Virus record (IMG/VR): IMGVR_UViG_3300032092_000001
Strand: one strand, 5' to 3'
DNA length: 64,000 nt
Origin: a virus
Lineage: Duplodnaviria; Caudoviricetes
The notes under the pieces were generated by a model. It did not search any database. It had not been told where the DNA came from and saw nothing but the letters and a program-made list of their open reading frames with translations. Below, piece by piece: positions 1 to 64,000 of the stretch. A program made the translations under genes and the position numbers. The first letter of the stretch is position 1. Every line of letters begins with the position of its first letter.

Positions 1-781
1 CTGGTAATCCAGTTTTTTGTCCGACTTTATCAGATTGATTTGGTAAAATAACATAAAGAGGTCCTTGTTTGATATAACCATCAAAATAAGATAAACCTGG
101 TGATGATGTACACCATCTTGATTCACCTTTATCACTCTCATGGTAACCACCAAAGAAACAAGCTGCGTCTTTACCTAACTTACCCTTATCTTCAATCTTA
201 ACAACAGTCCAACTTGGACCCTTGAATACCACTTCAGAACCTGGATATTGGTATGAAGATTTTGCTTCTTCTTTTTCTTGTTTAGTACCTTTAGTTTTCT
301 CTAAACTAAAATCTTTAACTAAGTCAAACAATTGGTCTTTATCCAATTTGTTAATATCTCTCGCCTCTTGAGGTAATTGATTTTTAAATCTGTCGTATTT
401 CTTTAAATCATTAGTTACCTTATACATGTCCTCCAAGAATAAGTCTTGGTATGATTTAACAGCCGCGGTATAAGCTCTCTTATCTTCAGGGTCTGCTTCA
501 ATATTTGCAGGTTTTAAGAAATTCTTTAATAACCAATTAGTGTACTTACCAACCTTAACTAACTCCATATCTTCAGCAGTTAATGTGTCAATATCCTCAC
601 CCATGTTTCTTGGGAATTTGGTGTCAGGGTCAGCGAAAATAATCGCCTTTAATGTTTCAAATGGGATTTTTCCAGCCTCTTTTTTCTTAGCTTCTGGATT
701 TTTATCAACTAATTTGTCATACAATAACTTAAATCTTGAGTTTTCTAAGATAAGTGATGTTAAAATACTTGTAAATTTCAT
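1..781 (-). CDS. Hypothetical protein, putative internal head/cargo protein (runs off window start)
   Basis: ATG at 781 (MKFTSILTSLILENSRFKLLYDK...). Frame stays open to the window edge and includes ...RWCTSSPGLSYFDGYIKQGPLYVIL. TATTTAT lies 18 nt upstream. Missing from the ORF track because no stop is in view. Confidence 0.8.
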   Translation of the reverse strand, partial: MKFTSILTSLILENSRFKLLYDKLVDKNPEAKKKEAGKIPFETLKAIIFADPDTKFPRNMGEDIDTLTAEDMELVKVGKYTNWLLKNFLKPANIEADPEDKRAYTAAVKSYQDLFLEDMYKVTNDLKKYDRFKNQLPQEARDINKLDKDQLFDLVKDFSLEKTKGTKQEKEEAKSSYQYPGSEVVFKGPSWTVVKIEDKGKLGKDAACFFGGYHESDKGESRWCTSSPGLSYFDGYIKQGPLYVILPNQSDKVGQKTGLP

Positions 782-799
782 TTCAATCTATTTTTTTAT

Positions 800-806
800 A
801 TAAATA
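800..806 (-). promoter_or_regulatory. TATTTAT putative late promoter
   Basis: ataaata on +, 18 nt upstream of ATG 781; recurrent motif. Confidence 0.55.
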
Positions 807-808
807 TA

Positions 809-1648
809 TCAATAATTCATTATTAATAGCTCTTCTCCCATATTTTGTGATTTACCTTTCTTTGCCGCCGCAGCTTTAGCAAATTCTTTCTTTTCCCACT
901 TATATTCAGTTTCAGGAAACCACTCGTGCAAAAGTACAAAATCATAATAAGATAACGAAAACTTTCCTTCAATATTTTTCAACACATTTGCCAATCTTTC
1001 GTGGTCTTCTCTATCAAAATCGTGATTTGAATAATAGTTTTCAGTTTTCCAATAGGGTGGGTCAACATAAAAATATGTTGTCGGACTATCAAATTCCTTA
1101 ATCACATCTTCAAAATCACCTAATCTAAAATGAGAAATCTTATTAAAATGTTCCACCCATTCAGGTTTAGATAACTTATCTCTAAATGTAAGATATTTTG
1201 ACTTATACTTACCCTTTAAATCAATAAATGAACTTGTCTCAGGTTTTGAACCGCTGAAAACTTGGGTTAAAACATAAGCATACTTGGCAGCAACATTATA
1301 ATCAGGGTAACTAATTGTAAATCCATCAGAAAAAATCTCCTTTTGGAACTCATTAAATTGTTCTTTATATATAAGTGGGGTAACTTCTTCCCCTTGTTGT
1401 TGACAAGGAATACTATTTACCGCAGATAACAGAACTTCAGGGTTCTGAAGACACATAAACAAATTGTAGTTGAGTGGATTAAAGTCGTTATAAACAACTC
1501 TTTTAAGATTTGGATATTGTTTTAAATCCATATTAAAGAAACACCAAAACATTCCTCCGAATGTCTCAACGTATGTTTCCATATCTGTTGGGTAGAACGG
1601 AACAATCCATTTACCAATTTTACTCTTACCACCAATATAACTCAGCAT
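809..1648 (-). CDS. dam: Dam/D12-class N6-adenine DNA methyltransferase
   Basis: Motifs SYIGGKSK, ETFGGMF (SAM-binding), VYNDFN and DPPY. Likely start is MLSYIGG at 1648 rather than 1690, because a promoter-like element occupies 1660-1690. Target sequence unknown. Confidence 0.9.
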   Translation of the reverse strand: MLSYIGGKSKIGKWIVPFYPTDMETYVETFGGMFWCFFNMDLKQYPNLKRVVYNDFNPLNYNLFMCLQNPEVLLSAVNSIPCQQQGEEVTPLIYKEQFNEFQKEIFSDGFTISYPDYNVAAKYAYVLTQVFSGSKPETSSFIDLKGKYKSKYLTFRDKLSKPEWVEHFNKISHFRLGDFEDVIKEFDSPTTYFYVDPPYWKTENYYSNHDFDREDHERLANVLKNIEGKFSLSYYDFVLLHEWFPETEYKWEKKEFAKAAAAKKGKSQNMGEELLIMNY

Positions 1649-1659
1649 AACTTTTTTTG

Positions 1660-1690
1660 TAAGTATAATAATTTTTAAGACATAAAACAA
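1660..1690 (-). promoter_or_regulatory. Host-like (Bacteroidota sigma-A type) promoter
   Basis: TTG-N20-TATACTTA, 11 nt upstream of ATG 1648. Confidence 0.45.
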
Positions 1691-1751
1691 CCAAAAATAT
1701 TTCCAATTTAAGAATTATTATTTAATATTACTCATATAACACATATAGAAT

Positions 1752-1925
1752 ATGAAAAACTTAAAAGATATCACCCCGACATTGATGGATAAGGATTGTG
1801 AGGGATGTAAAAAGACAAGAGCCGCAGCAATTAAATACACGATTATCGGCTCGTTTATTATTGGAACCTCAATCTACGGGATTGTAACCCTATTTAATAA
1901 GATATTAGAGATTTTTGTTAAGTAG
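1752..1925 (+). CDS. 57-aa small membrane protein with CxxC (not in ORF track)
   Basis: MKNLKDITPTLMDKDCEGCKKTRAAAIKYTIIGSFIIGTSIYGIVTLFNKILEIFVK; fills an otherwise empty gap; one TM helix. Confidence 0.55.
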   Translation: MKNLKDITPTLMDKDCEGCKKTRAAAIKYTIIGSFIIGTSIYGIVTLFNKILEIFVK

Positions 1926-2375
1926 TTGTTTTAAGAACTCTTCTTTTGTAAAATTGTTCTTTTTCTTTGGTTGAGTAACCTTAGTTTCAACTATTCTTGG
2001 TTTTTCAACAATTGTTTCTTCTTGTTCAATTACTTGAACTTTCATTTTTGGTTTTTCTTCAACTTGTTCTTGGACTACCACATTAACTTTCTTATTTGTT
2101 TTAACTGTGAAGTCTGAAGACCATGGCTCAAAATATACGTCATCAGCAATAACTTCCAATCTCATATTACCATTTGAACCTTCAGATAAGAAATGTTTTG
2201 TTTTAGGAATGTTAACTTCACAAAGTCCGTTATTCTCAATTCTACCTTTAAACATATAAGACATTTCATCTGTCTCAACAACTAATCTTACTTGTGATTT
2301 TGCAAGAGATGTTCCTTCTATTTCAATATTACAATTGAACTTATTTGGTTTGTCTGTATATAAACTGTACGCCAT
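1905..2375 (-). CDS. Hypothetical protein (beta-rich N-terminus, charged C-terminus)
   Basis: 156-aa ORF; TATTTAT 5 nt upstream. Confidence 0.75.
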   Translation of the reverse strand: MAYSLYTDKPNKFNCNIEIEGTSLAKSQVRLVVETDEMSYMFKGRIENNGLCEVNIPKTKHFLSEGSNGNMRLEVIADDVYFEPWSSDFTVKTNKKVNVVVQEQVEEKPKMKVQVIEQEETIVEKPRIVETKVTQPKKKNNFTKEEFLKQLLNKNL

Positions 2376-2380
2376 ATCTC

Positions 2381-2387
2381 ATAAATA
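2381..2387 (-). promoter_or_regulatory. TATTTAT putative late promoter
   Basis: 5 nt upstream of ATG 2375. Confidence 0.55.
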
Positions 2388-2389
2388 TA

Positions 2390-2725
2390 TCAATCTTCAT
2401 TAATTTTAACATTGACTTTCACAAATCTTTCAACAGATGCTTTAACTTCAATATCCGATAATTTAATCTTAACTTTTGTGTTTTTGTTTTTATTCACTTT
2501 TCTTTCAAACTCAATCTCATCAACATTTAATCTAACAAATAAGTTAATAAGTATTTCTTTTTCATCTTCAGGTAAATCCTTTAATCTCTTCCTTAGTGTT
2601 TGTGATGATATCGCACCTCCTCCACCTCCAATAACTTTTTCAATAACACAGCCTTCCGCCCAAGTGAAAGGTGTATCAATCCAAGCAAAAGGTGTTTCAT
2701 CCCAAGCGTAACAAATAGTAGCCAT
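2390..2725 (-). CDS. Hypothetical protein
   Basis: 111 aa; repeated W-x-(E/D)-TPF motif, Gly linker, charged C-terminus. Confidence 0.7.
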   Translation of the reverse strand: MATICYAWDETPFAWIDTPFTWAEGCVIEKVIGGGGGAISSQTLRKRLKDLPEDEKEILINLFVRLNVDEIEFERKVNKNKNTKVKIKLSDIEVKASVERFVKVNVKINED

Positions 2726-2727
2726 AC

Positions 2728-2739
2728 TATTTATAAATA
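2728..2739. promoter_or_regulatory. Palindromic bidirectional TATTTAT element
   Basis: TATTTATAAATA is a perfect 12-bp palindrome between divergent ATGs at 2725 (-) and 2764 (+). Confidence 0.6.
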
Positions 2740-2763
2740 ACTTAAAATTTGTAAAATTAAAGC

Positions 2764-3297
2764 ATGGCCGATATTAAAGACCAATTAATTAAAGATTCTT
2801 ATAATTACGTCTTACAATCTGACTTATCAACTGGTGTAGTATATCGAATAGGTGGAACCATCCCTGTAAATCCAATTTTTTCTTCAGGACTTACAATTAA
2901 TGATAGTTTTACATATTCTAACGGAACTGAACAGAATGGATTCGCTTTATTAACGGATGGTACAGGTTATGCGTATTGGGGACCTGTATCTGGGTCGTCA
3001 AATGGACAATATCTTCATTTAAGTGGTGGTACTGTAACCGGTCCGACTATTTTTCAAAGTGGGGTTACTGCCAATACAATTTACACATCAAGTAAATTAA
3101 GTGTTGGGGGATTACCTCAAAATTTATCGGCGATAATTGAAATTGCCAGCACAACTCAAGGAATTTTATTTCCTAGAATGACAAATTCTCAAAGAGAATC
3201 AATAGTAAGTCCTACTCCAGGGTTATTTGTTTTTTGTACGGATTTCCCTGATGGACTATTTATGTATAAATCCACAGGTTGGTTACAAATATTATAA
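2764..3297 (+). CDS. Short tail-fibre-like virion protein
   Basis: YLHLSGGTVTGPTIFQSGVTANT motif and C-terminal SAIIEIASTTQGILFPRMT...SPTPGL module, both shared with 40778-43375. Confidence 0.65.
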   Translation: MADIKDQLIKDSYNYVLQSDLSTGVVYRIGGTIPVNPIFSSGLTINDSFTYSNGTEQNGFALLTDGTGYAYWGPVSGSSNGQYLHLSGGTVTGPTIFQSGVTANTIYTSSKLSVGGLPQNLSAIIEIASTTQGILFPRMTNSQRESIVSPTPGLFVFCTDFPDGLFMYKSTGWLQIL

Positions 3298-3300
3298 GGA

Positions 3301-6300
3301 ATGGCAAATAACGGTATATATTATAGTTCGGGTAATACTTTAAATTTTACAACAGATAATACTACTTGGGCAACATTGACAAGTGGTGGAACATTTGTAA
3401 TTAATACTGTTTCAGGAGGTACTTATCTTAATTTACCAGCGTCGACTGGAGGTACTTCAACATCAGGAGCTTATCTTCCTTTAAGTGGTGGAACAGTAAC
3501 AGGAGCAACTAACTTCACAGGTGGGTTGACTGCAAATACAATATCAGCAACCACAATATCACAACCATTCACAACAGGTTCGGTAATATTCCAAGGAAGT
3601 GGTGGAACATTAAGTCAAAGTAACTCACAATTATTTTGGGATAATACAAATAACAGATTCGGGGTTGGGACTAATACTTTTTGGGGAACCACTAAAGCAC
3701 TTGTTGTAGATAGTGCAACTGAAGGTAGATTAGGAGTTGCTAATACAGGTAAACAAGGTGTTTATTTGGGACGAGTTTCTAATTTTTCTCAAATATTTGC
3801 TTACGATTATACCGCAGTGGCAGCACTACCATTATCAATAAATTCATTTGGTGGAAACGTACTAATAGGAACCACAACAGATTCGGGTTATCTATTAGAT
3901 GTTAACGGAACAAGTCGTTTAAATGGATTATCGTCAATAAACGGGGTCGGAGTTGCTAATACTGCATTGGCAATTTATGCCAACGGGACAGGTGGCGGTA
4001 ACTATATTATAAATGCGTATGACTCAGGTTTAGTTCAAAGATTTTACGTCGCAGCGAGTGGTAATTTTAGAATAGCTGGAGCTACTGATACAGGTACGAG
4101 TGGTTCAGATGAAAAAATGAGATTGACGTTAACGTTCTCACCAACAAGTGGGAATCGTGAACATTATGGACATTATATCACACAAACAATAAATCAAACA
4201 GGAGGTGCAAGTGGTATCACAAGAGGGATTTATATTACCCCAACATTAACTTCGGCGTATGATTATAGAGCAATAGAAACTACCATAGGAGATGTAATGT
4301 TAAATACTATAAGTGGTAACACACTTATTGGTACAACTGCTGACACAGGAACTTACAAATTAGACGTTAATGGGGCCACGAGGGTAAGTGGTGTAATGCG
4401 TTCAACAGATGTTTTTGTAGTAGGAGGAACTGCAACCTCAAACACTGCAAATGCTCGTTTTTGGTCAAGTGGCGGTCAAGCTCCAACAAGTGGATTATAT
4501 CGAGGTTTTTATACCGACATTTCATTCATTCCTACCAATGGAAGTTCTGAATGGTATGGATTAGATTTAAGACCGACTATTAACCAAACAGGTGGTGCAA
4601 ATGGTGTAACACGAGGTTTATATATCGCAGCCGCACTAACATCCGCAGCTGACTTTAGGGCAATAGAAACTACCGTCGGTAATGTAATTTTAAATGGTAC
4701 AAGTGGTAACACCATAATAGGTAAAACAACAGATTCAGGTCAAAAATTACAAGTTAGTGGAAATACATTAATCCAAGGTGGTTTAACTGCCACAACGATA
4801 TCCGCAACGACATATCAAAACTTACCTTTTTCAGGTAGTGTAACAGGTAGTGGAACAACAGGTTATTTACCAAAATGGACAGGTTCAACAGGTTTAAGTA
4901 ATTCTTTAGTTTACGATGCAACAACAGGTGTTACAATAGGGACAGGTTTTACTTGGAATAATACAAATTCAAGATTAGGAATTGGGACAAGTAGTCCTTC
5001 ATATAGTATCCATTCAACAGGTACTATTTCGACGGGTACAGGAAACTTATTGGACGGAACATTACGAATTGAGCGTTCAGGCGGGGGTATTGGATTAGTA
5101 ATTCAAGGTTCAAATGGAAATGTTATTGGTGGAGGTGGTTACCCGGCTTATGAACCATATAACTACGGAACCGCTGACCATAACTTTAACATAGGTCACG
5201 CATCTGTAGGTAATTATAATTGGTTTGTTGGGACAAATTCTACATTGAATCTTAACACCAATTTAATGCGTCTTACCAGGGGTGGTAATTTACTCATTGG
5301 CACAACAACAGATTCAGGATATAAATTAGACGTAAATGGTACCGCAAGATTTACTAATTACGTGTACGCCCAATCAGGAGTTACTGTTGGTGGTACAGGT
5401 GGGGTTGCTGGGGTATTTCCAGCCGCAGGGTCAGTATTAAATAGAGAAACAGTAGTACTACGAGGAGGTCTAATTCCATCCGACGCCGGAGATGATATAG
5501 TTTTATCCAATGGCCAAGGAGACGCCGCAAATACATCGTCAACAAGAACTTTAGTAAACATTTCCAGAGGTTTCAATCCAATAAGTGGAACGGGGGTTTA
5601 TAATATTTTAAGAATAACTTCTCCCATTAACCAAACGGGAGGCGCTAATGGTATTACACGAGGTCTTTATGTTAATCCAACATTAACATCCGCAGCTGAC
5701 TTTAGAGCCATTGAAGTAGAAAGAGGTAAAGTAATATTAAATAGTATAAGTGGTAACACGTTAATTGGTACCACCGCAGACACAGGAACTTACAAATTAG
5801 ATGTCCTTGGTAATACAAGATTCTCAGCAACAACAGGAACAAGTTTAACTGTAATCAGTTCAGGTAATAGTACATCATCACCTGTCTTTTCAGTTCAAGG
5901 TTCACAAGGTGAGTTGTTTAGTGTTACAGATAGTTTAACAGGTTCATTATTCTCTGTAAGTGACATATCAGGTTTACCAATAATGGAAGTATTCTCTGAT
6001 AGTACAATAATACTTGGAGATTACCAAGCTCCATCACTTTATACAACAAAACGTGTCACATCAATTACCGCATCAACAGGTACAACAATCTATTCATTCC
6101 CAACAAGTGCTTACACATCTTCATTTGTTGATTATTATGTGTCAGGTAGTACGGGATTAAGAGCGGGTAATATTATGGCAATATGGAGTGGTACTTCAGT
6201 TAACTTTACTGAAACATCTACTAATGATTTGGGCAATACTACTCCGTTAACTTTTGGTTTTGTAATCTCAGGTTCAAATGCGGTTTTACAAGCATCAGCT

Positions 6301-6345
6301 TCAACATCTACTTGGATAGTTAAAACAATAGTTAGAGGGTTATAA
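3301..6345 (+). CDS. Long tail-fibre-like protein with internal repeats
   Basis: 1014 aa, G/T/S/N-rich; repeated GN(V/T)LIGTT.D.GY.LDVNG and INQTGGA.G.TRG.Y units. Confidence 0.75.
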   Translation: MANNGIYYSSGNTLNFTTDNTTWATLTSGGTFVINTVSGGTYLNLPASTGGTSTSGAYLPLSGGTVTGATNFTGGLTANTISATTISQPFTTGSVIFQGSGGTLSQSNSQLFWDNTNNRFGVGTNTFWGTTKALVVDSATEGRLGVANTGKQGVYLGRVSNFSQIFAYDYTAVAALPLSINSFGGNVLIGTTTDSGYLLDVNGTSRLNGLSSINGVGVANTALAIYANGTGGGNYIINAYDSGLVQRFYVAASGNFRIAGATDTGTSGSDEKMRLTLTFSPTSGNREHYGHYITQTINQTGGASGITRGIYITPTLTSAYDYRAIETTIGDVMLNTISGNTLIGTTADTGTYKLDVNGATRVSGVMRSTDVFVVGGTATSNTANARFWSSGGQAPTSGLYRGFYTDISFIPTNGSSEWYGLDLRPTINQTGGANGVTRGLYIAAALTSAADFRAIETTVGNVILNGTSGNTIIGKTTDSGQKLQVSGNTLIQGGLTATTISATTYQNLPFSGSVTGSGTTGYLPKWTGSTGLSNSLVYDATTGVTIGTGFTWNNTNSRLGIGTSSPSYSIHSTGTISTGTGNLLDGTLRIERSGGGIGLVIQGSNGNVIGGGGYPAYEPYNYGTADHNFNIGHASVGNYNWFVGTNSTLNLNTNLMRLTRGGNLLIGTTTDSGYKLDVNGTARFTNYVYAQSGVTVGGTGGVAGVFPAAGSVLNRETVVLRGGLIPSDAGDDIVLSNGQGDAANTSSTRTLVNISRGFNPISGTGVYNILRITSPINQTGGANGITRGLYVNPTLTSAADFRAIEVERGKVILNSISGNTLIGTTADTGTYKLDVLGNTRFSATTGTSLTVISSGNSTSSPVFSVQGSQGELFSVTDSLTGSLFSVSDISGLPIMEVFSDSTIILGDYQAPSLYTTKRVTSITASTGTTIYSFPTSAYTSSFVDYYVSGSTGLRAGNIMAIWSGTSVNFTETSTNDLGNTTPLTFGFVISGSNAVLQASASTSTWIVKTIVRGL
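4190..5815 (+). repeat. Three dispersed ~65-aa intragenic repeats
   Basis: INQTGGA.G(I/V)TRG(I/L)Y...TSA.D(Y/F)RAIE...SGNT.IG.T.D.G..KL.V copies start near 4190, 4580 and 5630. DNA identity is visible, e.g. aacatccgcagctgactttag near 4639 and 5685. Confidence 0.85.
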
Positions 6346-6346
6346 T

Positions 6347-7042
6347 ATGGCTTTTAGATATTCACCCAAAATAGTAACGGACGGATTAGTTTTATACTTG
6401 GATGCTGCGAATACTAAATCATATGTAAGTGGGAGTACTATATGGACTGATATTTCACGTACAGGAATAAATGGAGTATTAGTTAATGGGCCAACTTTTA
6501 ATAGTGGAAATGGAGGAAGTATAGTATTTGATGGCACAAATGATTATGTCACATGCGGAAACATCCTAGATTATACATCAGGAAATTTTACATTTAGTTG
6601 TTGGGTTTACATTAATAGTTTAACAACAAATTCACCAGGACAAGGGCCTATTTTGTTTTATAAAGGCCAATTTAATTCTAAGGGATACTATACCCAAATA
6701 ACCCAAACTGGTAATTTATCTATAGTGACAAATAATCCGGGAGTAAACAACGTATCCACCACAAACTCAGGAATAATTTCAGCAGGCAATATATACAACT
6801 TAACTTTTTCTAGAAATGGAACTTCAATTCGTATATATGTCAACGGTGTAGATGTTACAACTTCACCTGGAGTACATGCCAATCCAACCACAAGTAGTGA
6901 GCCCTTTTTAATTTCCACTTATGCACTTTCAATTTATTCTAATATAAGAATTTTTAATTTTTTAAACTACAATAGAGTCCTTTCATCTTTAGAAGTTCTT
7001 CAAAACTACAATTCCACTAAATCAAGATTTGGATTAACATAA
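6347..7042 (+). CDS. LamG/concanavalin A-like domain protein 1
   Basis: GLVLYLDAA...NGPTFNSGNGGSIVFDGTNDY...YNRVLSSLEVLQNYN. Confidence 0.8.
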   Translation: MAFRYSPKIVTDGLVLYLDAANTKSYVSGSTIWTDISRTGINGVLVNGPTFNSGNGGSIVFDGTNDYVTCGNILDYTSGNFTFSCWVYINSLTTNSPGQGPILFYKGQFNSKGYYTQITQTGNLSIVTNNPGVNNVSTTNSGIISAGNIYNLTFSRNGTSIRIYVNGVDVTTSPGVHANPTTSSEPFLISTYALSIYSNIRIFNFLNYNRVLSSLEVLQNYNSTKSRFGLT

Positions 7043-7043
7043 T

Positions 7044-7748
7044 ATGGCAGGAAGAATATCATATTACGGAGGAATAGTAAGAAATGGTCTAATATTAGAT
7101 TTAGATGCAGCAAAATTTGATTCATACCCTAAAACAGGTACCCGTTGGTATGATATCGTTTGGTCAACATCGGGTGGAACACTAATAAATGGTCCTGCGT
7201 TTAATAGTAATAATGGTGGTTATATTTCATTTGATGGTACGAATGATTATGCAGATTTAGGTAATGTATTATTTAATAGTGCGACTACAGTAACATTAGA
7301 TATATGGGTCAATATTCCCAGTATGGTAGTTAACAAGTACATAATGTCTAAAGGTTCTGCCGCTGATGGTATATCTACTTTTTTTTTAACAACAGGTCCT
7401 GGACCATCAGGTGGTGGTTCAAGTTATGTAAGATTTGCAATGGGTAATCAATCAGGTACCACTTCCTCCGTTATAGAGTATTCTAGTTTAGTTTGGGGTC
7501 AATGGTATAATTTTACTTTTACATATAATGGAACAACTATCACTGGATATAGAAATGCTTCAACACCACAAACCAGTTCATTGAGTGGGAATTTATATAC
7601 AACAACATCACCAATAAATTTGGCAAGTGATAAATATGGTAATGTGGGTGCGGCAAATATCGCGTCGTTTAAAATCTACAACAGAGTACTATCGTCAACA
7701 GAGGTACTTCAAAACTACAACGCAGTTAAAGGAAGATTTGGATTATAA
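7044..7748 (+). CDS. LamG/concanavalin A-like domain protein 2
   Basis: GLILDLDAA...FDGTNDY...WYNFTFTYNG...IYNRVLSSTEVLQNYN. Confidence 0.8.
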   Translation: MAGRISYYGGIVRNGLILDLDAAKFDSYPKTGTRWYDIVWSTSGGTLINGPAFNSNNGGYISFDGTNDYADLGNVLFNSATTVTLDIWVNIPSMVVNKYIMSKGSAADGISTFFLTTGPGPSGGGSSYVRFAMGNQSGTTSSVIEYSSLVWGQWYNFTFTYNGTTITGYRNASTPQTSSLSGNLYTTTSPINLASDKYGNVGAANIASFKIYNRVLSSTEVLQNYNAVKGRFGL

Positions 7749-7760
7749 TATTTATAACAT

Positions 7761-8018
7761 ATGGAATACGGACAAAGACAATTTATGATATTTGGTACAA
7801 GTGAGTTACCTCTTATTGATTTTACACAAGTTTTAGAAACATCAATAGATACCGTTAGAAAGTCGGTTGATGAAACAAAAACATTTGTTAAATGGGATGG
7901 TGAGGTCGTTCCATCAAGTGTGGATTCTTTAACAACAAAAGAAGGACCGTACACTTATGAAGAAATATTAACCATTTTACAAACTCCTGAATGGACATCT
8001 CCTGAACCAATTATATGA
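7761..8018 (+). CDS. Small conserved phage protein (fibre accessory?)
   Basis: 85 aa, IDFTQVLETS.DTVRKSVD..KTFVKWDG; sits between LamG genes. Confidence 0.7.
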   Translation: MEYGQRQFMIFGTSELPLIDFTQVLETSIDTVRKSVDETKTFVKWDGEVVPSSVDSLTTKEGPYTYEEILTILQTPEWTSPEPII

Positions 8019-8767
8019 GTACAGTACAGAATGTAAGAAATATTACAACAAATGGATTGGTCTTATTCTTGGATGCCGCAAATCCTAAATCATATGTAAG
8101 TGGTAGTACCTCTTGGAATGATTTATCAATTGGTGGAAATAATGGAACCTTGATAAATGGACCAACATATAATAGTGGAAACGCTGGTAATATCTCTTTT
8201 GACGCTGTTGATGACTATTGTGCAATAACAAATAATTTAACAACTCGGCAAAAGTGGAGTAGTTTTTGGTCAAATTCTAATGAGGTTACCTTTATAATGG
8301 TAATCTCTGCAAATTTTTCAGGAAATACAACACAACGAGACCCAATATTCGGACAACAATACTACTATGGTGCGGGTTTTAGTATTGAAATTCACGCAAA
8401 CAACCAATCACCTCGTGCGATTGGTTATAATATAGGGGCTTCTGGTAATTTTAATAATCTTAATGGACCAACGTGGAGTAATTTTACTAATACTCCAACA
8501 TTTATTAGTATAACACATAATGGTACTACAAAGGCAGTAAGGTTTTCGGTAAATGGAGTGTTCTATAATACTGCACTACCTCAATCAGTTTCAGTCGGAA
8601 ACTTTATGAGTGATACAACAAACAACGTACAATTAGCAAGATTTACAGACGGAGAAGGTTATAGTAGTAAATCATTTTATCAATTAATGACTTACAATAG
8701 AGTACTTTCAGACCAAGAAGTTCTCCAAATTTATAATAGCGTCAGAGGTAGATTTAATTTACCATAG
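8015..8767 (+). CDS. LamG/concanavalin A-like domain protein 3
   Basis: GLVLFLDAA...NGPTYNSGN.G.ISFDAVDDY...YNRVLSDQEVLQIYN. Confidence 0.8.
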   Translation: MSTVQNVRNITTNGLVLFLDAANPKSYVSGSTSWNDLSIGGNNGTLINGPTYNSGNAGNISFDAVDDYCAITNNLTTRQKWSSFWSNSNEVTFIMVISANFSGNTTQRDPIFGQQYYYGAGFSIEIHANNQSPRAIGYNIGASGNFNNLNGPTWSNFTNTPTFISITHNGTTKAVRFSVNGVFYNTALPQSVSVGNFMSDTTNNVQLARFTDGEGYSSKSFYQLMTYNRVLSDQEVLQIYNSVRGRFNLP

Positions 8768-8774
8768 TATTTAT
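8768..8774 (+). promoter_or_regulatory. TATTTAT putative late promoter
   Basis: 16 nt upstream of ATG 8791. Confidence 0.5.
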
Positions 8775-8790
8775 AGTAAACATTATTACT

Positions 8791-9042
8791 ATGAATATAG
8801 AAATTCAACCAGTTATCGTACCAACAAAAGGAACAGGTACTCAATTTAATTTAGATTCTCTCAAATTTCCGATGTTTCCAACATCTGTTCCATTCCTTTG
8901 GCAAGTGTTAACAGATGAAGGTATTCCTGTTTTGGAAGGTAACCTATATATGGACGAAGAAACATACAATGGATGGTCAAATGATGATAATTACGCAATT
9001 GATTGGGCTTTGAATGAGATAGGGTTACAAAGAGTAGTTTAA
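8791..9042 (+). CDS. Small acidic phage protein (fibre accessory?)
   Basis: 83-aa ORF within the fibre cluster. Confidence 0.7.
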   Translation: MNIEIQPVIVPTKGTGTQFNLDSLKFPMFPTSVPFLWQVLTDEGIPVLEGNLYMDEETYNGWSNDDNYAIDWALNEIGLQRVV

Positions 9043-9047
9043 TAACG

Positions 9048-9054
9048 TATTTAT
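9048..9054 (+). promoter_or_regulatory. TATTTAT putative late promoter
   Basis: 32 nt upstream of ATG 9087. Confidence 0.5.
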
Positions 9055-9086
9055 ATAATAATCTTGGATAGGGAAAAGATTTAATT

Positions 9087-12000
9087 ATGGCAAACGAATT
9101 TAATATAAAAAATGGTTTTATAACCAGCGGCAACTCCAATGTTTACGCAAATCTAAATGTATCAGGTGGAATAACCGCAACGACGATATCCGCAACTACA
9201 TACACAAACTTACCAACATTCAGTGGTGGAACATTAACAGGTTTAACAATTAATGGTGATTTAACAGTTACAGGTGACACAAATATTTCAGGTGTCACAA
9301 CATTTAATTCCGCACCTGTATTCAATAACTTAACCAACTCAACTGAAATAAATGCTCTTGTTTTAGACGCATCAGGTAACGTATATCTTAATAGTAATTT
9401 CATTAATACCATTAATGGTTCAACAGGTATAAGCACGTCAACAGTTGCAGGAGTTACAACAATAACTAATACCGCACCTGACCAAACTGTAACAATCACA
9501 GGTGGAACTAATATGCAAGTTTCGGGTACTTACCCTAACTTCGGAGTTAACTTCACGGGTGGAACTGTAACTAATCCAACTAACTTTACCGGAGGTTTAA
9601 CTGCAAACACTCTTAACATATCAACAACACCAACAACTAACACCACAGATTCAAGTGTGTTAGTTAGAAATTCATCAACCGGAAATATTGAATCAAGAAA
9701 TATTAAAAGTTTAATTAATGCAAACAACACCGTAACTGTTGGTCTTGATGGAAGTGTGGGGGTTGATTTTAATAGTATTAAAGACGCAGTTGATAGTATT
9801 ACAGCGTCAACTTCAGCAAATACGTATAGTGTACAAGTTGCAGGTGGAGTTTATTATGAAGACCCATTCACAATCCCTTCTTGGGTTTCAGTTGTGGGTG
9901 AAAGTTCAGTATCAACAATTATCCAAGCAAATGATGGTTCACAGACATTAATTAATTTAAGTGACCAATCGGCATTATTTGATTGTCAGGTACAGGGTTG
10001 TACCGGCACATCAGTATCTGCAATTGTTTATTCTTCCTCAACGACTCCTCAATCAAGTGCAATCTCATATGTTGAGAACGTTAGATTTGGAGCAAACTAC
10101 ACTCACGCAAAAGTTGTAGCTTATGGTGGTGCAAATGTCATCATGCAATGTTCAAACGTTAAGTATGGTGGTTATCCATTCACAATAGGTTTTTACGCAA
10201 CCAATAGTGGTAGTGGTATTGGTAGAATGCAGTTAAGAAACGTAACCTCTACTAATGGTGGAATTACAACAACAACAGGACTTATTTTTGCCAAAGCAGA
10301 TGCCGCAAGTTGTGGTTTTGTCGTTAATGGATGTCTATTAACGAAAGCGGTAGGAGCAGCTGCGGGAACAGGTTTCTATGTTGAGAATGGTGGATTTTTA
10401 AGATTGACAGCAGTTAACTTCCAAAGATGGTCCGTTGGTATTGACGCACCTCAAGTTGGGGCGGCTCCAAGTATTGATGCAACCGCATTAAACTTTGAGA
10501 ACAATACAATTGACGTAAACATCGCTCACTCAGGTGCAACAGGTAAGATTCAAGGAACTGATAATTTCTTAAAGACAATCATCAACCCTGATGCCCCTCT
10601 TTATGAGGTTAGCCAAGACCCTAGACAAATCACCGTTGCTAAGAAAGGTGGTGATTTTTCGGGTATTACAGAGGCAGTTAGTTATTTAATATCTTCAGGA
10701 AACACATCATCTACAAATAGATATATTATTAGTGTTGGCCCAGGTAAATTTGAAGAGGAAGAAATTGATTTAACAAGTACCCCTTACGTCAGTATTGTTG
10801 GTAGTGATATTTTACAAACAGTCATTATCCCTAAATCAGGGTTTGAGTCCGGTTATCTTTTCATATTAGGGGATTCAAATGAATTGTCGTTTATGACAAT
10901 ATCGGGTATGACGGGTTCAGGTGGTGTTGGTATTTTTTGCAGAAACACTGGAGGTTTTTCACTTGTACATAAAATTTCTATGTATGATAATGATACTCAT
11001 ATTGCGGTACAGTCAAGTTCTTTAGATACTCAATTTTTTGGTGAATATGTGGATTTAAATGGTGACTACAATTATGGAGTTTCTGTAATTTCAGCGGGAG
11101 GAAGTGCCTCGGCAAATTTAGAAAACCATTATAACTTTGCAACAGGAGCGTTAGGATTACCAACCATCGCATATTACGCACAAGGTGTTGATGCGTCAAT
11201 AAATGTAACCGTTGGTGATAATATTGGTCAGTCAGCGACTGATTCAGCATGTATAGTAATTGAAGACGGTGCTGATTTAAACATATCAAGTATTAACATT
11301 AATGGTTGGGATTACGGTATACGTAACCCAAATATAGGTAGTGGTTGTACTTTTGATATTGATGGTATCAGTATCGTTAATTCAACAATAAAAGATTTGA
11401 GAATTGACCAACAATTTACAACAGGCACAATTCAAGGTAGTTTATCTCACCAAAAGATTACAAATAATGCCCCCGGCGTTTATTGGCAGTTCTTGGACCA
11501 CGATGATGGTGAATTGGACGTTACTAGAAAAATATCTATAACATTTGAAGATGGTACTCATACCGACACTTCAACATTAATCTTCCAAGCAAGTACGATG
11601 GGAGCAATGACGGGTGGAACTATCACTTCTATTGGTGGATTGTCGGCTCAAACATCTAGTGGATATGGATATCTACAAAACCCATCAAGTGAAATATTCC
11701 AAAGAATTGATTGGACTAATTCAGTAATACTATTAGGAGCAAATACAAACAATTACATCTATATTAATAGTAGTTCAATATTATCGGCATCCAATACAAT
11801 ACCTAATAATACTGAAAACATTATATTAGGTAGAGTGGTTACCAATGCATCAACAATTGAGTTCATTGACCCATCACCACAAAAAGCCCAACATACCTCA
11901 AACTTATTCTCAACATTTAATAGAATCGCTCTTGGTCCCGTTTATGCTACAGGTTCATTAGTAACACAAAACGCTACGGCATTTAGAATAAATGTTAGTA

Positions 12001-13538
12001 ATGGTGATTATTTCTTTTCTGAAAATCAATTCTTACCATCAGGAGGTTCAGGTATAACATTTACGCAATACTATAGAAATGGTATCGGTGGATGGAACAC
12101 ATCTGCAACAACATTTGTTCAAGGTAATAACTTTGACAATAACGGAACGCTATCAGGACTTACAACTTCAGCGTATACAAAACACACATTATACGTGTTA
12201 GGTGATGGGGCGTATGAGAAATACTTCTTAGTATTAGGTCAAAATCAGTATACAACATTAGTTGAAGCTGAGAATGCCGACTTACCAACACCTCCAACGT
12301 ACTTTGATGATGCGGTTGTATCAATTGCCTCAATATACGTCCAACAAGGAGCTTCAAATATAATTGAATTTGAGGACATAAGACCAGTAATTGGATTTAA
12401 AGCAGGTGGAGTTAACGCATCTTCATTACACGCAAACTTATTAGGTTTAACTGCTGATGACCACAAACAATATTTGTTGGTTGATGGTAGTAGAAGTATG
12501 TCAGGTAGTTTAAATATGAGTGGTAATACAATTACCAACGCAGGAACTATCAATGGTGTGACGATTGAAACTCACGCAGCAAGACATAAGAGTGGAGGTT
12601 CAGACCCTGTGGGTACTGCAACACCTACGGCAAGTGCAATACCATACGCAGACGCATTTGGTAAATTGGATGGATGGATAACACCTATTACAATATCAGG
12701 TGGAACAGGTATTTCTACAGGTGGGACTTATCCAAATTTAAGTATATCTTTTACAGGTGGTACAATACCAAGTGCAACTAGATTTACAGGTGGTTTAAGT
12801 GCAAATACAATATCGGCAACAACATATCAAAATTTACCTTTTTCAGGTACAGTTATAAATTCGGGGACAACTACTAGTAATTTCATTCCAAAATGGACTG
12901 GTACTACTGCATTAACTAATAGTCAAATAAGAGATGATGGGACAAGTGTCGCAGTTGGTCAGGTACCAACTGCCGGGATTAAATTATGGGTTTACACCGC
13001 AGCAGCATCATCCTATGGTATTAGAGGGGATGGGACATCTGCTGGAATACAAGGACAAGGTGTGGGAACTGGTTATGGAGTTTTTGGTGGGGCGTCATCA
13101 TCTGTTGGGGTTTATGGTTCGTCTGTTGCGGATACGGGTACTAATATAGGTGTTCAAGGGGTAGCTGACATTCAGGATGGTGGAAGTCCCACAAATATAG
13201 GTGGTTTCTTCTCAGCTTTAAATGGAGGGTCTAATTACTCAATTCAATTACAAGATGGTTCAGAAGCAATAGGTTATGTTTTAGTATCAAAAACATCTGA
13301 CGGTAAAGCAAATTGGAGTGATACTTTAACAGGACTAACGAATGTTAGGTCAACAACAATATCAGCAACGACTTATCAAGGTAATGTTGTTACTCAAATA
13401 GTTGCGGGAACAAACGTGACAATATCCCCAACAAATGGTATTGGTGCAGTTACAATAAATGCATCAGGAGGTGGTGGTGGAGGTTCTACTAACTACGGAG
13501 CTATTTACACTACGGCAAATAACTTTAATCTTATATAA
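9087..13538 (+). CDS. Tail fibre/tailspike with two predicted parallel beta-helix (pectin-lyase-like) regions
   Basis: 1483 aa. Two cap motifs, TVGLDGSVGVDFNSIKDAVDSI and TVAKKGGDFSGITEAVSYL, are each followed by V.V..G.(Y/F).E and beta-strand repeats. Fibre motifs TISATTY and GGT.T...F.GGL.ANT also present. Confidence 0.7.
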   Translation: MANEFNIKNGFITSGNSNVYANLNVSGGITATTISATTYTNLPTFSGGTLTGLTINGDLTVTGDTNISGVTTFNSAPVFNNLTNSTEINALVLDASGNVYLNSNFINTINGSTGISTSTVAGVTTITNTAPDQTVTITGGTNMQVSGTYPNFGVNFTGGTVTNPTNFTGGLTANTLNISTTPTTNTTDSSVLVRNSSTGNIESRNIKSLINANNTVTVGLDGSVGVDFNSIKDAVDSITASTSANTYSVQVAGGVYYEDPFTIPSWVSVVGESSVSTIIQANDGSQTLINLSDQSALFDCQVQGCTGTSVSAIVYSSSTTPQSSAISYVENVRFGANYTHAKVVAYGGANVIMQCSNVKYGGYPFTIGFYATNSGSGIGRMQLRNVTSTNGGITTTTGLIFAKADAASCGFVVNGCLLTKAVGAAAGTGFYVENGGFLRLTAVNFQRWSVGIDAPQVGAAPSIDATALNFENNTIDVNIAHSGATGKIQGTDNFLKTIINPDAPLYEVSQDPRQITVAKKGGDFSGITEAVSYLISSGNTSSTNRYIISVGPGKFEEEEIDLTSTPYVSIVGSDILQTVIIPKSGFESGYLFILGDSNELSFMTISGMTGSGGVGIFCRNTGGFSLVHKISMYDNDTHIAVQSSSLDTQFFGEYVDLNGDYNYGVSVISAGGSASANLENHYNFATGALGLPTIAYYAQGVDASINVTVGDNIGQSATDSACIVIEDGADLNISSININGWDYGIRNPNIGSGCTFDIDGISIVNSTIKDLRIDQQFTTGTIQGSLSHQKITNNAPGVYWQFLDHDDGELDVTRKISITFEDGTHTDTSTLIFQASTMGAMTGGTITSIGGLSAQTSSGYGYLQNPSSEIFQRIDWTNSVILLGANTNNYIYINSSSILSASNTIPNNTENIILGRVVTNASTIEFIDPSPQKAQHTSNLFSTFNRIALGPVYATGSLVTQNATAFRINVSNGDYFFSENQFLPSGGSGITFTQYYRNGIGGWNTSATTFVQGNNFDNNGTLSGLTTSAYTKHTLYVLGDGAYEKYFLVLGQNQYTTLVEAENADLPTPPTYFDDAVVSIASIYVQQGASNIIEFEDIRPVIGFKAGGVNASSLHANLLGLTADDHKQYLLVDGSRSMSGSLNMSGNTITNAGTINGVTIETHAARHKSGGSDPVGTATPTASAIPYADAFGKLDGWITPITISGGTGISTGGTYPNLSISFTGGTIPSATRFTGGLSANTISATTYQNLPFSGTVINSGTTTSNFIPKWTGTTALTNSQIRDDGTSVAVGQVPTAGIKLWVYTAAASSYGIRGDGTSAGIQGQGVGTGYGVFGGASSSVGVYGSSVADTGTNIGVQGVADIQDGGSPTNIGGFFSALNGGSNYSIQLQDGSEAIGYVLVSKTSDGKANWSDTLTGLTNVRSTTISATTYQGNVVTQIVAGTNVTISPTNGIGAVTINASGGGGGGSTNYGAIYTTANNFNLI

Positions 13539-13567
13539 AAAAATAAAAAATAATAAAATAATATAAA

Positions 13568-13984
13568 ATGCCAGCAAATACAACACCAATTTTTACATTA
13601 TCTCCTCAAATTGAATGGGGAAATACAATTACAACAGCGAACGCAACTACGGATTTAACAACAGGTACTGTTTACCCTGTATTCACAGGAGGAACAAATG
13701 GTAGTTATGTTCAAAAAATAAGATTTAGACATACAGGTTCAAACGCTTCGGCAACAGTTGCAAGGGTTTGGATTAATAATGGTTCAGCAACTACAACCGC
13801 AGCAAATAATGTATTATGGGACGAGATAACACTTGCAACAAATACACTATCTCAAACGGCGGCTTCGGTTAACTACGAATTACCATTAAACTTCGCAATA
13901 CCTGCCAACTATGTAATTTATGTGACAATAGGTACGGCAGCGGCTGGAGGTATTGACGCAACGGTTATAGGAGGAGATTACTAA
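13568..13984 (+). CDS. Hypothetical virion protein
   Basis: 138 aa, beta-rich, A-rich leader. Confidence 0.7.
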   Translation: MPANTTPIFTLSPQIEWGNTITTANATTDLTTGTVYPVFTGGTNGSYVQKIRFRHTGSNASATVARVWINNGSATTTAANNVLWDEITLATNTLSQTAASVNYELPLNFAIPANYVIYVTIGTAAAGGIDATVIGGDY

Positions 13985-14169
13985 TGATTTATCAAAAGAT
14001 ATTATTCACTTACGGTTCTCCAGTATCTGAAGGTTATATGGAGATAGATGAGACATCAGGAACATTGGCTAGGCTAATGGATTTAGATTGTAACACTTTA
14101 AATTTAGAACCACCATATGGTTACTACGTAACTGACCCTGAACCTCCTAAACCAAGCTGTATTCCATAA
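13984..14169 (+). CDS. Small hypothetical protein
   Basis: 61 aa, translationally coupled on both sides (TAATG overlaps). Confidence 0.65.
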   Translation: MIYQKILFTYGSPVSEGYMEIDETSGTLARLMDLDCNTLNLEPPYGYYVTDPEPPKPSCIP

Positions 14170-15065
14170 TGAGTTACGGTTCATTTGATTTACCAACAAA
14201 CCAATTAAAAACACAAGTTTTTTATCAGTCCACAACTTGGACAATACCTCAAGGTGCAACAATGTTACACATCGTATGTATTGGACCCGGTGGAGGTGGT
14301 GGTGGTGGATTTACAAATGCAACAGGTAACCCTCGTGGAGGAGGTGGAGGAGGTGGTTCAGGAGCAATCTCAACATTATTAATTAAAAGAATATTCCTTC
14401 CCGACGCATTAAACGTTGTGATTGGGGCTGGAGGAAATGGTGGTGGCGCAAATACCGCAGGAACAAACGCTACCCCATCATATGTAGAGTCAATTAGGTC
14501 AACTGGTCCTTCTGTACCAACACCAACCGATTTAACCGCATTACTATTAAGAGGTAATGGAGGCAATGGAGGAAACGCAGGAACCTCAGCTTCAGGTGGG
14601 GCGGGTGGAAGTGCTGGTGCGGGGTCAACCACCGCAGTTCAAGTATTAGATAAATTAGGTGTTTTTTCAACTATTGGAGGACAAGCAGGTGCAACAGGTG
14701 GTGCTCAGACAGGTGCTGCGGGGAATTCAAATACTTACGCAGGGACTGTTACAGGTGGAGCGGGTGGTGCGGGAATTAATACTTCAGTACAATCAACATT
14801 TGCAGGAGGTGCAATTAACGGAGCAGGTTTTGTTCCGACTATTCCAGGTGGAGTGTCTCCAACCTTTTCAGGTAATACAGGTATTCATTTATTAACCCCA
14901 TTCGCATCAACAGGTGGTTCAGGTGGAGCATCAAGTGATGGATTAGTTGGTGGATTTGGTGGTAATGGTAATATTGGTTGTGGTGGTGGAGGAGGAGGTG
15001 GTGGAACCACTGGTGGAACAGGTGGTCGTGGTGGTAATGGACTTGTAGTAATAAATTATTGGTAA
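14169..15065 (+). CDS. Glycine-rich phage virion protein A
   Basis: W.IP.G.TML.I.CIG.GGGGGGG; ends GG.GG.G.VVINYW. Confidence 0.8.
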   Translation: MSYGSFDLPTNQLKTQVFYQSTTWTIPQGATMLHIVCIGPGGGGGGGFTNATGNPRGGGGGGGSGAISTLLIKRIFLPDALNVVIGAGGNGGGANTAGTNATPSYVESIRSTGPSVPTPTDLTALLLRGNGGNGGNAGTSASGGAGGSAGAGSTTAVQVLDKLGVFSTIGGQAGATGGAQTGAAGNSNTYAGTVTGGAGGAGINTSVQSTFAGGAINGAGFVPTIPGGVSPTFSGNTGIHLLTPFASTGGSGGASSDGLVGGFGGNGNIGCGGGGGGGGTTGGTGGRGGNGLVVINYW

Positions 15066-15079
15066 AAATATAATATAAA

Positions 15080-15964
15080 ATGGATTACGTATTTAATCTT
15101 CCTGACTCATCATATAAAACTCAAGTGTTTTATGCTTCAGGTGAATGGAATAAACCTAACGGAATAACTATGATTGAAATCACTGCTATCGGTGCTGGAG
15201 GTGGTGGTGCCGGTGGAGCAACAAGAGCATCAGGTGCCGCGGGTGCCGGAGGTGGAGGTGGAGGTTCAGGAGCAATGACAAGGTTATTAATTCCCGCAAT
15301 TTTTATACCTAACACATTAATAGTCACAGTAGGTGCTGGAGGTAATGGTGGTGCGGCAGGCGCTGCGGGAACTGCGGGTGGTACAACAATAGTAGATTTA
15401 CCCGTATTAGGTAATGGCGTTGCAACAACAAGAGTAGTAGTTGCGAATGGCGGGACTCAAGGAGGTGCAGGTGTCACTGCGGGTGCGGGTGGAGCAGCAA
15501 CAACTCAAACTTCAAGTGTTTACTCAACTTTAGGAACATTCACATCAACCGCAGGTCAGACTGCAGGTGCGGGTAACGCAACAGGTGCTCCAACCGCTTT
15601 AGTATATGGTGCAACTGCGGGTGTTCCTGTGTGTGGTGGAGGTGGAGGAGCGGGTATCAACGCCGCGGCACCTGGTACTGCACAAGCAGGAGGTAATATC
15701 ACAGGTGCGGGTTTCGTCCCAACTAATCCAGGTGGAACAACTGCAATAGTTTCAGGAAATACAGGAATTTTTCTATTAGCCCCATTCGCGTCAGTAGGTG
15801 GTTCAGGTGGCGCTTCTAACTCAACAACTACAGGTGGATTTGGAGGTAACGGAAATATCGGTAGTGGTGGTGGAGGAGGAGGAGCAGGAACAAGTGGTAC
15901 CGGTGGTGTTGGAGGAACTGGTGGAAGAGGAGGAAACGGACTTTGTATAATTTCTTGTTGGTAA
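15080..15964 (+). CDS. Glycine-rich phage virion protein B (paralog of A)
   Basis: W.KP.GITMIEITAIGAGGGGAG; ends GGRGGNGLCIISCW. Confidence 0.8.
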   Translation: MDYVFNLPDSSYKTQVFYASGEWNKPNGITMIEITAIGAGGGGAGGATRASGAAGAGGGGGGSGAMTRLLIPAIFIPNTLIVTVGAGGNGGAAGAAGTAGGTTIVDLPVLGNGVATTRVVVANGGTQGGAGVTAGAGGAATTQTSSVYSTLGTFTSTAGQTAGAGNATGAPTALVYGATAGVPVCGGGGGAGINAAAPGTAQAGGNITGAGFVPTNPGGTTAIVSGNTGIFLLAPFASVGGSGGASNSTTTGGFGGNGNIGSGGGGGGAGTSGTGGVGGTGGRGGNGLCIISCW

Positions 15965-15988
15965 TTCCAAATATTATTCTTACATTTG
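15958..15988 (+). promoter_or_regulatory. Bacteroidota sigma-A-type promoter
   Basis: TTG-N20-TACATTTG; exact TAnnTTTG -7 element, 16 nt upstream of ATG 16005. Confidence 0.65.
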
Positions 15989-16004
15989 TGAAAAATAAAA
16001 ACAA

Positions 16005-16397
16005 ATGAAAAAATTTATCTTATCAACTCTTTTAGTAATCTCAACTTTACTAACCTTCTCACAAGACATTGCCTTTGCAAGAGCTCATCAATTCACTTTA
16101 GGTAAAAGAGATTTTTCAACCAATGAAATTGTTTGGAATGGAACACCTAACGATTGTAATATTCTAATTAAGCTAGAACAAACCAAAGTTACGATTTATA
16201 GTAACACGATTCAACAATACCGAGTAGTTTCCAAACTATCTGAAACTGAAGACGGAGTTCAGTATAGAATGTTAGATTCAAATGGAACTAATTGTAATTT
16301 TTATATGGGTCCAATTGCTAATAGTCCTTCCATTTTCATCGCCATTGAGTATAACGACTACTCTTGGATGTACTATTGTAAAGACGAAAGTAATTAA
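16005..16397 (+). CDS. Secreted hypothetical protein
   Basis: Sec signal peptide MKKFILSTLLVISTLLTFS, then Q. Confidence 0.75.
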   Translation: MKKFILSTLLVISTLLTFSQDIAFARAHQFTLGKRDFSTNEIVWNGTPNDCNILIKLEQTKVTIYSNTIQQYRVVSKLSETEDGVQYRMLDSNGTNCNFYMGPIANSPSIFIAIEYNDYSWMYYCKDESN

Positions 16398-17311
16398 CCT
16401 CGTTTGTGTTTTACAAACAACTTAACGTAAAAATCAGCACTGTTAAACCCATAACCCCTAACTCTTAGGGGTTTTGTTGTATCTATAACTTCAGGTAATT
16501 TAAGACTTAAATCCCCTTTAGGATGTGGAACGTTGATTGATTCATTATTAAACTCATCAATCTTCATTTCATAGTTATATATTAAGTCGTTGTCGGATTT
16601 TTCAAATCCATTTTGAGGGACAATATTAATCTTTAGTATAGCATCGCCAAATATACCATCGTGATAATCACCCATACCTTGAGCTCTGATAAATTGTCCG
16701 TCAGTAATACCGTGAGGTAATTTAAAGTCAATTGTTTTAAATTCATCATTTCTACCATCTCCGTGACAAACATGACAAGTTGTTTTAAATGTAAAACCTC
16801 TACCTTGACAGCTATTACATGTTGTTCTCACAATATTTGCAAAAAATGAATTTCCAACTCTTTGGGTAATACTTCCTTGCCCATTACACGTATTACATGT
16901 TAATCTTTCTCCTCCCTGCCCATTACAAGGATTACAAGCAGTTTTCCTTGAGAAATTGATATTCATTTGTTTCTCGGTGAATGAATCAACAACTCCAACA
17001 GATATATTAATTATTTTATCAGGAGCTCTTCTTTGTCTTTGTTGATTACCCATATTACTGAAGAAACTACTGAATGCATCAAATGGGTCTCCTCCTGCGA
17101 AATTACCAAAAGGATTATTTCTTTGATTGTCATATTGAGCGCGTTTAGTTTCGTCCCCAATTGTTTCATAAGCTTCTGATATCTTTTTAAAGATTGTTTC
17201 ATCCCCACCTTTATCAGGGTGATGTTCTACCGCCTTTTTTCTGTAAGCCTTTTTAATTTCTTCTTGGGATGCGGTTTGATTAACACCTAAAATTTCGTAG
17301 TAATTTTCCAA
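16394..17311 (-). CDS. dnaJ: DnaJ/Hsp40 co-chaperone with zinc finger
   Basis: J-domain with HPD, short G/F region, four CxxCxGxG repeats, DnaJ C-terminal domain; TTG start. Confidence 0.95.
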   Translation of the reverse strand: MENYYEILGVNQTASQEEIKKAYRKKAVEHHPDKGGDETIFKKISEAYETIGDETKRAQYDNQRNNPFGNFAGGDPFDAFSSFFSNMGNQQRQRRAPDKIINISVGVVDSFTEKQMNINFSRKTACNPCNGQGGERLTCNTCNGQGSITQRVGNSFFANIVRTTCNSCQGRGFTFKTTCHVCHGDGRNDEFKTIDFKLPHGITDGQFIRAQGMGDYHDGIFGDAILKINIVPQNGFEKSDNDLIYNYEMKIDEFNNESINVPHPKGDLSLKLPEVIDTTKPLRVRGYGFNSADFYVKLFVKHKRG

Positions 17312-17348
17312 CTCTTTTTTATTTACAAAAGTTTATTAAATTTAAAAT

Positions 17349-17972
17349 ATGTTTCATATTATCGTTTTTAAGAATAATAAAAAAAAGAAAAAACTTAAAT
17401 CCTTCGTTAGAGAAAATTTGGCAGTTGATTATTATAATAAGTTAATTAAAAAATCAAATGATATAATTTTCGCAAAAAAATATGAGTCAGGATATGAGTG
17501 TAAATTTAATATTGCAATAATTACTGATAAATTTATTGAAGATAAAATTTACTACACAGATGAATATGGTAGAAACAAAACCATTGATTCCAAAATTGAC
17601 GATTTAAACTACATCTATAGAATTTCCCCTTACAATTTTGAAGAGGATATTTTTGACGTTCAAGAAAATAAAAGGATTACTTTATCTGAGTTTGAATCCT
17701 CGTATTTAAAAAAGGATAAGGTATATATGGTTTCAAAACTAAAAAATAAATTCATATTACAGGATGACGATAACTTTAAATTATTTAGTTTGAAAAATGA
17801 AAGTGATTCTGACAGACTGATGAATTTATTCCAAGAGATAAAATTAGGAACAAAATTAATAGTAGTTAAGGATGTTTCATCCCCTCAAAGAAAATACCTT
17901 TATAATATGTTAGTTGAACGTGGATATAATAAGAAATTCCTATACACCAGTTACACTACTTATCCAACATAA
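17349..17972 (+). CDS. Hypothetical protein
   Basis: 207-aa Lys-rich ORF divergent from dnaJ. Confidence 0.7.
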   Translation: MFHIIVFKNNKKKKKLKSFVRENLAVDYYNKLIKKSNDIIFAKKYESGYECKFNIAIITDKFIEDKIYYTDEYGRNKTIDSKIDDLNYIYRISPYNFEEDIFDVQENKRITLSEFESSYLKKDKVYMVSKLKNKFILQDDDNFKLFSLKNESDSDRLMNLFQEIKLGTKLIVVKDVSSPQRKYLYNMLVERGYNKKFLYTSYTTYPT

Positions 17973-18177
17973 AAATAAAATCGGACCCTGAAATCTCAAT
18001 TTTAAATTCTTCCTTAGTATAGTCAGGTTTTTCTTCAACCATCATATATATTTCAGAAAAGTCGGGATTCTCCACTTGGAATACGATTGTCATTTTACCT
18101 TTAACCAATTCTTGCCCCGCATCGGCAATCATCGCTAATTTCGTTAGAAATTCAGTACCTTCTTTATTCTCTGCCAT
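17956..18177 (-). CDS. Hypothetical protein
   Basis: 73-aa ORF in - strand run. Confidence 0.6.
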   Translation of the reverse strand: MAENKEGTEFLTKLAMIADAGQELVKGKMTIVFQVENPDFSEIYMMVEEKPDYTKEEFKIEISGSDFIFMLDK

Positions 18178-18335
18178 AGTGTTAGTTTTTTTGCAACAGG
18201 AAATAAATCTTCCTTTTTAACGCTTTTAATTTCTTTCAGGAATTTTGATTTTTCATTCTCTAAATCAATCTTGTCCCTCTTCTGCGATGATATCAGATAA
18301 TCCAGTTGTTTTTGCTGGCTCGTTATTTTTGACAT
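18144..18335 (-). CDS. Hypothetical protein
   Basis: 63-aa basic helical ORF; overlaps both neighbours, start uncertain. Confidence 0.5.
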   Translation of the reverse strand: MSKITSQQKQLDYLISSQKRDKIDLENEKSKFLKEIKSVKKEDLFPVAKKLTLWQRIKKVLNF

Positions 18336-18720
18336 TTTCTAATTTTGTTGATTTTTCTCCGTTAATATTAAACTTTAAAACTTTCAAGTTATCTAAACTT
18401 TCCTTATCAAAAATTGTTTTTAATTCATTAATTTTAGACTCCAACAATCTCTCTTTAGCCTCTCTCTCTAAATTATAATTAATAATCCCCAATATATTTT
18501 TTTGCGTTGTTGATATCTCGTTTTCATTAAAGTCCGAAACAAAGGATAAAGATAGTTGTTCGTCAAAAATACCATTGTTAACAAACTTATCTTCAACAAT
18601 ATATTTTTTCAACACTTTCCATGATGTAGGGAATTTTATATCAAATACAATATAATTTTCCAATCTGCGAATACTATCAATATAGTTAATTAAGGGGGAA
18701 AGTTCTTTGTATATACTCAT
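18265..18720 (-). CDS. Hypothetical protein
   Basis: 151-aa ORF. Confidence 0.7.
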   Translation of the reverse strand: MSIYKELSPLINYIDSIRRLENYIVFDIKFPTSWKVLKKYIVEDKFVNNGIFDEQLSLSFVSDFNENEISTTQKNILGIINYNLEREAKERLLESKINELKTIFDKESLDNLKVLKFNINGEKSTKLENVKNNEPAKTTGLSDIIAEEGQD

Positions 18721-18908
18721 TAATTCTGTATTATAAATGTTATTATATATGAAATGGATAATAGTAGTAATAAAAGTTCCCCACTACTTAACCTCATGTG
18801 TTGAGGAGGTGTCTGTAGTAGGGCTCTTATAAAGATGAATAAAATTCTAGTATTATATAGAATACTCAATACAAATAAAAATATAAATATAGTAGTTGTA
18901 TTAAGCAT
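18720..18908 (-). CDS. Small two-TM membrane protein
   Basis: 62 aa, two hydrophobic segments. Confidence 0.6.
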   Translation of the reverse strand: MLNTTTIFIFLFVLSILYNTRILFIFIRALLQTPPQHMRLSSGELLLLLLSISYIITFIIQN

Positions 18909-19077
18909 CTTGTTTTCTTGAATCTAGAATTTCACCTCTGAATTGCTGTAGTAATGATTTCAATTCCTGAGCAGTTTTTCTAGCACGTGTTCCCGCACTT
19001 TTGTTTCCATTGTAAAACTTACCAGCATCAATTGAAAGTGATTCAGTTAATTCCTTGATTTTTTCTACTGTTTCCAT
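18901..19077 (-). CDS. Hc1-like (histone H1-like) small nucleoid protein, Bacteroidota type (not in ORF track)
   Basis: METVEKIKELTESLSIDAGKFYNGNKSAGTRARKTAQELKSLLQQFRGEILDSRKQDA (58 aa). The GNK(S/A)AGTRARK core matches Bacteroidota Hc1-family proteins as recalled. Has its own promoter upstream. Confidence 0.85.
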   Translation of the reverse strand: METVEKIKELTESLSIDAGKFYNGNKSAGTRARKTAQELKSLLQQFRGEILDSRKQDA

Positions 19078-19083
19078 GTTACT

Positions 19084-19114
19084 AAAATATAATAAATGTT
19101 TATTTCAATATCAA
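19084..19114 (-). promoter_or_regulatory. Host-like promoter
   Basis: TTG-N20-TATATTTT, 6 nt upstream of ATG 19077. Confidence 0.55.
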
Positions 19115-19130
19115 GATAGTCATTTATCTT

Positions 19131-19604
19131 TTATTGTAAATTTACTTTCATGTTTTTTTCCAAAGTTTTGTATAGGGTGGTTAACAAATCCAAATCCGAT
19201 TTTGTAAACATGGTTTCAATATTGAATACCTCTTCAAAAAATTTAATCAACGACATTTTAATTTCTTTAGATTTTTGTAAGTAAAATGTTTCATATAGAA
19301 AACCTTTAATGAAGTCATAGTGGTCCCCATCAGGTTCAAAAATTATCTTCTCCTTTCTAAAACTTTCAAGTGTTTTTTTCCAACACCATTCAAAGTGTTT
19401 TAAATTATCTTCTTCAGTTAGTCGTATATTAGTTTCATTACCTTCTTCTTCACCTAAATAAGTTTCATATATTAAGTTTAATAACGAAATCATGAAATCC
19501 TTATATAGTTCTAATTTAATAAAACAAATATTGTTTGAGTCTACCCAAAACTCAAATTCGTCCGAATTAACCGGCTTAGATATATATGAAAAAAAATTCT
19601 CCAT
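19131..19604 (-). CDS. Hypothetical protein
   Basis: 157-aa ORF; start codon lies inside a hairpin. Confidence 0.75.
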   Translation of the reverse strand: MENFFSYISKPVNSDEFEFWVDSNNICFIKLELYKDFMISLLNLIYETYLGEEEGNETNIRLTEEDNLKHFEWCWKKTLESFRKEKIIFEPDGDHYDFIKGFLYETFYLQKSKEIKMSLIKFFEEVFNIETMFTKSDLDLLTTLYKTLEKNMKVNLQ

Positions 19605-19621
19605 AGGGAACTATGGAGAAT
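19589..19621 (-). terminator. Intrinsic terminator overlapping a start codon
   Basis: On -: TTCTCCATAG-TTCC-CTATGGAGAA followed by T8; perfect 10-bp stem just downstream of the 432-aa gene stop. Confidence 0.7.
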
Positions 19622-19649
19622 AATAATTAATAATCAGTAATTGTAACTA

Positions 19650-20948
19650 TTATTGAGTTTTTTGGCGATAAGTAATTAAATTTTTCATTTTACTCATTTC
19701 CTCATTAATTAGATTTGTTTTTTCATTTTCAGATTCGCCTAACTTTGAAAACATTTTATCTAATTTACCTTCTTTCTTATCTTCCCCTGCAGTATCTACA
19801 GGTTGTTTCACTCTCTTATAACTTCTATCAACTTCTTTCTGATATAGGTTTTCTTTTCTTTTCTTATTGATTTTCTTACCTAAGTCAGTCTCAACAGCAT
19901 TTGCATATTTACCTGAGTTACCAGTCTTTTCAGAACCTTCAATATTCATTGACAACCATTCATCATTTGGTTCAATCTCATCATATTTTAAATTTTCCAT
20001 GCCAGGAGAATAAGCGAAGTTTTCAATATATTCTTCAACAGCGTCTGATGCTCTATAAGCCTTTTTAGACATCTCTCCTAATTCACCATTTCCTTTTGGG
20101 AAGTGTTTAGGATTCATTTCAAAATTTCCTTTTGAACCTGCCTTAACATACTCTTTCATTTTCTTTTCAACGTCTTTCAAAGCGTTAGAGTTAACTTGTG
20201 AATCTTGTTTGTGCACTTTGTCATAAGCAACTAACCCTTTAGCTTTACCACCCTTAACATTGTTTGTTATCTGTTCTTCAGTAACTATTGACTCAATCAT
20301 ATCAACTAACTCATTCTCAGTTAAATCAACAGTATGATTTTCAGATATTGCAACTCTATAAGTTACTGACTCCTCAAGTGTTTCAAAACCAAAATCATCT
20401 TCGTCTTCAACACTATAGTCTCTCTTTATGTATCTTCTAAGGTATTTTTCTAAAGTTTCTTTATCTTCATCTGATGGGTTCATTAGATTCATTCCACCGA
20501 AAGCCGGATGTGAATCTTCCATACCTCCTAAATCTTCATTAGCTTCAACTTTATAGGTTTTTCCATCAACCTCAAATGATGTTTTACCAGCCTTTTTAGC
20601 CTTTGCCAATTCACCTGTAAACTTATTACCTTCACCAATTTCTTTTTCTAATTGGGTTTCATTAATTTTTCTTATCATTTTATTAATCAATTTATTACTT
20701 AAAATTATTTTTTCACCGTCATTATTTTCAAACTTACCGCCATGAGGTACTTTACCTTTATAAACAACTCTTTTAGATTTATAGTCGTCAGATTTTTTAT
20801 AGTCATACTCTTGCCCAACTTCTAATTCAAAAGTGTCAATATCTTCATTAGTTTCAACTTTTTGCATAATTTTTTCAGTCAACTCATCAGCTTTACTTTG
20901 AATTGACTCATTTAAAATTCTATTGAAAAGTTCTTTACTATTTTTCAT
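19650..20948 (-). CDS. Highly charged putative head scaffold/internal protein
   Basis: 432 aa, E/K-rich; many (I/L/V)xE(S/N/E) sites; GNKFTGELAKAKKAGKTSFEVDGKTYKV motif; TATTTAT upstream. Confidence 0.6.
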   Translation of the reverse strand: MKNSKELFNRILNESIQSKADELTEKIMQKVETNEDIDTFELEVGQEYDYKKSDDYKSKRVVYKGKVPHGGKFENNDGEKIILSNKLINKMIRKINETQLEKEIGEGNKFTGELAKAKKAGKTSFEVDGKTYKVEANEDLGGMEDSHPAFGGMNLMNPSDEDKETLEKYLRRYIKRDYSVEDEDDFGFETLEESVTYRVAISENHTVDLTENELVDMIESIVTEEQITNNVKGGKAKGLVAYDKVHKQDSQVNSNALKDVEKKMKEYVKAGSKGNFEMNPKHFPKGNGELGEMSKKAYRASDAVEEYIENFAYSPGMENLKYDEIEPNDEWLSMNIEGSEKTGNSGKYANAVETDLGKKINKKRKENLYQKEVDRSYKRVKQPVDTAGEDKKEGKLDKMFSKLGESENEKTNLINEEMSKMKNLITYRQKTQ

Positions 20949-20962
20949 GATATCAGTTTATA

Positions 20963-20969
20963 ATAAATA
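20963..20969 (-). promoter_or_regulatory. TATTTAT putative late promoter
   Basis: 14 nt upstream of ATG 20948. Confidence 0.5.
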
Positions 20970-20972
20970 CTA

Positions 20973-21872
20973 TTAATCTTGTCTTTTATTAATATCATTA
21001 ATTATTATTTTTTTAATCATATCAACATCAACATCATATTTCATTGAGATTCTATTAGTTATGTCTTCAAATAATTTACTCTCAGTTAAATTCAAAGCAT
21101 TAATGTCTCCCTGATTACAATAAGGGAATGTTTTACATTTCTTTTTAACGGTTACGAACTTACCTCCAGGTATTTGTGGTTTTGCGGCTCCTCTCCAATC
21201 CTTTGGACTCATTGATTTTGCCCCAAATGCCGGACCTTCATATGAACCTGAAGAACCAGAACCAGTTGCCTCCTTAGCTTCAACTTTTTTTGGTTTTTCT
21301 TTTAAACTGTTTCTAAGAAATTGACTATCCGCAAATGCAATTGGTCCTGAGAAAGACCCACTTGAACCTGAACCTGTAGATTCATTTGACTCCATCTTCT
21401 TTAACTTAGTATAATACTTTGGGTCCTCAGATAAGTGGTCTAATGCTATTAATTTTGGGTCGGCGGATTTATGTTCTTTCTCCACTTTAACCCCCATTTG
21501 ATATTGTTTTTTTAACTCCTGATAAACACTTTCAATTTTATCTTTTGCAGTACAGTTTTTGGTATCTTTACAAGCATGTTTCTTAGCAATATCTCTTAAT
21601 TTCGCCATAGTTGTCCTTTCAGATTCTGTTAAACTTTCCTTTAACTTTTTCTTCTTTCCTTGACAATGAGCTCTTTGACTAAAACCTTTTGGGTTATTAC
21701 AATCAATACTCTTTTTATATTTTTCCGACCACTTTTCAGAAACTTCTGTTTTATTTACTGAGTCTTTAATTTTGTTAATTTCATTAGCACTTTCAGTACC
21801 TCCAGCACCCACAGAGTTGTATGATGAAATTAGTTTACTAATTAAGTCTTTTCCAATATCCATATTATGCAT
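20973..21872 (-). CDS. Mosaic charged protein with DUF5661-like segment (putative head cargo)
   Basis: MGVKVEKEH...IALDHLSEDPKYYTKL resembles DUF5661. Also KWSEKYKKSIDCNNPKGFSQRAHC and a duplicated (E/A)(S/A)TGSGSSGS motif. Confidence 0.6.
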   Translation of the reverse strand: MHNMDIGKDLISKLISSYNSVGAGGTESANEINKIKDSVNKTEVSEKWSEKYKKSIDCNNPKGFSQRAHCQGKKKKLKESLTESERTTMAKLRDIAKKHACKDTKNCTAKDKIESVYQELKKQYQMGVKVEKEHKSADPKLIALDHLSEDPKYYTKLKKMESNESTGSGSSGSFSGPIAFADSQFLRNSLKEKPKKVEAKEATGSGSSGSYEGPAFGAKSMSPKDWRGAAKPQIPGGKFVTVKKKCKTFPYCNQGDINALNLTESKLFEDITNRISMKYDVDVDMIKKIIINDINKRQD

Positions 21873-22110
21873 TTTTTAAACGAGGCTCCCAATAATTTCT
21901 TTGTTGCCACATAAATTTATAAAACTCACTGAAAACTTTAGTTACAATTTCTTTAACATCCTTCTCCATCTTACCATTCTTAATTTCTTTCGCAACCATA
22001 TCTAATAACTTATCCTCAAACTGTTTTACAGTGTTGGATGACATGAATTTTCTCACCTCTTCTCTGGCGATTTTTTCAATCTCTTTGGTTTCACTTTGAT
22101 TAAATGCCAT
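21865..22110 (-). CDS. Hypothetical helical protein
   Basis: 81 aa. Confidence 0.7.
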   Translation of the reverse strand: MAFNQSETKEIEKIAREEVRKFMSSNTVKQFEDKLLDMVAKEIKNGKMEKDVKEIVTKVFSEFYKFMWQQRNYWEPRLKNA

Positions 22111-22114
22111 AAAA

Positions 22115-22714
22115 TTATTCTTCAGTTGGTTTAGTTTTCTTTCTGACCGCTAAAACTTTAGCCCACTTAGATTTGAACTTTTCATAAAAAGTTTGTAACT
22201 TATTTACAGTATTTAACAAATTCTCATCTAATTTCATCATTTCCCCTGACACATATATTCCATTATTTTCACCAATAGTGAAATAAAAATCCATGTCAAA
22301 ATCAACAATTTTACCAGACCAATCCACGTTATTTTTATAAACGTTTAATTGCTCAAAATTAACCAAGTCCGATACTTCGTTAACAAACTCGTCCATTGTT
22401 TCTTGGAAAGCGATTTTATCATCAGTAGTTAATTCTATATCTTTTTTAGTATCCCCGTGTATAACTAATACCCCACCAGAAATTCTATAACCTTGTTCCA
22501 CCTCATTTTTCTTCTCAGTATCATCCTCAATGTCATCTTCAACAGATGTTGGTACATTATATCGTTTACCTATATTTGAAGGGGTTTCAATTTGTTCGTT
22601 AATTGAATATCTCTTTTTAATCTCATTTACATGTGATTTAACAACAGGATTACTTTCATTAATTAAATTCTTAATTTTCCTTAGTTGGTCCTTAATATCT
22701 TGGTTATCTTTCAT
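22115..22714 (-). CDS. Hypothetical protein (putative head protein)
   Basis: 199 aa; N-terminal DQLRKIKNLINES motif. Confidence 0.7.
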   Translation of the reverse strand: MKDNQDIKDQLRKIKNLINESNPVVKSHVNEIKKRYSINEQIETPSNIGKRYNVPTSVEDDIEDDTEKKNEVEQGYRISGGVLVIHGDTKKDIELTTDDKIAFQETMDEFVNEVSDLVNFEQLNVYKNNVDWSGKIVDFDMDFYFTIGENNGIYVSGEMMKLDENLLNTVNKLQTFYEKFKSKWAKVLAVRKKTKPTEE

Positions 22715-23303
22715 TTTCTATATATTGTTTAAATTTTTCAAATTCAAATGAAGGATTTAAATCGGTATATCTCTCATTGAAATTACTCCTACATACAATT
22801 CCATTATACAATTTAATACCTTCTACTTTAGTATTGTGCCCAATAAACTTGTTATCAATTGAGAACTTTACTAATAATTTTTTTGAAATCTCAACTAAAC
22901 TTTCAATCTGTTTTTCAGTATACTTTGCCCAGTACACCTTCTCTCTCCACTTTTTAGTATAAACTTCTGTATTATAAATATCACCTATCCAGTTAGTGTG
23001 GTGAATATCTAAAGGTTTTTTATTCAACCATCCTAAATTTTCAAGACATATAATTATTGAATTCTTATTAATGTCATTGTCGTAAAAAAAATTTGAATAT
23101 GAGTCATCAGGGATTAGACTTAATATATCCCCATCTCTAGTTATAAAATAGTTTGGTACCTTATCATACTTGCCGTTGTTACGGTATTTTAAGGAAGCAA
23201 GATACTCCTCATAAGGACGAAAACTGTTGCAAAGTATTATTTGTTTTTTTTTCTTATTCTTATCAAACTTTTTAAACTTACCATATTTTTTGATGTTAAG
23301 CAT
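22704..23303 (-). CDS. N-acetylmuramoyl-L-alanine amidase (Amidase_2)-like protein, catalytic residues apparently degenerate
   Basis: KQIIL..., PNYFITRDGDILSLIP, NKNSIIICLEN.G, YTEKQIESL, DLNP follow the AmpD/T7-lysozyme layout, but the expected His/Glu positions read C/N. Confidence 0.6.
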   Translation of the reverse strand: MLNIKKYGKFKKFDKNKKKKQIILCNSFRPYEEYLASLKYRNNGKYDKVPNYFITRDGDILSLIPDDSYSNFFYDNDINKNSIIICLENLGWLNKKPLDIHHTNWIGDIYNTEVYTKKWREKVYWAKYTEKQIESLVEISKKLLVKFSIDNKFIGHNTKVEGIKLYNGIVCRSNFNERYTDLNPSFEFEKFKQYIENER

Positions 23304-24210
23304 TTCTATTAGAATAATTTAAAATCTTGTAATCTTCATCCCTCCTGGTTTCTTGTTCGGTGTGAAGTTCGTCGGAATTATTTTTTTTTTCCACCTCAGT
23401 CTCTTGAGGTGTTTCAGTAATCTCTTCTTCTTTCTCTGTTATAGGTTCAGTTAAATTACTATAATATTCTATGGTTTCATCTTTAACATATTCATCATCC
23501 GTAACTTTATCTTCAACTATCTTTTTCATTAGTTTTTCCAGTTCGTCAAGTTCTTCTTTAGTCGGATTAATTGGTTCTTCAATTATTTTTTCTTTTTCAG
23601 GTTCTTCATATTTTCCAACCAATATTTTCTCTAAAATTTCAAGTTGCTCATCAGTCGGAGTCCATTTTTCAGTTTCGGAATTTTCTCTACGTTCTTTAAG
23701 TATTTCTTTAAATTCATCTTCACTCAATACTTCCTTTTCTTCAGGAGACTGTTCTGAAAATTTAACAAGCATGTGTGCAAAAGTTAGTGAAATTATCGGT
23801 AATAATCCACCTGATAAAAACGCAACGATTGTTTTATGAGTATTAAAATCGGTCTTCTCAACACCCATACCTTCAAACAATCCACCAACCATTGCTACCC
23901 AATCTTGGAAGGGTTGACCTGTCTCATCAATATATGTAAAAGAGAAAAATATGTTACCAATCATTTGAATTAGGGTAACAACAAAAAATGGGAGATATAC
24001 AAATCTTCCCATATTAACTGAAACTGCCGCCAAGGCTGACAAGGCGGCAATTTCAATACCAATAGATAAATAAACAGCCCATGTAATAGGGTTTGATAAT
24101 CCGTAGAATGAAGTTACGTGAGAGATTGATACAAAGGCAACAAGTAATATAGGAATTACAAAGGCTGTTATTATAATGTTTTTAATGTTTTTCTGTAACC
24201 AACTTTTCAT
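23296..24210 (-). CDS. Four-TM membrane protein with acidic C-terminal tail
   Basis: Four hydrophobic helices in aa 10-150, then an E/K-rich tail. Confidence 0.75.
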   Translation of the reverse strand: MKSWLQKNIKNIIITAFVIPILLVAFVSISHVTSFYGLSNPITWAVYLSIGIEIAALSALAAVSVNMGRFVYLPFFVVTLIQMIGNIFFSFTYIDETGQPFQDWVAMVGGLFEGMGVEKTDFNTHKTIVAFLSGGLLPIISLTFAHMLVKFSEQSPEEKEVLSEDEFKEILKERRENSETEKWTPTDEQLEILEKILVGKYEEPEKEKIIEEPINPTKEELDELEKLMKKIVEDKVTDDEYVKDETIEYYSNLTEPITEKEEEITETPQETEVEKKNNSDELHTEQETRRDEDYKILNYSNRNA

Positions 24211-24485
24211 TATTTAGTTTGACTTCTGTAATGGTTTATTGGCATATGGTCCTTATCAGAAAGTTCCTCAATAACCAATGTCTGCCACATAGTGGTGTTC
24301 TCTAAAGTATTAATCATCTCTTCTTGAGTCACCACGATGTTTGATAAAGAATCAACCTTATGTGTTAGTATTTCAATTTTCTTATCGGTACTTTTAACCT
24401 GAGAGCCAGTACCACAACCCTTTAAAAAGATAAACAAAATTAAAGCGAATGTTGCGTAAGGCAAATATTTTTGTACTGTATTCAT
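24210..24485 (-). CDS. Putative lipoprotein/membrane-anchored coiled-coil (spanin-like?)
   Basis: Hydrophobic N-terminus ending FLKGC, then coiled-coil; TATTTAT upstream. Confidence 0.55.
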   Translation of the reverse strand: MNTVQKYLPYATFALILFIFLKGCGTGSQVKSTDKKIEILTHKVDSLSNIVVTQEEMINTLENTTMWQTLVIEELSDKDHMPINHYRSQTK

Positions 24486-24525
24486 AACACTATTTTTTTT
24501 TTAATTTATAAAATATTACTTAACA

Positions 24526-24532
24526 ATAAATA
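24526..24532 (-). promoter_or_regulatory. TATTTAT putative late promoter
   Basis: 40 nt upstream of ATG 24485, immediately after the sigma gene stop. Confidence 0.45.
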
Positions 24533-24537
24533 GTTCA

Positions 24538-25362
24538 TTAGATGTAATCAAACAAACTTGAACTCTCGTTACGTAGTTTACGTAAAGCTTTTTCCTTAAT
24601 CTGTCTAACTCTTTCTTTGGTTAGGTTGAAATCCGAACCAATATCTTCCAATGTTCTTGGAGTCCCCGAGATACCGTAATAGTCCTCAACGATTTGTCTT
24701 TCTCTTTCATCCAAAACATTCATAATGTCAAACAACCCGTCTTTAAGTTGTTGGTCCCCGTTGAAAACCTCATCGGGTCTCATTGAGTCCTTATTCTCAA
24801 TTAAATCAATTAGAGTGTCTCCCTCTTCGTTGATTTGATGCTCAAGATTGATTGTTGATGGTAGGTTAACGAATCTACTATCAATCTCACTTCCGTCCTT
24901 TTCAGTCTTCTTTTTCTCTTTATACAAGTCCTGTATAACATTTACAGGAATACGAATGGTTCTTGAGTGTTCGTTTAAAGACTGAAGAATTGATTGTCTA
25001 ATCCACCACACCGCATAAGATATAAATCTTAGGTTTTTGGTCCAATCAAAGTTTTGAATCGCTCTCATTAATCCAATATTACCCTCAGCAATTAAGTCAC
25101 AAAAGTCAACTCCCTGATTTTGATACATCTTAGCCACGGTAATTACGAATCTTAAATTACCCTCAAGTAATTCTTGTTGGATTTGTTGTTTTTCTTTTTC
25201 AGTAATATTTGGAGATTGTATTCTTAAAGATAACTCCCTTTCCCTCTCGGGTGTCATTACCTTAATCTTTCTAATGTCCTTCAAATAATGCGAAATCTCA
25301 TCTTGGTTAATTGGAATAACCACGCTCTTGTCCACCATTTTCTTACTTTTTTGAGTACTCAT
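24538..25362 (-). CDS. rpoD: Sigma-70 family RNA polymerase sigma factor, Bacteroidota RpoD-like (no region 1.1)
   Basis: Region 1.2 ISHYLKDI; region 2 NLRFVITVAKMYQNQG...DLIAEGNIGL...FISYAVWWIRQSILQ; region 4.2 TLEDIG..FNLTKERVRQIKEKALRKLR. Confidence 0.95.
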   Translation of the reverse strand: MSTQKSKKMVDKSVVIPINQDEISHYLKDIRKIKVMTPERERELSLRIQSPNITEKEKQQIQQELLEGNLRFVITVAKMYQNQGVDFCDLIAEGNIGLMRAIQNFDWTKNLRFISYAVWWIRQSILQSLNEHSRTIRIPVNVIQDLYKEKKKTEKDGSEIDSRFVNLPSTINLEHQINEEGDTLIDLIENKDSMRPDEVFNGDQQLKDGLFDIMNVLDERERQIVEDYYGISGTPRTLEDIGSDFNLTKERVRQIKEKALRKLRNESSSLFDYI

Positions 25363-25864
25363 CTAGTTGTTCTTTTTCTGTTTGTGTTAAATTATTAATT
25401 CCTTTATCAATTATCTTATCCAATATCTCGTCCAAAGTTAATACCTTTTTCACTTCAACCGGCTTAAATAAGATATTAAATAACTCATCCAATGGTTTTG
25501 TATCCATTATTCTGTCAAACGACGGGATATCCGTCATATCTGACACATATTTTTGTGTCGGGGTTTCTGACAAATTGTCAGTTTTACTAAATAAGTGAGA
25601 GTAAATTTCAGTATCCATTGACATTATGGTGTCATCGGTTACCGGAAATACGAAGAACATTGCAGTTAATTTAGTCAAATTAATCTCAAGATAATCTGTG
25701 ATTTCATCAACTGTCTTAACTGTTGAGAAACTAACAATAATTCCTGAGTCTCCGTATTGATATGTGACTTCTTTACTTGAGATTTGTGATACAAAATCCA
25801 CAATTAAATTAATATGGGGGTCAGTCTTAGTGTAATCCCCGAAAGCAAATAATAAGTAATCCAT
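25343..25864 (-). CDS. Hypothetical protein with DUF6576-like C-terminal motif
   Basis: Start moved to MDYLLFAFG (25864) because the promoter and terminator occupy 25878-25940; C-terminal LDEILDKIIDKGINNLTQTEKEQL. Confidence 0.7.
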   Translation of the reverse strand: MDYLLFAFGDYTKTDPHINLIVDFVSQISSKEVTYQYGDSGIIVSFSTVKTVDEITDYLEINLTKLTAMFFVFPVTDDTIMSMDTEIYSHLFSKTDNLSETPTQKYVSDMTDIPSFDRIMDTKPLDELFNILFKPVEVKKVLTLDEILDKIIDKGINNLTQTEKEQLDEYSKK

Positions 25865-25877
25865 AATTTTATTTCTA

Positions 25878-25910
25878 CAAATATACAATATGTTTAGGGT
25901 TAAATCCAAA
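25878..25910 (-). promoter_or_regulatory. Bacteroidota sigma-A consensus promoter
   Basis: TTTG-N21-TATATTTG; matches TTTG(-33)/TAnnTTTG(-7). Confidence 0.75.
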
Positions 25911-25940
25911 AAAAAATACGGATTTCTCCGTATTCTTTTT
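25908..25940 (-). terminator. Intrinsic terminator after sbcC-like gene
   Basis: On -: AATACGGA-GAAA-TCCGTATT followed by a T-run; A/T tracts on both sides. Confidence 0.8.
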
Positions 25941-28308
25941 ATTGACTAACTTTTGATATGTTGTCCGTTTTTGTAATTTTAATTACATTGTCTGCCCAAT
26001 TGGATATCATTGGATTGTGAGTGATAACCAAAATGTTTTCAAAGTATTCTTTAATCTTAATAAAGAACTCATATACCATTTCCAAGTTATCATTTGAAAT
26101 CTTTCCGAATACCTCGTCAAATACTGTGATGTTTGGTTTTGGTAACGAACAAACTTTAGCAAGGACCGCTCTTAAAGCAAGTGACGCAATTGTCTTTTCA
26201 TATCCCGAACCTGTTGTCATTAGTTTTTCAACTTGGGTATTATTATCAATCATCCAAAACTCAACTTCGTTCTTTTCACTGATACGGATTTCCAATCTGA
26301 AGTAACATGAATCTTGAAGTAATCGTTGTAGTTCAGAGTTGATGAGTGGCATCATACTCTTCATAATACGTTTCGCAATTCCATTCTTACCAAACAATTC
26401 CAAGTATAATTTATACTTAATCTCCTTCTCTTGTTCCTCAGCAATCTTTGTGATGGTCTTTAAGTTACCTTCAATCTTTTCTCGGTTTTGTTTGATTTGG
26501 AATTCAGAGTTTGCAATGGTTCTCTTAATCTGTTCTTCCTCTCTCTTCAACTCATCCAATCTTAAATTGGCTTTAATGATTTGAGATTCAATCTGTTCGT
26601 TAGATTTAATAACATCTTGCATCTCCTCATATCTTCCAAGTTTCCCTTCCAAAGTTTCTTTCTTTGTTTGTAGGTTTTCAATCGTCGCTTGGTATTTTTC
26701 AAATACAAGTTTGTTCCTCTCATACTCATCAAAGTCCTTTTTCAACTTAACAAATCCCTGTTCTTTGTCGGATAATTCCTGCATTAACCCCTCAATCTCG
26801 GTTTTACGCCCGATATATCCATCAAGTTCCGCAATACGAGATTGGGTGATTGCTGCGTTCATTAATTCAATCCCACAGTGTTCGCATTTGATTCCTCCAC
26901 TAACAGAACTCTTTAGTTTGTTAATCCCATTGATGTTTGTATCAATCTCAACCTTTTCCTTATACGCCCTTTGGTATTCTTCTTTAACCTTGTCGTGTTC
27001 GTTCTCTTTGTAGAACTCTGAAGGTTCAACAATCTTAACACCATCACGTAATGAAACGTTTTGTTTAATTTGAGATTCAAACCCATCAATTTCTTTTTTG
27101 GTTTGGTCAGGATTCAAAAGAGTTAACTCTTTCTCTACAGTAACTTTTTGTTTTAACAAATTGTCACGATATTCCTGACCCTTTTGTAATCTACCCTGAA
27201 CGTCTAAAACCTTTGATTCCCCATCTTTAATGTTTTCCTCAAATGTCTTAATTGACATTTCAAGTTCTTCATTTTGAGTTTTTAAACTCTCAGTATTATA
27301 GATGTTTGAAATCATTCCCCTTGAGAACTCAGAGTAAATCTCTTTACCGGTCTCTTCTTTTCTTTTAAGGAAATCTAATCCCAAGAATCGTGACAACACT
27401 TGTCCTCTCGCAGTTGGTTTTGCCTCCAACAAGTCCTCCAAGTTTGTTCCTGTCGTTAAGATTGTCATCAAAAAGTCATCATAACTACCTATGGAAGTTT
27501 TAATAAACTTTTCAGTTTCTCTTCTCTGTTCACCAGTGAATTTAACCAAGGAACCATCAGGGTATTTCTTAAAGAAATCCAATTCAGTTTTAACATTCCA
27601 CTCACCAGCCTTTGACTTTTTACGTTCAAGTTCACGAACAATGATGTAATCTTCCCCATCAATAATAATCTCACCTTTAACCGATACCTTATCTTTACCT
27701 GAATAACGGTTAAAGATTTCTTCAGCTTTGGTCGTTTTTGTTGTCGTATTGAAGAATAAGAACAACAATAAGTCAACTGACAATACTGTCTTACCTCCGA
27801 AGTTTGGTGGGTCAGATTCAATTACTGTAATACCTCCAAGTGATTGAAAATTAAGTTTTTGATTATCCCCATAAGATAGGAAGTTTGAGAACTCAATCTC
27901 TTTAATGAACCACTTCTTGAACGTTCCAACTTCTTCTTGTTCGGCAATCATTTTGTTGTTAACTGCCGAATCAATTTTCAATACGTCTTCATAAAAAGCG
28001 GATTGATTTTTAGATTCAAGAATGGATTTGATAAGTTCATGTTGATAGTTTTCATCCATAATATTGATAGAAACATCCACATTGTCCTGAACTTCCTCAC
28101 TCTTTTTGAGTTTGGTAATAACGTTTACACTGGTTGTGTTATACTTCTTTTGGAAGTAATGTTTCACATTCTTTAACTTTTCCTGTGTAAAATTTTCAGG
28201 AGCATCCTCCCATACGACTTGAACGTATGGATTCTCTAACTTATCAAAATCCAAATCTTTAATCATCTTTACTCTCTCTAAATTAAGCGGTTTGCTGAAC
28301 AGGTCCAT
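25939..28308 (-). CDS. sbcC: Rad50/SbcC/gp46-like SMC ATPase with N-terminal extension
   Basis: IKEIEFSNFLSYG; Walker A variant PPNFGGKT; coiled coils with CEHC hook; signature variant TGSGYEK; Walker B/D-loop VFDEVFG; H-loop ITH. Confidence 0.92.
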   Translation of the reverse strand: MDLFSKPLNLERVKMIKDLDFDKLENPYVQVVWEDAPENFTQEKLKNVKHYFQKKYNTTSVNVITKLKKSEEVQDNVDVSINIMDENYQHELIKSILESKNQSAFYEDVLKIDSAVNNKMIAEQEEVGTFKKWFIKEIEFSNFLSYGDNQKLNFQSLGGITVIESDPPNFGGKTVLSVDLLLFLFFNTTTKTTKAEEIFNRYSGKDKVSVKGEIIIDGEDYIIVRELERKKSKAGEWNVKTELDFFKKYPDGSLVKFTGEQRRETEKFIKTSIGSYDDFLMTILTTGTNLEDLLEAKPTARGQVLSRFLGLDFLKRKEETGKEIYSEFSRGMISNIYNTESLKTQNEELEMSIKTFEENIKDGESKVLDVQGRLQKGQEYRDNLLKQKVTVEKELTLLNPDQTKKEIDGFESQIKQNVSLRDGVKIVEPSEFYKENEHDKVKEEYQRAYKEKVEIDTNINGINKLKSSVSGGIKCEHCGIELMNAAITQSRIAELDGYIGRKTEIEGLMQELSDKEQGFVKLKKDFDEYERNKLVFEKYQATIENLQTKKETLEGKLGRYEEMQDVIKSNEQIESQIIKANLRLDELKREEEQIKRTIANSEFQIKQNREKIEGNLKTITKIAEEQEKEIKYKLYLELFGKNGIAKRIMKSMMPLINSELQRLLQDSCYFRLEIRISEKNEVEFWMIDNNTQVEKLMTTGSGYEKTIASLALRAVLAKVCSLPKPNITVFDEVFGKISNDNLEMVYEFFIKIKEYFENILVITHNPMISNWADNVIKITKTDNISKVSQ

Positions 28309-28465
28309 TTTCGGTAGCCCCTGATTGAGCTTGTCTCATTTTTTCAATTTGTTCCATCATCATATTTTGCATTTCCTTTTCGTATTTACGACGAAGTGAT
28401 GCATTTTTACGAGTTCTGGCTTCGGACTTCTTTTTGTGGTCCTTTCTTTGTCTTGACTTTGGCAT
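28283..28465 (-). CDS. Small basic protein
   Basis: 60 aa, R/K-rich N-terminus. Confidence 0.6.
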   Translation of the reverse strand: MPKSRQRKDHKKKSEARTRKNASLRRKYEKEMQNMMMEQIEKMRQAQSGATENGPVQQTA

Positions 28466-28484
28466 ATATTATTTGTTTTTAAAA

Positions 28485-28841
28485 TTAATCGTTTTTAGAT
28501 GGTCTGTTTTGCTCATACCACTCAATGTATGAATTAATCGCCCATACCGCTCCTGATGACATAATACCATCAAAGAACCATGAAATATACTCGTGAGTTT
28601 GGAATAATTCATGAGATGGTGAGTAGATAAAGAATCCTAAGAAAAATCCTCCCCAAGTACTAAAACACATAGGACATCCTAAAATTCCTGAGATGAAGTT
28701 AAATACACCCGACACTAATGGAATCCCTGAATCACCAATTTCACTAATACCATTTCGTAATCCTTTAAAAATGGTTCCGTAAACCATAATATTCATGAGC
28801 CCATAGCTCAAAATACACCAAGCTAATAATGTTGTAATCAT
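28485..28841 (-). CDS. Membrane protein with CPxC motif (DUF1360-like)
   Basis: 118 aa, hydrophobic, GCPMCFSTWGG. Confidence 0.65.
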   Translation of the reverse strand: MITTLLAWCILSYGLMNIMVYGTIFKGLRNGISEIGDSGIPLVSGVFNFISGILGCPMCFSTWGGFFLGFFIYSPSHELFQTHEYISWFFDGIMSSGAVWAINSYIEWYEQNRPSKND

Positions 28842-29296
28842 AATCTATCTTTTAAGTTTGAATTTTTTAGATAAAAAGCATAAGAAGTTTTTGTTAGATT
28901 TTCAAGGTCGTTAACCTTATTTCTTAATTCTTTTATCGTTTCGTTTTTATCTCCAAGTTGTCTGTTTAATTCCATCAGTGTGTCTTGGAGTTTTCCACAC
29001 TCAACTTCTTTTTGGTCTTCTAATTTACCTTTTAAAATGTAAATTTCATTCTGTAATTCTTCAATCTTTGAGGTATCTTCCACTTTTACCTCTCGCTCAA
29101 ATTCCCTTTCAATCACATCGGGTAAAGTACCTTGATTTAATAACCCATATTTTTCAATGTAGTATCCCTTTCTAAGACATAGGTTAACAAATCCGTTTAC
29201 GTCCGTAATTTCATTTGTTTTACAGAATAGATTAATATCTTCAGAGTCTAGTCTACTGAGCTCAATAGTTAAAGAGTTTTTCTGCTCCATTTTCAA
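28838..29296 (-). CDS. Coiled-coil hypothetical protein
   Basis: 152 aa, C-terminal heptads. Confidence 0.7.
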   Translation of the reverse strand: MKMEQKNSLTIELSRLDSEDINLFCKTNEITDVNGFVNLCLRKGYYIEKYGLLNQGTLPDVIEREFEREVKVEDTSKIEELQNEIYILKGKLEDQKEVECGKLQDTLMELNRQLGDKNETIKELRNKVNDLENLTKTSYAFYLKNSNLKDRL

Positions 29297-30041
29297 TATC
29301 TTCGTATGAGTTTATTCTAAATGCCACGAATGGTTTTGGGTTATGTAAATCAACAACAGTATATTCATCTTTCTCAACATCATAGATTCCATATCCATGT
29401 TTGGTAATTGTTTCACCATAATTTTGACAAATAGTTGAGCCAATCATATAAGCTTTTTTACCACCAGGAATATCAAAAATTTGTCTCTTATGAATATCAC
29501 CACAAAATACCAAATCACACCCATCAAACTTTGATGCTTCAAATCCATCTTCAAACTTAAAACCTAAATTGGTTGTAAGTCCTTGTACCGGCCCGTGGAA
29601 TAGTCCAATCTTAACTCGGTCTGACTTTTCAATATCAGGCGGAATATTATGGTCCATAAGTGAATATACACACCAATCAATGTTTTCATCGGTATACACA
29701 CCTCTATTCTTATAGTAAGTTACCATCTCATTTTTAAGTGAATCCACAACGGGTGTTAGAGCATCTAATCGTTCCATATTATTTTCAAGGAAATCGTGGT
29801 TTCCAGGAATTAAGATTGTCTTTGCAATTTTGGAACACTCAGTCAAAACCCATGCGATGAACTCAACAAGTTCAGGTGTCATTTGGTTTTTAGAATGAAC
29901 TAAATCTCCAGTAAAGACAATACGGTCAGGAGCAATATCTCCCCACTGTTTAAAGGCATCTTTGAGAATTTCTCTATATAAATCGTGGTCTTTAAATAAA
30001 CGAACATGTAAGTCACTGAAATGTATTATTTTTTTTATCAT
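29262..30041 (-). CDS. sbcD: Mre11/SbcD/gp47-like metallophosphoesterase nuclease
   Basis: SDLH, TGD, GNHD, FHG and GDIH motifs; near the Rad50-like gene. Confidence 0.9.
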   Translation of the reverse strand: MIKKIIHFSDLHVRLFKDHDLYREILKDAFKQWGDIAPDRIVFTGDLVHSKNQMTPELVEFIAWVLTECSKIAKTILIPGNHDFLENNMERLDALTPVVDSLKNEMVTYYKNRGVYTDENIDWCVYSLMDHNIPPDIEKSDRVKIGLFHGPVQGLTTNLGFKFEDGFEASKFDGCDLVFCGDIHKRQIFDIPGGKKAYMIGSTICQNYGETITKHGYGIYDVEKDEYTVVDLHNPKPFVAFRINSYEDIENGAEKLFNY

Positions 30042-30262
30042 AGTTCTAAATCTGGGTTACCTTCAAAAAAGGGGTTAAAATCGTCATTGATATGTCCGCA
30101 TTTTATACAAGCGTATGTTGGAAATGGGACATCGGTATCTCTGTCAGTTCCTGTTAATTCTTTAGGAACCCTCTTAATGAAAGTCACCTCTTTAAACTGG
30201 TCAAACCCACATGACTCACATGTTACTGTGGGCATTTCTTTTAAATTAATTTTATTATCCAT
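30038..30262 (-). CDS. Zinc-ribbon protein
   Basis: CESC...CIKC, 74 aa. Confidence 0.75.
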   Translation of the reverse strand: MDNKINLKEMPTVTCESCGFDQFKEVTFIKRVPKELTGTDRDTDVPFPTYACIKCGHINDDFNPFFEGNPDLEL

Positions 30263-30263
30263 A

Positions 30264-30617
30264 TTATCTATTATATAACATTATCCCTAATCCAGTTCCT
30301 GTCAACGCAACTCCCGTTAACATCATTATTGGTCTTGTTGATTGAGTAATAAAGGGTCTATAAACCCATCCATTACTTGTCGGTCTTTTCCAAGCTTCTT
30401 TACCTTCATAAAGGTCCAATCCAACAACTGCAAGACCACCAATCACCATTGTTAATCCAACTTTACGATTATCGTCCTTGTCAGAAACCCATACGTCTTT
30501 TACCGATTGGATTGATTGTGGTTCAACATATAATTCAGGAGTTTTTACCTCGGATGACATTTGTCCGAACATTCCGATAGTTAGAAATACTAATAAGAAG
30601 GTTAATAGTTTTCTCAT
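30264..30617 (-). CDS. Secreted/membrane hypothetical protein
   Basis: Signal peptide MRKLLTFLLVFLTIGMFG then Q, plus two further hydrophobic segments. Confidence 0.7.
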   Translation of the reverse strand: MRKLLTFLLVFLTIGMFGQMSSEVKTPELYVEPQSIQSVKDVWVSDKDDNRKVGLTMVIGGLAVVGLDLYEGKEAWKRPTSNGWVYRPFITQSTRPIMMLTGVALTGTGLGIMLYNR

Positions 30618-30751
30618 TGTTTTATTGTTTGGACGTTATCGTATGCCGCACATTTTGGATGTTTTGATACACAGGAAGTTGCCGCTCCGATTAAAAATCC
30701 GAGACACAATCCTGTTAAAATAGCGATTATTATTTTTTCAGTTCTTTTCAT
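30614..30751 (-). CDS. 45-aa putative lipoprotein (not in ORF track)
   Basis: MKRTEKIIIAILTGLCLGFLIGAATSCVSKHPKCAAYDNVQTIKQ; ATSC lipobox; ATGA coupling to the next gene; fills the gap exactly. Confidence 0.7.
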   Translation of the reverse strand: MKRTEKIIIAILTGLCLGFLIGAATSCVSKHPKCAAYDNVQTIKQ

Positions 30752-30755
30752 AATA

Positions 30756-30956
30756 TTAGTTTTCAATAAACATAATTGTGTGGTTTATGGGTAGACGAAG
30801 AATCGGTAATGACTTTCCGTTTTCATCTTTTTGCATTAATTCATAGTACCCTTCTCTTACTTGTACTGTTGGTACATTTAGATAATTGTCAGTCATTTGA
30901 TTTCCGAAATCAACAAATGCTGTTTTGTCAGTTGTGTTAAATGTTAGTTTTATCAT
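30756..30956 (-). CDS. Hypothetical protein
   Basis: 66 aa, directly after a strong promoter. Confidence 0.7.
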   Translation of the reverse strand: MIKLTFNTTDKTAFVDFGNQMTDNYLNVPTVQVREGYYELMQKDENGKSLPILRLPINHTIMFIEN

Positions 30957-30960
30957 GGTT

Positions 30961-30991
30961 TAAATATATCACTTTTCAAATGAATTGTCAA
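30961..30991 (-). promoter_or_regulatory. Early/host-like promoter
   Basis: TTGACA-N17-TATATT, which also reads TTG-N20-TATATTTA; 4 nt upstream of ATG 30956. Confidence 0.7.
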
Positions 30992-31842
30992 TTTAAATAA
31001 TCCTCCATATTCATATTAAGGACTGTGTCAATGACTTCTTGCGGAACACGATACTCTTCATATTCTGAATCCTCACGCAATAATACGACAATACAACCAT
31101 ATAATCTAATGTTTTCGTATTTGGTTCCTTTCAACATATGTAAAAGTAACTTACCATATAAAGGTAATTGAACGTAGTAGTGACCTAATGCAGTATTTGG
31201 ATACTTTTCAAAAGGTTTATACATCGGTTTGGTAAAGTTATTTGATTGAAAGTTTTTAGGCTTATTCGTTTTCCAATCGGTTATTAATAATCCGAACTCA
31301 TCACCCTTCTTGTTAACCACTAACCAAATTTTGTCCGGCTGCCCCGTGTACTTTAAGTCTGGATGACCTAGCACCATTTCAGTATCAAGTAATACAACAT
31401 CTCTACTCTCCATTAATTTAAGATATTTGTTACCTGCACTAACCATACTATCACTTTTTAATATTTGAGTAAAATCACAATCAAATATCGGCTGTCTTAC
31501 TTCCTTATAATCCCCATACTTTTCAATAAGTTTTTTTTCCAAAATGTAATGAACCCTACTTCCCATATTGGTTGAGTAGTCACCAGCCGCAGCCCATTCC
31601 TCAATCAATTGTTGTTTAACAATTGGGTCTCCTTTTGATTTCTTTTCAGCCGCTTCGTCTGTTGGGAACTCAGGGTAAAACTTCTTTAATACTTTTGAAA
31701 CCGAGGGGAATGTGTTCTTAACTTCACCATCAGTATCTTTCATATAATAAGTGTGGGTGTCCTCAATAAAGGTCAACTCCAAGTCTTTTCTTTTCTCATC
31801 CAAGATTTCTCTAATCTCTTCAGCAATTTTTTTTAAATCCAT
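30988..31842 (-). CDS. PD-(D/E)XK (RecB/Cas4-like) exonuclease
   Basis: H.Y near the N-terminus, G.RVH, DTEMVL, GQPDK, ITDWKT, Y.VQL.LY. Confidence 0.85.
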   Translation of the reverse strand: MDLKKIAEEIREILDEKRKDLELTFIEDTHTYYMKDTDGEVKNTFPSVSKVLKKFYPEFPTDEAAEKKSKGDPIVKQQLIEEWAAAGDYSTNMGSRVHYILEKKLIEKYGDYKEVRQPIFDCDFTQILKSDSMVSAGNKYLKLMESRDVVLLDTEMVLGHPDLKYTGQPDKIWLVVNKKGDEFGLLITDWKTNKPKNFQSNNFTKPMYKPFEKYPNTALGHYYVQLPLYGKLLLHMLKGTKYENIRLYGCIVVLLREDSEYEEYRVPQEVIDTVLNMNMEDYLN

Positions 31843-31845
31843 TTC

Positions 31846-32748
31846 TTAATAATTCATTTGATAAAAATAATCTTCAATGTTACCCCTTAGTTCGGCAACA
31901 TCTTTGTCTTTCGGTAATTTTATAATTTTAACTCTCCCTCTTAACTTACCTCCATTAAGAGTGTTGTATAATTTTTTTGCGTTGTTCCAAGCATCTTCGT
32001 CCAAACATATTATAACATCTGACTTAGCCTTATTATATATCGCATCAAACAATAAATCATGAAGCACTTTCCCTAAAAGTATAACTGGGTTTGGTGTAAA
32101 GAATCCGTCAAAAACACCTTCACATATATAAATCGGTTTTTCCCAATCAATTAACTTTTCATTGAAGATGATAGTCTCTTTTGGGAACTCCGGATTTTTG
32201 TATTTGTTTTTCGTTTTAAACCAAGCCCTTGAGACAAAATAATTCATCTCGTCATCCATCCCGTATGATGGGACAATTATTCTTCCCATGTATTCCCCCT
32301 CACATGCAAATCCGATATTATACTTTTCAACCATTTGGTCGGTGATACCACGAGATTTAATATACTTTAACGCCTCCTTATGTGGGATGTGTAATGGGTT
32401 TACGTCTTTGAAAGAAATGAATTCTTTAGGTAGTTTTAACTTCGGTCTTTCTTTCTCCCTTGTTTTATATTCTTCAGGTTTGAATACGTCGTAAATTTTC
32501 TTTTGTCTTTTTGTCCCAAAAATATCAACTAATTTACCCAATACTCCGTGAGTTCCGTTTGTTTCAGAACAAGCCCAACATTTATAAACGTGTTCGTTAA
32601 TATTAACCTCTAAGTTACCTTTATTTTTACCATCATCACAATAAGGACAATTAAATGATATTTGTCCTTTTGATGCATAATAGTGTTTGTCCTTACCGAA
32701 CAAGTCTCTTAACATGTCAACCAAAACTTCATTTTCATCCATACCCAT
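31846..32748 (-). CDS. dnaG: DNA primase (Zn finger + TOPRIM)
   Basis: CPYC...CWAC; RIIVP; CEGVFD; LDEDA; KDVAE. Start may be the second Met (32742). Confidence 0.9.
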   Translation of the reverse strand: MGMDENEVLVDMLRDLFGKDKHYYASKGQISFNCPYCDDGKNKGNLEVNINEHVYKCWACSETNGTHGVLGKLVDIFGTKRQKKIYDVFKPEEYKTREKERPKLKLPKEFISFKDVNPLHIPHKEALKYIKSRGITDQMVEKYNIGFACEGEYMGRIIVPSYGMDDEMNYFVSRAWFKTKNKYKNPEFPKETIIFNEKLIDWEKPIYICEGVFDGFFTPNPVILLGKVLHDLLFDAIYNKAKSDVIICLDEDAWNNAKKLYNTLNGGKLRGRVKIIKLPKDKDVAELRGNIEDYFYQMNY

Positions 32749-32779
32749 AAAATATAATAAAAAACTTATTTAAATCAAA
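32749..32779 (-). promoter_or_regulatory. Host-like promoter
   Basis: TTTG-N19-TATATTTT directly upstream of the primase. Confidence 0.5.
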
Positions 32780-32804
32780 CTACACAAACTTTTCTTACCT
32801 TTTA

Positions 32805-32811
32805 TATTTAT
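32805..32811 (+). promoter_or_regulatory. TATTTAT putative late promoter
   Basis: 6 nt upstream of ATG 32818, at the head of the + structural block. Confidence 0.6.
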
Positions 32812-32817
32812 ATTCAT

Positions 32818-33042
32818 ATGCCAAGTTCAGGTTACATTTACGACATTACAGGTACAACACCTTTTCAGGTGTATGTCTCATTTTCAGGAGACGTTACTCA
32901 ATACTATTATATAAATGAAATCGCAACTGGCGACTTACCCTACACCTTTGATTTACCAAGAGCAATACAGGACCAAACGGCGTATTGTGTTAAGATAGTT
33001 GACGGCGATGGGTGTATAATAACAGGATGCACAACAACTTAA
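32818..33042 (+). CDS. Small single-domain Ig/SprB-like protein
   Basis: [10 protein letters not shown]...LP...VKIVDGDGC; paralog of 40541-40774 and of the N-terminus of 43385-44395. Confidence 0.7.
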
Positions 33043-33046
33043 CAAA

Positions 33047-35545
33047 TTGGGAATAATAGAATGGTATAGTTTTTCGGGGTGTTGTAGCGGTACAACATTT
33101 CAGGTAGAATCTTCTTTACCGTTATCGGCATTTACCGCAGGTTACTCTTATTATTTAGAGACGGACCAATATACAGGATGCTCAGAATTTTTAACTTCAG
33201 GTTTTAATAGAGGAGCAACAGAATATATTTTGTTTTCATCTAATACGACATCTTATTCAAGTTGTACAGCATGTAAATTAGTTTATCCTTGTGTTCCGGG
33301 TCCAACACCAACTCCAACTTCAACTCCCGCACCTTCACCGACACCAACAAGAACTGCAACCCCTACACCAACGGTAACTACCACTCAAACTGTAACACCA
33401 TCTAGTACACCGACACCAACGATAACAAATACCCCAACGGTAACTAAAACACCAACTAATACACCTACTGTAACCCCAACGGTAACTAAAACACCAACCA
33501 ACACTCCAACAGTTACTAATACACCAACAAATACTTCTACACCATCATTAACACCAACTAATACTCCAACAAGAACTGTAACTCCATCACCTTCAGTAAC
33601 ACCAACATTAACTCCAACATCAAGTAATACTCCAACACCCACACCAACTCCAAGTATAACACCAACAATAACACCATCACCAACAATAACAAAGACACCA
33701 AGACCAACTCTACAAGTTTCACCAACCACAACACCTTCAGTTAGTGTAACACCAACAATTACTCCAAGTACAACTCCATTATCTGGTTGTGTTTATCAAT
33801 CATTTTGTGTTTTCACAAAGTTAACAGGGTATTCACAATACGATGGTACATATTACAACTATGGTGGATATAACGGATATGATATATTTTATGCGCCTGA
33901 CGCAACGACACCATCATTTATTTATTTTGATATTACTAATTCAAGATGGGTATTATCCGAAACTAGTGGAGGTACTGCAGTATTGTTTGGACCAACTAAG
34001 ACATATTCAAAATGTCCTGATTTAGATGAAACATGGTTTAACAATGTTTGCCCAACACCAACACCATCAAGTACTGATGCATGTAACACATTTGATTTTA
34101 CAGCTTCTTTTGATTGTAATATAACATCAGGAGCCACACCCACCCCAACACCAACAGTCACATCAACAAGTACACCAACCCCAACTCCAACACCAACTCC
34201 AATATGTTACGGTAAGGCAGTTAGTTTTTCAGCAAGTACTTATGATTACCCATTAGAAACACCTACTCCAACACCAACACCAACAAACTTAGTGAAGGGT
34301 GTTAGTGTTACTGGCTCAAGTACAACAACAACTATTGAGACTTCTTTCACAAGCTCATTGTCTAAGGTTCTTCAAGATTGTACTGACCCATTAACTTATT
34401 ATGTTTCAGAATCAGTTCCATTTAATACAGGTGCAACGTTTAGTGCAATTATTGATAACAATCCAGTTTGTGTAACTTACTTGTACGATGACCCGATTCC
34501 ACCTGTAAATGTACTTAATTCAATTGAGAGTGGAAACTTGTTTGAATGTAGATTCTGTGTTCCGTCATACTCACCAACCCCAACACCTACCACGACACCA
34601 ACACCAACTCCAACAACACCTCCACCTCATGTAATTGCAACATTATCAGTACCATTAGCACCTTTCTATGGTGTAGTTGACGAAAGTACTGAAACATTAT
34701 ATAGTATTAACTCAGGAGCAACCGTAAGTGTAATTAGTCTTTCCGCAATATCCGTAACTTCAACAATTACAGGATTTACAGCACCTAATTATGGTGGTGT
34801 GATTGACCCAATCAATAATACATTAATTGTATCTAACCACACAAGTGGAACATTAAGTGTTGTTGCATTAAGTTCTAACACTATCGTACAAACAATATCT
34901 CTTGGTGGTACAAACTTCCCGTATGGAATGTCGTTTGATTCAGTTAATAATAGAATATATGTATCAATCTATAATCAAGCACAAGTTAGATACTTTGACG
35001 TATCTTCGGGTGTACCATACACATTAGGAGGAACAATCTCAGTTCAAAACAGACCTGAGCAACCAGTATTTGTTGCTAAAAATTCAAGACTATATGTACC
35101 TTGTTCTTCAGGTGGAACTGTTTCAGTAATTAACACAATTACAAATTCAGTAATATCAACAATACCAATTGGACCTGGAGGTTTATCAGGACATTTACCA
35201 AGATTTGCAGTTTACTCTCCAAACAACGACACAGTATACGTAGCTTGTAATGGTACAGGTAATGTGATAACAATTAATCCAAATACTAACTTAACAGGTT
35301 CAACATTGTCAACAGGTTTAGGAAGTGGTGCGGCTAACACAATTGCACTTGACACTAATAGTGATAGATTATACGTAAGTAATTTATCTTTTGATAACTT
35401 AACAGTATTCAACATTAATACCAATACAATAACTAATACAATTACAATAGGTGATGGACCGAGAGGAATTGCTTATGATACAGTTTATGATAGAATGTAC
35501 GTATCAGTGAACTTAGATAATGAAATTAAAGTACTAAACACATAA
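33047..35545 (+). CDS. Cys-rich, Pro/Thr-linker protein with C-terminal YVTN-type beta-propeller
   Basis: 832 aa, TTG start; PT tracts; C-terminal repeats such as [16 protein letters not shown] and [16 protein letters not shown]...[10 protein letters not shown]. Confidence 0.8.
33296..33779 (+). repeat. Pro/Thr/Ser low-complexity tract (~160 aa)
   Basis: TPT repeats; includes a perfect 26-bp direct repeat at 33431-33456 and 33473-33498 (42-nt period). Confidence 0.9.
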
Positions 35546-35561
35546 AAAATGAAATTATAAT

Positions 35562-35568
35562 TATTTAT
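35562..35568 (+). promoter_or_regulatory. TATTTAT putative late promoter
   Basis: 4 nt upstream of ATG 35573. Confidence 0.6.
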
Positions 35569-35572
35569 TAAT

Positions 35573-37723
35573 ATGGCATATGGATTTCAAAATTGTTGTG
35601 ATGGTACTGAATATTTTTACGTAAATGGTATACCTAGCTCAGTTTCTGAGTTGGAAACTTATTATATTGACACTACTGAAGGTTTAGATTTTTGTGCAAC
35701 CTACGTTGAATTACCTGAACTATTTTATCAACCAAAGACTTATAACTTGGTTGGAATGACGGCTCAGACTGATTGTACTGAATGCACAACATCAAACCCT
35801 TGTCCTGATATTATAGAAGATGATATTGATAGTATTAGTTCATATATCACTACGACATCAAATGAATGTGTAGTTATTACAGAATCATTTTTAGAGGTTA
35901 CTTGTGTTCAAACAACAGTACCGACATTTTTAAACCCTAATGCAGGTATAGTCTCTTTAAATATTGTAGGCGGAGTACCTCCTTACTTAATTTACAGTTC
36001 TAACACCACAACTCAATTAACAGCATCTTCTAATCCTGGTAACATACAAGTACTAGCTAATAAACCAGGAGGTACATATTCATTTGACGTTTTAGATTTT
36101 ACGAATAATATAGCGTCAATTAATTGTACGTTACCATCCGCACCATCAACATTATTGTCAACATGTAACACTCAAAATATTAGTCAATTTGGGTTAAGTG
36201 ACGGTAAGTTATTCTACCCATCAATACAAGGAGGAACACCTCCATATTTTGTTTATTCCGGAGCAACTTTATTAACTCAATCAAACTTCCCATTAGTTAA
36301 TTTAGGACTTAATGGAAATCCCTACACTTTAACTATACAGGACAGTGGAACAGGTTCTAATTTTCAACAATATTCTTTATCCTGTACTATAACACAACCT
36401 GCTCAAGTTTTCATATACCCTAATAATCTTTGTATACAATTTGAATACTGTGGTAAAGGATTTCAACTTTCATTTACAAGTGCGGGGACAATAAATAACA
36501 GAGCAAGTTACACATTAACAAACGCATCGTCAATTGGGGTTTCTTCATCTGTTACACTATCATTTAATGGAACTAACTGGATTACATCTTCATTTACATC
36601 AACTGTACCTATAACTTTACCAAATGGATGTATAACGAATACAGTATCGTCAACATTATTTGGTCCAACAACACAATATCCGTTAGGTGCGTGGTCTGTC
36701 AATTCAAGTTCTTGGTTATACAATGACGGTGTAAATAATACAGTATTCACACTATATTCAGGAACTTGTCAAAATACTGTAATAACACCAACAATCACAA
36801 CTCAAGGATATTGTTCCACAAGTCCAACACCTCAAGGAATTGCAACATTTTCTCCCGTAGTTGGCGGTTTAAGTCCATATACTTTTATAGTCGATAACAA
36901 TTTAATTGGTTCAAATACTACAACATCATCTGTTGCAAACCTAACTTCAGGTTCTCACACATATACCATTACAGACCAAACAGGTAGTACTGTAACAGGT
37001 AGTTTTATAATTCCATCAACAGCAGGCGCAAATCTATCATTAAATCTTAACAAATACGATAACGCAAGTACATTTTATACTAATACAACATTAACAGGTG
37101 GTATCTCGGTTAGAAGTATATATAGAAATTTTAACATTGATGTGTCAATTTTAAATTTACCATCAAATGTTACTCTTCAGGGTTACTTTGAACTAACAAT
37201 AAGAGCTCAGCTAGCAACAACTGCTCAATATTTAGACACATATGCCGGAGGTTGGTCGGATAGTTACGACGATGTGAATGTTTTTAAAAACTCAACTCCA
37301 ATTAGTTCATCAATTATATCGGTATCAACTTCTGACACAGGAGCAATTACAAGATTAAATAGTAACGTGAGTCCTAATTTCATTCCCGCAAATAATAATA
37401 CTTCATGTACATTCACATCAACTGTTTTTACCAGAAAACTTAAAAGAATTTTTACGGTAGGAACGTCATCATCACCATTAACGATATCAAGTTCAGACTT
37501 AATAAAATTTAATTTTGAGCCGGCATATAATTTTAGAATAAATTCAACAAATTTATGTAGACCGGGTATTACATTTCAATATAACATTAAATTCATACCT
37601 ACTACACCTCAACCAAATTGTTTAATTTATAATTTTTCAACAGAATCAATAACTTCATTTAGACAAATTTCAGGAAATAATAATCCTTCCACTTTGGATA
37701 CAACAAATAGAATATCATATTAA
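35573..37723 (+). CDS. Cys-rich protein with SprB-like repeats
   Basis: 716 aa; GGVPPY..., GGTPPY...YTLTIQD and GGLSPYTF...LTSGSHTYTITD units; no signal peptide. Confidence 0.7.
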   Translation: MAYGFQNCCDGTEYFYVNGIPSSVSELETYYIDTTEGLDFCATYVELPELFYQPKTYNLVGMTAQTDCTECTTSNPCPDIIEDDIDSISSYITTTSNECVVITESFLEVTCVQTTVPTFLNPNAGIVSLNIVGGVPPYLIYSSNTTTQLTASSNPGNIQVLANKPGGTYSFDVLDFTNNIASINCTLPSAPSTLLSTCNTQNISQFGLSDGKLFYPSIQGGTPPYFVYSGATLLTQSNFPLVNLGLNGNPYTLTIQDSGTGSNFQQYSLSCTITQPAQVFIYPNNLCIQFEYCGKGFQLSFTSAGTINNRASYTLTNASSIGVSSSVTLSFNGTNWITSSFTSTVPITLPNGCITNTVSSTLFGPTTQYPLGAWSVNSSSWLYNDGVNNTVFTLYSGTCQNTVITPTITTQGYCSTSPTPQGIATFSPVVGGLSPYTFIVDNNLIGSNTTTSSVANLTSGSHTYTITDQTGSTVTGSFIIPSTAGANLSLNLNKYDNASTFYTNTTLTGGISVRSIYRNFNIDVSILNLPSNVTLQGYFELTIRAQLATTAQYLDTYAGGWSDSYDDVNVFKNSTPISSSIISVSTSDTGAITRLNSNVSPNFIPANNNTSCTFTSTVFTRKLKRIFTVGTSSSPLTISSSDLIKFNFEPAYNFRINSTNLCRPGITFQYNIKFIPTTPQPNCLIYNFSTESITSFRQISGNNNPSTLDTTNRISY

Positions 37724-37725
37724 AA

Positions 37726-37732
37726 TATTTAT
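37726..37732 (+). promoter_or_regulatory. TATTTAT putative late promoter
   Basis: 5 nt upstream of ATG 37738. Confidence 0.6.
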
Positions 37733-37737
37733 ATAAA

Positions 37738-39912
37738 ATGGGATACATAATAAAGAACACACAAGGTTTAATAGTCACAAGATTAACAGATACAGGTAGA
37801 AAAAAACTATCTGAAGGTAATTTTAATATTGCATATTTTCAAGTAGGTGATAGTGAAGTAAACTACAACAAAGTTTCAATCCCCTATAACAAGGCGAATT
37901 TTCAAATTTTAGAACCATCATATAATGCACAAAATTCAACAGGAATTCCATCATCAAATAAAAACGATATTAAGTATCCATTTTATTTAAGTACAACTTC
38001 AGGTATTACTTACGGTATACCATTTATGGCATCATCAGATGAATCGGTTTTTAATAAAGCAACAACATCAGGATTTTTTTCAGCGTCTACTAATTGTTAT
38101 AAGATACAAACCAGTAGCGCTTACACATATAATTCACAATACGTTGTAGATTTATCAACATTTGTTGGTACCAACGGTTTCTTAACTCTTAGTTCAAACC
38201 CATGTTCGGATTCATCTACAGGAACTTTATCAGCAAATACTTATGTCACAATTTATACAATTAGTGGTAATACTTGTAATTGTGTTAATTTTAATTCACC
38301 TATTTTAACATTCAGAGTTGGTAGTTTTAACACTCTGACATCAACTTTATATTTAGACAGAGCAGTTCCTGATTTAAATTCATTAGGATTTAGCGGTTAT
38401 GGAAGATGCATATTCACAACGTCAGGAATTACAGGATATGATTTACCAACACCTCAGAATTATTGGAGTGATAGTGTAATTAATTACGAATCGGTTTGTA
38501 CCCCTGAGGATGGTTATGTTAGAGTGTGGAACATGAATATTCCTTGGTCTGAATCTCCAGCAGGAGTTGCTGCACCATATAGAACATATACTAATTTCCC
38601 ATCAATAGATTATTTGAGTACTAAAGAATATTATGGTTATATGTCTTCAACAGGACAAAGTGCGACAACTGCGGTAACTTATTATAATTCATTTGGTGAG
38701 ATGATTACAGTATTACCTGAAGAACAAAAATCAATATCAATCGTTCATTATACCAATAACGCAATTATTAATTTCTACGGAGAAAAATTTGCAACTGAAG
38801 TTTACGTTGACGGTTCCGACGGTGAAGCCAGAAATTTTTCAATAACTTTACCGTGGTTAATGTGGCATAAAAATTCATCTCCATCAACATCAGGTGAGAC
38901 ATTTTTTATTGACCCTCCAGGTTATTCATCTCTTGATTTATTAACGCCATACTATATCAAATCATCTAAAAATTCAGATATGAATTCTCCAGGAATTCGT
39001 TTCTACAATTTATATGACACTCACACAAATCCTGACGGTTACCCAAGTAGAGTTGGTAGAGTTTTTCCAGATGATAAAATCATAATATTTGATGACGAAG
39101 AAATCATTGCAACGATGACATATGTTGCAAACAGAAACTATACATTACCATCACCTAAATTAGGATTAATCAGTCCAGGTTCTTGTGGTGACGATTCAAC
39201 TAACGGACTATTAGATAATGATAGTCAACAAATTTGGGTTAGTTACGGATTTGAAGGTGATTGGCAAGGAATGCATTGTAACTACTATCAAAATATTTTA
39301 GGTCCAATGACTGGAGTTGGTTTAACGGAACAGAATGTAACAGTTAGTTTTGGTGGAGATTTTACATATATGAATACTGGAAGTACTACAGGTTTCTCAT
39401 CTAATTTGTTCTACGTTATCGCCCAAACAGGTACAACATCAATGTCTCGCCCATTAGCCGACTCATGGAAAAAGATAACCGCATTCACTTCAAATGAATT
39501 AAGTTCTTACATTGCAACTAATGGTAATATTATACCTGGAGGTATGACTGCTAAAACTTTTACAATTACTCCAACATTATATTCATCAGCCCCAACATAT
39601 CAATTAAGCGAACAAATCACAATTCCATTAAATAGTAATACAACAAAATTAGGTTTTGGTGATGAAAATTTATTTTATGGGAATATCAATACAGACATAC
39701 AAGCAACAATATATGAAATGAGATATCTTATTAATTTACCAAATAATCAATTTGTTAAATCATCCAACCCAACTTGGACTACTGGAAGTTTACCTTATAT
39801 GAGTGAAATTGGTTTATATGATAACGATAAAAATTTATTAGTATTAGGTAAATTTCAATCGCCTCAAGTTAGAACAGGTATTCAACAAGTTGCAATTAAA
39901 TTAGATTTTTAA
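37738..39912 (+). CDS. Virion structural protein (tail/baseplate-associated)
   Basis: N-terminal LTDTGRKKL...F..AYFQVGDSEVNY and C-terminal YMSEIGLYD...LLVLGKFQSP..., a pattern seen in large-phage tail proteins. Confidence 0.65.
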   Translation: MGYIIKNTQGLIVTRLTDTGRKKLSEGNFNIAYFQVGDSEVNYNKVSIPYNKANFQILEPSYNAQNSTGIPSSNKNDIKYPFYLSTTSGITYGIPFMASSDESVFNKATTSGFFSASTNCYKIQTSSAYTYNSQYVVDLSTFVGTNGFLTLSSNPCSDSSTGTLSANTYVTIYTISGNTCNCVNFNSPILTFRVGSFNTLTSTLYLDRAVPDLNSLGFSGYGRCIFTTSGITGYDLPTPQNYWSDSVINYESVCTPEDGYVRVWNMNIPWSESPAGVAAPYRTYTNFPSIDYLSTKEYYGYMSSTGQSATTAVTYYNSFGEMITVLPEEQKSISIVHYTNNAIINFYGEKFATEVYVDGSDGEARNFSITLPWLMWHKNSSPSTSGETFFIDPPGYSSLDLLTPYYIKSSKNSDMNSPGIRFYNLYDTHTNPDGYPSRVGRVFPDDKIIIFDDEEIIATMTYVANRNYTLPSPKLGLISPGSCGDDSTNGLLDNDSQQIWVSYGFEGDWQGMHCNYYQNILGPMTGVGLTEQNVTVSFGGDFTYMNTGSTTGFSSNLFYVIAQTGTTSMSRPLADSWKKITAFTSNELSSYIATNGNIIPGGMTAKTFTITPTLYSSAPTYQLSEQITIPLNSNTTKLGFGDENLFYGNINTDIQATIYEMRYLINLPNNQFVKSSNPTWTTGSLPYMSEIGLYDNDKNLLVLGKFQSPQVRTGIQQVAIKLDF

Positions 39913-39957
39913 GAATTGTTTACAATTAAGAATTATAATTTAATAATTAATTAAATT

Positions 39958-40551
39958 ATGGCAAAAAGTATTAAAAATTCCCCAAAGATTTTGGGATTGG
40001 ACGTTTCAACCAAAACAATTGGTGTCGCCCTTTTTGATTTATCCTCAAGAGATTTATTAGAGTTAACTCATATTTCTCCAAGACCAAAACCATCAAGTGA
40101 CAATAAAATGGAAGAATTAATTAATAAGTCCACTTTATTTAGAAAAAAACTTGAGGAGTATAAAGGTATTGGGGTCATCAGAGTCATAATTGAAGAACCT
40201 CTATTGAATAGTAATAATGTTTACACTATTGCAACCCTACTACGTTATAACACATTAATATCTAAGGAAGTTTATGATATTTTAGGAGTTGTCCCTGAAT
40301 ATATATCAACGTATAATTCAAGAAAAGAAGCTTTCCCTGAATTAGTTCAAAAAAATGAAAAGGGTAAATTTGTATTGTTTGGTGGTTATCCTAAAGATTG
40401 TGATAAAAAACAAATTATTTGGGAATTGGTTGCTAAAAGAGAACCTCAGATTCAGTGGTTATATACAAGAAACAACACTCTGAAAAAAGAGAACTTTGAC
40501 ATGACAGATGCATATACTGTTGTCTTATCCTATCTTAATTCTAAGAATTAG
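39958..40551 (+). CDS. ruvC: RuvC-like Holliday junction resolvase
   Basis: ILGLDVSTKTIGVA, IIEEP and DMTDAY acidic motifs of the RNase H fold. Confidence 0.8.
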   Translation: MAKSIKNSPKILGLDVSTKTIGVALFDLSSRDLLELTHISPRPKPSSDNKMEELINKSTLFRKKLEEYKGIGVIRVIIEEPLLNSNNVYTIATLLRYNTLISKEVYDILGVVPEYISTYNSRKEAFPELVQKNEKGKFVLFGGYPKDCDKKQIIWELVAKREPQIQWLYTRNNTLKKENFDMTDAYTVVLSYLNSKN

Positions 40552-40774
40552 AACAACTTATAAATTTAAATGTTTCACATAAATTAGAATCAACAATCTT
40601 AACAAAGATTATTGTACTACCTGTTAAACTGCTTGGTAAATCAATAACTGTCGGCCAATAAACAGGGTCATATAAAGTATCAACTAATTGACAATTATTC
40701 ACATTTGAGTCACACATATATACCTCAAATGGTGGTATTCCTGAAATGTCAGTTATCGTTAAATTTATTCCCAT
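40541..40774 (-). CDS. Small single-domain Ig/SprB-like protein
   Basis: ISGIPPFEVYMCD...C...LP...VKIVDSNLC. Confidence 0.7.
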   Translation of the reverse strand: MGINLTITDISGIPPFEVYMCDSNVNNCQLVDTLYDPVYWPTVIDLPSSLTGSTIIFVKIVDSNLCETFKFISCSNS

Positions 40775-40777
40775 AGT

Positions 40778-43375
40778 TTATATGATTTGTACCCATCCTC
40801 CAACTTTATAAATATATAACCCATCAGGACTATCCGTCTGATAAACTATTAAACCCGCAGTTGGTGATAATATTGAAGTTCTTTGGGTTTGTGTCATTCT
40901 TGGGAACAAAACACCTTGGGATGTTGAAGCGACTTCTAAAATAGCTGCGGAGCTTGATGGTGACCCAATAGATACTGTTGTTGCTGAAATTGTTGTCGCA
41001 GTTAACCCGTTTGAATTAGCGTTAAATCCTGGTGTTGATAATGTTGAACCTGATATTAATCCGTCGGCTCTAATGAATGATGTGAGTGATGTTGCGGTAT
41101 TTCTACCCTCAAATAAATTTGTTACATTATCTGCAGCACCCGTCCCATTTTGAATTGATAATGCTCCTTCTGCCGAATTTGTTACTATTTCAGGTGTTGT
41201 TGAATTCTCATATGCTTGCTGTAAAGTTGTTGTTGATAGACCCCCTGTTCCTCCTAATACCTCACCAAACTTTGACACGAGATTGAATACCGCATAACTA
41301 CTATTGACCAAACCACCATTACCAACCGATGCGTTTTTATTTACCGAGATTATACCAATTAATATACCATTATCTCGGTTATTACTAAAATCGGTAAATT
41401 GTTCTGTCTGTGAGCCAGCAACTGCGGCTGTTAAACTTCCATATACTTGTTGTCCCAATTGAATCCTAACAAGTCCTGTTGGGAATAAGAAAACTCTTTG
41501 GTTTGTTGAAGAGTTTGAACCCCCACCTACCGCAGTAACAACACCATTTAAGTCATAATATCCAGGTTGAATTGTTGTTGTATTACCTGATGGAATTGTG
41601 CCTCCAGTTATAGGTCCGTTTCGTGTTCTATATTGAAATGTTGTGGGAGATGTTCCTGAAATGGTAACACTATCAGGGTTTTGTTGATTTGTGAACCATC
41701 CAATACCATTACCCCATAAAACCCCTGCCGATGTATTAATATTCATATTAACACCATTCGCGGACACCAAAACACCTTGATTAATAAGTTTTAATGGCGT
41801 CCAAAGGTCACGTATTGCCGCCATTGGTGATACATCAAAATCAGTTGCATTTTGTAAATTAGTAATTGTTAATCTATCAGCATGTCCAATTCTTCCTAAA
41901 TAAATATTTTCTCTTCTTTCTTGAGGTGTTGGGAAAGTTGTTTGTTGGATTAATGTTGAGGCACTACTAATAAGAATATATGTGGTAACCGCAGTGTTCA
42001 AATATGTTAAAGGTATGTTTGTCCCACCTGAATAATAAAGGTTAATAACATCAGGTAATGTTGCAAATGAATATGTATTTTTAACAATCCATCCTCTTGC
42101 CATTGCAACATTTATTGTTTGTCCCGTACCCTGAGTTATTCCAGTAAATTCATATACACCACTTGAAATGACATTACCCTCCAAGATATTTCTTTCAATA
42201 TCCGTTAGTGTAAGGTTAGAATCTTCATTATTAATATTAACATAAATCTTACCTGTGGTTGTTCCTGTTTGTAAGACATATCCAATTTCATTTGTTCTGG
42301 CACTAAAAGATAATGACGATGTTGAATTAACATATCCACCAGGAATTGTGTCAGAAAGGTATAACACATCACCATTTGCAAATGTGTTGATTGTTATTCC
42401 ACTTAAAATACCATTATTTAAAACTAACCCTGTACCTCCATTTGGTATGTCCTCAGCAGTAACTCCAATAGGTCTTGGACTTTGTAAGGCGTGATTATTG
42501 GTTGCCAATTTTATACTCGGTAAACCAATAGTTGTTCCAGTGATTGTGACTACTTTCCCCTTATCAATTTGAACTCCCGTACCATTATAAACTCTTGTGT
42601 AGAGTTGTTGACCCATCGCAATTGGTACTAAACTATTATCCACATCATAATAAGAAAGAGCCTTTGATACATTATCAAAGAACATTCTTCCACCTGTCTG
42701 AGATGGATTTGTTGACCCGGTTGTAAAGTCAATATAATTAACCTGTGATACTGTATTTGCAGTTACTCCACTTTGGAATATTGTTCCACCTGTTACAGTT
42801 CCTCCACTTAATGGAAGATATGCTCCTGATGTACCACCTGTACCCGTATTAAATTTGCGCCAAGTAGCGTTTGTGCTTGTATATCCGCTAACATCTTCAA
42901 TAGTGGATGCGGTCCAAGCATTTATGAAATTCCTACCTTGTGGAGTATTATTTCTAACTAACGTTCCGTATTCACTAATTGTAACACAATTCGTACTTGC
43001 AGTCGCTGCAGTAAACAATGAAGTATATCCACTTATATGAAATTGGTAAACTTGGTCTTCTTCATAAACATAAACTAACATACCAAGTCTTCGTCTACCT
43101 GAAGATATATTGTCTGAAGCTAATACTAAAACATCAGGAGACCAAACATTTCCATTTCCTTTAGTAAACTCAATAGGAATAGTGTTTCCTGAATATTCAA
43201 TACTTCCAGTTGTTCCTGTAGGTATAGTATAAATTAAGTCATTTAAACTATAAACCTCCATGTAACCACCAATATTATTAACACTATATCCTAACCCGTA
43301 TGTATTGGATATTGGGACACTTTGTGTTGTTCCGACTTGTAGTGATGATATTGGATTTTTGTATGGAAAACTCAT
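40778..43375 (-). CDS. Tail-fibre-like virion protein
   Basis: 865 aa; GAYLPLSGGTVTGGTIFQSGVTANT; C-terminal SAAILEVASTSQGVLFPRMT...SPTAGL module. Confidence 0.7.
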   Translation of the reverse strand: MSFPYKNPISSLQVGTTQSVPISNTYGLGYSVNNIGGYMEVYSLNDLIYTIPTGTTGSIEYSGNTIPIEFTKGNGNVWSPDVLVLASDNISSGRRRLGMLVYVYEEDQVYQFHISGYTSLFTAATASTNCVTISEYGTLVRNNTPQGRNFINAWTASTIEDVSGYTSTNATWRKFNTGTGGTSGAYLPLSGGTVTGGTIFQSGVTANTVSQVNYIDFTTGSTNPSQTGGRMFFDNVSKALSYYDVDNSLVPIAMGQQLYTRVYNGTGVQIDKGKVVTITGTTIGLPSIKLATNNHALQSPRPIGVTAEDIPNGGTGLVLNNGILSGITINTFANGDVLYLSDTIPGGYVNSTSSLSFSARTNEIGYVLQTGTTTGKIYVNINNEDSNLTLTDIERNILEGNVISSGVYEFTGITQGTGQTINVAMARGWIVKNTYSFATLPDVINLYYSGGTNIPLTYLNTAVTTYILISSASTLIQQTTFPTPQERRENIYLGRIGHADRLTITNLQNATDFDVSPMAAIRDLWTPLKLINQGVLVSANGVNMNINTSAGVLWGNGIGWFTNQQNPDSVTISGTSPTTFQYRTRNGPITGGTIPSGNTTTIQPGYYDLNGVVTAVGGGSNSSTNQRVFLFPTGLVRIQLGQQVYGSLTAAVAGSQTEQFTDFSNNRDNGILIGIISVNKNASVGNGGLVNSSYAVFNLVSKFGEVLGGTGGLSTTTLQQAYENSTTPEIVTNSAEGALSIQNGTGAADNVTNLFEGRNTATSLTSFIRADGLISGSTLSTPGFNANSNGLTATTISATTVSIGSPSSSAAILEVASTSQGVLFPRMTQTQRTSILSPTAGLIVYQTDSPDGLYIYKVGGWVQII

Positions 43376-43384
43376 ATTATATAA

Positions 43385-44395
43385 TTATAAACCAACCGAA
43401 CTTCCTCTAAAATATAATGGTAAATTATTGTTTAACTCAAAAGCTGAATTTGGGAAAGTTGTATAAACTCTATATGTCGTGTTTCCAATTGTGGGTCCAA
43501 CATAACTAAACGAATTTGTATACATTGATGAATTCATTTTATAACTTGTAAACACATTTGGGTTAACTACCCCCAAATCAATTTCTATTTGATATTCCCC
43601 ATTTGTTAAACCTGTAGGTATTAACCAAGTATACCATGATTTACTTTGTACATAATTTTCAGGGACTTGAGTTGTGATAAAATTATATTGTATCACAGGG
43701 TTACCATACTCGTCATATGTATCACTATTATTAACAATGTAATTATAAGATGCTTTTATTATTTTTGGGAACTGCCCATTTGACCACCCTGAAAAATTCA
43801 CATAAGTTGACATATCAGTTTGGAAAGTAGACGCACTACTACTAGGTTGTGTTGCATTTGTAAATCCGTAAAAATTGGAACCTTGTGAATACATGTAACT
43901 TCCAATACTTGATGACCCACTATAAGGTTCAATAAACAAATAAGCTAACGGTATCTCAGGTGTAACCGATGGTGTCGGTGTCACAGTTGTGGATGGAGTA
44001 ATTGTATTTGTTGGGGTAATTGATGGTGTAATAGTCGGTGTCGGTGTTATACTTGGTGTCAGAGATGTCGTCGGGGTAATTGATGGTGTAATACTTGGTG
44101 TTGGAGTAATTGATGGTGTTAATGAAACTGTTGGGGTAACTGAAGGGGTAATACTCGGTGTTGGTGTTGGTGTAACACACATATAGTTTTCAGTAAAAAT
44201 ACACCCTGTTGAGTCTATAATCTTAATTAATGCCTGTGGAGCAGTATCAAATTGTGAGGGTAAGTAGATAGTAACCTGAGGAGGAACATATCCTTCAATT
44301 GTTGTTGTATAAACACAGTTAAATTCGTATACGTCACATGTATAAACTTGGTACGGTGGTATCCCACTTAGATTTTGAATAACAATTTGACCCAT
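43385..44395 (-). CDS. Ig/SprB-like domain + Pro/Thr linker + C-terminal beta domain
   Basis: 336 aa; ~70-aa TPS/TPT tract. Confidence 0.75.
43955..44176 (-). repeat. Pro/Thr/Ser low-complexity tract
   Basis: (T/S)(I/V)TP(S/T) repeats. Confidence 0.85.
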
Positions 44396-44400
44396 TAATC

Positions 44401-44407
44401 ATAAATA
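44401..44407 (-). promoter_or_regulatory. TATTTAT putative late promoter
   Basis: 5 nt upstream of ATG 44395. Confidence 0.6.
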
Positions 44408-44419
44408 CTTTATTATGTG

Positions 44420-46561
44420 TTATGTAACACATGAAGTATCGTATTCAATTCTAACTGAAACAATAATATCTTCATCCCTATAAACCTCAACCCCTCCAAC
44501 ACTTTGGGACTGAATTAATATAGTGTTGTCTTCGTTATTGATAATAACTGTTTCAATATAAGGAATGTTTAACAACACATACTGTAAAATTGCCGAAAAC
44601 CCTGAAACTGTAGGTAAATCATCCAACGATAATGTTGTATAGAATTCCGCACTATATGTTATACCACTTAACTCAACATCACAATAAAATGTCGCACTAT
44701 TTAATTTACATAAATCATGTCCTGTAGTAACGTCAATATACCCATTATATAATAAATTAGAAAAATCAGTTAAAGATGTACTATCCTCTTCTTCATTAGT
44801 ATCAAATGTGAAACTTGTAGTTCTAGTTTGTGGTGGATTACAAGTAATTGATGTTTCTAAATATGCCTGACAACCATTAGTACCACTAATCGTTAAGTAA
44901 TATGTACCGGCAGTTAATCCTGTTAAAAACACTCCAGTTTGTCCGTTAACATTATCACTCCATGTTAAATTAAAAGGTCCTTCTTCGTCAATGATTAATG
45001 CCGATATAGTACCTCCACTACCATTAAGACATCCAGTTGGTACTAAAATTGTTTTAAATGGCGTTAATCCTTCAACAGATATTTGTTTTTCCTGAGAACA
45101 AAAATTCTCATTATTTACGGTTACCGTATAATCCCCTTGTGTTAGAGATGAAAATGTGTACGTTGTTGCAGTCGTAAATTCAGAATATACTCCATTTGAT
45201 AACGAGTATTCATACATTAAACCTGAGGTAGTTTCATTAATAACATTTACCTGTATTAACCCATCATTTGGTTGACAGTACGTACTTTGTGAAGTCACGT
45301 TGATGTCAAATGGTATGTTATTATTTATAACTATATTTGACGAGTAAGTACACGCACTTCCCGCATCAGAAATAGTCAATGTATAGGTATCAGAACTTAA
45401 TGATTCAAATGTTACTGAAGGTATAAAACTAGTTTGGGTATTCGTAAATCCTGAGTTGTTAGTTAATTCAAATACATAAGGTAAAACTCCTCCATTAACT
45501 TCAACCGATATACTTCCAGTTTCAAATCCACAAGACATATCTTGTTTTGTCTCAGAAACTAATACAAAAGAATTTGGTGTTAATAATGTAAAATTATATG
45601 TTAATTTACATAACGCAACGTCAGTAATAGTTAAAGTATAATTTCCGGCATTCAATCCCGAAAATCCAAAAGTTTCACTGTAAGAAACTAATGAATCACC
45701 ATTACTCAATAAATAAAAGTAAGGTCCAGTTCCTCCTGATATTTGAAAATTAACATAACCATCATAACCAGAACATGAAGGTTGACTTGGAACATAATCA
45801 ACAATTGAAATCTGAGGGGCTTGGTTAACTGTTGTGGTTTTAGTGATTTGACATCCAAAACTATCAGTAACCGTAACTGAATAATTTGATGCCGCCAATC
45901 CTGTTACAAAATATTCTGAAGTCGCACTTGTAGGATTACTAGACCATAAATATGTGAATGGTGCAGTACCTGTTATTCCTGTTACATATATCTTACCGTT
46001 TTGATAAGAACATGAAGGATTATCAATCGTATGTAATCCATAATCTAACACATTTGAACTTCGTATTACAACATTTTCAGTTTCTCCGTAACATCCACCA
46101 TAATCAGTATAACTACAATAATATACACCATCACTTAGACTACTAAATAAAAATTGATTTAGTGTTATAGTGTTAGTCACATATTCTTCACCATTTTTAT
46201 ATAAGGTAACTTCAGTTGACCCTAAATTTTCAGAAACGTTAAATATTAACGACCCGTTATCAATCCCACAAGTAGTATTAACTACATTACTAATATATGC
46301 GGTAGTTCCAGTACCAATAACAAATGATATATTATTAATAGATTCATTTCTAGGTGTTAGTGAGTTTGTTAGGTTAAAGTTATAGGTTCCCGCACTTAAT
46401 CCAGTTAGTGAGTAATTACTGGTAAAGGCACTGGTGGTTAATACAGGATTATTCCAACTTATTGTATATGGACTACCGTCACCTGTTACCTGTAGATTTA
46501 ACGCCCCGTTATTAGTATTGGAACAATCACCTGTCAGTATTATACTATAATTAAATGGCAT
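44420..46561 (-). CDS. SprB-repeat protein
   Basis: 713 aa; about six ~80-90-aa repeats C...NG.I.V...GG(T/V).P(Y/F).Y.W....GL.AG.Y.(V/L)T(V/I)TD..GC; no signal peptide or T9SS C-terminal domain visible. Confidence 0.85.
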   Translation of the reverse strand: MPFNYSIILTGDCSNTNNGALNLQVTGDGSPYTISWNNPVLTTSAFTSNYSLTGLSAGTYNFNLTNSLTPRNESINNISFVIGTGTTAYISNVVNTTCGIDNGSLIFNVSENLGSTEVTLYKNGEEYVTNTITLNQFLFSSLSDGVYYCSYTDYGGCYGETENVVIRSSNVLDYGLHTIDNPSCSYQNGKIYVTGITGTAPFTYLWSSNPTSATSEYFVTGLAASNYSVTVTDSFGCQITKTTTVNQAPQISIVDYVPSQPSCSGYDGYVNFQISGGTGPYFYLLSNGDSLVSYSETFGFSGLNAGNYTLTITDVALCKLTYNFTLLTPNSFVLVSETKQDMSCGFETGSISVEVNGGVLPYVFELTNNSGFTNTQTSFIPSVTFESLSSDTYTLTISDAGSACTYSSNIVINNNIPFDINVTSQSTYCQPNDGLIQVNVINETTSGLMYEYSLSNGVYSEFTTATTYTFSSLTQGDYTVTVNNENFCSQEKQISVEGLTPFKTILVPTGCLNGSGGTISALIIDEEGPFNLTWSDNVNGQTGVFLTGLTAGTYYLTISGTNGCQAYLETSITCNPPQTRTTSFTFDTNEEEDSTSLTDFSNLLYNGYIDVTTGHDLCKLNSATFYCDVELSGITYSAEFYTTLSLDDLPTVSGFSAILQYVLLNIPYIETVIINNEDNTILIQSQSVGGVEVYRDEDIIVSVRIEYDTSCVT

Positions 46562-46566
46562 TCAGT

Positions 46567-49476
46567 TTATGTGTATTGTTCGTTTATTGTACCAAATGTT
46601 ATACTACCGATACTTCCGTTATAAGTACAATTAACATTTGATAATTTAAATGTTACCTGTCCTATGGCAGTTAATGATGGTTGTGTATTAAGAATAAAAC
46701 CAACATTTGTAAAATTATAAGAGTTAATAACACTTTGTACTTGTGTTAAATAATCACTATCACTTGTTGGGAATAGATTATCCTGTGTATAAGTTATTGG
46801 TAATGTAAAGTTAAATGTTGTATTACCAATAGTAAACTCAAAGAAATACTGTCTACTAATAACCGTACTATCACTAAAGTTACCTTGTATTTGAGATAAT
46901 GAAATTAAATTAATTGTATAAATTTTTGGAGAACATGGGGGTGTGATGGTACCAGCAACAACCGCCCCTGGCGTTGTTGTTGACACAATCTGACAACCTC
47001 TTTGCATTCTGTATATAAATTTTTGTCTATGAAAAATTGAATTTTCAAACTTAGTACCTGTGTTCCATATTGCAGATGCCGGCATAAACTGCTCAATAAC
47101 CCTAATCCAATAATCACCAAGTCCGTTAATATATTCAATCATATTTCCATAGTTGAAGTTGTTGTTCTCAATTCCCGTATCTTCGTACATTGTACGGTAC
47201 TTCCAAAAGATGGATTGTAATGTTGGGTAACCGCTAGTTTTACCATCCGATGAAAATTGTCTATTTCTAACATTTATCATGTTTTTCCAAAACCTATTAT
47301 AAAATTCATAGAATGTTTTTATTTGTGGTTTTGGATTTATGTATGTTGAATCAACTCCCCCAACCTGTGGATAAGGTGATGATAAACCAGTTAATGGTAT
47401 TGGGTAGTCCTCAGTTTGTGACATATACCAAACGTCGTAGACTAAAGCCTGTGCGGGATTTAAAAATATTTCAGTATTCTTAACATTTAAAGTTAACCTA
47501 TCATCACTAACACTATAATACGAATCAAATAAATTATCATTATTAATACGCGAATCTGTTTCATTACTCCAACTTTTTCTATTATCTATTTGTTTTTTTA
47601 ATGAAAATCCCAAATCCATATATGGGAAATCCCTATAAAAATCCAAATATTTTTGTCCGTAAGTTGACGGTTCAATTTGAGTCTGTATATCGTAATTTTG
47701 TCCTGTAAAAACACTTAAATTTTCATTAACGATTTGTGGAGCTTGATGTTGTGGTGTTGATTCAAACCAACCTTCACCTTTTTGAAAGAAGTAGTTATCA
47801 TCTTCTGTTAGTTTTATTGGGTATCCATTCTCATCAACAGGAATATCGTCTCTAGTCGTACTAACCTCAATAACTGAAGTTGATGACGTAAACGCCGTAT
47901 ATTGATATCCTTTTAAAATATAAACATTATTTTCGTCTAATATTGGAACTTCAGGGATATAAGTACCTGATGAAATTAACGCAAATTGCTCATCAAACCT
48001 TTCCATATTAATTGGAGCGTCTGCCTTATACACATTTTCATTAAACTCTAATAATGCGTCGGGTACCCCAACAAACTCCATTAAAAAATCAATAGCCTTT
48101 CTTGTACCCTTTGATTTATATAACCAAGCAGAATTAAGTATTAAATTTCTAAAAAATTGGTCGTTTAAATCTTGTATTGTTTGACTTGTTGAGTATGCCG
48201 GAAAAGCATTTTCTGTTGTACCATAAAGTGAAGAAATGTAGTCAACATTACTAATTGGGGAAATGTTAATATTCCATCCCAATGTCTGAGCGACATTAGT
48301 TAAAAGTCCTGATGGAACATCATTTCCAATATTATAATTTATAGAATTAACATTTTTAACACCATCAATATATTGTTTAACTTCATCAAAACTTCTACCA
48401 TATATTTTAAGAACCTTATCAACCTTAGAATCTGAGGTGTCAAATTCTTTAAATGCATTAGTAGTATAAAACCTTGATATTAAATCTGTTGACGAGACAT
48501 CAAACTCTTCCCCAATAGTAACTAATTTAGTTAAATAACCAGTAAATTGTTCGGTTCTAATATCTATATTCCAACTACCATCAAGGGGCCAAGTTAAAGT
48601 CTGATATGATGTAAATATTGTCCCATCATTACCTTCAGTCGGTACTTGGAATGATGCAGTATATATCGGAGTGATATATCTATTTAATAAAAATTCTTGT
48701 ACGTTATCTAACTCTAAATTAAAAATTTCATTTACAATAGTATCATTTGGTCTGAGTATGAAACTATAATCAACGGATATTGCCCCCCCAGTTAAATCAA
48801 ATGGATTACCATTAACCCAAATAGATAAAGTTGATGCTGACATGTCATCCGTCGCAATAATAGCTTCAACGTCATAATATCCCGAGTTATAGACTAATGT
48901 ATAACTTTTATACTTATCTTTGAAATTTCTATAATCAGATACTGAATATGGTAAATTACTAATATTTTCAGTCGCATTATAACTATAATCAATACCGAAC
49001 GGATTTCTAAATAAAAAACAATTCAATATTAATTTAGTAACATCACTATCTTCATCATACTCAACGTCTGTTGCAGTGTACCCTGTTGTTAAGTCGTTAT
49101 AATACTTTGTTGTCTCAATTGCTGCTGGAAAATAGTTTATAATCCCCAACGCAGCGGCCTCCATTCTTTTAGATAACGGACCGTAATTTGTAAAATTTAA
49201 TACGTTAGTTTTATCAAAATTAGGATAGAGTTTGAAATTAGTGTTAAATATACTTTCAGATTTTTCTAAATTTGATATTTGTAAATCTTTTAACGAAATC
49301 GGTTCTGAGAAAACACCGGCTTCAAAATTTCTTACAACTCTAGCAACAACACCTTGTGAAAATTCAAAATTTGCATTAGTTAATCCTCCACCCTGTACTA
49401 ATTGCAGTCCAACCAAATTATTGGCGAATGAACCATCTCCAGATGCACTTTGTGGTGGACACGCATATTTTACCAT
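46567..49476 (-). CDS. Baseplate-associated structural protein (wedge/gp7-like)
   Basis: 969 aa; WLYKSKGTRKAIDFLMEFVG motif; lies in the baseplate block. Confidence 0.55.
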   Translation of the reverse strand: MVKYACPPQSASGDGSFANNLVGLQLVQGGGLTNANFEFSQGVVARVVRNFEAGVFSEPISLKDLQISNLEKSESIFNTNFKLYPNFDKTNVLNFTNYGPLSKRMEAAALGIINYFPAAIETTKYYNDLTTGYTATDVEYDEDSDVTKLILNCFLFRNPFGIDYSYNATENISNLPYSVSDYRNFKDKYKSYTLVYNSGYYDVEAIIATDDMSASTLSIWVNGNPFDLTGGAISVDYSFILRPNDTIVNEIFNLELDNVQEFLLNRYITPIYTASFQVPTEGNDGTIFTSYQTLTWPLDGSWNIDIRTEQFTGYLTKLVTIGEEFDVSSTDLISRFYTTNAFKEFDTSDSKVDKVLKIYGRSFDEVKQYIDGVKNVNSINYNIGNDVPSGLLTNVAQTLGWNINISPISNVDYISSLYGTTENAFPAYSTSQTIQDLNDQFFRNLILNSAWLYKSKGTRKAIDFLMEFVGVPDALLEFNENVYKADAPINMERFDEQFALISSGTYIPEVPILDENNVYILKGYQYTAFTSSTSVIEVSTTRDDIPVDENGYPIKLTEDDNYFFQKGEGWFESTPQHQAPQIVNENLSVFTGQNYDIQTQIEPSTYGQKYLDFYRDFPYMDLGFSLKKQIDNRKSWSNETDSRINNDNLFDSYYSVSDDRLTLNVKNTEIFLNPAQALVYDVWYMSQTEDYPIPLTGLSSPYPQVGGVDSTYINPKPQIKTFYEFYNRFWKNMINVRNRQFSSDGKTSGYPTLQSIFWKYRTMYEDTGIENNNFNYGNMIEYINGLGDYWIRVIEQFMPASAIWNTGTKFENSIFHRQKFIYRMQRGCQIVSTTTPGAVVAGTITPPCSPKIYTINLISLSQIQGNFSDSTVISRQYFFEFTIGNTTFNFTLPITYTQDNLFPTSDSDYLTQVQSVINSYNFTNVGFILNTQPSLTAIGQVTFKLSNVNCTYNGSIGSITFGTINEQYT

Positions 49477-50381
49477 TATCCTATTATATTTTCAAAACTT
49501 TTACCGAAATCAATATTATCCCCTCTATCTTGTCTAACCTCATATAATAAGTTATTAAATTGGTCGCGGATTTCATAAAGATTGTATTGACGGTATATAT
49601 TATTAGTATCGTCATATATGGTATAAATTCCATCATCCATAGACTTAGTTTGATTACCATATAAAGCAATTGCAAGTGTTGACGCATCATGCTCAACAAT
49701 TTCAACTTCAACCATTGTGGGGTTAAAGAATGTGTTAGTTATAATAATATTCTGATTTGCAACCCCAATATATGGAGTAGCATTTGGTTTTGACGATGGT
49801 GATGATGATGGAGTTAGAGTACAGAACATTAGATTTGAAACACTGTCGGTGTAACTATATCTAATTGATTTGACATTAGTATTCGTTAAATTCTGTATTA
49901 CAGGTTCACAAAAAAAGTTTGAGGTTATTACTCTAAAAAAATTAGGTACCTTACTTCCGTCGTCATTTAAATACTCAACTCTAAAACCAACTAATCCCTG
50001 ATTAACAAATTTATTTCTATATTCTTCAGGGACTGTTTGTAAATCAATAATGATTCCTTTAACATTAGGTAGAGCACTTAATACACCACACTCATTAATT
50101 GTAGTCCTAATTTGAGCAGGTCTAATCATTAATGTGTAAATCCCAAGAGCATTAAATTGGTCTGTAGGCAATACTAAATTATAAAGTCCTCCTAAAACCT
50201 CATTAGCATTCCCCCCTGTTGCACCATTATTAAAATATGGTGTAAGGTATTGTAAAGTGTCTAATTTAGTCAAGGTGAAATTGTTACCCGCATCTCTTGA
50301 TGGTGTATAATTAACAATTATCTCCACATCTTGTGGGCTGACATCCGCTAATCGTATCGTTCCGTAATTACCTGTAGCCAA
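49476..50381 (-). CDS. Virion structural protein
   Basis: 301 aa, TTG start, coupled to the next gene. Confidence 0.7.
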   Translation of the reverse strand: MATGNYGTIRLADVSPQDVEIIVNYTPSRDAGNNFTLTKLDTLQYLTPYFNNGATGGNANEVLGGLYNLVLPTDQFNALGIYTLMIRPAQIRTTINECGVLSALPNVKGIIIDLQTVPEEYRNKFVNQGLVGFRVEYLNDDGSKVPNFFRVITSNFFCEPVIQNLTNTNVKSIRYSYTDSVSNLMFCTLTPSSSPSSKPNATPYIGVANQNIIITNTFFNPTMVEVEIVEHDASTLAIALYGNQTKSMDDGIYTIYDDTNNIYRQYNLYEIRDQFNNLLYEVRQDRGDNIDFGKSFENIIG

Positions 50382-50407
50382 AGTTTCTTAGTTTTTATTT
50401 TATTTTT

Positions 50408-50414
50408 ATAAATA
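50408..50414 (-). promoter_or_regulatory. TATTTAT putative late promoter
   Basis: 26 nt upstream of start 50381. Confidence 0.5.
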
Positions 50415-50437
50415 GTTTTAATCACATTTTTTAATAG

Positions 50438-51520
50438 TTATTGACTAATAACATTAAAAAATCCATACCCATAATTAACCAACTCATCAACAGTATCAAC
50501 CTCCCCAATTCTTCTAAAGTTTTCTAAAACAGAGTTCTTACCTCTCTCAATTAATACACTTGAGAATATCTGTGGTTGGTCTATTATATTTAATAATGCC
50601 TCATTTTTTGTAATAGCACTCATAACTAAATCTGAATTAGAAAATCCCGACGAATTAATTGAAAATGTTGTGGTCCCTCCAGTAAAGTCAACATAACTAA
50701 TACCATCAATTTCATAATATATGTAACCATCGGTTGTGATGTTATTAATCTTACCAGTCCCCCCTCCATCAACAGGTAACAATACATTTAATGGAAATTT
50801 ATCCGGCCCATACTGAACTAAATCAAATAATCTTGATTCACTAAATCCTGAAACCACATAAGGGACATCAACAAAATTAGAGGTTACCGCCTGTGAAACT
50901 TCGGTTATTGAGTCACCAGAAAAAATATAATTATACGATGTTGGATTATCAGGGGTTAATGGGAAATTGTTAACAAAGACAACGGTACCTAAAGTATTCT
51001 CAATTGTTATACCGGTAAATGGAACTACAATTGTTTTCTTCACTTTAACAACACCCCAAGTATTTGTCTGAGTTAATGTGATTGTAAATTCTGTTTGAGA
51101 TTCAACCTGATTGTAAGTGTGCATAACATAATTAGGTGAAATCAATTGACTATTAGTGGTTGTATTATCACCCCAATCAATATTATAAATTGACTCCTGA
51201 GTAAAAATTGAATTATTATCAGAAGTGTTATAAAAATAATATGTATACGGAGAAGCTGAGTTAGCACTAAAAACAAAATTAGTGATAATGTTCTGTTGTA
51301 AAATATTACCGTCAAATGTTGAGTAGTATCCAAAATCATGAGAGTCTTGAGTTAACATTATAGGTATAGTTAATCCTGTCAATAATGATGAACCGTTAGG
51401 TCCTCCGCTAAGAACCATTGATAACCCGGAATACACCCCAAAGTTAAACCCATCATAAGTTTCAGGGAAAATGTCCCCTGATAAAACCTCAGGTGATATT
51501 TTTATTTTAAAAGTTTCCAT
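50438..51520 (-). CDS. Virion structural protein (PKD-like segment)
   Basis: 360 aa; IDWGD...HTY. Confidence 0.7.
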   Translation of the reverse strand: METFKIKISPEVLSGDIFPETYDGFNFGVYSGLSMVLSGGPNGSSLLTGLTIPIMLTQDSHDFGYYSTFDGNILQQNIITNFVFSANSASPYTYYFYNTSDNNSIFTQESIYNIDWGDNTTTNSQLISPNYVMHTYNQVESQTEFTITLTQTNTWGVVKVKKTIVVPFTGITIENTLGTVVFVNNFPLTPDNPTSYNYIFSGDSITEVSQAVTSNFVDVPYVVSGFSESRLFDLVQYGPDKFPLNVLLPVDGGGTGKINNITTDGYIYYEIDGISYVDFTGGTTTFSINSSGFSNSDLVMSAITKNEALLNIIDQPQIFSSVLIERGKNSVLENFRRIGEVDTVDELVNYGYGFFNVISQ

Positions 51521-52281
51521 TACGATGTTGGGTTTAAATATTCATACCAAGTAATTGTTTCTTGTTCTTCGTCATTAACAATACCAGTATAGTAATATGT
51601 ATAATTATTAAAATTAAAATTAACTTTATAATAAAGTTCAGAGTCAATAATTCTTTTAGTGTTACTTGACTGATTTAAAAAAGTTACAAACTCTCCAGTC
51701 TTTGAATTAAAAAATTTAGCAGTAATATATAAACTATCTAAATTTAAAATTTGGTATTCCTTAAACCAATACATAAAAAATCCTTCAGATGTGGTATTGT
51801 AATTTAAACTATATGATGGTTTCTTTAGTACGTAAGTTTTATTATTTAAAGTATATTCAAATGTATCCTGATTGTTTTGTAAAACAATTGTTAAGAAATT
51901 TTTTCTCTTAGATTGTTCCATCTTATCGTACAAATCCAATTTAAAAAAAGAATTTTTAAATGATTTGTCATCATTTTTTATATCATTAAATGAGAAATAG
52001 TTTGGATTAATATAATTCTCATCCCAAGTTCCGGTTTCGGGATTGAAAAATTTGAAAACGTGTTTAATAGACGTTATATAGGAATTCGTCGCGCTCACAT
52101 AGATTGGTCTCTTTGTGAATCTAGCAATTTCATAATCTGTCGCAGAACCAACTAATTCTCGTAACACATCCTGAGAATACTCATTTACACTATCCTCTCG
52201 GTTATTATAATCCCAATCTTCAAATAAAGGTATTTGAATTTGATTATTAACACCATCTTTAAGTATTTTTATTCTATTCAC
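51520..52281 (-). CDS. Hypothetical structural protein
   Basis: 253 aa in coupled operon. Confidence 0.7.
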   Translation of the reverse strand: MNRIKILKDGVNNQIQIPLFEDWDYNNREDSVNEYSQDVLRELVGSATDYEIARFTKRPIYVSATNSYITSIKHVFKFFNPETGTWDENYINPNYFSFNDIKNDDKSFKNSFFKLDLYDKMEQSKRKNFLTIVLQNNQDTFEYTLNNKTYVLKKPSYSLNYNTTSEGFFMYWFKEYQILNLDSLYITAKFFNSKTGEFVTFLNQSSNTKRIIDSELYYKVNFNFNNYTYYYTGIVNDEEQETITWYEYLNPTS

Positions 52282-54055
52282 AGTTATCAGTTATTATAAT
52301 ATTTGATGTACTACCTGTTGCAATATTGGTTCCCTCAGGAATAATTCTAAATTGGAAATTATTGTGAGGGTAGTGAGAATTATTTAGATATGGATAATCA
52401 ACACCTCTATCCTCATTGTCAATAAATCCATATGTATAAATGTCTCTCCATATATATTCTTGCGTACTTTTCTTATAAAATGCGTAATTAGGTAAGTCGT
52501 TAATAATTTGTCCGTCACTTTCTTCCACATAATTTGAAAAAACTTTAATTACCATTTTATTATGTGGTTTATAATAGTAACCTAACGGATTAGTAGTTGT
52601 TGTTCCGATATTAAAAACATCAGGATTAAATGTTATCTTATGATAATGTTCTGAAATGACTATCTCATTTTGTTCCAAATCATTCCACTCACAAAAATCT
52701 CCGTCAATTTCATCACCAATATTTAAATCCGAATTATAGTAAAAAATCTTATTACTATATTCAGGAACAGAACTAGCATATGATAAAGTTTGTATTTGTG
52801 TGTTAGAGTTGACGTTACTCCTATCCCACCACCCATTTAGTTGTGGTCCTAAATTAAATTCCCATCCCTTCTTTAGAGCAGTATTAGTATTACCAATTGG
52901 TTTGTTAAACCATCCAAAATAACCACGATTTATAACCGTGAAATATAATTCAGTTATTGGTCTTTTTAAATTATCTAATAACCCATTAATATCAATATCA
53001 TTTAAAAATGATATGTTATAAGATTGACTATCTTCCTTAACTGAAACTCTTGAAACTAAATTTGGAGTTAACTGTTTTGATTCAAATTTTTTAACGACTC
53101 TTAATCCATTTTTTTCAAACCCCGATTTGGTAATAACGGCATCTGTAAAATTTGTTAAAATTTTATGTTTTCTTACATAGTATTTTGACACTCCTTGAAC
53201 TTCTTCCCCAATAACCCTTTTGAATGTTCCCATACCACTATTTTCTAAAATAGTACAATTATATCCAACATCATATACATTGAATATAAATTTTTTACTA
53301 TTACTTAGTCCATTACCAAGACTATATACTTGGAAGTACGTAACTCCATTGCAGGTATTACTTAACTTAACATAATCCCCAACATTTAGGTTATGGTTCA
53401 TCGGACAATCAAATTGTATAATTGGTTTTCCATTTAAGAATCCTCTGGTAAGATAATATGGTATACCATCAGAACAATTCCAATTATATGTTGAGCCGTT
53501 ACTCATCACACATTGCATTGTCTGAGCAGTTGTTGAACTATAAGCGTAAGACAAATGAATATACCAATTGTAGTATGGTGCCAAGTTATCTGAAGCATGT
53601 AAATGAGGTCGGTCACCTCCCAGCTTAGTATATCCATTAACATTCAAATCATTTCTAATTAAAGAAAATTCATTGTATTGAGGATACCCAGCCCAAGATA
53701 TTTGATTACTAACTCCATTACCGGCAGTAAGTTGTAGTTGTTTATACGTTAAAACATCAGTATAATACAACTGATTGTTAAAAGGTTTATAGGGTGTTGA
53801 TGTGGTGTTACCGATAGTTAATCCACTATATGAGTTACTAAATAACCAACTAAATTTACAAGTCGGTCTGAAAATCGTACATTCATTTCTTTCAGTGTCA
53901 AATAACTGTTGTAAATTTAATGTTAGATTTTTATCGGTTTCATCATATTCTTTAATAGTATTAACTAACGGGATTTGTAATCTAAAATCCACATCGTTAG
54001 AACCCTTATATCTGAGCTCACCCTTAATTATTGATATTTGTCCTAAATCACTCAA
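52274..54055 (-). CDS. Hypothetical structural protein
   Basis: 593 aa, N/Y/F-rich, in the baseplate block. Confidence 0.7.
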   Translation of the reverse strand: MSDLGQISIIKGELRYKGSNDVDFRLQIPLVNTIKEYDETDKNLTLNLQQLFDTERNECTIFRPTCKFSWLFSNSYSGLTIGNTTSTPYKPFNNQLYYTDVLTYKQLQLTAGNGVSNQISWAGYPQYNEFSLIRNDLNVNGYTKLGGDRPHLHASDNLAPYYNWYIHLSYAYSSTTAQTMQCVMSNGSTYNWNCSDGIPYYLTRGFLNGKPIIQFDCPMNHNLNVGDYVKLSNTCNGVTYFQVYSLGNGLSNSKKFIFNVYDVGYNCTILENSGMGTFKRVIGEEVQGVSKYYVRKHKILTNFTDAVITKSGFEKNGLRVVKKFESKQLTPNLVSRVSVKEDSQSYNISFLNDIDINGLLDNLKRPITELYFTVINRGYFGWFNKPIGNTNTALKKGWEFNLGPQLNGWWDRSNVNSNTQIQTLSYASSVPEYSNKIFYYNSDLNIGDEIDGDFCEWNDLEQNEIVISEHYHKITFNPDVFNIGTTTTNPLGYYYKPHNKMVIKVFSNYVEESDGQIINDLPNYAFYKKSTQEYIWRDIYTYGFIDNEDRGVDYPYLNNSHYPHNNFQFRIIPEGTNIATGSTSNIIITDNCE

Positions 54056-57000
54056 CTATTGAATTTTCATTTAAATATTTTTTTATGAATACATCTAACG
54101 CAGATTTTCCTTTAACTAACCCAAAGTAAAAATGGAATGGAGAACCTGCTATAAAATAATTACTAAAGTCACTGTTTGTTGGTATCTGATATGTCGTACC
54201 CCCAGTTGTATTAAAATTAATAATATAATTCTGAGCATAATTTGTTTTATTATTTACAATATTTGATTGGAAGTATCTACTTGTAGGATTTAACCTATCC
54301 ATAGTTTGGTATCCATTACTTTGGAATTGATTTGGATATACCGGTGAAGAGCTCCCAAATTTATCAGTATACCAATCATTTTTTTGAGTACCAAAAATTG
54401 TTGTCGGTTGTAATTCTCCTGAACTATTAAAATCAGAAATTTTCCAATTATAAAAAGGAACTACTTGTGTTTTAACAGGTATTTGAGTAAAGTCATAATC
54501 ATTGTTAACAGGGAATGAAGAATTTTGATTCCATATAGTTCTTCTTGGAGTAATATAATCCCTATCTTGGGTATTACCTGTAAAGAAAATTCCAAACATT
54601 GCAAACCCATCATACACTCCTTGATTACTAAATCCAAAATATACAGTATCCCCAGGATAATTTTCAGGTGAGAATTCAGTCATTCCAAACTCAGAATTAA
54701 TTGACAACATCTGAGATAAATCCCCATCAACTGACTGAGGAATTAATAAGTCAAGGTTTGAAGGGTTTTTAAACCATCTTGTATTTTGGAAAAGGGATTG
54801 TACTCCTGCATCGTTATCACCTTCATTCGGGTCATCACTTTGGGGGACAATTAATTTAGATAAAGTAGGACTTGTAATCCTACTTAATATAAACATATTC
54901 ATTACCTGAGTAATTCCCTGATATGTGGTAGATTTCAATCTATCCATAATATATCCATCATAGTCATCACTAAACACCAATTCTTGTGTATAAATAACTT
55001 TAGGTCCTAAATCTAATATTGTAGTCGGTGAACCAAGTAATCTTACATTACCTGTTTCATATGAATTACCAACAGGATTAGGTTTACCAATAAATTTACC
55101 ATTATTAATTGTATTAGTGTCCGTCATGTATGGACTACTACGATAGTAGAATGTGTTTGAATAGTCATTAAGATATACAACATCTTTACAATACTCACTA
55201 AATGGTTGATTTGAAGTATTAAAAAATCTATTGTTTTTAAATGCGTACATGTAAAGGGCACCATTTATATATTGGTTTGAGAATGTGTGAGAAAACACAT
55301 CCAAACAAACCGCCAAATTCATTTTTAATCTAGCAGCCCACTCTTTAATACTTTCAATATCAGGTCTAAAACTGTCAAATGGGGATGAAACTAAATTATA
55401 ACATCCGGTACCGTACTTAAATTTAACAACATTACCATAAGACATAAGTTGTTGACAATTTGGGGATATTATCGGTACATTATTTGTAGTATCAAAACTA
55501 TAACATCCTTGTAATACTGCATAATTACAATCTTGTACCGATTTTAACACCCCCTCATATTCAGGTGCCAGTAATTGATTGGATTCGGGAGGAGTGACCT
55601 CAATTTGAGTAACATTAGACAATGGTATAATTTCATTATCCGAAGAAATTTTAAAAACTGTAAAATTTGGATTTTGATGCAAAAAAGAACTATTAGCCCC
55701 AAATTTTGTCATGTTGGTTGAGCTTGGTAACCTATCAGTTCTGACAACAATGTATCTACTATCTGAGAAATTTAATGGGTACGTACTGTAAGAAATGTCT
55801 GTCGGGTCCTCAGGCGCAAAATAGTCAAAACTAAACATCTGAGAACCTCTCCTTCCATCTAAAATATCCCAATTAGTTGGTGCCCATTTATTAATATACT
55901 TCCCTGTTGGGTAAGTCGTAAATGGAAACTCTCCATCAGGATACGAAACATTAGGGCTAGTTATCAATGCATAATATTGAGTTGTTTCATGTGTAGATTC
56001 AAAAATTTCAGCCCCTTCAACTACCTCATTAGGTAAATAATTGCTTGTAAAAAATCTGTCAGTCCAAGAATATGTTGACAAGTTATATGCCGAAGATAAC
56101 TCATTAAGTCCAAAATATTTATAGGGTCCAGTCCAAGCGTATATATCAGTAAAATATTTCCTATAAAAATTATTATTAGATATTGTTAAATTTTTAGTCG
56201 TTGTTGAATAGTAAGACGGTGTTGGGTAAAACCCCGTATTTACAGGTGTAGAATCTTGTCCACTAGCCCATAGACGATTATATACTTGTTCTCTATATTG
56301 GTTTAATAAACCTACAATACTATCATTTTGAGAACCCAAATCTGCCTGCCAATTTAAATTCGCATATGATTCAAAAATCGCAGGACCAACCCCCGAGTAA
56401 TATTTATGCATGTGAGATTTAAATGGTTGGAAGCTGTTTTGACCTAAATTTTTATATTCAAACAAATAACTCTTATAAAAAATTGAACTTTTAGTTGTTT
56501 TGTCATACCCACCTTGTGTTGCGTCATTATTTGAAAATAGGTAGTGATTTGAAGAGCTAATTGAGTTTGACCCCACAGTTGAGTAAGATGCCTGTATTGG
56601 AATATTCATCTTAAATTGTCCCTTAATAATATACTTAACATTAGGGTCAGGAGCACTCGGCACAGTATTTTCATTCCAACTATATTGCCATTTACCAAAA
56701 AGTCGTGACAAATCAATTTTCATATCAATGCTAGGTGAATGAATATCAACCCCTCTCATCAATATTAAAATTCTTTTATTTTTATAATTTACATCTTGAT
56801 TAGGTGTGACAGTACCAATATATTGATTAGTCCAAATAGGAGGTAATACACTTGTTTGATATCCCGTATCCTTAGACCACATAATAACCTGATGTTTATT
56901 TGTAAAACTATTTGATACTTCAGGATTGTTATTGTTATTAGTATTGTTTTGGTTTAAAAACATATACATATCACCATTAGATAATGCATCTTTAACTTGT

Positions 57001-59987
57001 AAGTATCTTCTACCTAACGTAAATGGATTATGATTATAAACTGATTTTGCCTCATATTCAGATATAGTCATACCTGTTAATACTTGGAAGTACTCTATGT
57101 CAGATGGTAATTTACCAACTCCAGTTGAACTTGCATATTCTACTTGAATTGGTCCAGGTGTTGGCCCTGAAGGAGTACTAATACTCCAAACAATATTTTG
57201 AGGAAATCCTGTAATAGTATATGTAGTAGTTTTATTCGCAGAACTTGACCCATTAGTAATAGTAGGGTCAGCATAGGATACTGATAATTGTGTTACTGAC
57301 TTGGTATACCCCGTTGCTCCTGTTTGAGATGTTGTACCTTTAGTATAGTTAATATCTAAAGATTTAGTAGGGTCTTGGAATGTAATTATATCACCTGAAA
57401 CTAAATCGACCTCATCACTATCTAAAACTAAAACCAACACATTATCAAAATGATTAAATTGAGTATTATCATTTGGTAAATTATTATTTGGTTGCCATTT
57501 AACTTTAATCTGATTCCATCCAGTATAATATATTTGCTGTCCATTATATAGAAAACTTTTTTCAAAAAATTTATCTTTAGTATTAAACAAATTGTACAAC
57601 GCCCCCATGTTTAACTGAGGTGACATTATAATACTATCAGCACCTCTAACCTCATCAAAAAAGTAAGTCCATGGTGTATTTGTTGACTCTTTTAGTTCAG
57701 GGTCATCGTTACCTGTTAATACTAAATTTGCAGTTTTTTGCCAATAATCTTTGGTAATATTGTTTATTTGTACAAATTGATTAATTGGGTTTTCTCCGAC
57801 TTGCTGTATATTAGCCTCCGTAGTCGCTGAAACTTCTGTAAAATTAAAACTACTTGAATTTGTCACATCAAAAAGTATCGCAGTCTGTCCATACGAACCT
57901 GTTAATAATGGAGTGGCAACTACAACATTAGAAATGTTACATCTACATCTCTCACACCCATCTTCAGTATAAATTACTAATGGTAATCCAATATTTAAAA
58001 AAGGGTTATCGGGTCTATCTATTGGTTCCCAATCAGGACAATTAATAGTACCAACCCAATTTGGTACAAATTGATTTATTTTATTACAAATTTTTACTAT
58101 TGTCTCTCGTATTCTATTAATAATATTATCAATAACAGGCAATATATTATCATAGACCCAAGCCAAGACATGTACAACGGCAACAATCGCAAATAATAAA
58201 TACGGTAAAACAGACACAACAAAAGACACAAAGAACCAAAGAAAATTTAATCGGAAATGTGAATCGTTAGTTGGAAACTTATTATAGTTACCCTCACAAG
58301 TACTGTCTTGAATATATTTTATTTGAGTAGTATTCCACACAAATCTACTAGTTTGGAACCTATCAATTAAATTACTCACAGTATAAACTTTATTGTAAGA
58401 CATATCATAAAAAGTATCCTTACAATCTATTGCATCTTGGTAATTTGCATAATCATTCCAATCTAAACTAAATGCGTAAGAACCCTCAGCTAAAAACTTC
58501 TGTAATGGTATAGTAATGTAATTAATTATTATTGGTTCATTGACATCCTCAACTTCAAATGTGAATTGATATGGAAAATTTGACGGTCTTAAATTCTTAC
58601 CGTAGTAAACCATACCATTATTTAAAATCTTATAGTTAGTAACATTTTTAACAGATAAAATTCTAACAATAACCGCACTACTAACACTTTTAGACCAAGT
58701 TGTCACACCAACACTTAATTGTTGTGTACTTTCAGTTTCAGAATATGTTTTCTTAATTGGGTCCTCAGTTTCATCATACCACCCATATTCTTTAATATTA
58801 GGAACTAAGTAATACGCTCTTTTAATCTCTTCAGAAAGTTTTGTGGACTGTTGCCACTTAACTTTAAATCTATATTTTCCTCTCGTAGGTATTCCTATAT
58901 TAGGATTATAACTAATTTTTTGGTTACCATATTCATCAGTATAAACATAGTCTAAGTTCATCGGGACTTCTGTCACCCAAACTCCATTCTCGTCAATTAC
59001 TTTACCTCCATTATCCAATTTAAATTCCTCAATAATCGGTAACCCATTTTCATCCAATAATTCAGTTTGTCTAATTGATTCAATACTTCCAGGACCAGGG
59101 ATTAAATCACATAGATTACCCATTTTAACCGAACTTTTACATTTGTTTTGACCTACAATACCTAAAAATTTTGAGTATCCGATTTTTTGAGTATCATTAG
59201 TTGAAAACATTGACCCCATAAAAACTGAAGTAGGTTCAATCTTAATTGCTGCTTCGTTAGTTAAATCAAAATCTGACCTGTAGATATTGTAGTTACAAAT
59301 TTCAGCTTCTCCGAAAAAAGGTGAAACAGTTATAGTTCTTCTTAAACTTACAATTTGAGGTAACTCATCAAAATTAGTTGATGTTTTAAATAAATCTCCA
59401 TCAACCTGAGACTCAATAGCCCTACCCATTCTAATCAAATCTTGGGGGGTTTGTGAGAATGGTCCAATATCAGATAGGTCAACCTGCATGAATAATTCAT
59501 GGTTCCCAACAGGAACACCAAATATCATATAGTCACCTGAATCATTCGTTTGAACTGTAAACTTATAATATTTGTCATAAACTTCAATTACATTTTTATC
59601 AATTAAAACGTCACTTCTATCAGGAAAAGTACCAACAGGTACGTGTCCGCTATGTGAAGATGTGTACGGTAAAAGGTTATATCTATATCCATCATCATTT
59701 ACATCTTGTAAAGTTTTATATGGATATAACGTAGATATAATATCATTGTATAAATCTTCCTCCTCTAAGGGTATGAAAATAGAAACTTTTGCATTAGGGA
59801 TACCAAATCCATTATTGGCAAATACACGACCACAAACAACTCCAAAATCAGAACAATTCCTCGTGTATATTTCATCAGGAGTGACAGTTAACGATAATAC
59901 TTCAAGCGTATCAAAATTTTGTTCTAATTTAACTTGTAAATTTCTATCTTCGTTAAGGTTTGTTCGTATTCTAAAAGATTTCGGCAT
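54048..59987 (-). CDS. Very large baseplate/tail-tip-associated protein
   Basis: 1979 aa; N-terminal GVVCGRV...GIPNAKVSIF (prealbumin/carboxypeptidase-regulatory-like); internal hydrophobic helix. Confidence 0.7.
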   Translation of the reverse strand: MPKSFRIRTNLNEDRNLQVKLEQNFDTLEVLSLTVTPDEIYTRNCSDFGVVCGRVFANNGFGIPNAKVSIFIPLEEEDLYNDIISTLYPYKTLQDVNDDGYRYNLLPYTSSHSGHVPVGTFPDRSDVLIDKNVIEVYDKYYKFTVQTNDSGDYMIFGVPVGNHELFMQVDLSDIGPFSQTPQDLIRMGRAIESQVDGDLFKTSTNFDELPQIVSLRRTITVSPFFGEAEICNYNIYRSDFDLTNEAAIKIEPTSVFMGSMFSTNDTQKIGYSKFLGIVGQNKCKSSVKMGNLCDLIPGPGSIESIRQTELLDENGLPIIEEFKLDNGGKVIDENGVWVTEVPMNLDYVYTDEYGNQKISYNPNIGIPTRGKYRFKVKWQQSTKLSEEIKRAYYLVPNIKEYGWYDETEDPIKKTYSETESTQQLSVGVTTWSKSVSSAVIVRILSVKNVTNYKILNNGMVYYGKNLRPSNFPYQFTFEVEDVNEPIIINYITIPLQKFLAEGSYAFSLDWNDYANYQDAIDCKDTFYDMSYNKVYTVSNLIDRFQTSRFVWNTTQIKYIQDSTCEGNYNKFPTNDSHFRLNFLWFFVSFVVSVLPYLLFAIVAVVHVLAWVYDNILPVIDNIINRIRETIVKICNKINQFVPNWVGTINCPDWEPIDRPDNPFLNIGLPLVIYTEDGCERCRCNISNVVVATPLLTGSYGQTAILFDVTNSSSFNFTEVSATTEANIQQVGENPINQFVQINNITKDYWQKTANLVLTGNDDPELKESTNTPWTYFFDEVRGADSIIMSPQLNMGALYNLFNTKDKFFEKSFLYNGQQIYYTGWNQIKVKWQPNNNLPNDNTQFNHFDNVLVLVLDSDEVDLVSGDIITFQDPTKSLDINYTKGTTSQTGATGYTKSVTQLSVSYADPTITNGSSSANKTTTYTITGFPQNIVWSISTPSGPTPGPIQVEYASSTGVGKLPSDIEYFQVLTGMTISEYEAKSVYNHNPFTLGRRYLQVKDALSNGDMYMFLNQNNTNNNNNPEVSNSFTNKHQVIMWSKDTGYQTSVLPPIWTNQYIGTVTPNQDVNYKNKRILILMRGVDIHSPSIDMKIDLSRLFGKWQYSWNENTVPSAPDPNVKYIIKGQFKMNIPIQASYSTVGSNSISSSNHYLFSNNDATQGGYDKTTKSSIFYKSYLFEYKNLGQNSFQPFKSHMHKYYSGVGPAIFESYANLNWQADLGSQNDSIVGLLNQYREQVYNRLWASGQDSTPVNTGFYPTPSYYSTTTKNLTISNNNFYRKYFTDIYAWTGPYKYFGLNELSSAYNLSTYSWTDRFFTSNYLPNEVVEGAEIFESTHETTQYYALITSPNVSYPDGEFPFTTYPTGKYINKWAPTNWDILDGRRGSQMFSFDYFAPEDPTDISYSTYPLNFSDSRYIVVRTDRLPSSTNMTKFGANSSFLHQNPNFTVFKISSDNEIIPLSNVTQIEVTPPESNQLLAPEYEGVLKSVQDCNYAVLQGCYSFDTTNNVPIISPNCQQLMSYGNVVKFKYGTGCYNLVSSPFDSFRPDIESIKEWAARLKMNLAVCLDVFSHTFSNQYINGALYMYAFKNNRFFNTSNQPFSEYCKDVVYLNDYSNTFYYRSSPYMTDTNTINNGKFIGKPNPVGNSYETGNVRLLGSPTTILDLGPKVIYTQELVFSDDYDGYIMDRLKSTTYQGITQVMNMFILSRITSPTLSKLIVPQSDDPNEGDNDAGVQSLFQNTRWFKNPSNLDLLIPQSVDGDLSQMLSINSEFGMTEFSPENYPGDTVYFGFSNQGVYDGFAMFGIFFTGNTQDRDYITPRRTIWNQNSSFPVNNDYDFTQIPVKTQVVPFYNWKISDFNSSGELQPTTIFGTQKNDWYTDKFGSSSPVYPNQFQSNGYQTMDRLNPTSRYFQSNIVNNKTNYAQNYIINFNTTGGTTYQIPTNSDFSNYFIAGSPFHFYFGLVKGKSALDVFIKKYLNENSIVE

Positions 59988-59998
59988 TGTTTTTTTTT

Positions 59999-60005
59999 AT
60001 AAATA
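59999..60005 (-). promoter_or_regulatory. TATTTAT putative late promoter
   Basis: 11 nt upstream of ATG 59987. Confidence 0.55.
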
Positions 60006-60048
60006 GTTTATTCACTATTTTGAAAAAATAAATGCTCGTCTAATTTTA

Positions 60049-61884
60049 CTATGAAATATTCACAGTTTGAGAATTGATAGTCCTAACCAATATATCAACA
60101 TTAGGATATCTTACTTGGAATATCTGATTTGGTTCAGAATATACTGTATCATTAACCAAACTTATTTGTTTAGTAACATCATTTGAATAACTTTGTGATG
60201 TTTCAGATGATGAATATAATCCACCTACTTTATTAAAGACTGAGACATTGGATACCGATAATACTCCGTTTAATGATTGTATGAGTCTTTTAATTTCTGA
60301 AACATATAATGGTTGCCCCATTTCTCTGTTGGTGGGTTCCATGAAGTTTGTAACTGTGTTTATCACATCGGTAATTACAACTCCTTGGTTTTGGCTTGAA
60401 TCCAAAACTATTGATATGTCAAAAGATAAATCAATAACATTCGCAGCCCCTACTACAACATAATCATTAATCATTCTGTAGTTTGATAAGTAAGATGCCA
60501 CATTATCCAATAAAGTTTGTGAGACAACATCACTTAAATTACCTAAACTATCATAAGTTAATAATGTGACATTAATTTTGTTATCACTCTCAAGTATCGC
60601 AACTTTAGCTGGTGCACCAAATTGAGAAGGCATTTTTCTTAAAATTGACTCGTAATCATTTATTGTAACCGCTCTATTCTGAGAAGAGAAATTAAATCCA
60701 ACTAAATTTCTAACCTCTTCAACTGTCGGTAAGTTAGCACCTCCGATAGCTGGGAAAGGATTAGTACAATTTAAAGAACTTATTACCGAAGTATTAATAG
60801 TCTGAGACGCACCGTTAACTTCAAAGTTAACTTGTCCGATTTGGTTAATAACATTTACACCCAAATTAGTACCTAAACCACCTCCAATTCTGTATTGTAC
60901 AAATAAAGTACTATTAACAGGTATTGTTGACCCGAGTGAGTAATTATTTTGATATTTAGATAAATCCAAAGGTTGACCGCTTCTAGCGAAATCTCGTAAA
61001 ATTTCATCCGTTGATTGACTACCACCACCAAAAGTCATTTTTAAAAATCCTTCAGGTGTATATTCAGTGATAAATCTATTATTTGTCTGAACGTATCTAC
61101 CAACTTTTAACCCAGGGTTATCTGATGACCTTGTTGGGTCCTCAATAAAAATTCTATCCTGTGCCAAAGCGTCAACTTCGTACCATCTATTATTAGCAGA
61201 TAGAAATTCTTGAGCCGAGGGTACATTAGCATAATTGGTACCAGGTTTAACAATAACACTAGTCACACCTATTACATTTTTTTCAGGTAAGAATAATTCA
61301 AAGAAAGGTCTGGAGTCATTAGTATTAATTACCCTTCTAAACACTTTCGTTATCCCATTAACAACCGGTTCTCTTTTAATAATGGTATAATTTATTAAAT
61401 TGTTGTTAGAGTCTCTATTTGGTATTACTAATCTTGGGGTTACTCCATCGTTACTAAATGCCGATGCGAAGTCAATGTCATATATGTTTTCAAAAACCTG
61501 TCCCGCCCCAACAAATTGTGAACCTCTTCTTAACTTACCACAATACGTATTATCAGGTTGGTCCCCAAATGCTGGTACCGTTATACTAAAATCACAAATT
61601 GCAACTGAGGGTCTTAATCCCGGAATCTTTAAACCATAAGTTCTTGCAATGTTATATATTGAAGAACGTTGTTGAGCGTATTGTAATACAGTTTCTTGTA
61701 ACGCTCTGTCTATGTTATAATTTAAGTTATCGGCAACCGCCGCGTTCATATCCAAAAATACAGAAAACACCGAAGCGTCATTTGCGTTTTGAATTAATTC
61801 AGGATAATAACTTTTTACGTAATTAATAAGTTCACTACGAATATTTTGAAAGTCCCTTACAGTATATGATATTTGTTTTGCCAT
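60049..61884 (-). CDS. Baseplate wedge protein (T4 gp6/baseplate J-like)
   Basis: DFQNIRSELINY...; QYRIGGG..TN; AIGGA...TVEEVR; SSQNRAVTINDYE; adjacent to the gp25-like gene. Confidence 0.85.
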   Translation of the reverse strand: MAKQISYTVRDFQNIRSELINYVKSYYPELIQNANDASVFSVFLDMNAAVADNLNYNIDRALQETVLQYAQQRSSIYNIARTYGLKIPGLRPSVAICDFSITVPAFGDQPDNTYCGKLRRGSQFVGAGQVFENIYDIDFASAFSNDGVTPRLVIPNRDSNNNLINYTIIKREPVVNGITKVFRRVINTNDSRPFFELFLPEKNVIGVTSVIVKPGTNYANVPSAQEFLSANNRWYEVDALAQDRIFIEDPTRSSDNPGLKVGRYVQTNNRFITEYTPEGFLKMTFGGGSQSTDEILRDFARSGQPLDLSKYQNNYSLGSTIPVNSTLFVQYRIGGGLGTNLGVNVINQIGQVNFEVNGASQTINTSVISSLNCTNPFPAIGGANLPTVEEVRNLVGFNFSSQNRAVTINDYESILRKMPSQFGAPAKVAILESDNKINVTLLTYDSLGNLSDVVSQTLLDNVASYLSNYRMINDYVVVGAANVIDLSFDISIVLDSSQNQGVVITDVINTVTNFMEPTNREMGQPLYVSEIKRLIQSLNGVLSVSNVSVFNKVGGLYSSSETSQSYSNDVTKQISLVNDTVYSEPNQIFQVRYPNVDILVRTINSQTVNIS

Positions 61885-61885
61885 T

Positions 61886-62350
61886 TTATATATTGATGAT
61901 TACAAAGTCTTTAGAGTTAAAAACATCGTTTGTTATTGTGTATTCAACTTTAACCTTAGCAGTATACTCTTTAGTCCCTCTACCAGGTAAAAGATAAACT
62001 CTTGGGTCCAAATCAGGATTTGTGTTTGCAGCAATTGGGTCCTCTTCTAACTCAACTAAAGGGGTTATTGATATACTATTAATTAGTAAATTAGGTATGT
62101 ATTTCTCAACGGAGTCTTTAATGTCTGATTCAATATCATTAAATGTTGGTCCGTCTAATGGTTCAAATATAAATTCATAAATACGTGTTCCAAAATCAGG
62201 TAAAAAATATCTACTTCCTTTTCTAGTTAAAAGCAAATGAATCAAATTACTTCTTATCTCATCATTTGTAGTTTCAGATAAGGAAAGGTATTTACCAGTT
62301 TTAGAATCTAAAAAAGGAAAATTTATACCGTATGTTATACCATTTGCCAT
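61886..62350 (-). CDS. Baseplate protein, gp25/GPW family
   Basis: IRSNLIHLLLTRKGSRYFLPDFGT.IYEFIFEP. Confidence 0.9.
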   Translation of the reverse strand: MANGITYGINFPFLDSKTGKYLSLSETTNDEIRSNLIHLLLTRKGSRYFLPDFGTRIYEFIFEPLDGPTFNDIESDIKDSVEKYIPNLLINSISITPLVELEEDPIAANTNPDLDPRVYLLPGRGTKEYTAKVKVEYTITNDVFNSKDFVIINI

Positions 62351-62355
62351 ATGAT

Positions 62356-62362
62356 ATAAATA
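62356..62362 (-). promoter_or_regulatory. TATTTAT putative late promoter
   Basis: 5 nt upstream of ATG 62350, at the head of the baseplate operon. Confidence 0.6.
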
Positions 62363-62421
62363 TAATGTCGCGATATTTTAACTAAATAGCGTATAAAATA
62401 AAAAAAATACCTATCTAAGGA

Positions 62422-62613
62422 TTAAATTAATACCACAATTTTACCATTAATAGTTTTCGGTATTCCATTATCGTATTCAAATTCCACAAATTCTTGTTTT
62501 AACAAATATTCAGTTATGTAATCATTGATGGGATAATAACTCAAACAATCAACAATTGGTTTTTCTTTTGAGTTGTACTTATAATACCCAACCTCATAAT
62601 CCCATATCGTCAA
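62422..62613 (-). CDS. Possible small hypothetical protein
   Basis: 3' part of the track ORF 62422-62796 fills a gap; a TTG at 62613 is a possible start; the 5' part overlaps the FMN reductase gene and is probably spurious. Confidence 0.35.
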   Translation of the reverse strand: MTIWDYEVGYYKYNSKEKPIVDCLSYYPINDYITEYLLKQEFVEFEYDNGIPKTINGKIVVLI

Positions 62614-63361
62614 TGAATTTTTTGTGGGACTTTTTGTAAGAAGATTTACTTTCGTCATTAGAATCTGTTGTATATTGCCAATTCCAATATAGTTCCTTGT
62701 TTGGTTCAAATCCATAGAATTTATGAACTTCCATTTGGGTTTCGGTAACATTCTCACCATTCCAGTTTTGACCAACACAAATAAAACCTGTCTCAATACC
62801 TTCGACTATATTCTTTTCACCTAAAGTAGTGTGTCTACTTTCAATCCAATTCAATCTTTCTATAAGATTTTGATAGAACATGTTAGCCTGTCCCCACCTT
62901 ACCGAACTAAAGAATATTACTGCATCAGACTCAAAAAGTTCTTTAGAAACTTTCCATAGTTCGTCAGTTTTATTATTTAAACTTGCCCAACATCTGTGAT
63001 GTCCTGAAGGGTTTTTTTTATCATCTTTAAGTAAAGATTTTAAGATACCACAACTATTACCTTCTTTTCTTGACACATTACCTTCACAAGGAAAAATCTT
63101 GAGTTCTGAAACATCCATAAAAACTGATTTATCCCCAAGTTCTTCATTCAGGTACATAGCGATTAGTTTTGATTTAGGAACATCAATTTGTTTAGGGTCC
63201 CAATTAAACCTATTTGAACAACTTAACAATAAAACTTTTTTCTTGTTTTTTAAAATGTCTAAAGTTTGTTTTAGTTTCTTAGCACCATCATCTTGGACTA
63301 ATTCTTCCAAAAGCATCATTTTTCTTATTTTTTCAATTTCTTCCTGAATAATATTAGACAT
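62594..63361 (-). CDS. Flavodoxin-fold NAD(P)H-dependent FMN reductase-like protein with N-terminal extension
   Basis: VLLLSCSNR, IFPCEG, SDAVIFFSSVRWGQANMFYQNLIERL; extra N-terminal MSNIIQEEIEKIRKMMLLEE. Confidence 0.8.
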   Translation of the reverse strand: MSNIIQEEIEKIRKMMLLEELVQDDGAKKLKQTLDILKNKKKVLLLSCSNRFNWDPKQIDVPKSKLIAMYLNEELGDKSVFMDVSELKIFPCEGNVSRKEGNSCGILKSLLKDDKKNPSGHHRCWASLNNKTDELWKVSKELFESDAVIFFSSVRWGQANMFYQNLIERLNWIESRHTTLGEKNIVEGIETGFICVGQNWNGENVTETQMEVHKFYGFEPNKELYWNWQYTTDSNDESKSSYKKSHKKFIDDMGL

Positions 63362-63365
63362 ACCG

Positions 63366-63372
63366 ATAAATA
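63366..63372 (-). promoter_or_regulatory. TATTTAT putative late promoter
   Basis: 4 nt upstream of ATG 63361, just downstream of the nrdA terminator. Confidence 0.6.
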
Positions 63373-63382
63373 GTTTATAAAC

Positions 63383-63410
63383 AAAAAAAATCCCGACCTA
63401 GCTCGGGATA
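63383..63410 (-). terminator. Intrinsic terminator after nrdA
   Basis: On -: ATCCCGA-GCTAGG-TCGGGAT followed by a T-run. Confidence 0.75.
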
Positions 63411-63432
63411 ACACATCGGATGTTTTAAAAGT

Positions 63433-64000
63433 TTAAGATGAACAACCAAAACAATCAAAATCACTATTCTCAGGTTTTGGTGGTAAGTTCATATAACTGT
63501 AATCTACCTTTGGTGGTTCAGGAGTTGGTTTTGGTTTGTTAATTTTTGAAATATCAACTGCCAAGTGTTTCGCTCCTGTTGAGATTGCCTTTGTTCTAAC
63601 GTAATAACAAAGTGTTTTTAATCCCTTTTCCCATCCATAGAAATGTGATGATGAAATCTTTGACAACGTTGGGTTACCCATATAGATGTTCATTGATTGT
63701 GATTGGTCAATAAATGGTGCTCTATCTGCCGCCATTTCAATCAATGCCTTTTGTGAGATTTCCCAAATTGTTTTATACTTATTAATCAAATGTTCAATTC
63801 TTTTAACCTTTGAGTTGTATTTTTTATCTTCCAAATCAAGGTAATTGTTGAAGTTAATATTTTGAATTGACCCTTCGTTAATAATGATTTCATTCTTCAA
63901 ATCTTCAGACCAAATTCCAATCTTTTCAAAATCACTAATCAAATACTTGTTAACAATCATAATCTCTCCACCGACTACACGTCTGTTAAAGATTGCTGAG
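63433..64000 (-). CDS. nrdA: Ribonucleoside-diphosphate reductase class Ia alpha subunit, 3' part (5' end outside window)
   Basis: Open to the window edge (SAIFNRRVVGGEIMIVN...); TIWEISQK..I.MAADR..FIDQSQSMN; GWEKGLKT..YY.RT; C-terminal CFGCSS redox pair. Confidence 0.95.
   Translation of the reverse strand, partial: SAIFNRRVVGGEIMIVNKYLISDFEKIGIWSEDLKNEIIINEGSIQNINFNNYLDLEDKKYNSKVKRIEHLINKYKTIWEISQKALIEMAADRAPFIDQSQSMNIYMGNPTLSKISSSHFYGWEKGLKTLCYYVRTKAISTGAKHLAVDISKINKPKPTPEPPKVDYSYMNLPPKPENSDFDCFGCSS

Follow-up and report, generated by a model that had tools for sequence, protein, structure and literature searches.

A putative capsid-targeting tag on a flavodoxin-fold oxidoreductase of uncultured freshwater giant T4-like phages

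The closest described counterpart of the system reported here is the capsid targeting sequence (CTS) of bacteriophage T4. The work of Mullaney and Black in 1996 reportedly dealt with the CTS of the T4 proteins IPI, IPII, IPIII and Alt and with its removal by the gp21 prohead protease. The T4 CTS has been used in T4 nanoparticle engineering and, more generally, scaffold C-termini, the HK97 protease tail and encapsulin cargo-loading peptides illustrate that a short terminal helix is enough to direct a protein into the interior of a shell. The CTS of the T4 internal proteins has been reviewed: their propeptides, of 10-19 residues, are the capsid targeting sequences, and gp21 cuts after L/I-x-E (PMC9026906). 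Known or proposed packaged effectors include T4 Alt, an ADP-ribosyltransferase, and P1 DdrB, which has a ParB-like domain, and the domains of polyvalent proteins are thought to be delivered together with the DNA (PMC5512222).

The tag that we describe belongs to an uncultured freshwater giant T4-like phage and its relatives, and resembles the T4 CTS in several respects. Both are short, portable N-terminal propeptides that lie outside the fold of the cargo and end in L/I-x-E; the lineage has, like T4, a gp21-family protease, a gp23-family capsid protein and the same order of head genes; and the genes of the tagged cargo are variable and clustered, as are the polymorphic ip loci of T4. However, the sequence differs (MNLQENIxRIKxMMGxxxE or MSNIIQEEIEKIRKMMLLEE, compared with MKTYQEFIAE in T4), the tag is an amphipathic helix of 17-20 residues instead of 10, several leader classes coexist in one genome, and the cargo consists of recognisable metabolic and redox enzymes, whereas that of T4 consists of small basic proteins; the tag system is, moreover, known from sequence alone. 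With the effectors Alt and DdrB the tagged cargo has in common the presence of ADP-ribosyltransferase, ParB-like, HD and kinase domains among putatively late genes; in contrast to the many-domain giant polypeptides of polyvalent proteins, each small protein carries one domain and its own tag. By analogy, the tag system may be regarded as a variant of the T4 capsid-targeting principle, and as partly new. The original prediction, made from the DNA letters, had called it its best candidate for an undescribed system, and this stands as regards the tag itself, since neither the tag strings nor conserved leaders in jumbo phages led to any mention of it in the literature searched, but not as regards the principle.

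The locus and the flavoenzyme

The window, that is, the whole stretch of 64,000 nucleotides (64 kb) that was analysed, presents the following features around the gene of interest (P0001):

63433..63999, (-) strand: 3' end of nrdA (RNR large subunit), the upstream neighbour; PF02867 RNR barrel at 1.5e-29
63380..63409, (-) strand: intrinsic terminator 3' of nrdA, hairpin ATCCCGAGCTAGGTCGGGAT followed by a T-run (terminator scan)
63366..63372, (-) strand: TATTTAT promoter-like motif, 4 nt 5' of the ATG of the flavoenzyme gene (sequence)
62594..63361, (-) strand: flavoenzyme gene, an ORF of 255 aa with a predicted flavodoxin-fold (FMN_red superfamily) product
63302..63361, (-) strand: codons 1-20 of this gene, the portable N-terminal tag MSNIIQEEIEKIRKMMLLEE, with L-L-E at residues 17-19
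63242..63301, (-) strand: codons 21-40, a flexible linker and a second helix KKLKQTLDILKNKK packed on the core (alignments, model)
61886..62350, (-) strand: gp25-like baseplate wedge gene, the downstream neighbour; PF04965 at 8e-10, phrog_261

The original prediction stated that the gene is insulated from nrdA by a terminator and has its own TATTTAT 4 nt before the ATG, and both statements were borne out. The hairpin, with a 7-bp stem at 63409-63390 (-), lies between the 3' end of nrdA and the flavoenzyme gene and is followed by a T-run, and its stem presents compensatory changes among relatives; the motif is found at 63372-63366 (-). The gp25-like gene has a TATTTAT of its own, 5 nt before its ATG (62356-62362). 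In 56 of 80 related loci, as in the window, the flavoenzyme gene lies directly 3' of nrdA, with gp25 also downstream in 50 of those 56; it is away from nrdA in the complete relative G001, where gp25 adjoins nrdA directly, and in 14 other loci.

In the INPHARED phage collection, tblastn with the flavoenzyme and megablast with positions 60000-64000 of the window found no match, and the 25-aa tag had none at E<=10; no cultured relative was closer than 26-28% identity (gp6-like baseplate protein). The matching runs in a search of sequencing runs were DNA from lake and freshwater metagenomes, with no RNA run listed.

When compared with Pfam, NCBIfam and PHROGs the flavoenzyme had no match, in the first two not even at E<=10, and it stays below the curated cut-off of the FMN_red family HMM. 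Its AF2 model (pLDDT 90.5) has the alpha/beta architecture of flavodoxins and can be superposed on superfamily members of solved structure: the top Foldseek matches in the PDB were SP1951-FMN (the best, at 1.8e-8), SsuE, RosB, AzoR and NQO2, with E values of 2e-8 to 1e-5, and ArsH and WrbA appeared further down. In addition, the A2 alignment profile found RosB in the PDB at 1e-7, and the AFDB clusters yielded, at 2e-12 to 1e-7, a Rieske-fused protein and others resembling FMN reductases, the matches as a whole reaching 1e-5. The remote relatives P0208, P0267 and P0337 carry PF03358, the relatives that match this family being at 25-29% identity. With FMN_red (PF03358), Flavodoxin_2 (PF02525) and RosB (PDB 5mji) the protein shares the three-layer fold; its Ser/Thr-rich loop with Arg after strand 1 (LLLSCSNR...PKS) is a candidate flavin phosphate-binding loop, and S64 is invariant in the alignments. 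It is unlike FMN_red, WrbA and azoreductase proteins in being sub-threshold in Pfam and NCBIfam, in having an insertion of ~35 residues with three near-invariant cysteines (C92, C104 and C124) and in belonging to a family that is almost entirely viral. Structure and profile searches thus support the flavodoxin fold of the original prediction, and the confident model places the protein in the flavodoxin-fold FMN-reductase superfamily. We regard it as a putative oxidoreductase from a divergent branch, viral for the most part, within the NAD(P)H:FMN-reductase superfamily.

The N-terminal extension and the tagged proteins

The fold of the flavoenzyme begins near residue 41. The cellular and the FMN_red-positive relatives, P0208 and P0267 included, begin at the fold core, and in the cellular matches from AFDB residue 40-42 of the query is aligned with residue 2 of the match. 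Because cellular relatives start near residue 41, residues 1-40 are extra, in agreement with the extension that the original prediction described and with its expectation that cellular homologs would be devoid of it. Residues 1-20 form a detached helix in the model (residues 2-18 are helical, with a low pLDDT that falls below 50 for residues 15-24), while the second helix, KKLKQTLDILKNKK, is conserved across the viral family, tagless members included. The leader ends in L17-L18-E19, which has the form L/I-x-E of the prohead-protease motif. In homologs the leaders read MNLQENIQRIRxMM(I/L)SEE, and a flavodoxin variant of the tag, MSNIIQEEIEKIRKMM, has other DNA and several other residues with the same helix pattern. 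A 22-residue HMM of the flavodoxin-specific leader matched the flavoenzyme gene alone in the window. A translation start at Met15 or Met16, suggested by the promoter motif lying very near the first ATG, was rejected as the principal interpretation, since residues 1-14 show conservation of the protein together with synonymous variation.

In related phages, 75 cargo proteins in 42 unrelated clusters start with MNLQENIxRIKxMMG; these are not counts of independent events, because positions 1-15 are fixed by the search pattern and the sequences are related. With its ending, the tag takes the form MNLQENIxRIKxMMG(L/I/V)xxE and is found on at least 42 unrelated cargo families, as would be expected from the portable tag on diverse cargo that had been proposed. 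Among the tagged proteins there are Pterin_4a (pterin dehydratase), shikimate-type and AAA kinases, HD and ART-PolyVal (ADP-ribosyltransferase) proteins and one protein with a ParB-like DGHHR motif; fused cargo forms are rare (P0055, P0122). The (L/I/V)xE ending is outside the part imposed by the search pattern: [LIVM]xE is present in residues 15-24 of 71 of the 77 tagged cargo proteins, against a background of 14% (for (I/L)xE the chance rate is about 14% of 10-aa windows), and Glu occupies residue 18 or 19 in 67 of the 77 tags. Furthermore, the tag codons vary synonymously (L3 is CTA in 42 and TTA in 32 cases, R9 is AGA in 42 and AGG in 34, and G15 uses three codons), which argues for selection on the protein; Ile7 is ATA in 76 of 77. 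Judged by these comparisons of sequence, the leader of the flavoenzyme is a portable N-terminal tag.

A looser leader pattern was matched by about 15% of the ORFs of G001. In the G001 proteome, the HMM of the tag core recovered the tags; a further N-terminus was matched at E 0.008 (14140-14871), and the C-terminus of a 431-aa protein only weakly, at E 1.3. It should be noted that (L/I)xE is a short motif and that these proteomes, rich in Lys, Glu and Ile, contain it often. In the window, a looser copy of the tag was found:

22115..22714, (-) strand: 199-aa protein with N-terminus MKDNQDIKDQLRKIKNLINES, a looser copy of the tag (regex, translation); weak Gam-like Pfam match

The original prediction had seen similar leaders on three putative head proteins (ORFs 781, 20948 and 22714). 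The likeness holds for 22714, which is the regex match listed above; ORFs 781 and 20948 share (I/L)xE alone, and none of the three had a significant match to the flavodoxin-leader HMM. Their assignment to the head was not confirmed, as no head-protein signal was found in them and the region is syntenic with a non-head part of G001.

Another interesting aspect is that the same enzyme carries other leaders elsewhere. The relatives of P0130, a distant homolog of the flavoenzyme, either have no leader or have a short one, of which there are at least 10 different kinds. In 25 of 40 distinct extensions there is a hydrophobic-hydrophobic-x-E ending at residue 8-16, compared with a mean of 7.4 and a maximum of 20 in 1000 shuffles. 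P0130 itself starts with MKTYFEFL, and T4 IPII and IPIII start with MKTYQEFIAE; the leader of the flavoenzyme is unrelated in sequence to this CTS, and only the distant homolog is similar to it. Many viral homologs have no leader and therefore the enzyme works also without it. Different leaders on one enzyme across lineages would constitute a testable signature of cargo status.

The TATTTAT motif and the head module of relatives

Of the 34 copies of TATTTAT in the window, 16 are found no more than 40 nt before an ORF start, against 0.6 expected, with 4-5 nt as the commonest distance; in the complete relative G001, 89 ORFs have the motif upstream (6.4 expected). Homologs of the flavoenzyme provided 46 distinct upstream regions, in 29 of which the motif lies at exactly 4 nt. 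The co-occurrence of tag and motif that had been proposed as a check was also observed, since 49 of the 53 stand-alone tagged genes have TATTTAT within 60 nt upstream; as for the tagged genes without it, 62 of 66 begin at most 40 nt from the end of the preceding ORF. In G001 the motif is also found ahead of the genes for the scaffold-like protein, the protease and the portal, and in the window ahead of gp25; from the genes that it precedes, we infer that it is a late promoter. PHROGs gave essentially no annotation for ten large window proteins with or without TATTTAT, and the term late therefore rests on gp25, on the head genes of G001 and on gene size.

The evidence on protease, scaffold and major capsid protein (MCP) was drawn from relatives whose copy of the flavoenzyme is about 75% identical, as the 64-kb window holds no protease, scaffold or MCP gene. 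The T4 gp21-type prohead protease (PF03420) is present in the complete relatives G001 and G002 at 1.6e-24 and 6.6e-26 (in G001 the protease occupies 271066-271791), within a T4-type head module that includes protease (phrog_207), portal (phrog_213) and MCP (phrog_138). The gene order of G001 is that of T4, namely portal, protease, scaffold-like protein and MCP, and its MCP is homologous to T4 gp23 (1e-25), with SFLTE65 of T4 aligned with SFLINE60. The putative scaffold (P0271), so named by position, composition and conserved termini only, had no similarity to T4 gp22 and no PHROG match; the near-invariant scaffold C-terminus is ...ENPQFLRMKDLMSKIK. A helix of the form R(I/M)Kx(L/M)M is found at the end of the scaffold-like protein of G001 and of a 431-aa charged protein. 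A comparable element was located in the window, in a protein whose G001 ortholog ends in INEEFERIKSLMGYNQKTQ:

19668..19715, (-) strand: C-terminal tag-like helix NLINEEMSKMKNLITY of a 432-aa charged protein (19650-20948)

Possible roles of the tag

Capsid targeting of the flavoenzyme by its tag is, by analogy with T4, the best reading, with a rough probability of 0.5, because the tag is portable and ends in (L/I/V)xE, the lineage has a gp21-type protease and homologs of the enzyme bear leaders like the T4 CTS. The T4-like capsid targeting proposed originally is thus favoured by the ending in 71 of 77 tagged proteins, by the protease and by the MKTYFEFL homolog, but not by the leader of the flavoenzyme itself, which is unlike MKTYQEFIAE. 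According to this reading, the product would be a late-expressed flavodoxin-fold oxidoreductase with a capsid-targeting leader, specific to the lineage, ahead of the fold; this leader (residues 1-20) would be a free amphipathic helix ending in L-L-E and joined to the fold by a flexible linker. As in the T4 internal proteins, the helix would dock the protein to the prohead core or the inner shell during assembly, the gp21-type prohead protease would remove it after Glu19 or Glu20, and the mature enzyme would be retained in the head and enter the cell with the DNA. Docking, cleavage, packaging and injection, as well as the reduction target of the enzyme, are what we infer from the comparison. 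The role against oxidative or NAD-based defence that had been suggested for the enzyme found no support, and neither did the supply of reductant to RNR, the gene being separated from nrdA by a terminator and located elsewhere in other genomes.

If the tag does load the head, abundant uncultured freshwater giant phages would deliver ready-made enzymes at infection, among them a flavin reductase, a pterin dehydratase, kinases, nucleases and an ADP-ribosyltransferase, which goes beyond small anti-restriction proteins. Lists of injected proteins could then be drawn up for phages that cannot be grown, as the tag is readable from sequence, and a second, longer and helical addressing peptide would become available for foreign proteins in large capsids.

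The alternative that survives best, which we consider unlikely, is that the tag serves for docking or assembly outside the head, in the infected cell, where it would bring small enzymes to one common partner of phage or host origin or set their stability or timing. The partner might be, for example, a hub protein, a membrane site or the replication factory, and (L/I/V)xE would be a mere part of the amphipathic helix. The occurrence of one helix on at least 42 unrelated families would point to some shared partner; likewise, the helix is detached and of low-confidence position in the model, and the cargo, ordinary enzymes of the cytoplasm such as pterin dehydratase, kinases and a flavin reductase, does not obviously call for injection. 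However, this explanation predicts neither the strong preference for Glu at residues 18-19 nor the T4-CTS-like leaders of ten residues on the same enzyme in other lineages, and it does not account for a promoter motif shared with head and baseplate genes or for the ART-PolyVal and ParB-like cargo, which resembles known packaged effectors.

Within the capsid-targeting reading, a bolder proposal, which seems to us doubtful, is that the tag mimics a docking helix of the scaffold, so that the N-termini of the cargo, the C-terminus of the scaffold and the C-terminus of the 431-aa protein would bind the same site of the prohead interior, with plug-and-play loading and injection of whole metabolic modules. 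A candidate module, for the recycling of pterin, would be the tagged pterin-4a-carbinolamine dehydratase together with a flavin reductase of the present type acting as dihydropterin reductase. The likeness between tag and scaffold is a six-residue pattern chosen after being seen. The tag-core HMM did not find the scaffold C-terminus in the G001 proteome, and for this reason the proposal is a lead only. If it were true, then, given the T4-CTS-like leaders found elsewhere, the injection of ready-made redox enzymes would be a widespread phage strategy.

Also of low probability is the view that the module at the 5' end, with promoter, ATG and tag codons, acts chiefly as a cassette at the DNA level, serving gene capture or shuffling and efficient, possibly leaderless translation, with a peptide of little function. 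The tag DNA of adjacent genes is indeed nearly identical (four copies of ATGAACTTACAAGA(A/G)AA(C/T)ATA in G001), tagged genes cluster in rows, the flavoenzyme gene changes location between genomes, the codon of Ile7 is almost constant, as we mentioned before, and a promoter motif 4-5 nt from the ATG implies that the promoter and the first codons travel together. Yet a comparison between genomes shows synonymous variation in most tag codons and fixed residues, the flavodoxin variant MSNIIQEEIEKIRKMM keeps the helix pattern despite its different DNA, and conservation reaches (L/I/V)xE, 18-19 codons into the gene. Such a cassette would, in any case, not take the place of a targeting role, with which it can coexist.

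Finally, that the extension is intrinsic to the enzyme, as an oligomerisation or regulatory helix of a flavoprotein serving the adjacent RNR (NrdI-like or as supplier of reductant), is very improbable and largely refuted: it would suit the position after nrdA in the window and in most related loci, as well as the dimers or tetramers formed by flavodoxin-fold superfamily members such as the WrbA and FMN_red families, but the terminator and the gene's own promoter set it apart from nrdA, gene and nrdA are separated in G001 (where gp25 is directly joined to nrdA) and in 14 other loci, the same helix is found on unrelated proteins and is absent from many homologs, no NrdI or other Pfam family is matched, and the nearest structures are FMN and quinone reductases and RosB, not NrdI. 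A link between the flavoenzyme and RNR is thus unlikely; a NrdI-type or RNR-dedicated flavodoxin was considered as a separate candidate and rejected, there being neither a family match nor an obligatory operon link with RNR. In the genomes in which the gene is away from nrdA, it sits within clusters of tagged genes.

Locus, fold and N-terminal extension of P0001

The gene under study lies between nrdA and baseplate genes, in a window with a GC content of 33%, and its surroundings are arranged as follows:

62594-63361 (-): P0001 gene, an intact ORF for a flavodoxin-fold protein of 255 aa, N-terminus MSNIIQEEIEKIRKMMLLEE
63433-63999 (-): 3' end of nrdA (PF02867, 1.5e-29), upstream of the P0001 gene, same strand
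63409-63390 (-): hairpin followed by a T-run, between nrdA and the P0001 gene
63372-63366 (-): TATTTAT, then four bases and the ATG of the P0001 gene
61886-62350 (-): gp25-like baseplate gene (PF04965), downstream of the P0001 gene, with TATTTAT 5 nt before its ATG (62351-62362 region)
beyond the gp25-like gene, downstream: gp6-like wedge gene
62422-62796 (-): 124-aa ORF with a TTG start, overlapping the flavodoxin gene at its 3' end, most likely spurious
54048-59987 (-): gene for a 1979-aa protein, probably a giant part of the baseplate or tail, after the gp6-like gene; TATTTAT 11 nt upstream

A terminator scan gave the hairpin at 63409-63390 as the sole terminator-like site of the region, in agreement with the original prediction, which had the gene insulated from nrdA by a terminator and preceded by its own TATTTAT 4 nt before the ATG. 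The family search gave no match for the 124-aa ORF, nor did the PHROG search for the 1979-aa protein. Elsewhere in the window, three adjacent paralogous genes (6347-7042, 7044-7748 and 8015-8767, +) with large fibre-like neighbours have the N-terminal block GL(V/I)L(Y/D/F)LDAA(N/K)..SY in common; their products are probably variable components of the tail or of receptor binding. The source phage is uncultured, its DNA being present in lake and freshwater metagenomes, and the closest deposited phages, Flavobacterium and Microcystis myophages among them, are only 26-28% identical, on the gp6-like protein. The window is syntenic with the 116-171 kb region of G001, a complete related phage genome (308,574 bp, terminal repeats).

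P0001 matched nothing in Pfam, NCBIfam or PHROGs, even at E<=10. A word-indexed search returned 3217 family proteins, nearly all of 250-280 aa and the best 72-95% identical, and the exhaustive search of cluster representatives gave only 147, mostly fragments; the family is therefore tight. The closest Atlas clusters are 98-100% viral. Since the AlphaFold2 model (49 sequences; pLDDT 90.5, pTM 0.86) is closest to the solved structures of FMN-binding SP1951, SsuE, RosB, AzoR, NQO2, ArsH and WrbA, the family profile finds RosB at 1e-7, a Rieske-fused protein of cellular origin (2e-12) heads the AFDB cluster matches together with FMN-reductase-like proteins, and two remote relatives (P0208 and P0267) contain PF03358, P0001 is predicted by fold and remote homology to be a divergent flavodoxin-fold member of the FMN-reductase superfamily, below the Pfam threshold. 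The FMN-reductase-like identity originally proposed is thus upheld by both lines. Three near-invariant cysteines (C92, C104 and C124), all in one insertion of the fold (window ~62990-63088, -), could possibly bind a metal or an Fe-S cluster, or act as a redox-active dithiol. In the remote cellular relatives P0262 and P0266 the domain is fused to a Rieske [2Fe-2S] domain.

The conserved fold begins with KKVLLLSCSNR, near residue 41, where the N-termini of remote relatives (MKILGIST...) coincide with it exactly; the cellular AFDB matches align their own residue 2 with residues 40-42 of P0001. The extra N-terminal segment is therefore borne out, and the cellular matches are without it. In the model it forms a first helix of low confidence (residues 2-18, with pLDDT <50 over residues 15-24) and a second (residues 25-38) that packs on the core. 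The second helix is kept throughout the viral family; the first is not.

The TATTTAT motif

There are 34 copies of TATTTAT on both strands of the window, 16 of them on the coding strand of an ORF and no more than 40 nt ahead of its start (0.6 expected), most frequently 4-5 nt from the ATG. In G001 the motif precedes 89 ORFs, compared with 6.4 expected, so its placement is beyond chance. In the window the genes preceded include gp25 and a number of very large ones that look structural; in G001 they include those for the portal, the prohead protease and the scaffold-like protein. The motif was not found ahead of the genes for the Dam methylase, the sigma factor, SbcC and the amidase, nor of nrdA, which was checked through its G001 ortholog as the start of the window's copy falls outside the window. 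An A precedes the motif in 33/41 cases. Among 46 distinct upstream regions of P0001-gene homologs, 29 have TATTTAT exactly 4 nt before the ATG, and the hairpin is kept in many, with compensatory stem changes. From the set of genes it precedes, we infer that TATTTAT would be a late promoter.

The spacing of (A)TATTTAT falls into a main group 4-5 nt before the ATG and a second at 13-18 nt (window 63362-63372, 62351-62362 and 14 other ORF starts; G001). Were TATTTAT to act as a -10-type element, many of the lineage's late mRNAs would have no leader or almost none. The window also encodes a full sigma-70-family factor (24538-25362, -; regions 1.2, 2 and 4; phrog_351) alongside a T4-type baseplate, with a T4-type head module in relatives; this factor is a possible candidate for reading the putative TATTTAT promoters.

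A tag on dissimilar proteins

Homologs of P0001 start with MNLQENIQRIRxMM(I/L)SEEMVQ or MSNIIQEEIEKIRKMMLLEELVQ. A pattern search of related contigs found unrelated ORFs starting with MNLQENIxRI(K/Q)xMMG(L/I/V)..E, and a strict DNA-pattern scan of IMG/VR added 64 further tagged loci. With the first 24 residues removed, 75 tagged proteins fell into 42 clusters without mutual similarity. Pfam-matched cargo comprises pterin-4a-carbinolamine dehydratase, shikimate-type and AAA kinases, HD domain and ART-PolyVal proteins; other cargo has a ParB-like DGHHR motif or an HExxH motif. Positions 1-15 were set by the search pattern, whereas codon choice and the downstream [LIVM]xE were not: L3 is CTA in 42 and TTA in 32, R9 is AGA in 42 and AGG in 34, and I10 and G15 each use three codons. 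This synonymous variation, seen at most tag positions, indicates that selection acts on the peptide. Of the tagged proteins, 71/77 have [LIVM]xE within residues 15-24 (the background rate is 14% of 10-residue windows), and Glu stands at residue 18 or 19 in 67/77. The ending is (V/I/L)INE or (L/I)(L/I)TE in many tags.

In G001, five tagged genes, among them the ortholog of P0001 and the gene for a tagged pterin dehydratase, stand in one row (76189-80472) whose first ATG has TATTTAT 4 nt ahead of it, and a looser sixth copy starts ORF 14140-14871. Over all loci, TATTTAT stands no more than 60 nt ahead of 49/53 stand-alone tagged genes, in keeping with the co-occurrence originally predicted; among the 66 tagged genes without it, 62 start within 40 nt of the end of the preceding ORF, which indicates operon-internal genes. 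Read from sequence, the first helix is a portable tag on diverse cargo.

Some homologs have fused forms. In P0122 (444 aa) a cytidylyltransferase/NMNAT-like domain comes first, and the linker between it and the flavodoxin domain contains a tag remnant (ELQEEVS); P0055 (446 aa) has basic Trp/Cys-rich modules ahead of an internal tag copy. These and P0035, also listed among the fused forms, may be polyproteins or mis-called starts.

Capsid targeting and other readings of the tag

Both complete relatives encode a prohead protease of the T4 gp21 family (PF03420, 1.6e-24 and 6.6e-26). The head order of G001 is that of T4: portal (phrog_213), protease (phrog_207), an acidic 528-aa scaffold-like protein and a capsid protein (phrog_138) homologous to T4 gp23 (1e-25); the protease, scaffold-like and capsid genes were read from relatives and lie outside the window. 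The alignment of the N-terminal segments (1e-5) pairs SFLTE65 of T4 gp23, where that protein loses 65 residues, with SFLINE60 of the G001 capsid protein. The gp21 protease cleaves after L/I-x-E, and the 10-19-residue propeptides of T4 internal proteins are capsid targeting sequences (PMC9026906).

Distant enzyme homologs give independent support by comparison: they carry at least 10 different short leaders (such as MIKFENLLKE, MITLKxILxE, MRLKTILNE, MSRFLKLLEE, MQSFSSFITE and MLKFSDYLITE), and some have none. A hydrophobic-hydrophobic-x-E ending at residue 8-16 was found in 25/40 distinct extensions (mean 7.4 and maximum 20 in 1000 shuffles), bearing in mind that the L/I-x-E motif is short and the compared proteins are related to each other. 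P0130, a protein of another metagenomic phage (L329:317-1048) 43% identical to P0001, starts with MKTYFEFLNDDLSEE, a near match to the N-terminus of T4 IPII and IPIII (MKTYQEFIAE, T4 record). The ADP-ribosyltransferase and ParB-like cargo recalls T4 Alt and P1 DdrB, which are packaged proteins (PMC5512222). Because of this protease, head order, varied leaders with x-E endings, T4-like start and cargo, capsid targeting is the leading reading, with a probability of roughly one half. The likeness to T4 first proposed stands for the (L/I)xE-type ending and the gp21-family protease of relatives, and packaging and cleavage are putative, by analogy.

A shared intracellular docking peptide would account for portability but leaves the Glu and the T4-like leaders unexplained, and we regard it as rather unlikely. 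A DNA-level cassette of promoter, ATG and tag fits that unit itself, the clustering of tagged genes and gene mobility: the P0001 gene lies between nrdA and gp25 in 50/80 loci and elsewhere in others, and in G001 gp25 is joined directly to nrdA. It is compatible with a peptide function without replacing it, and as the explanation we consider it improbable. An RNR-linked role, such as the proposed supply of reductant, is very improbable and is contradicted by the terminator, the relocation of the gene in other genomes and the tag on unrelated proteins.

The original prediction also took the ORFs starting at 781, 20948 and 22714 for putative head proteins with similar leaders. None gave a head-protein signal; the syntenic stretch of G001 is 116-127 kb, well away from the head module of that genome at 267-275 kb. 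Only 22714 resembles the tag (MKDNQDIKDQLRKIKNLINES); an (I/L)xE near residue 13-15 is kept in orthologs of these ORFs, which is weak evidence. The 20948 protein (19650-20948, -) has its tag-like helix at the C-terminus (NLINEEMSKMKNLITY), not the N-terminus, kept in the G001 ortholog (EEFERIKSLMGY). It is a Lys/Glu-rich protein of 432 aa (C-terminal helix 19668-19715, EEMSKMKNLITY; TATTTAT 14 nt upstream).

A pattern picked after the sequences had been inspected, R[IM]K.[LIMV]M, is found at five places in the G001 proteome (0.21 in shuffles), always at termini: three cargo N-termini and the C-termini of a 431-aa protein and the scaffold. The acidic scaffold-like gene lies between the protease and capsid genes (G001 269088-270674, -; also L166-L245), and its C-terminus, ...LIESKTYENPQF(L/M)R(M/I)KDLM.K.K, is near-invariant in 80 loci whose whole proteins are 41-80% identical. 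As a lead, this suggests a common docking helix; the tag HMM did not retrieve the scaffold from the G001 proteome. The last 22 residues of the scaffold-like protein (NLIESKTYENPQFLRMKDLMSKIK) and its N-terminus (LVEEAIIQMKNLEE) are almost invariant, and the remainder is highly variable.

A literature search found no paper describing the tag, and it was not found in any deposited phage. The pairing of a T4-type capsid targeting sequence with a gp21-type protease is a principle that dates back to the 1990s, but the tag sequence, its helical nature, the wide range of enzymes carried and the lineage itself are new; therefore, what had been put forward as an undescribed system is rated here as a variant of the T4-type one.

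Further leader classes are present in G001 (L081-L096) on dozens of small genes, most ending in (I/L)xE: MK(I/L)IITE(S/N)(Q/K) on about 20 genes, MKK(I/L)I(K/R)LTESDL..., MKELIKK(I/L)LREE... and ...KYL(L/F)GYK.G.VISEQ (for example at 58021-58777, 62718-65944, 81372-84182, 79470-80069 and 287929-288825).
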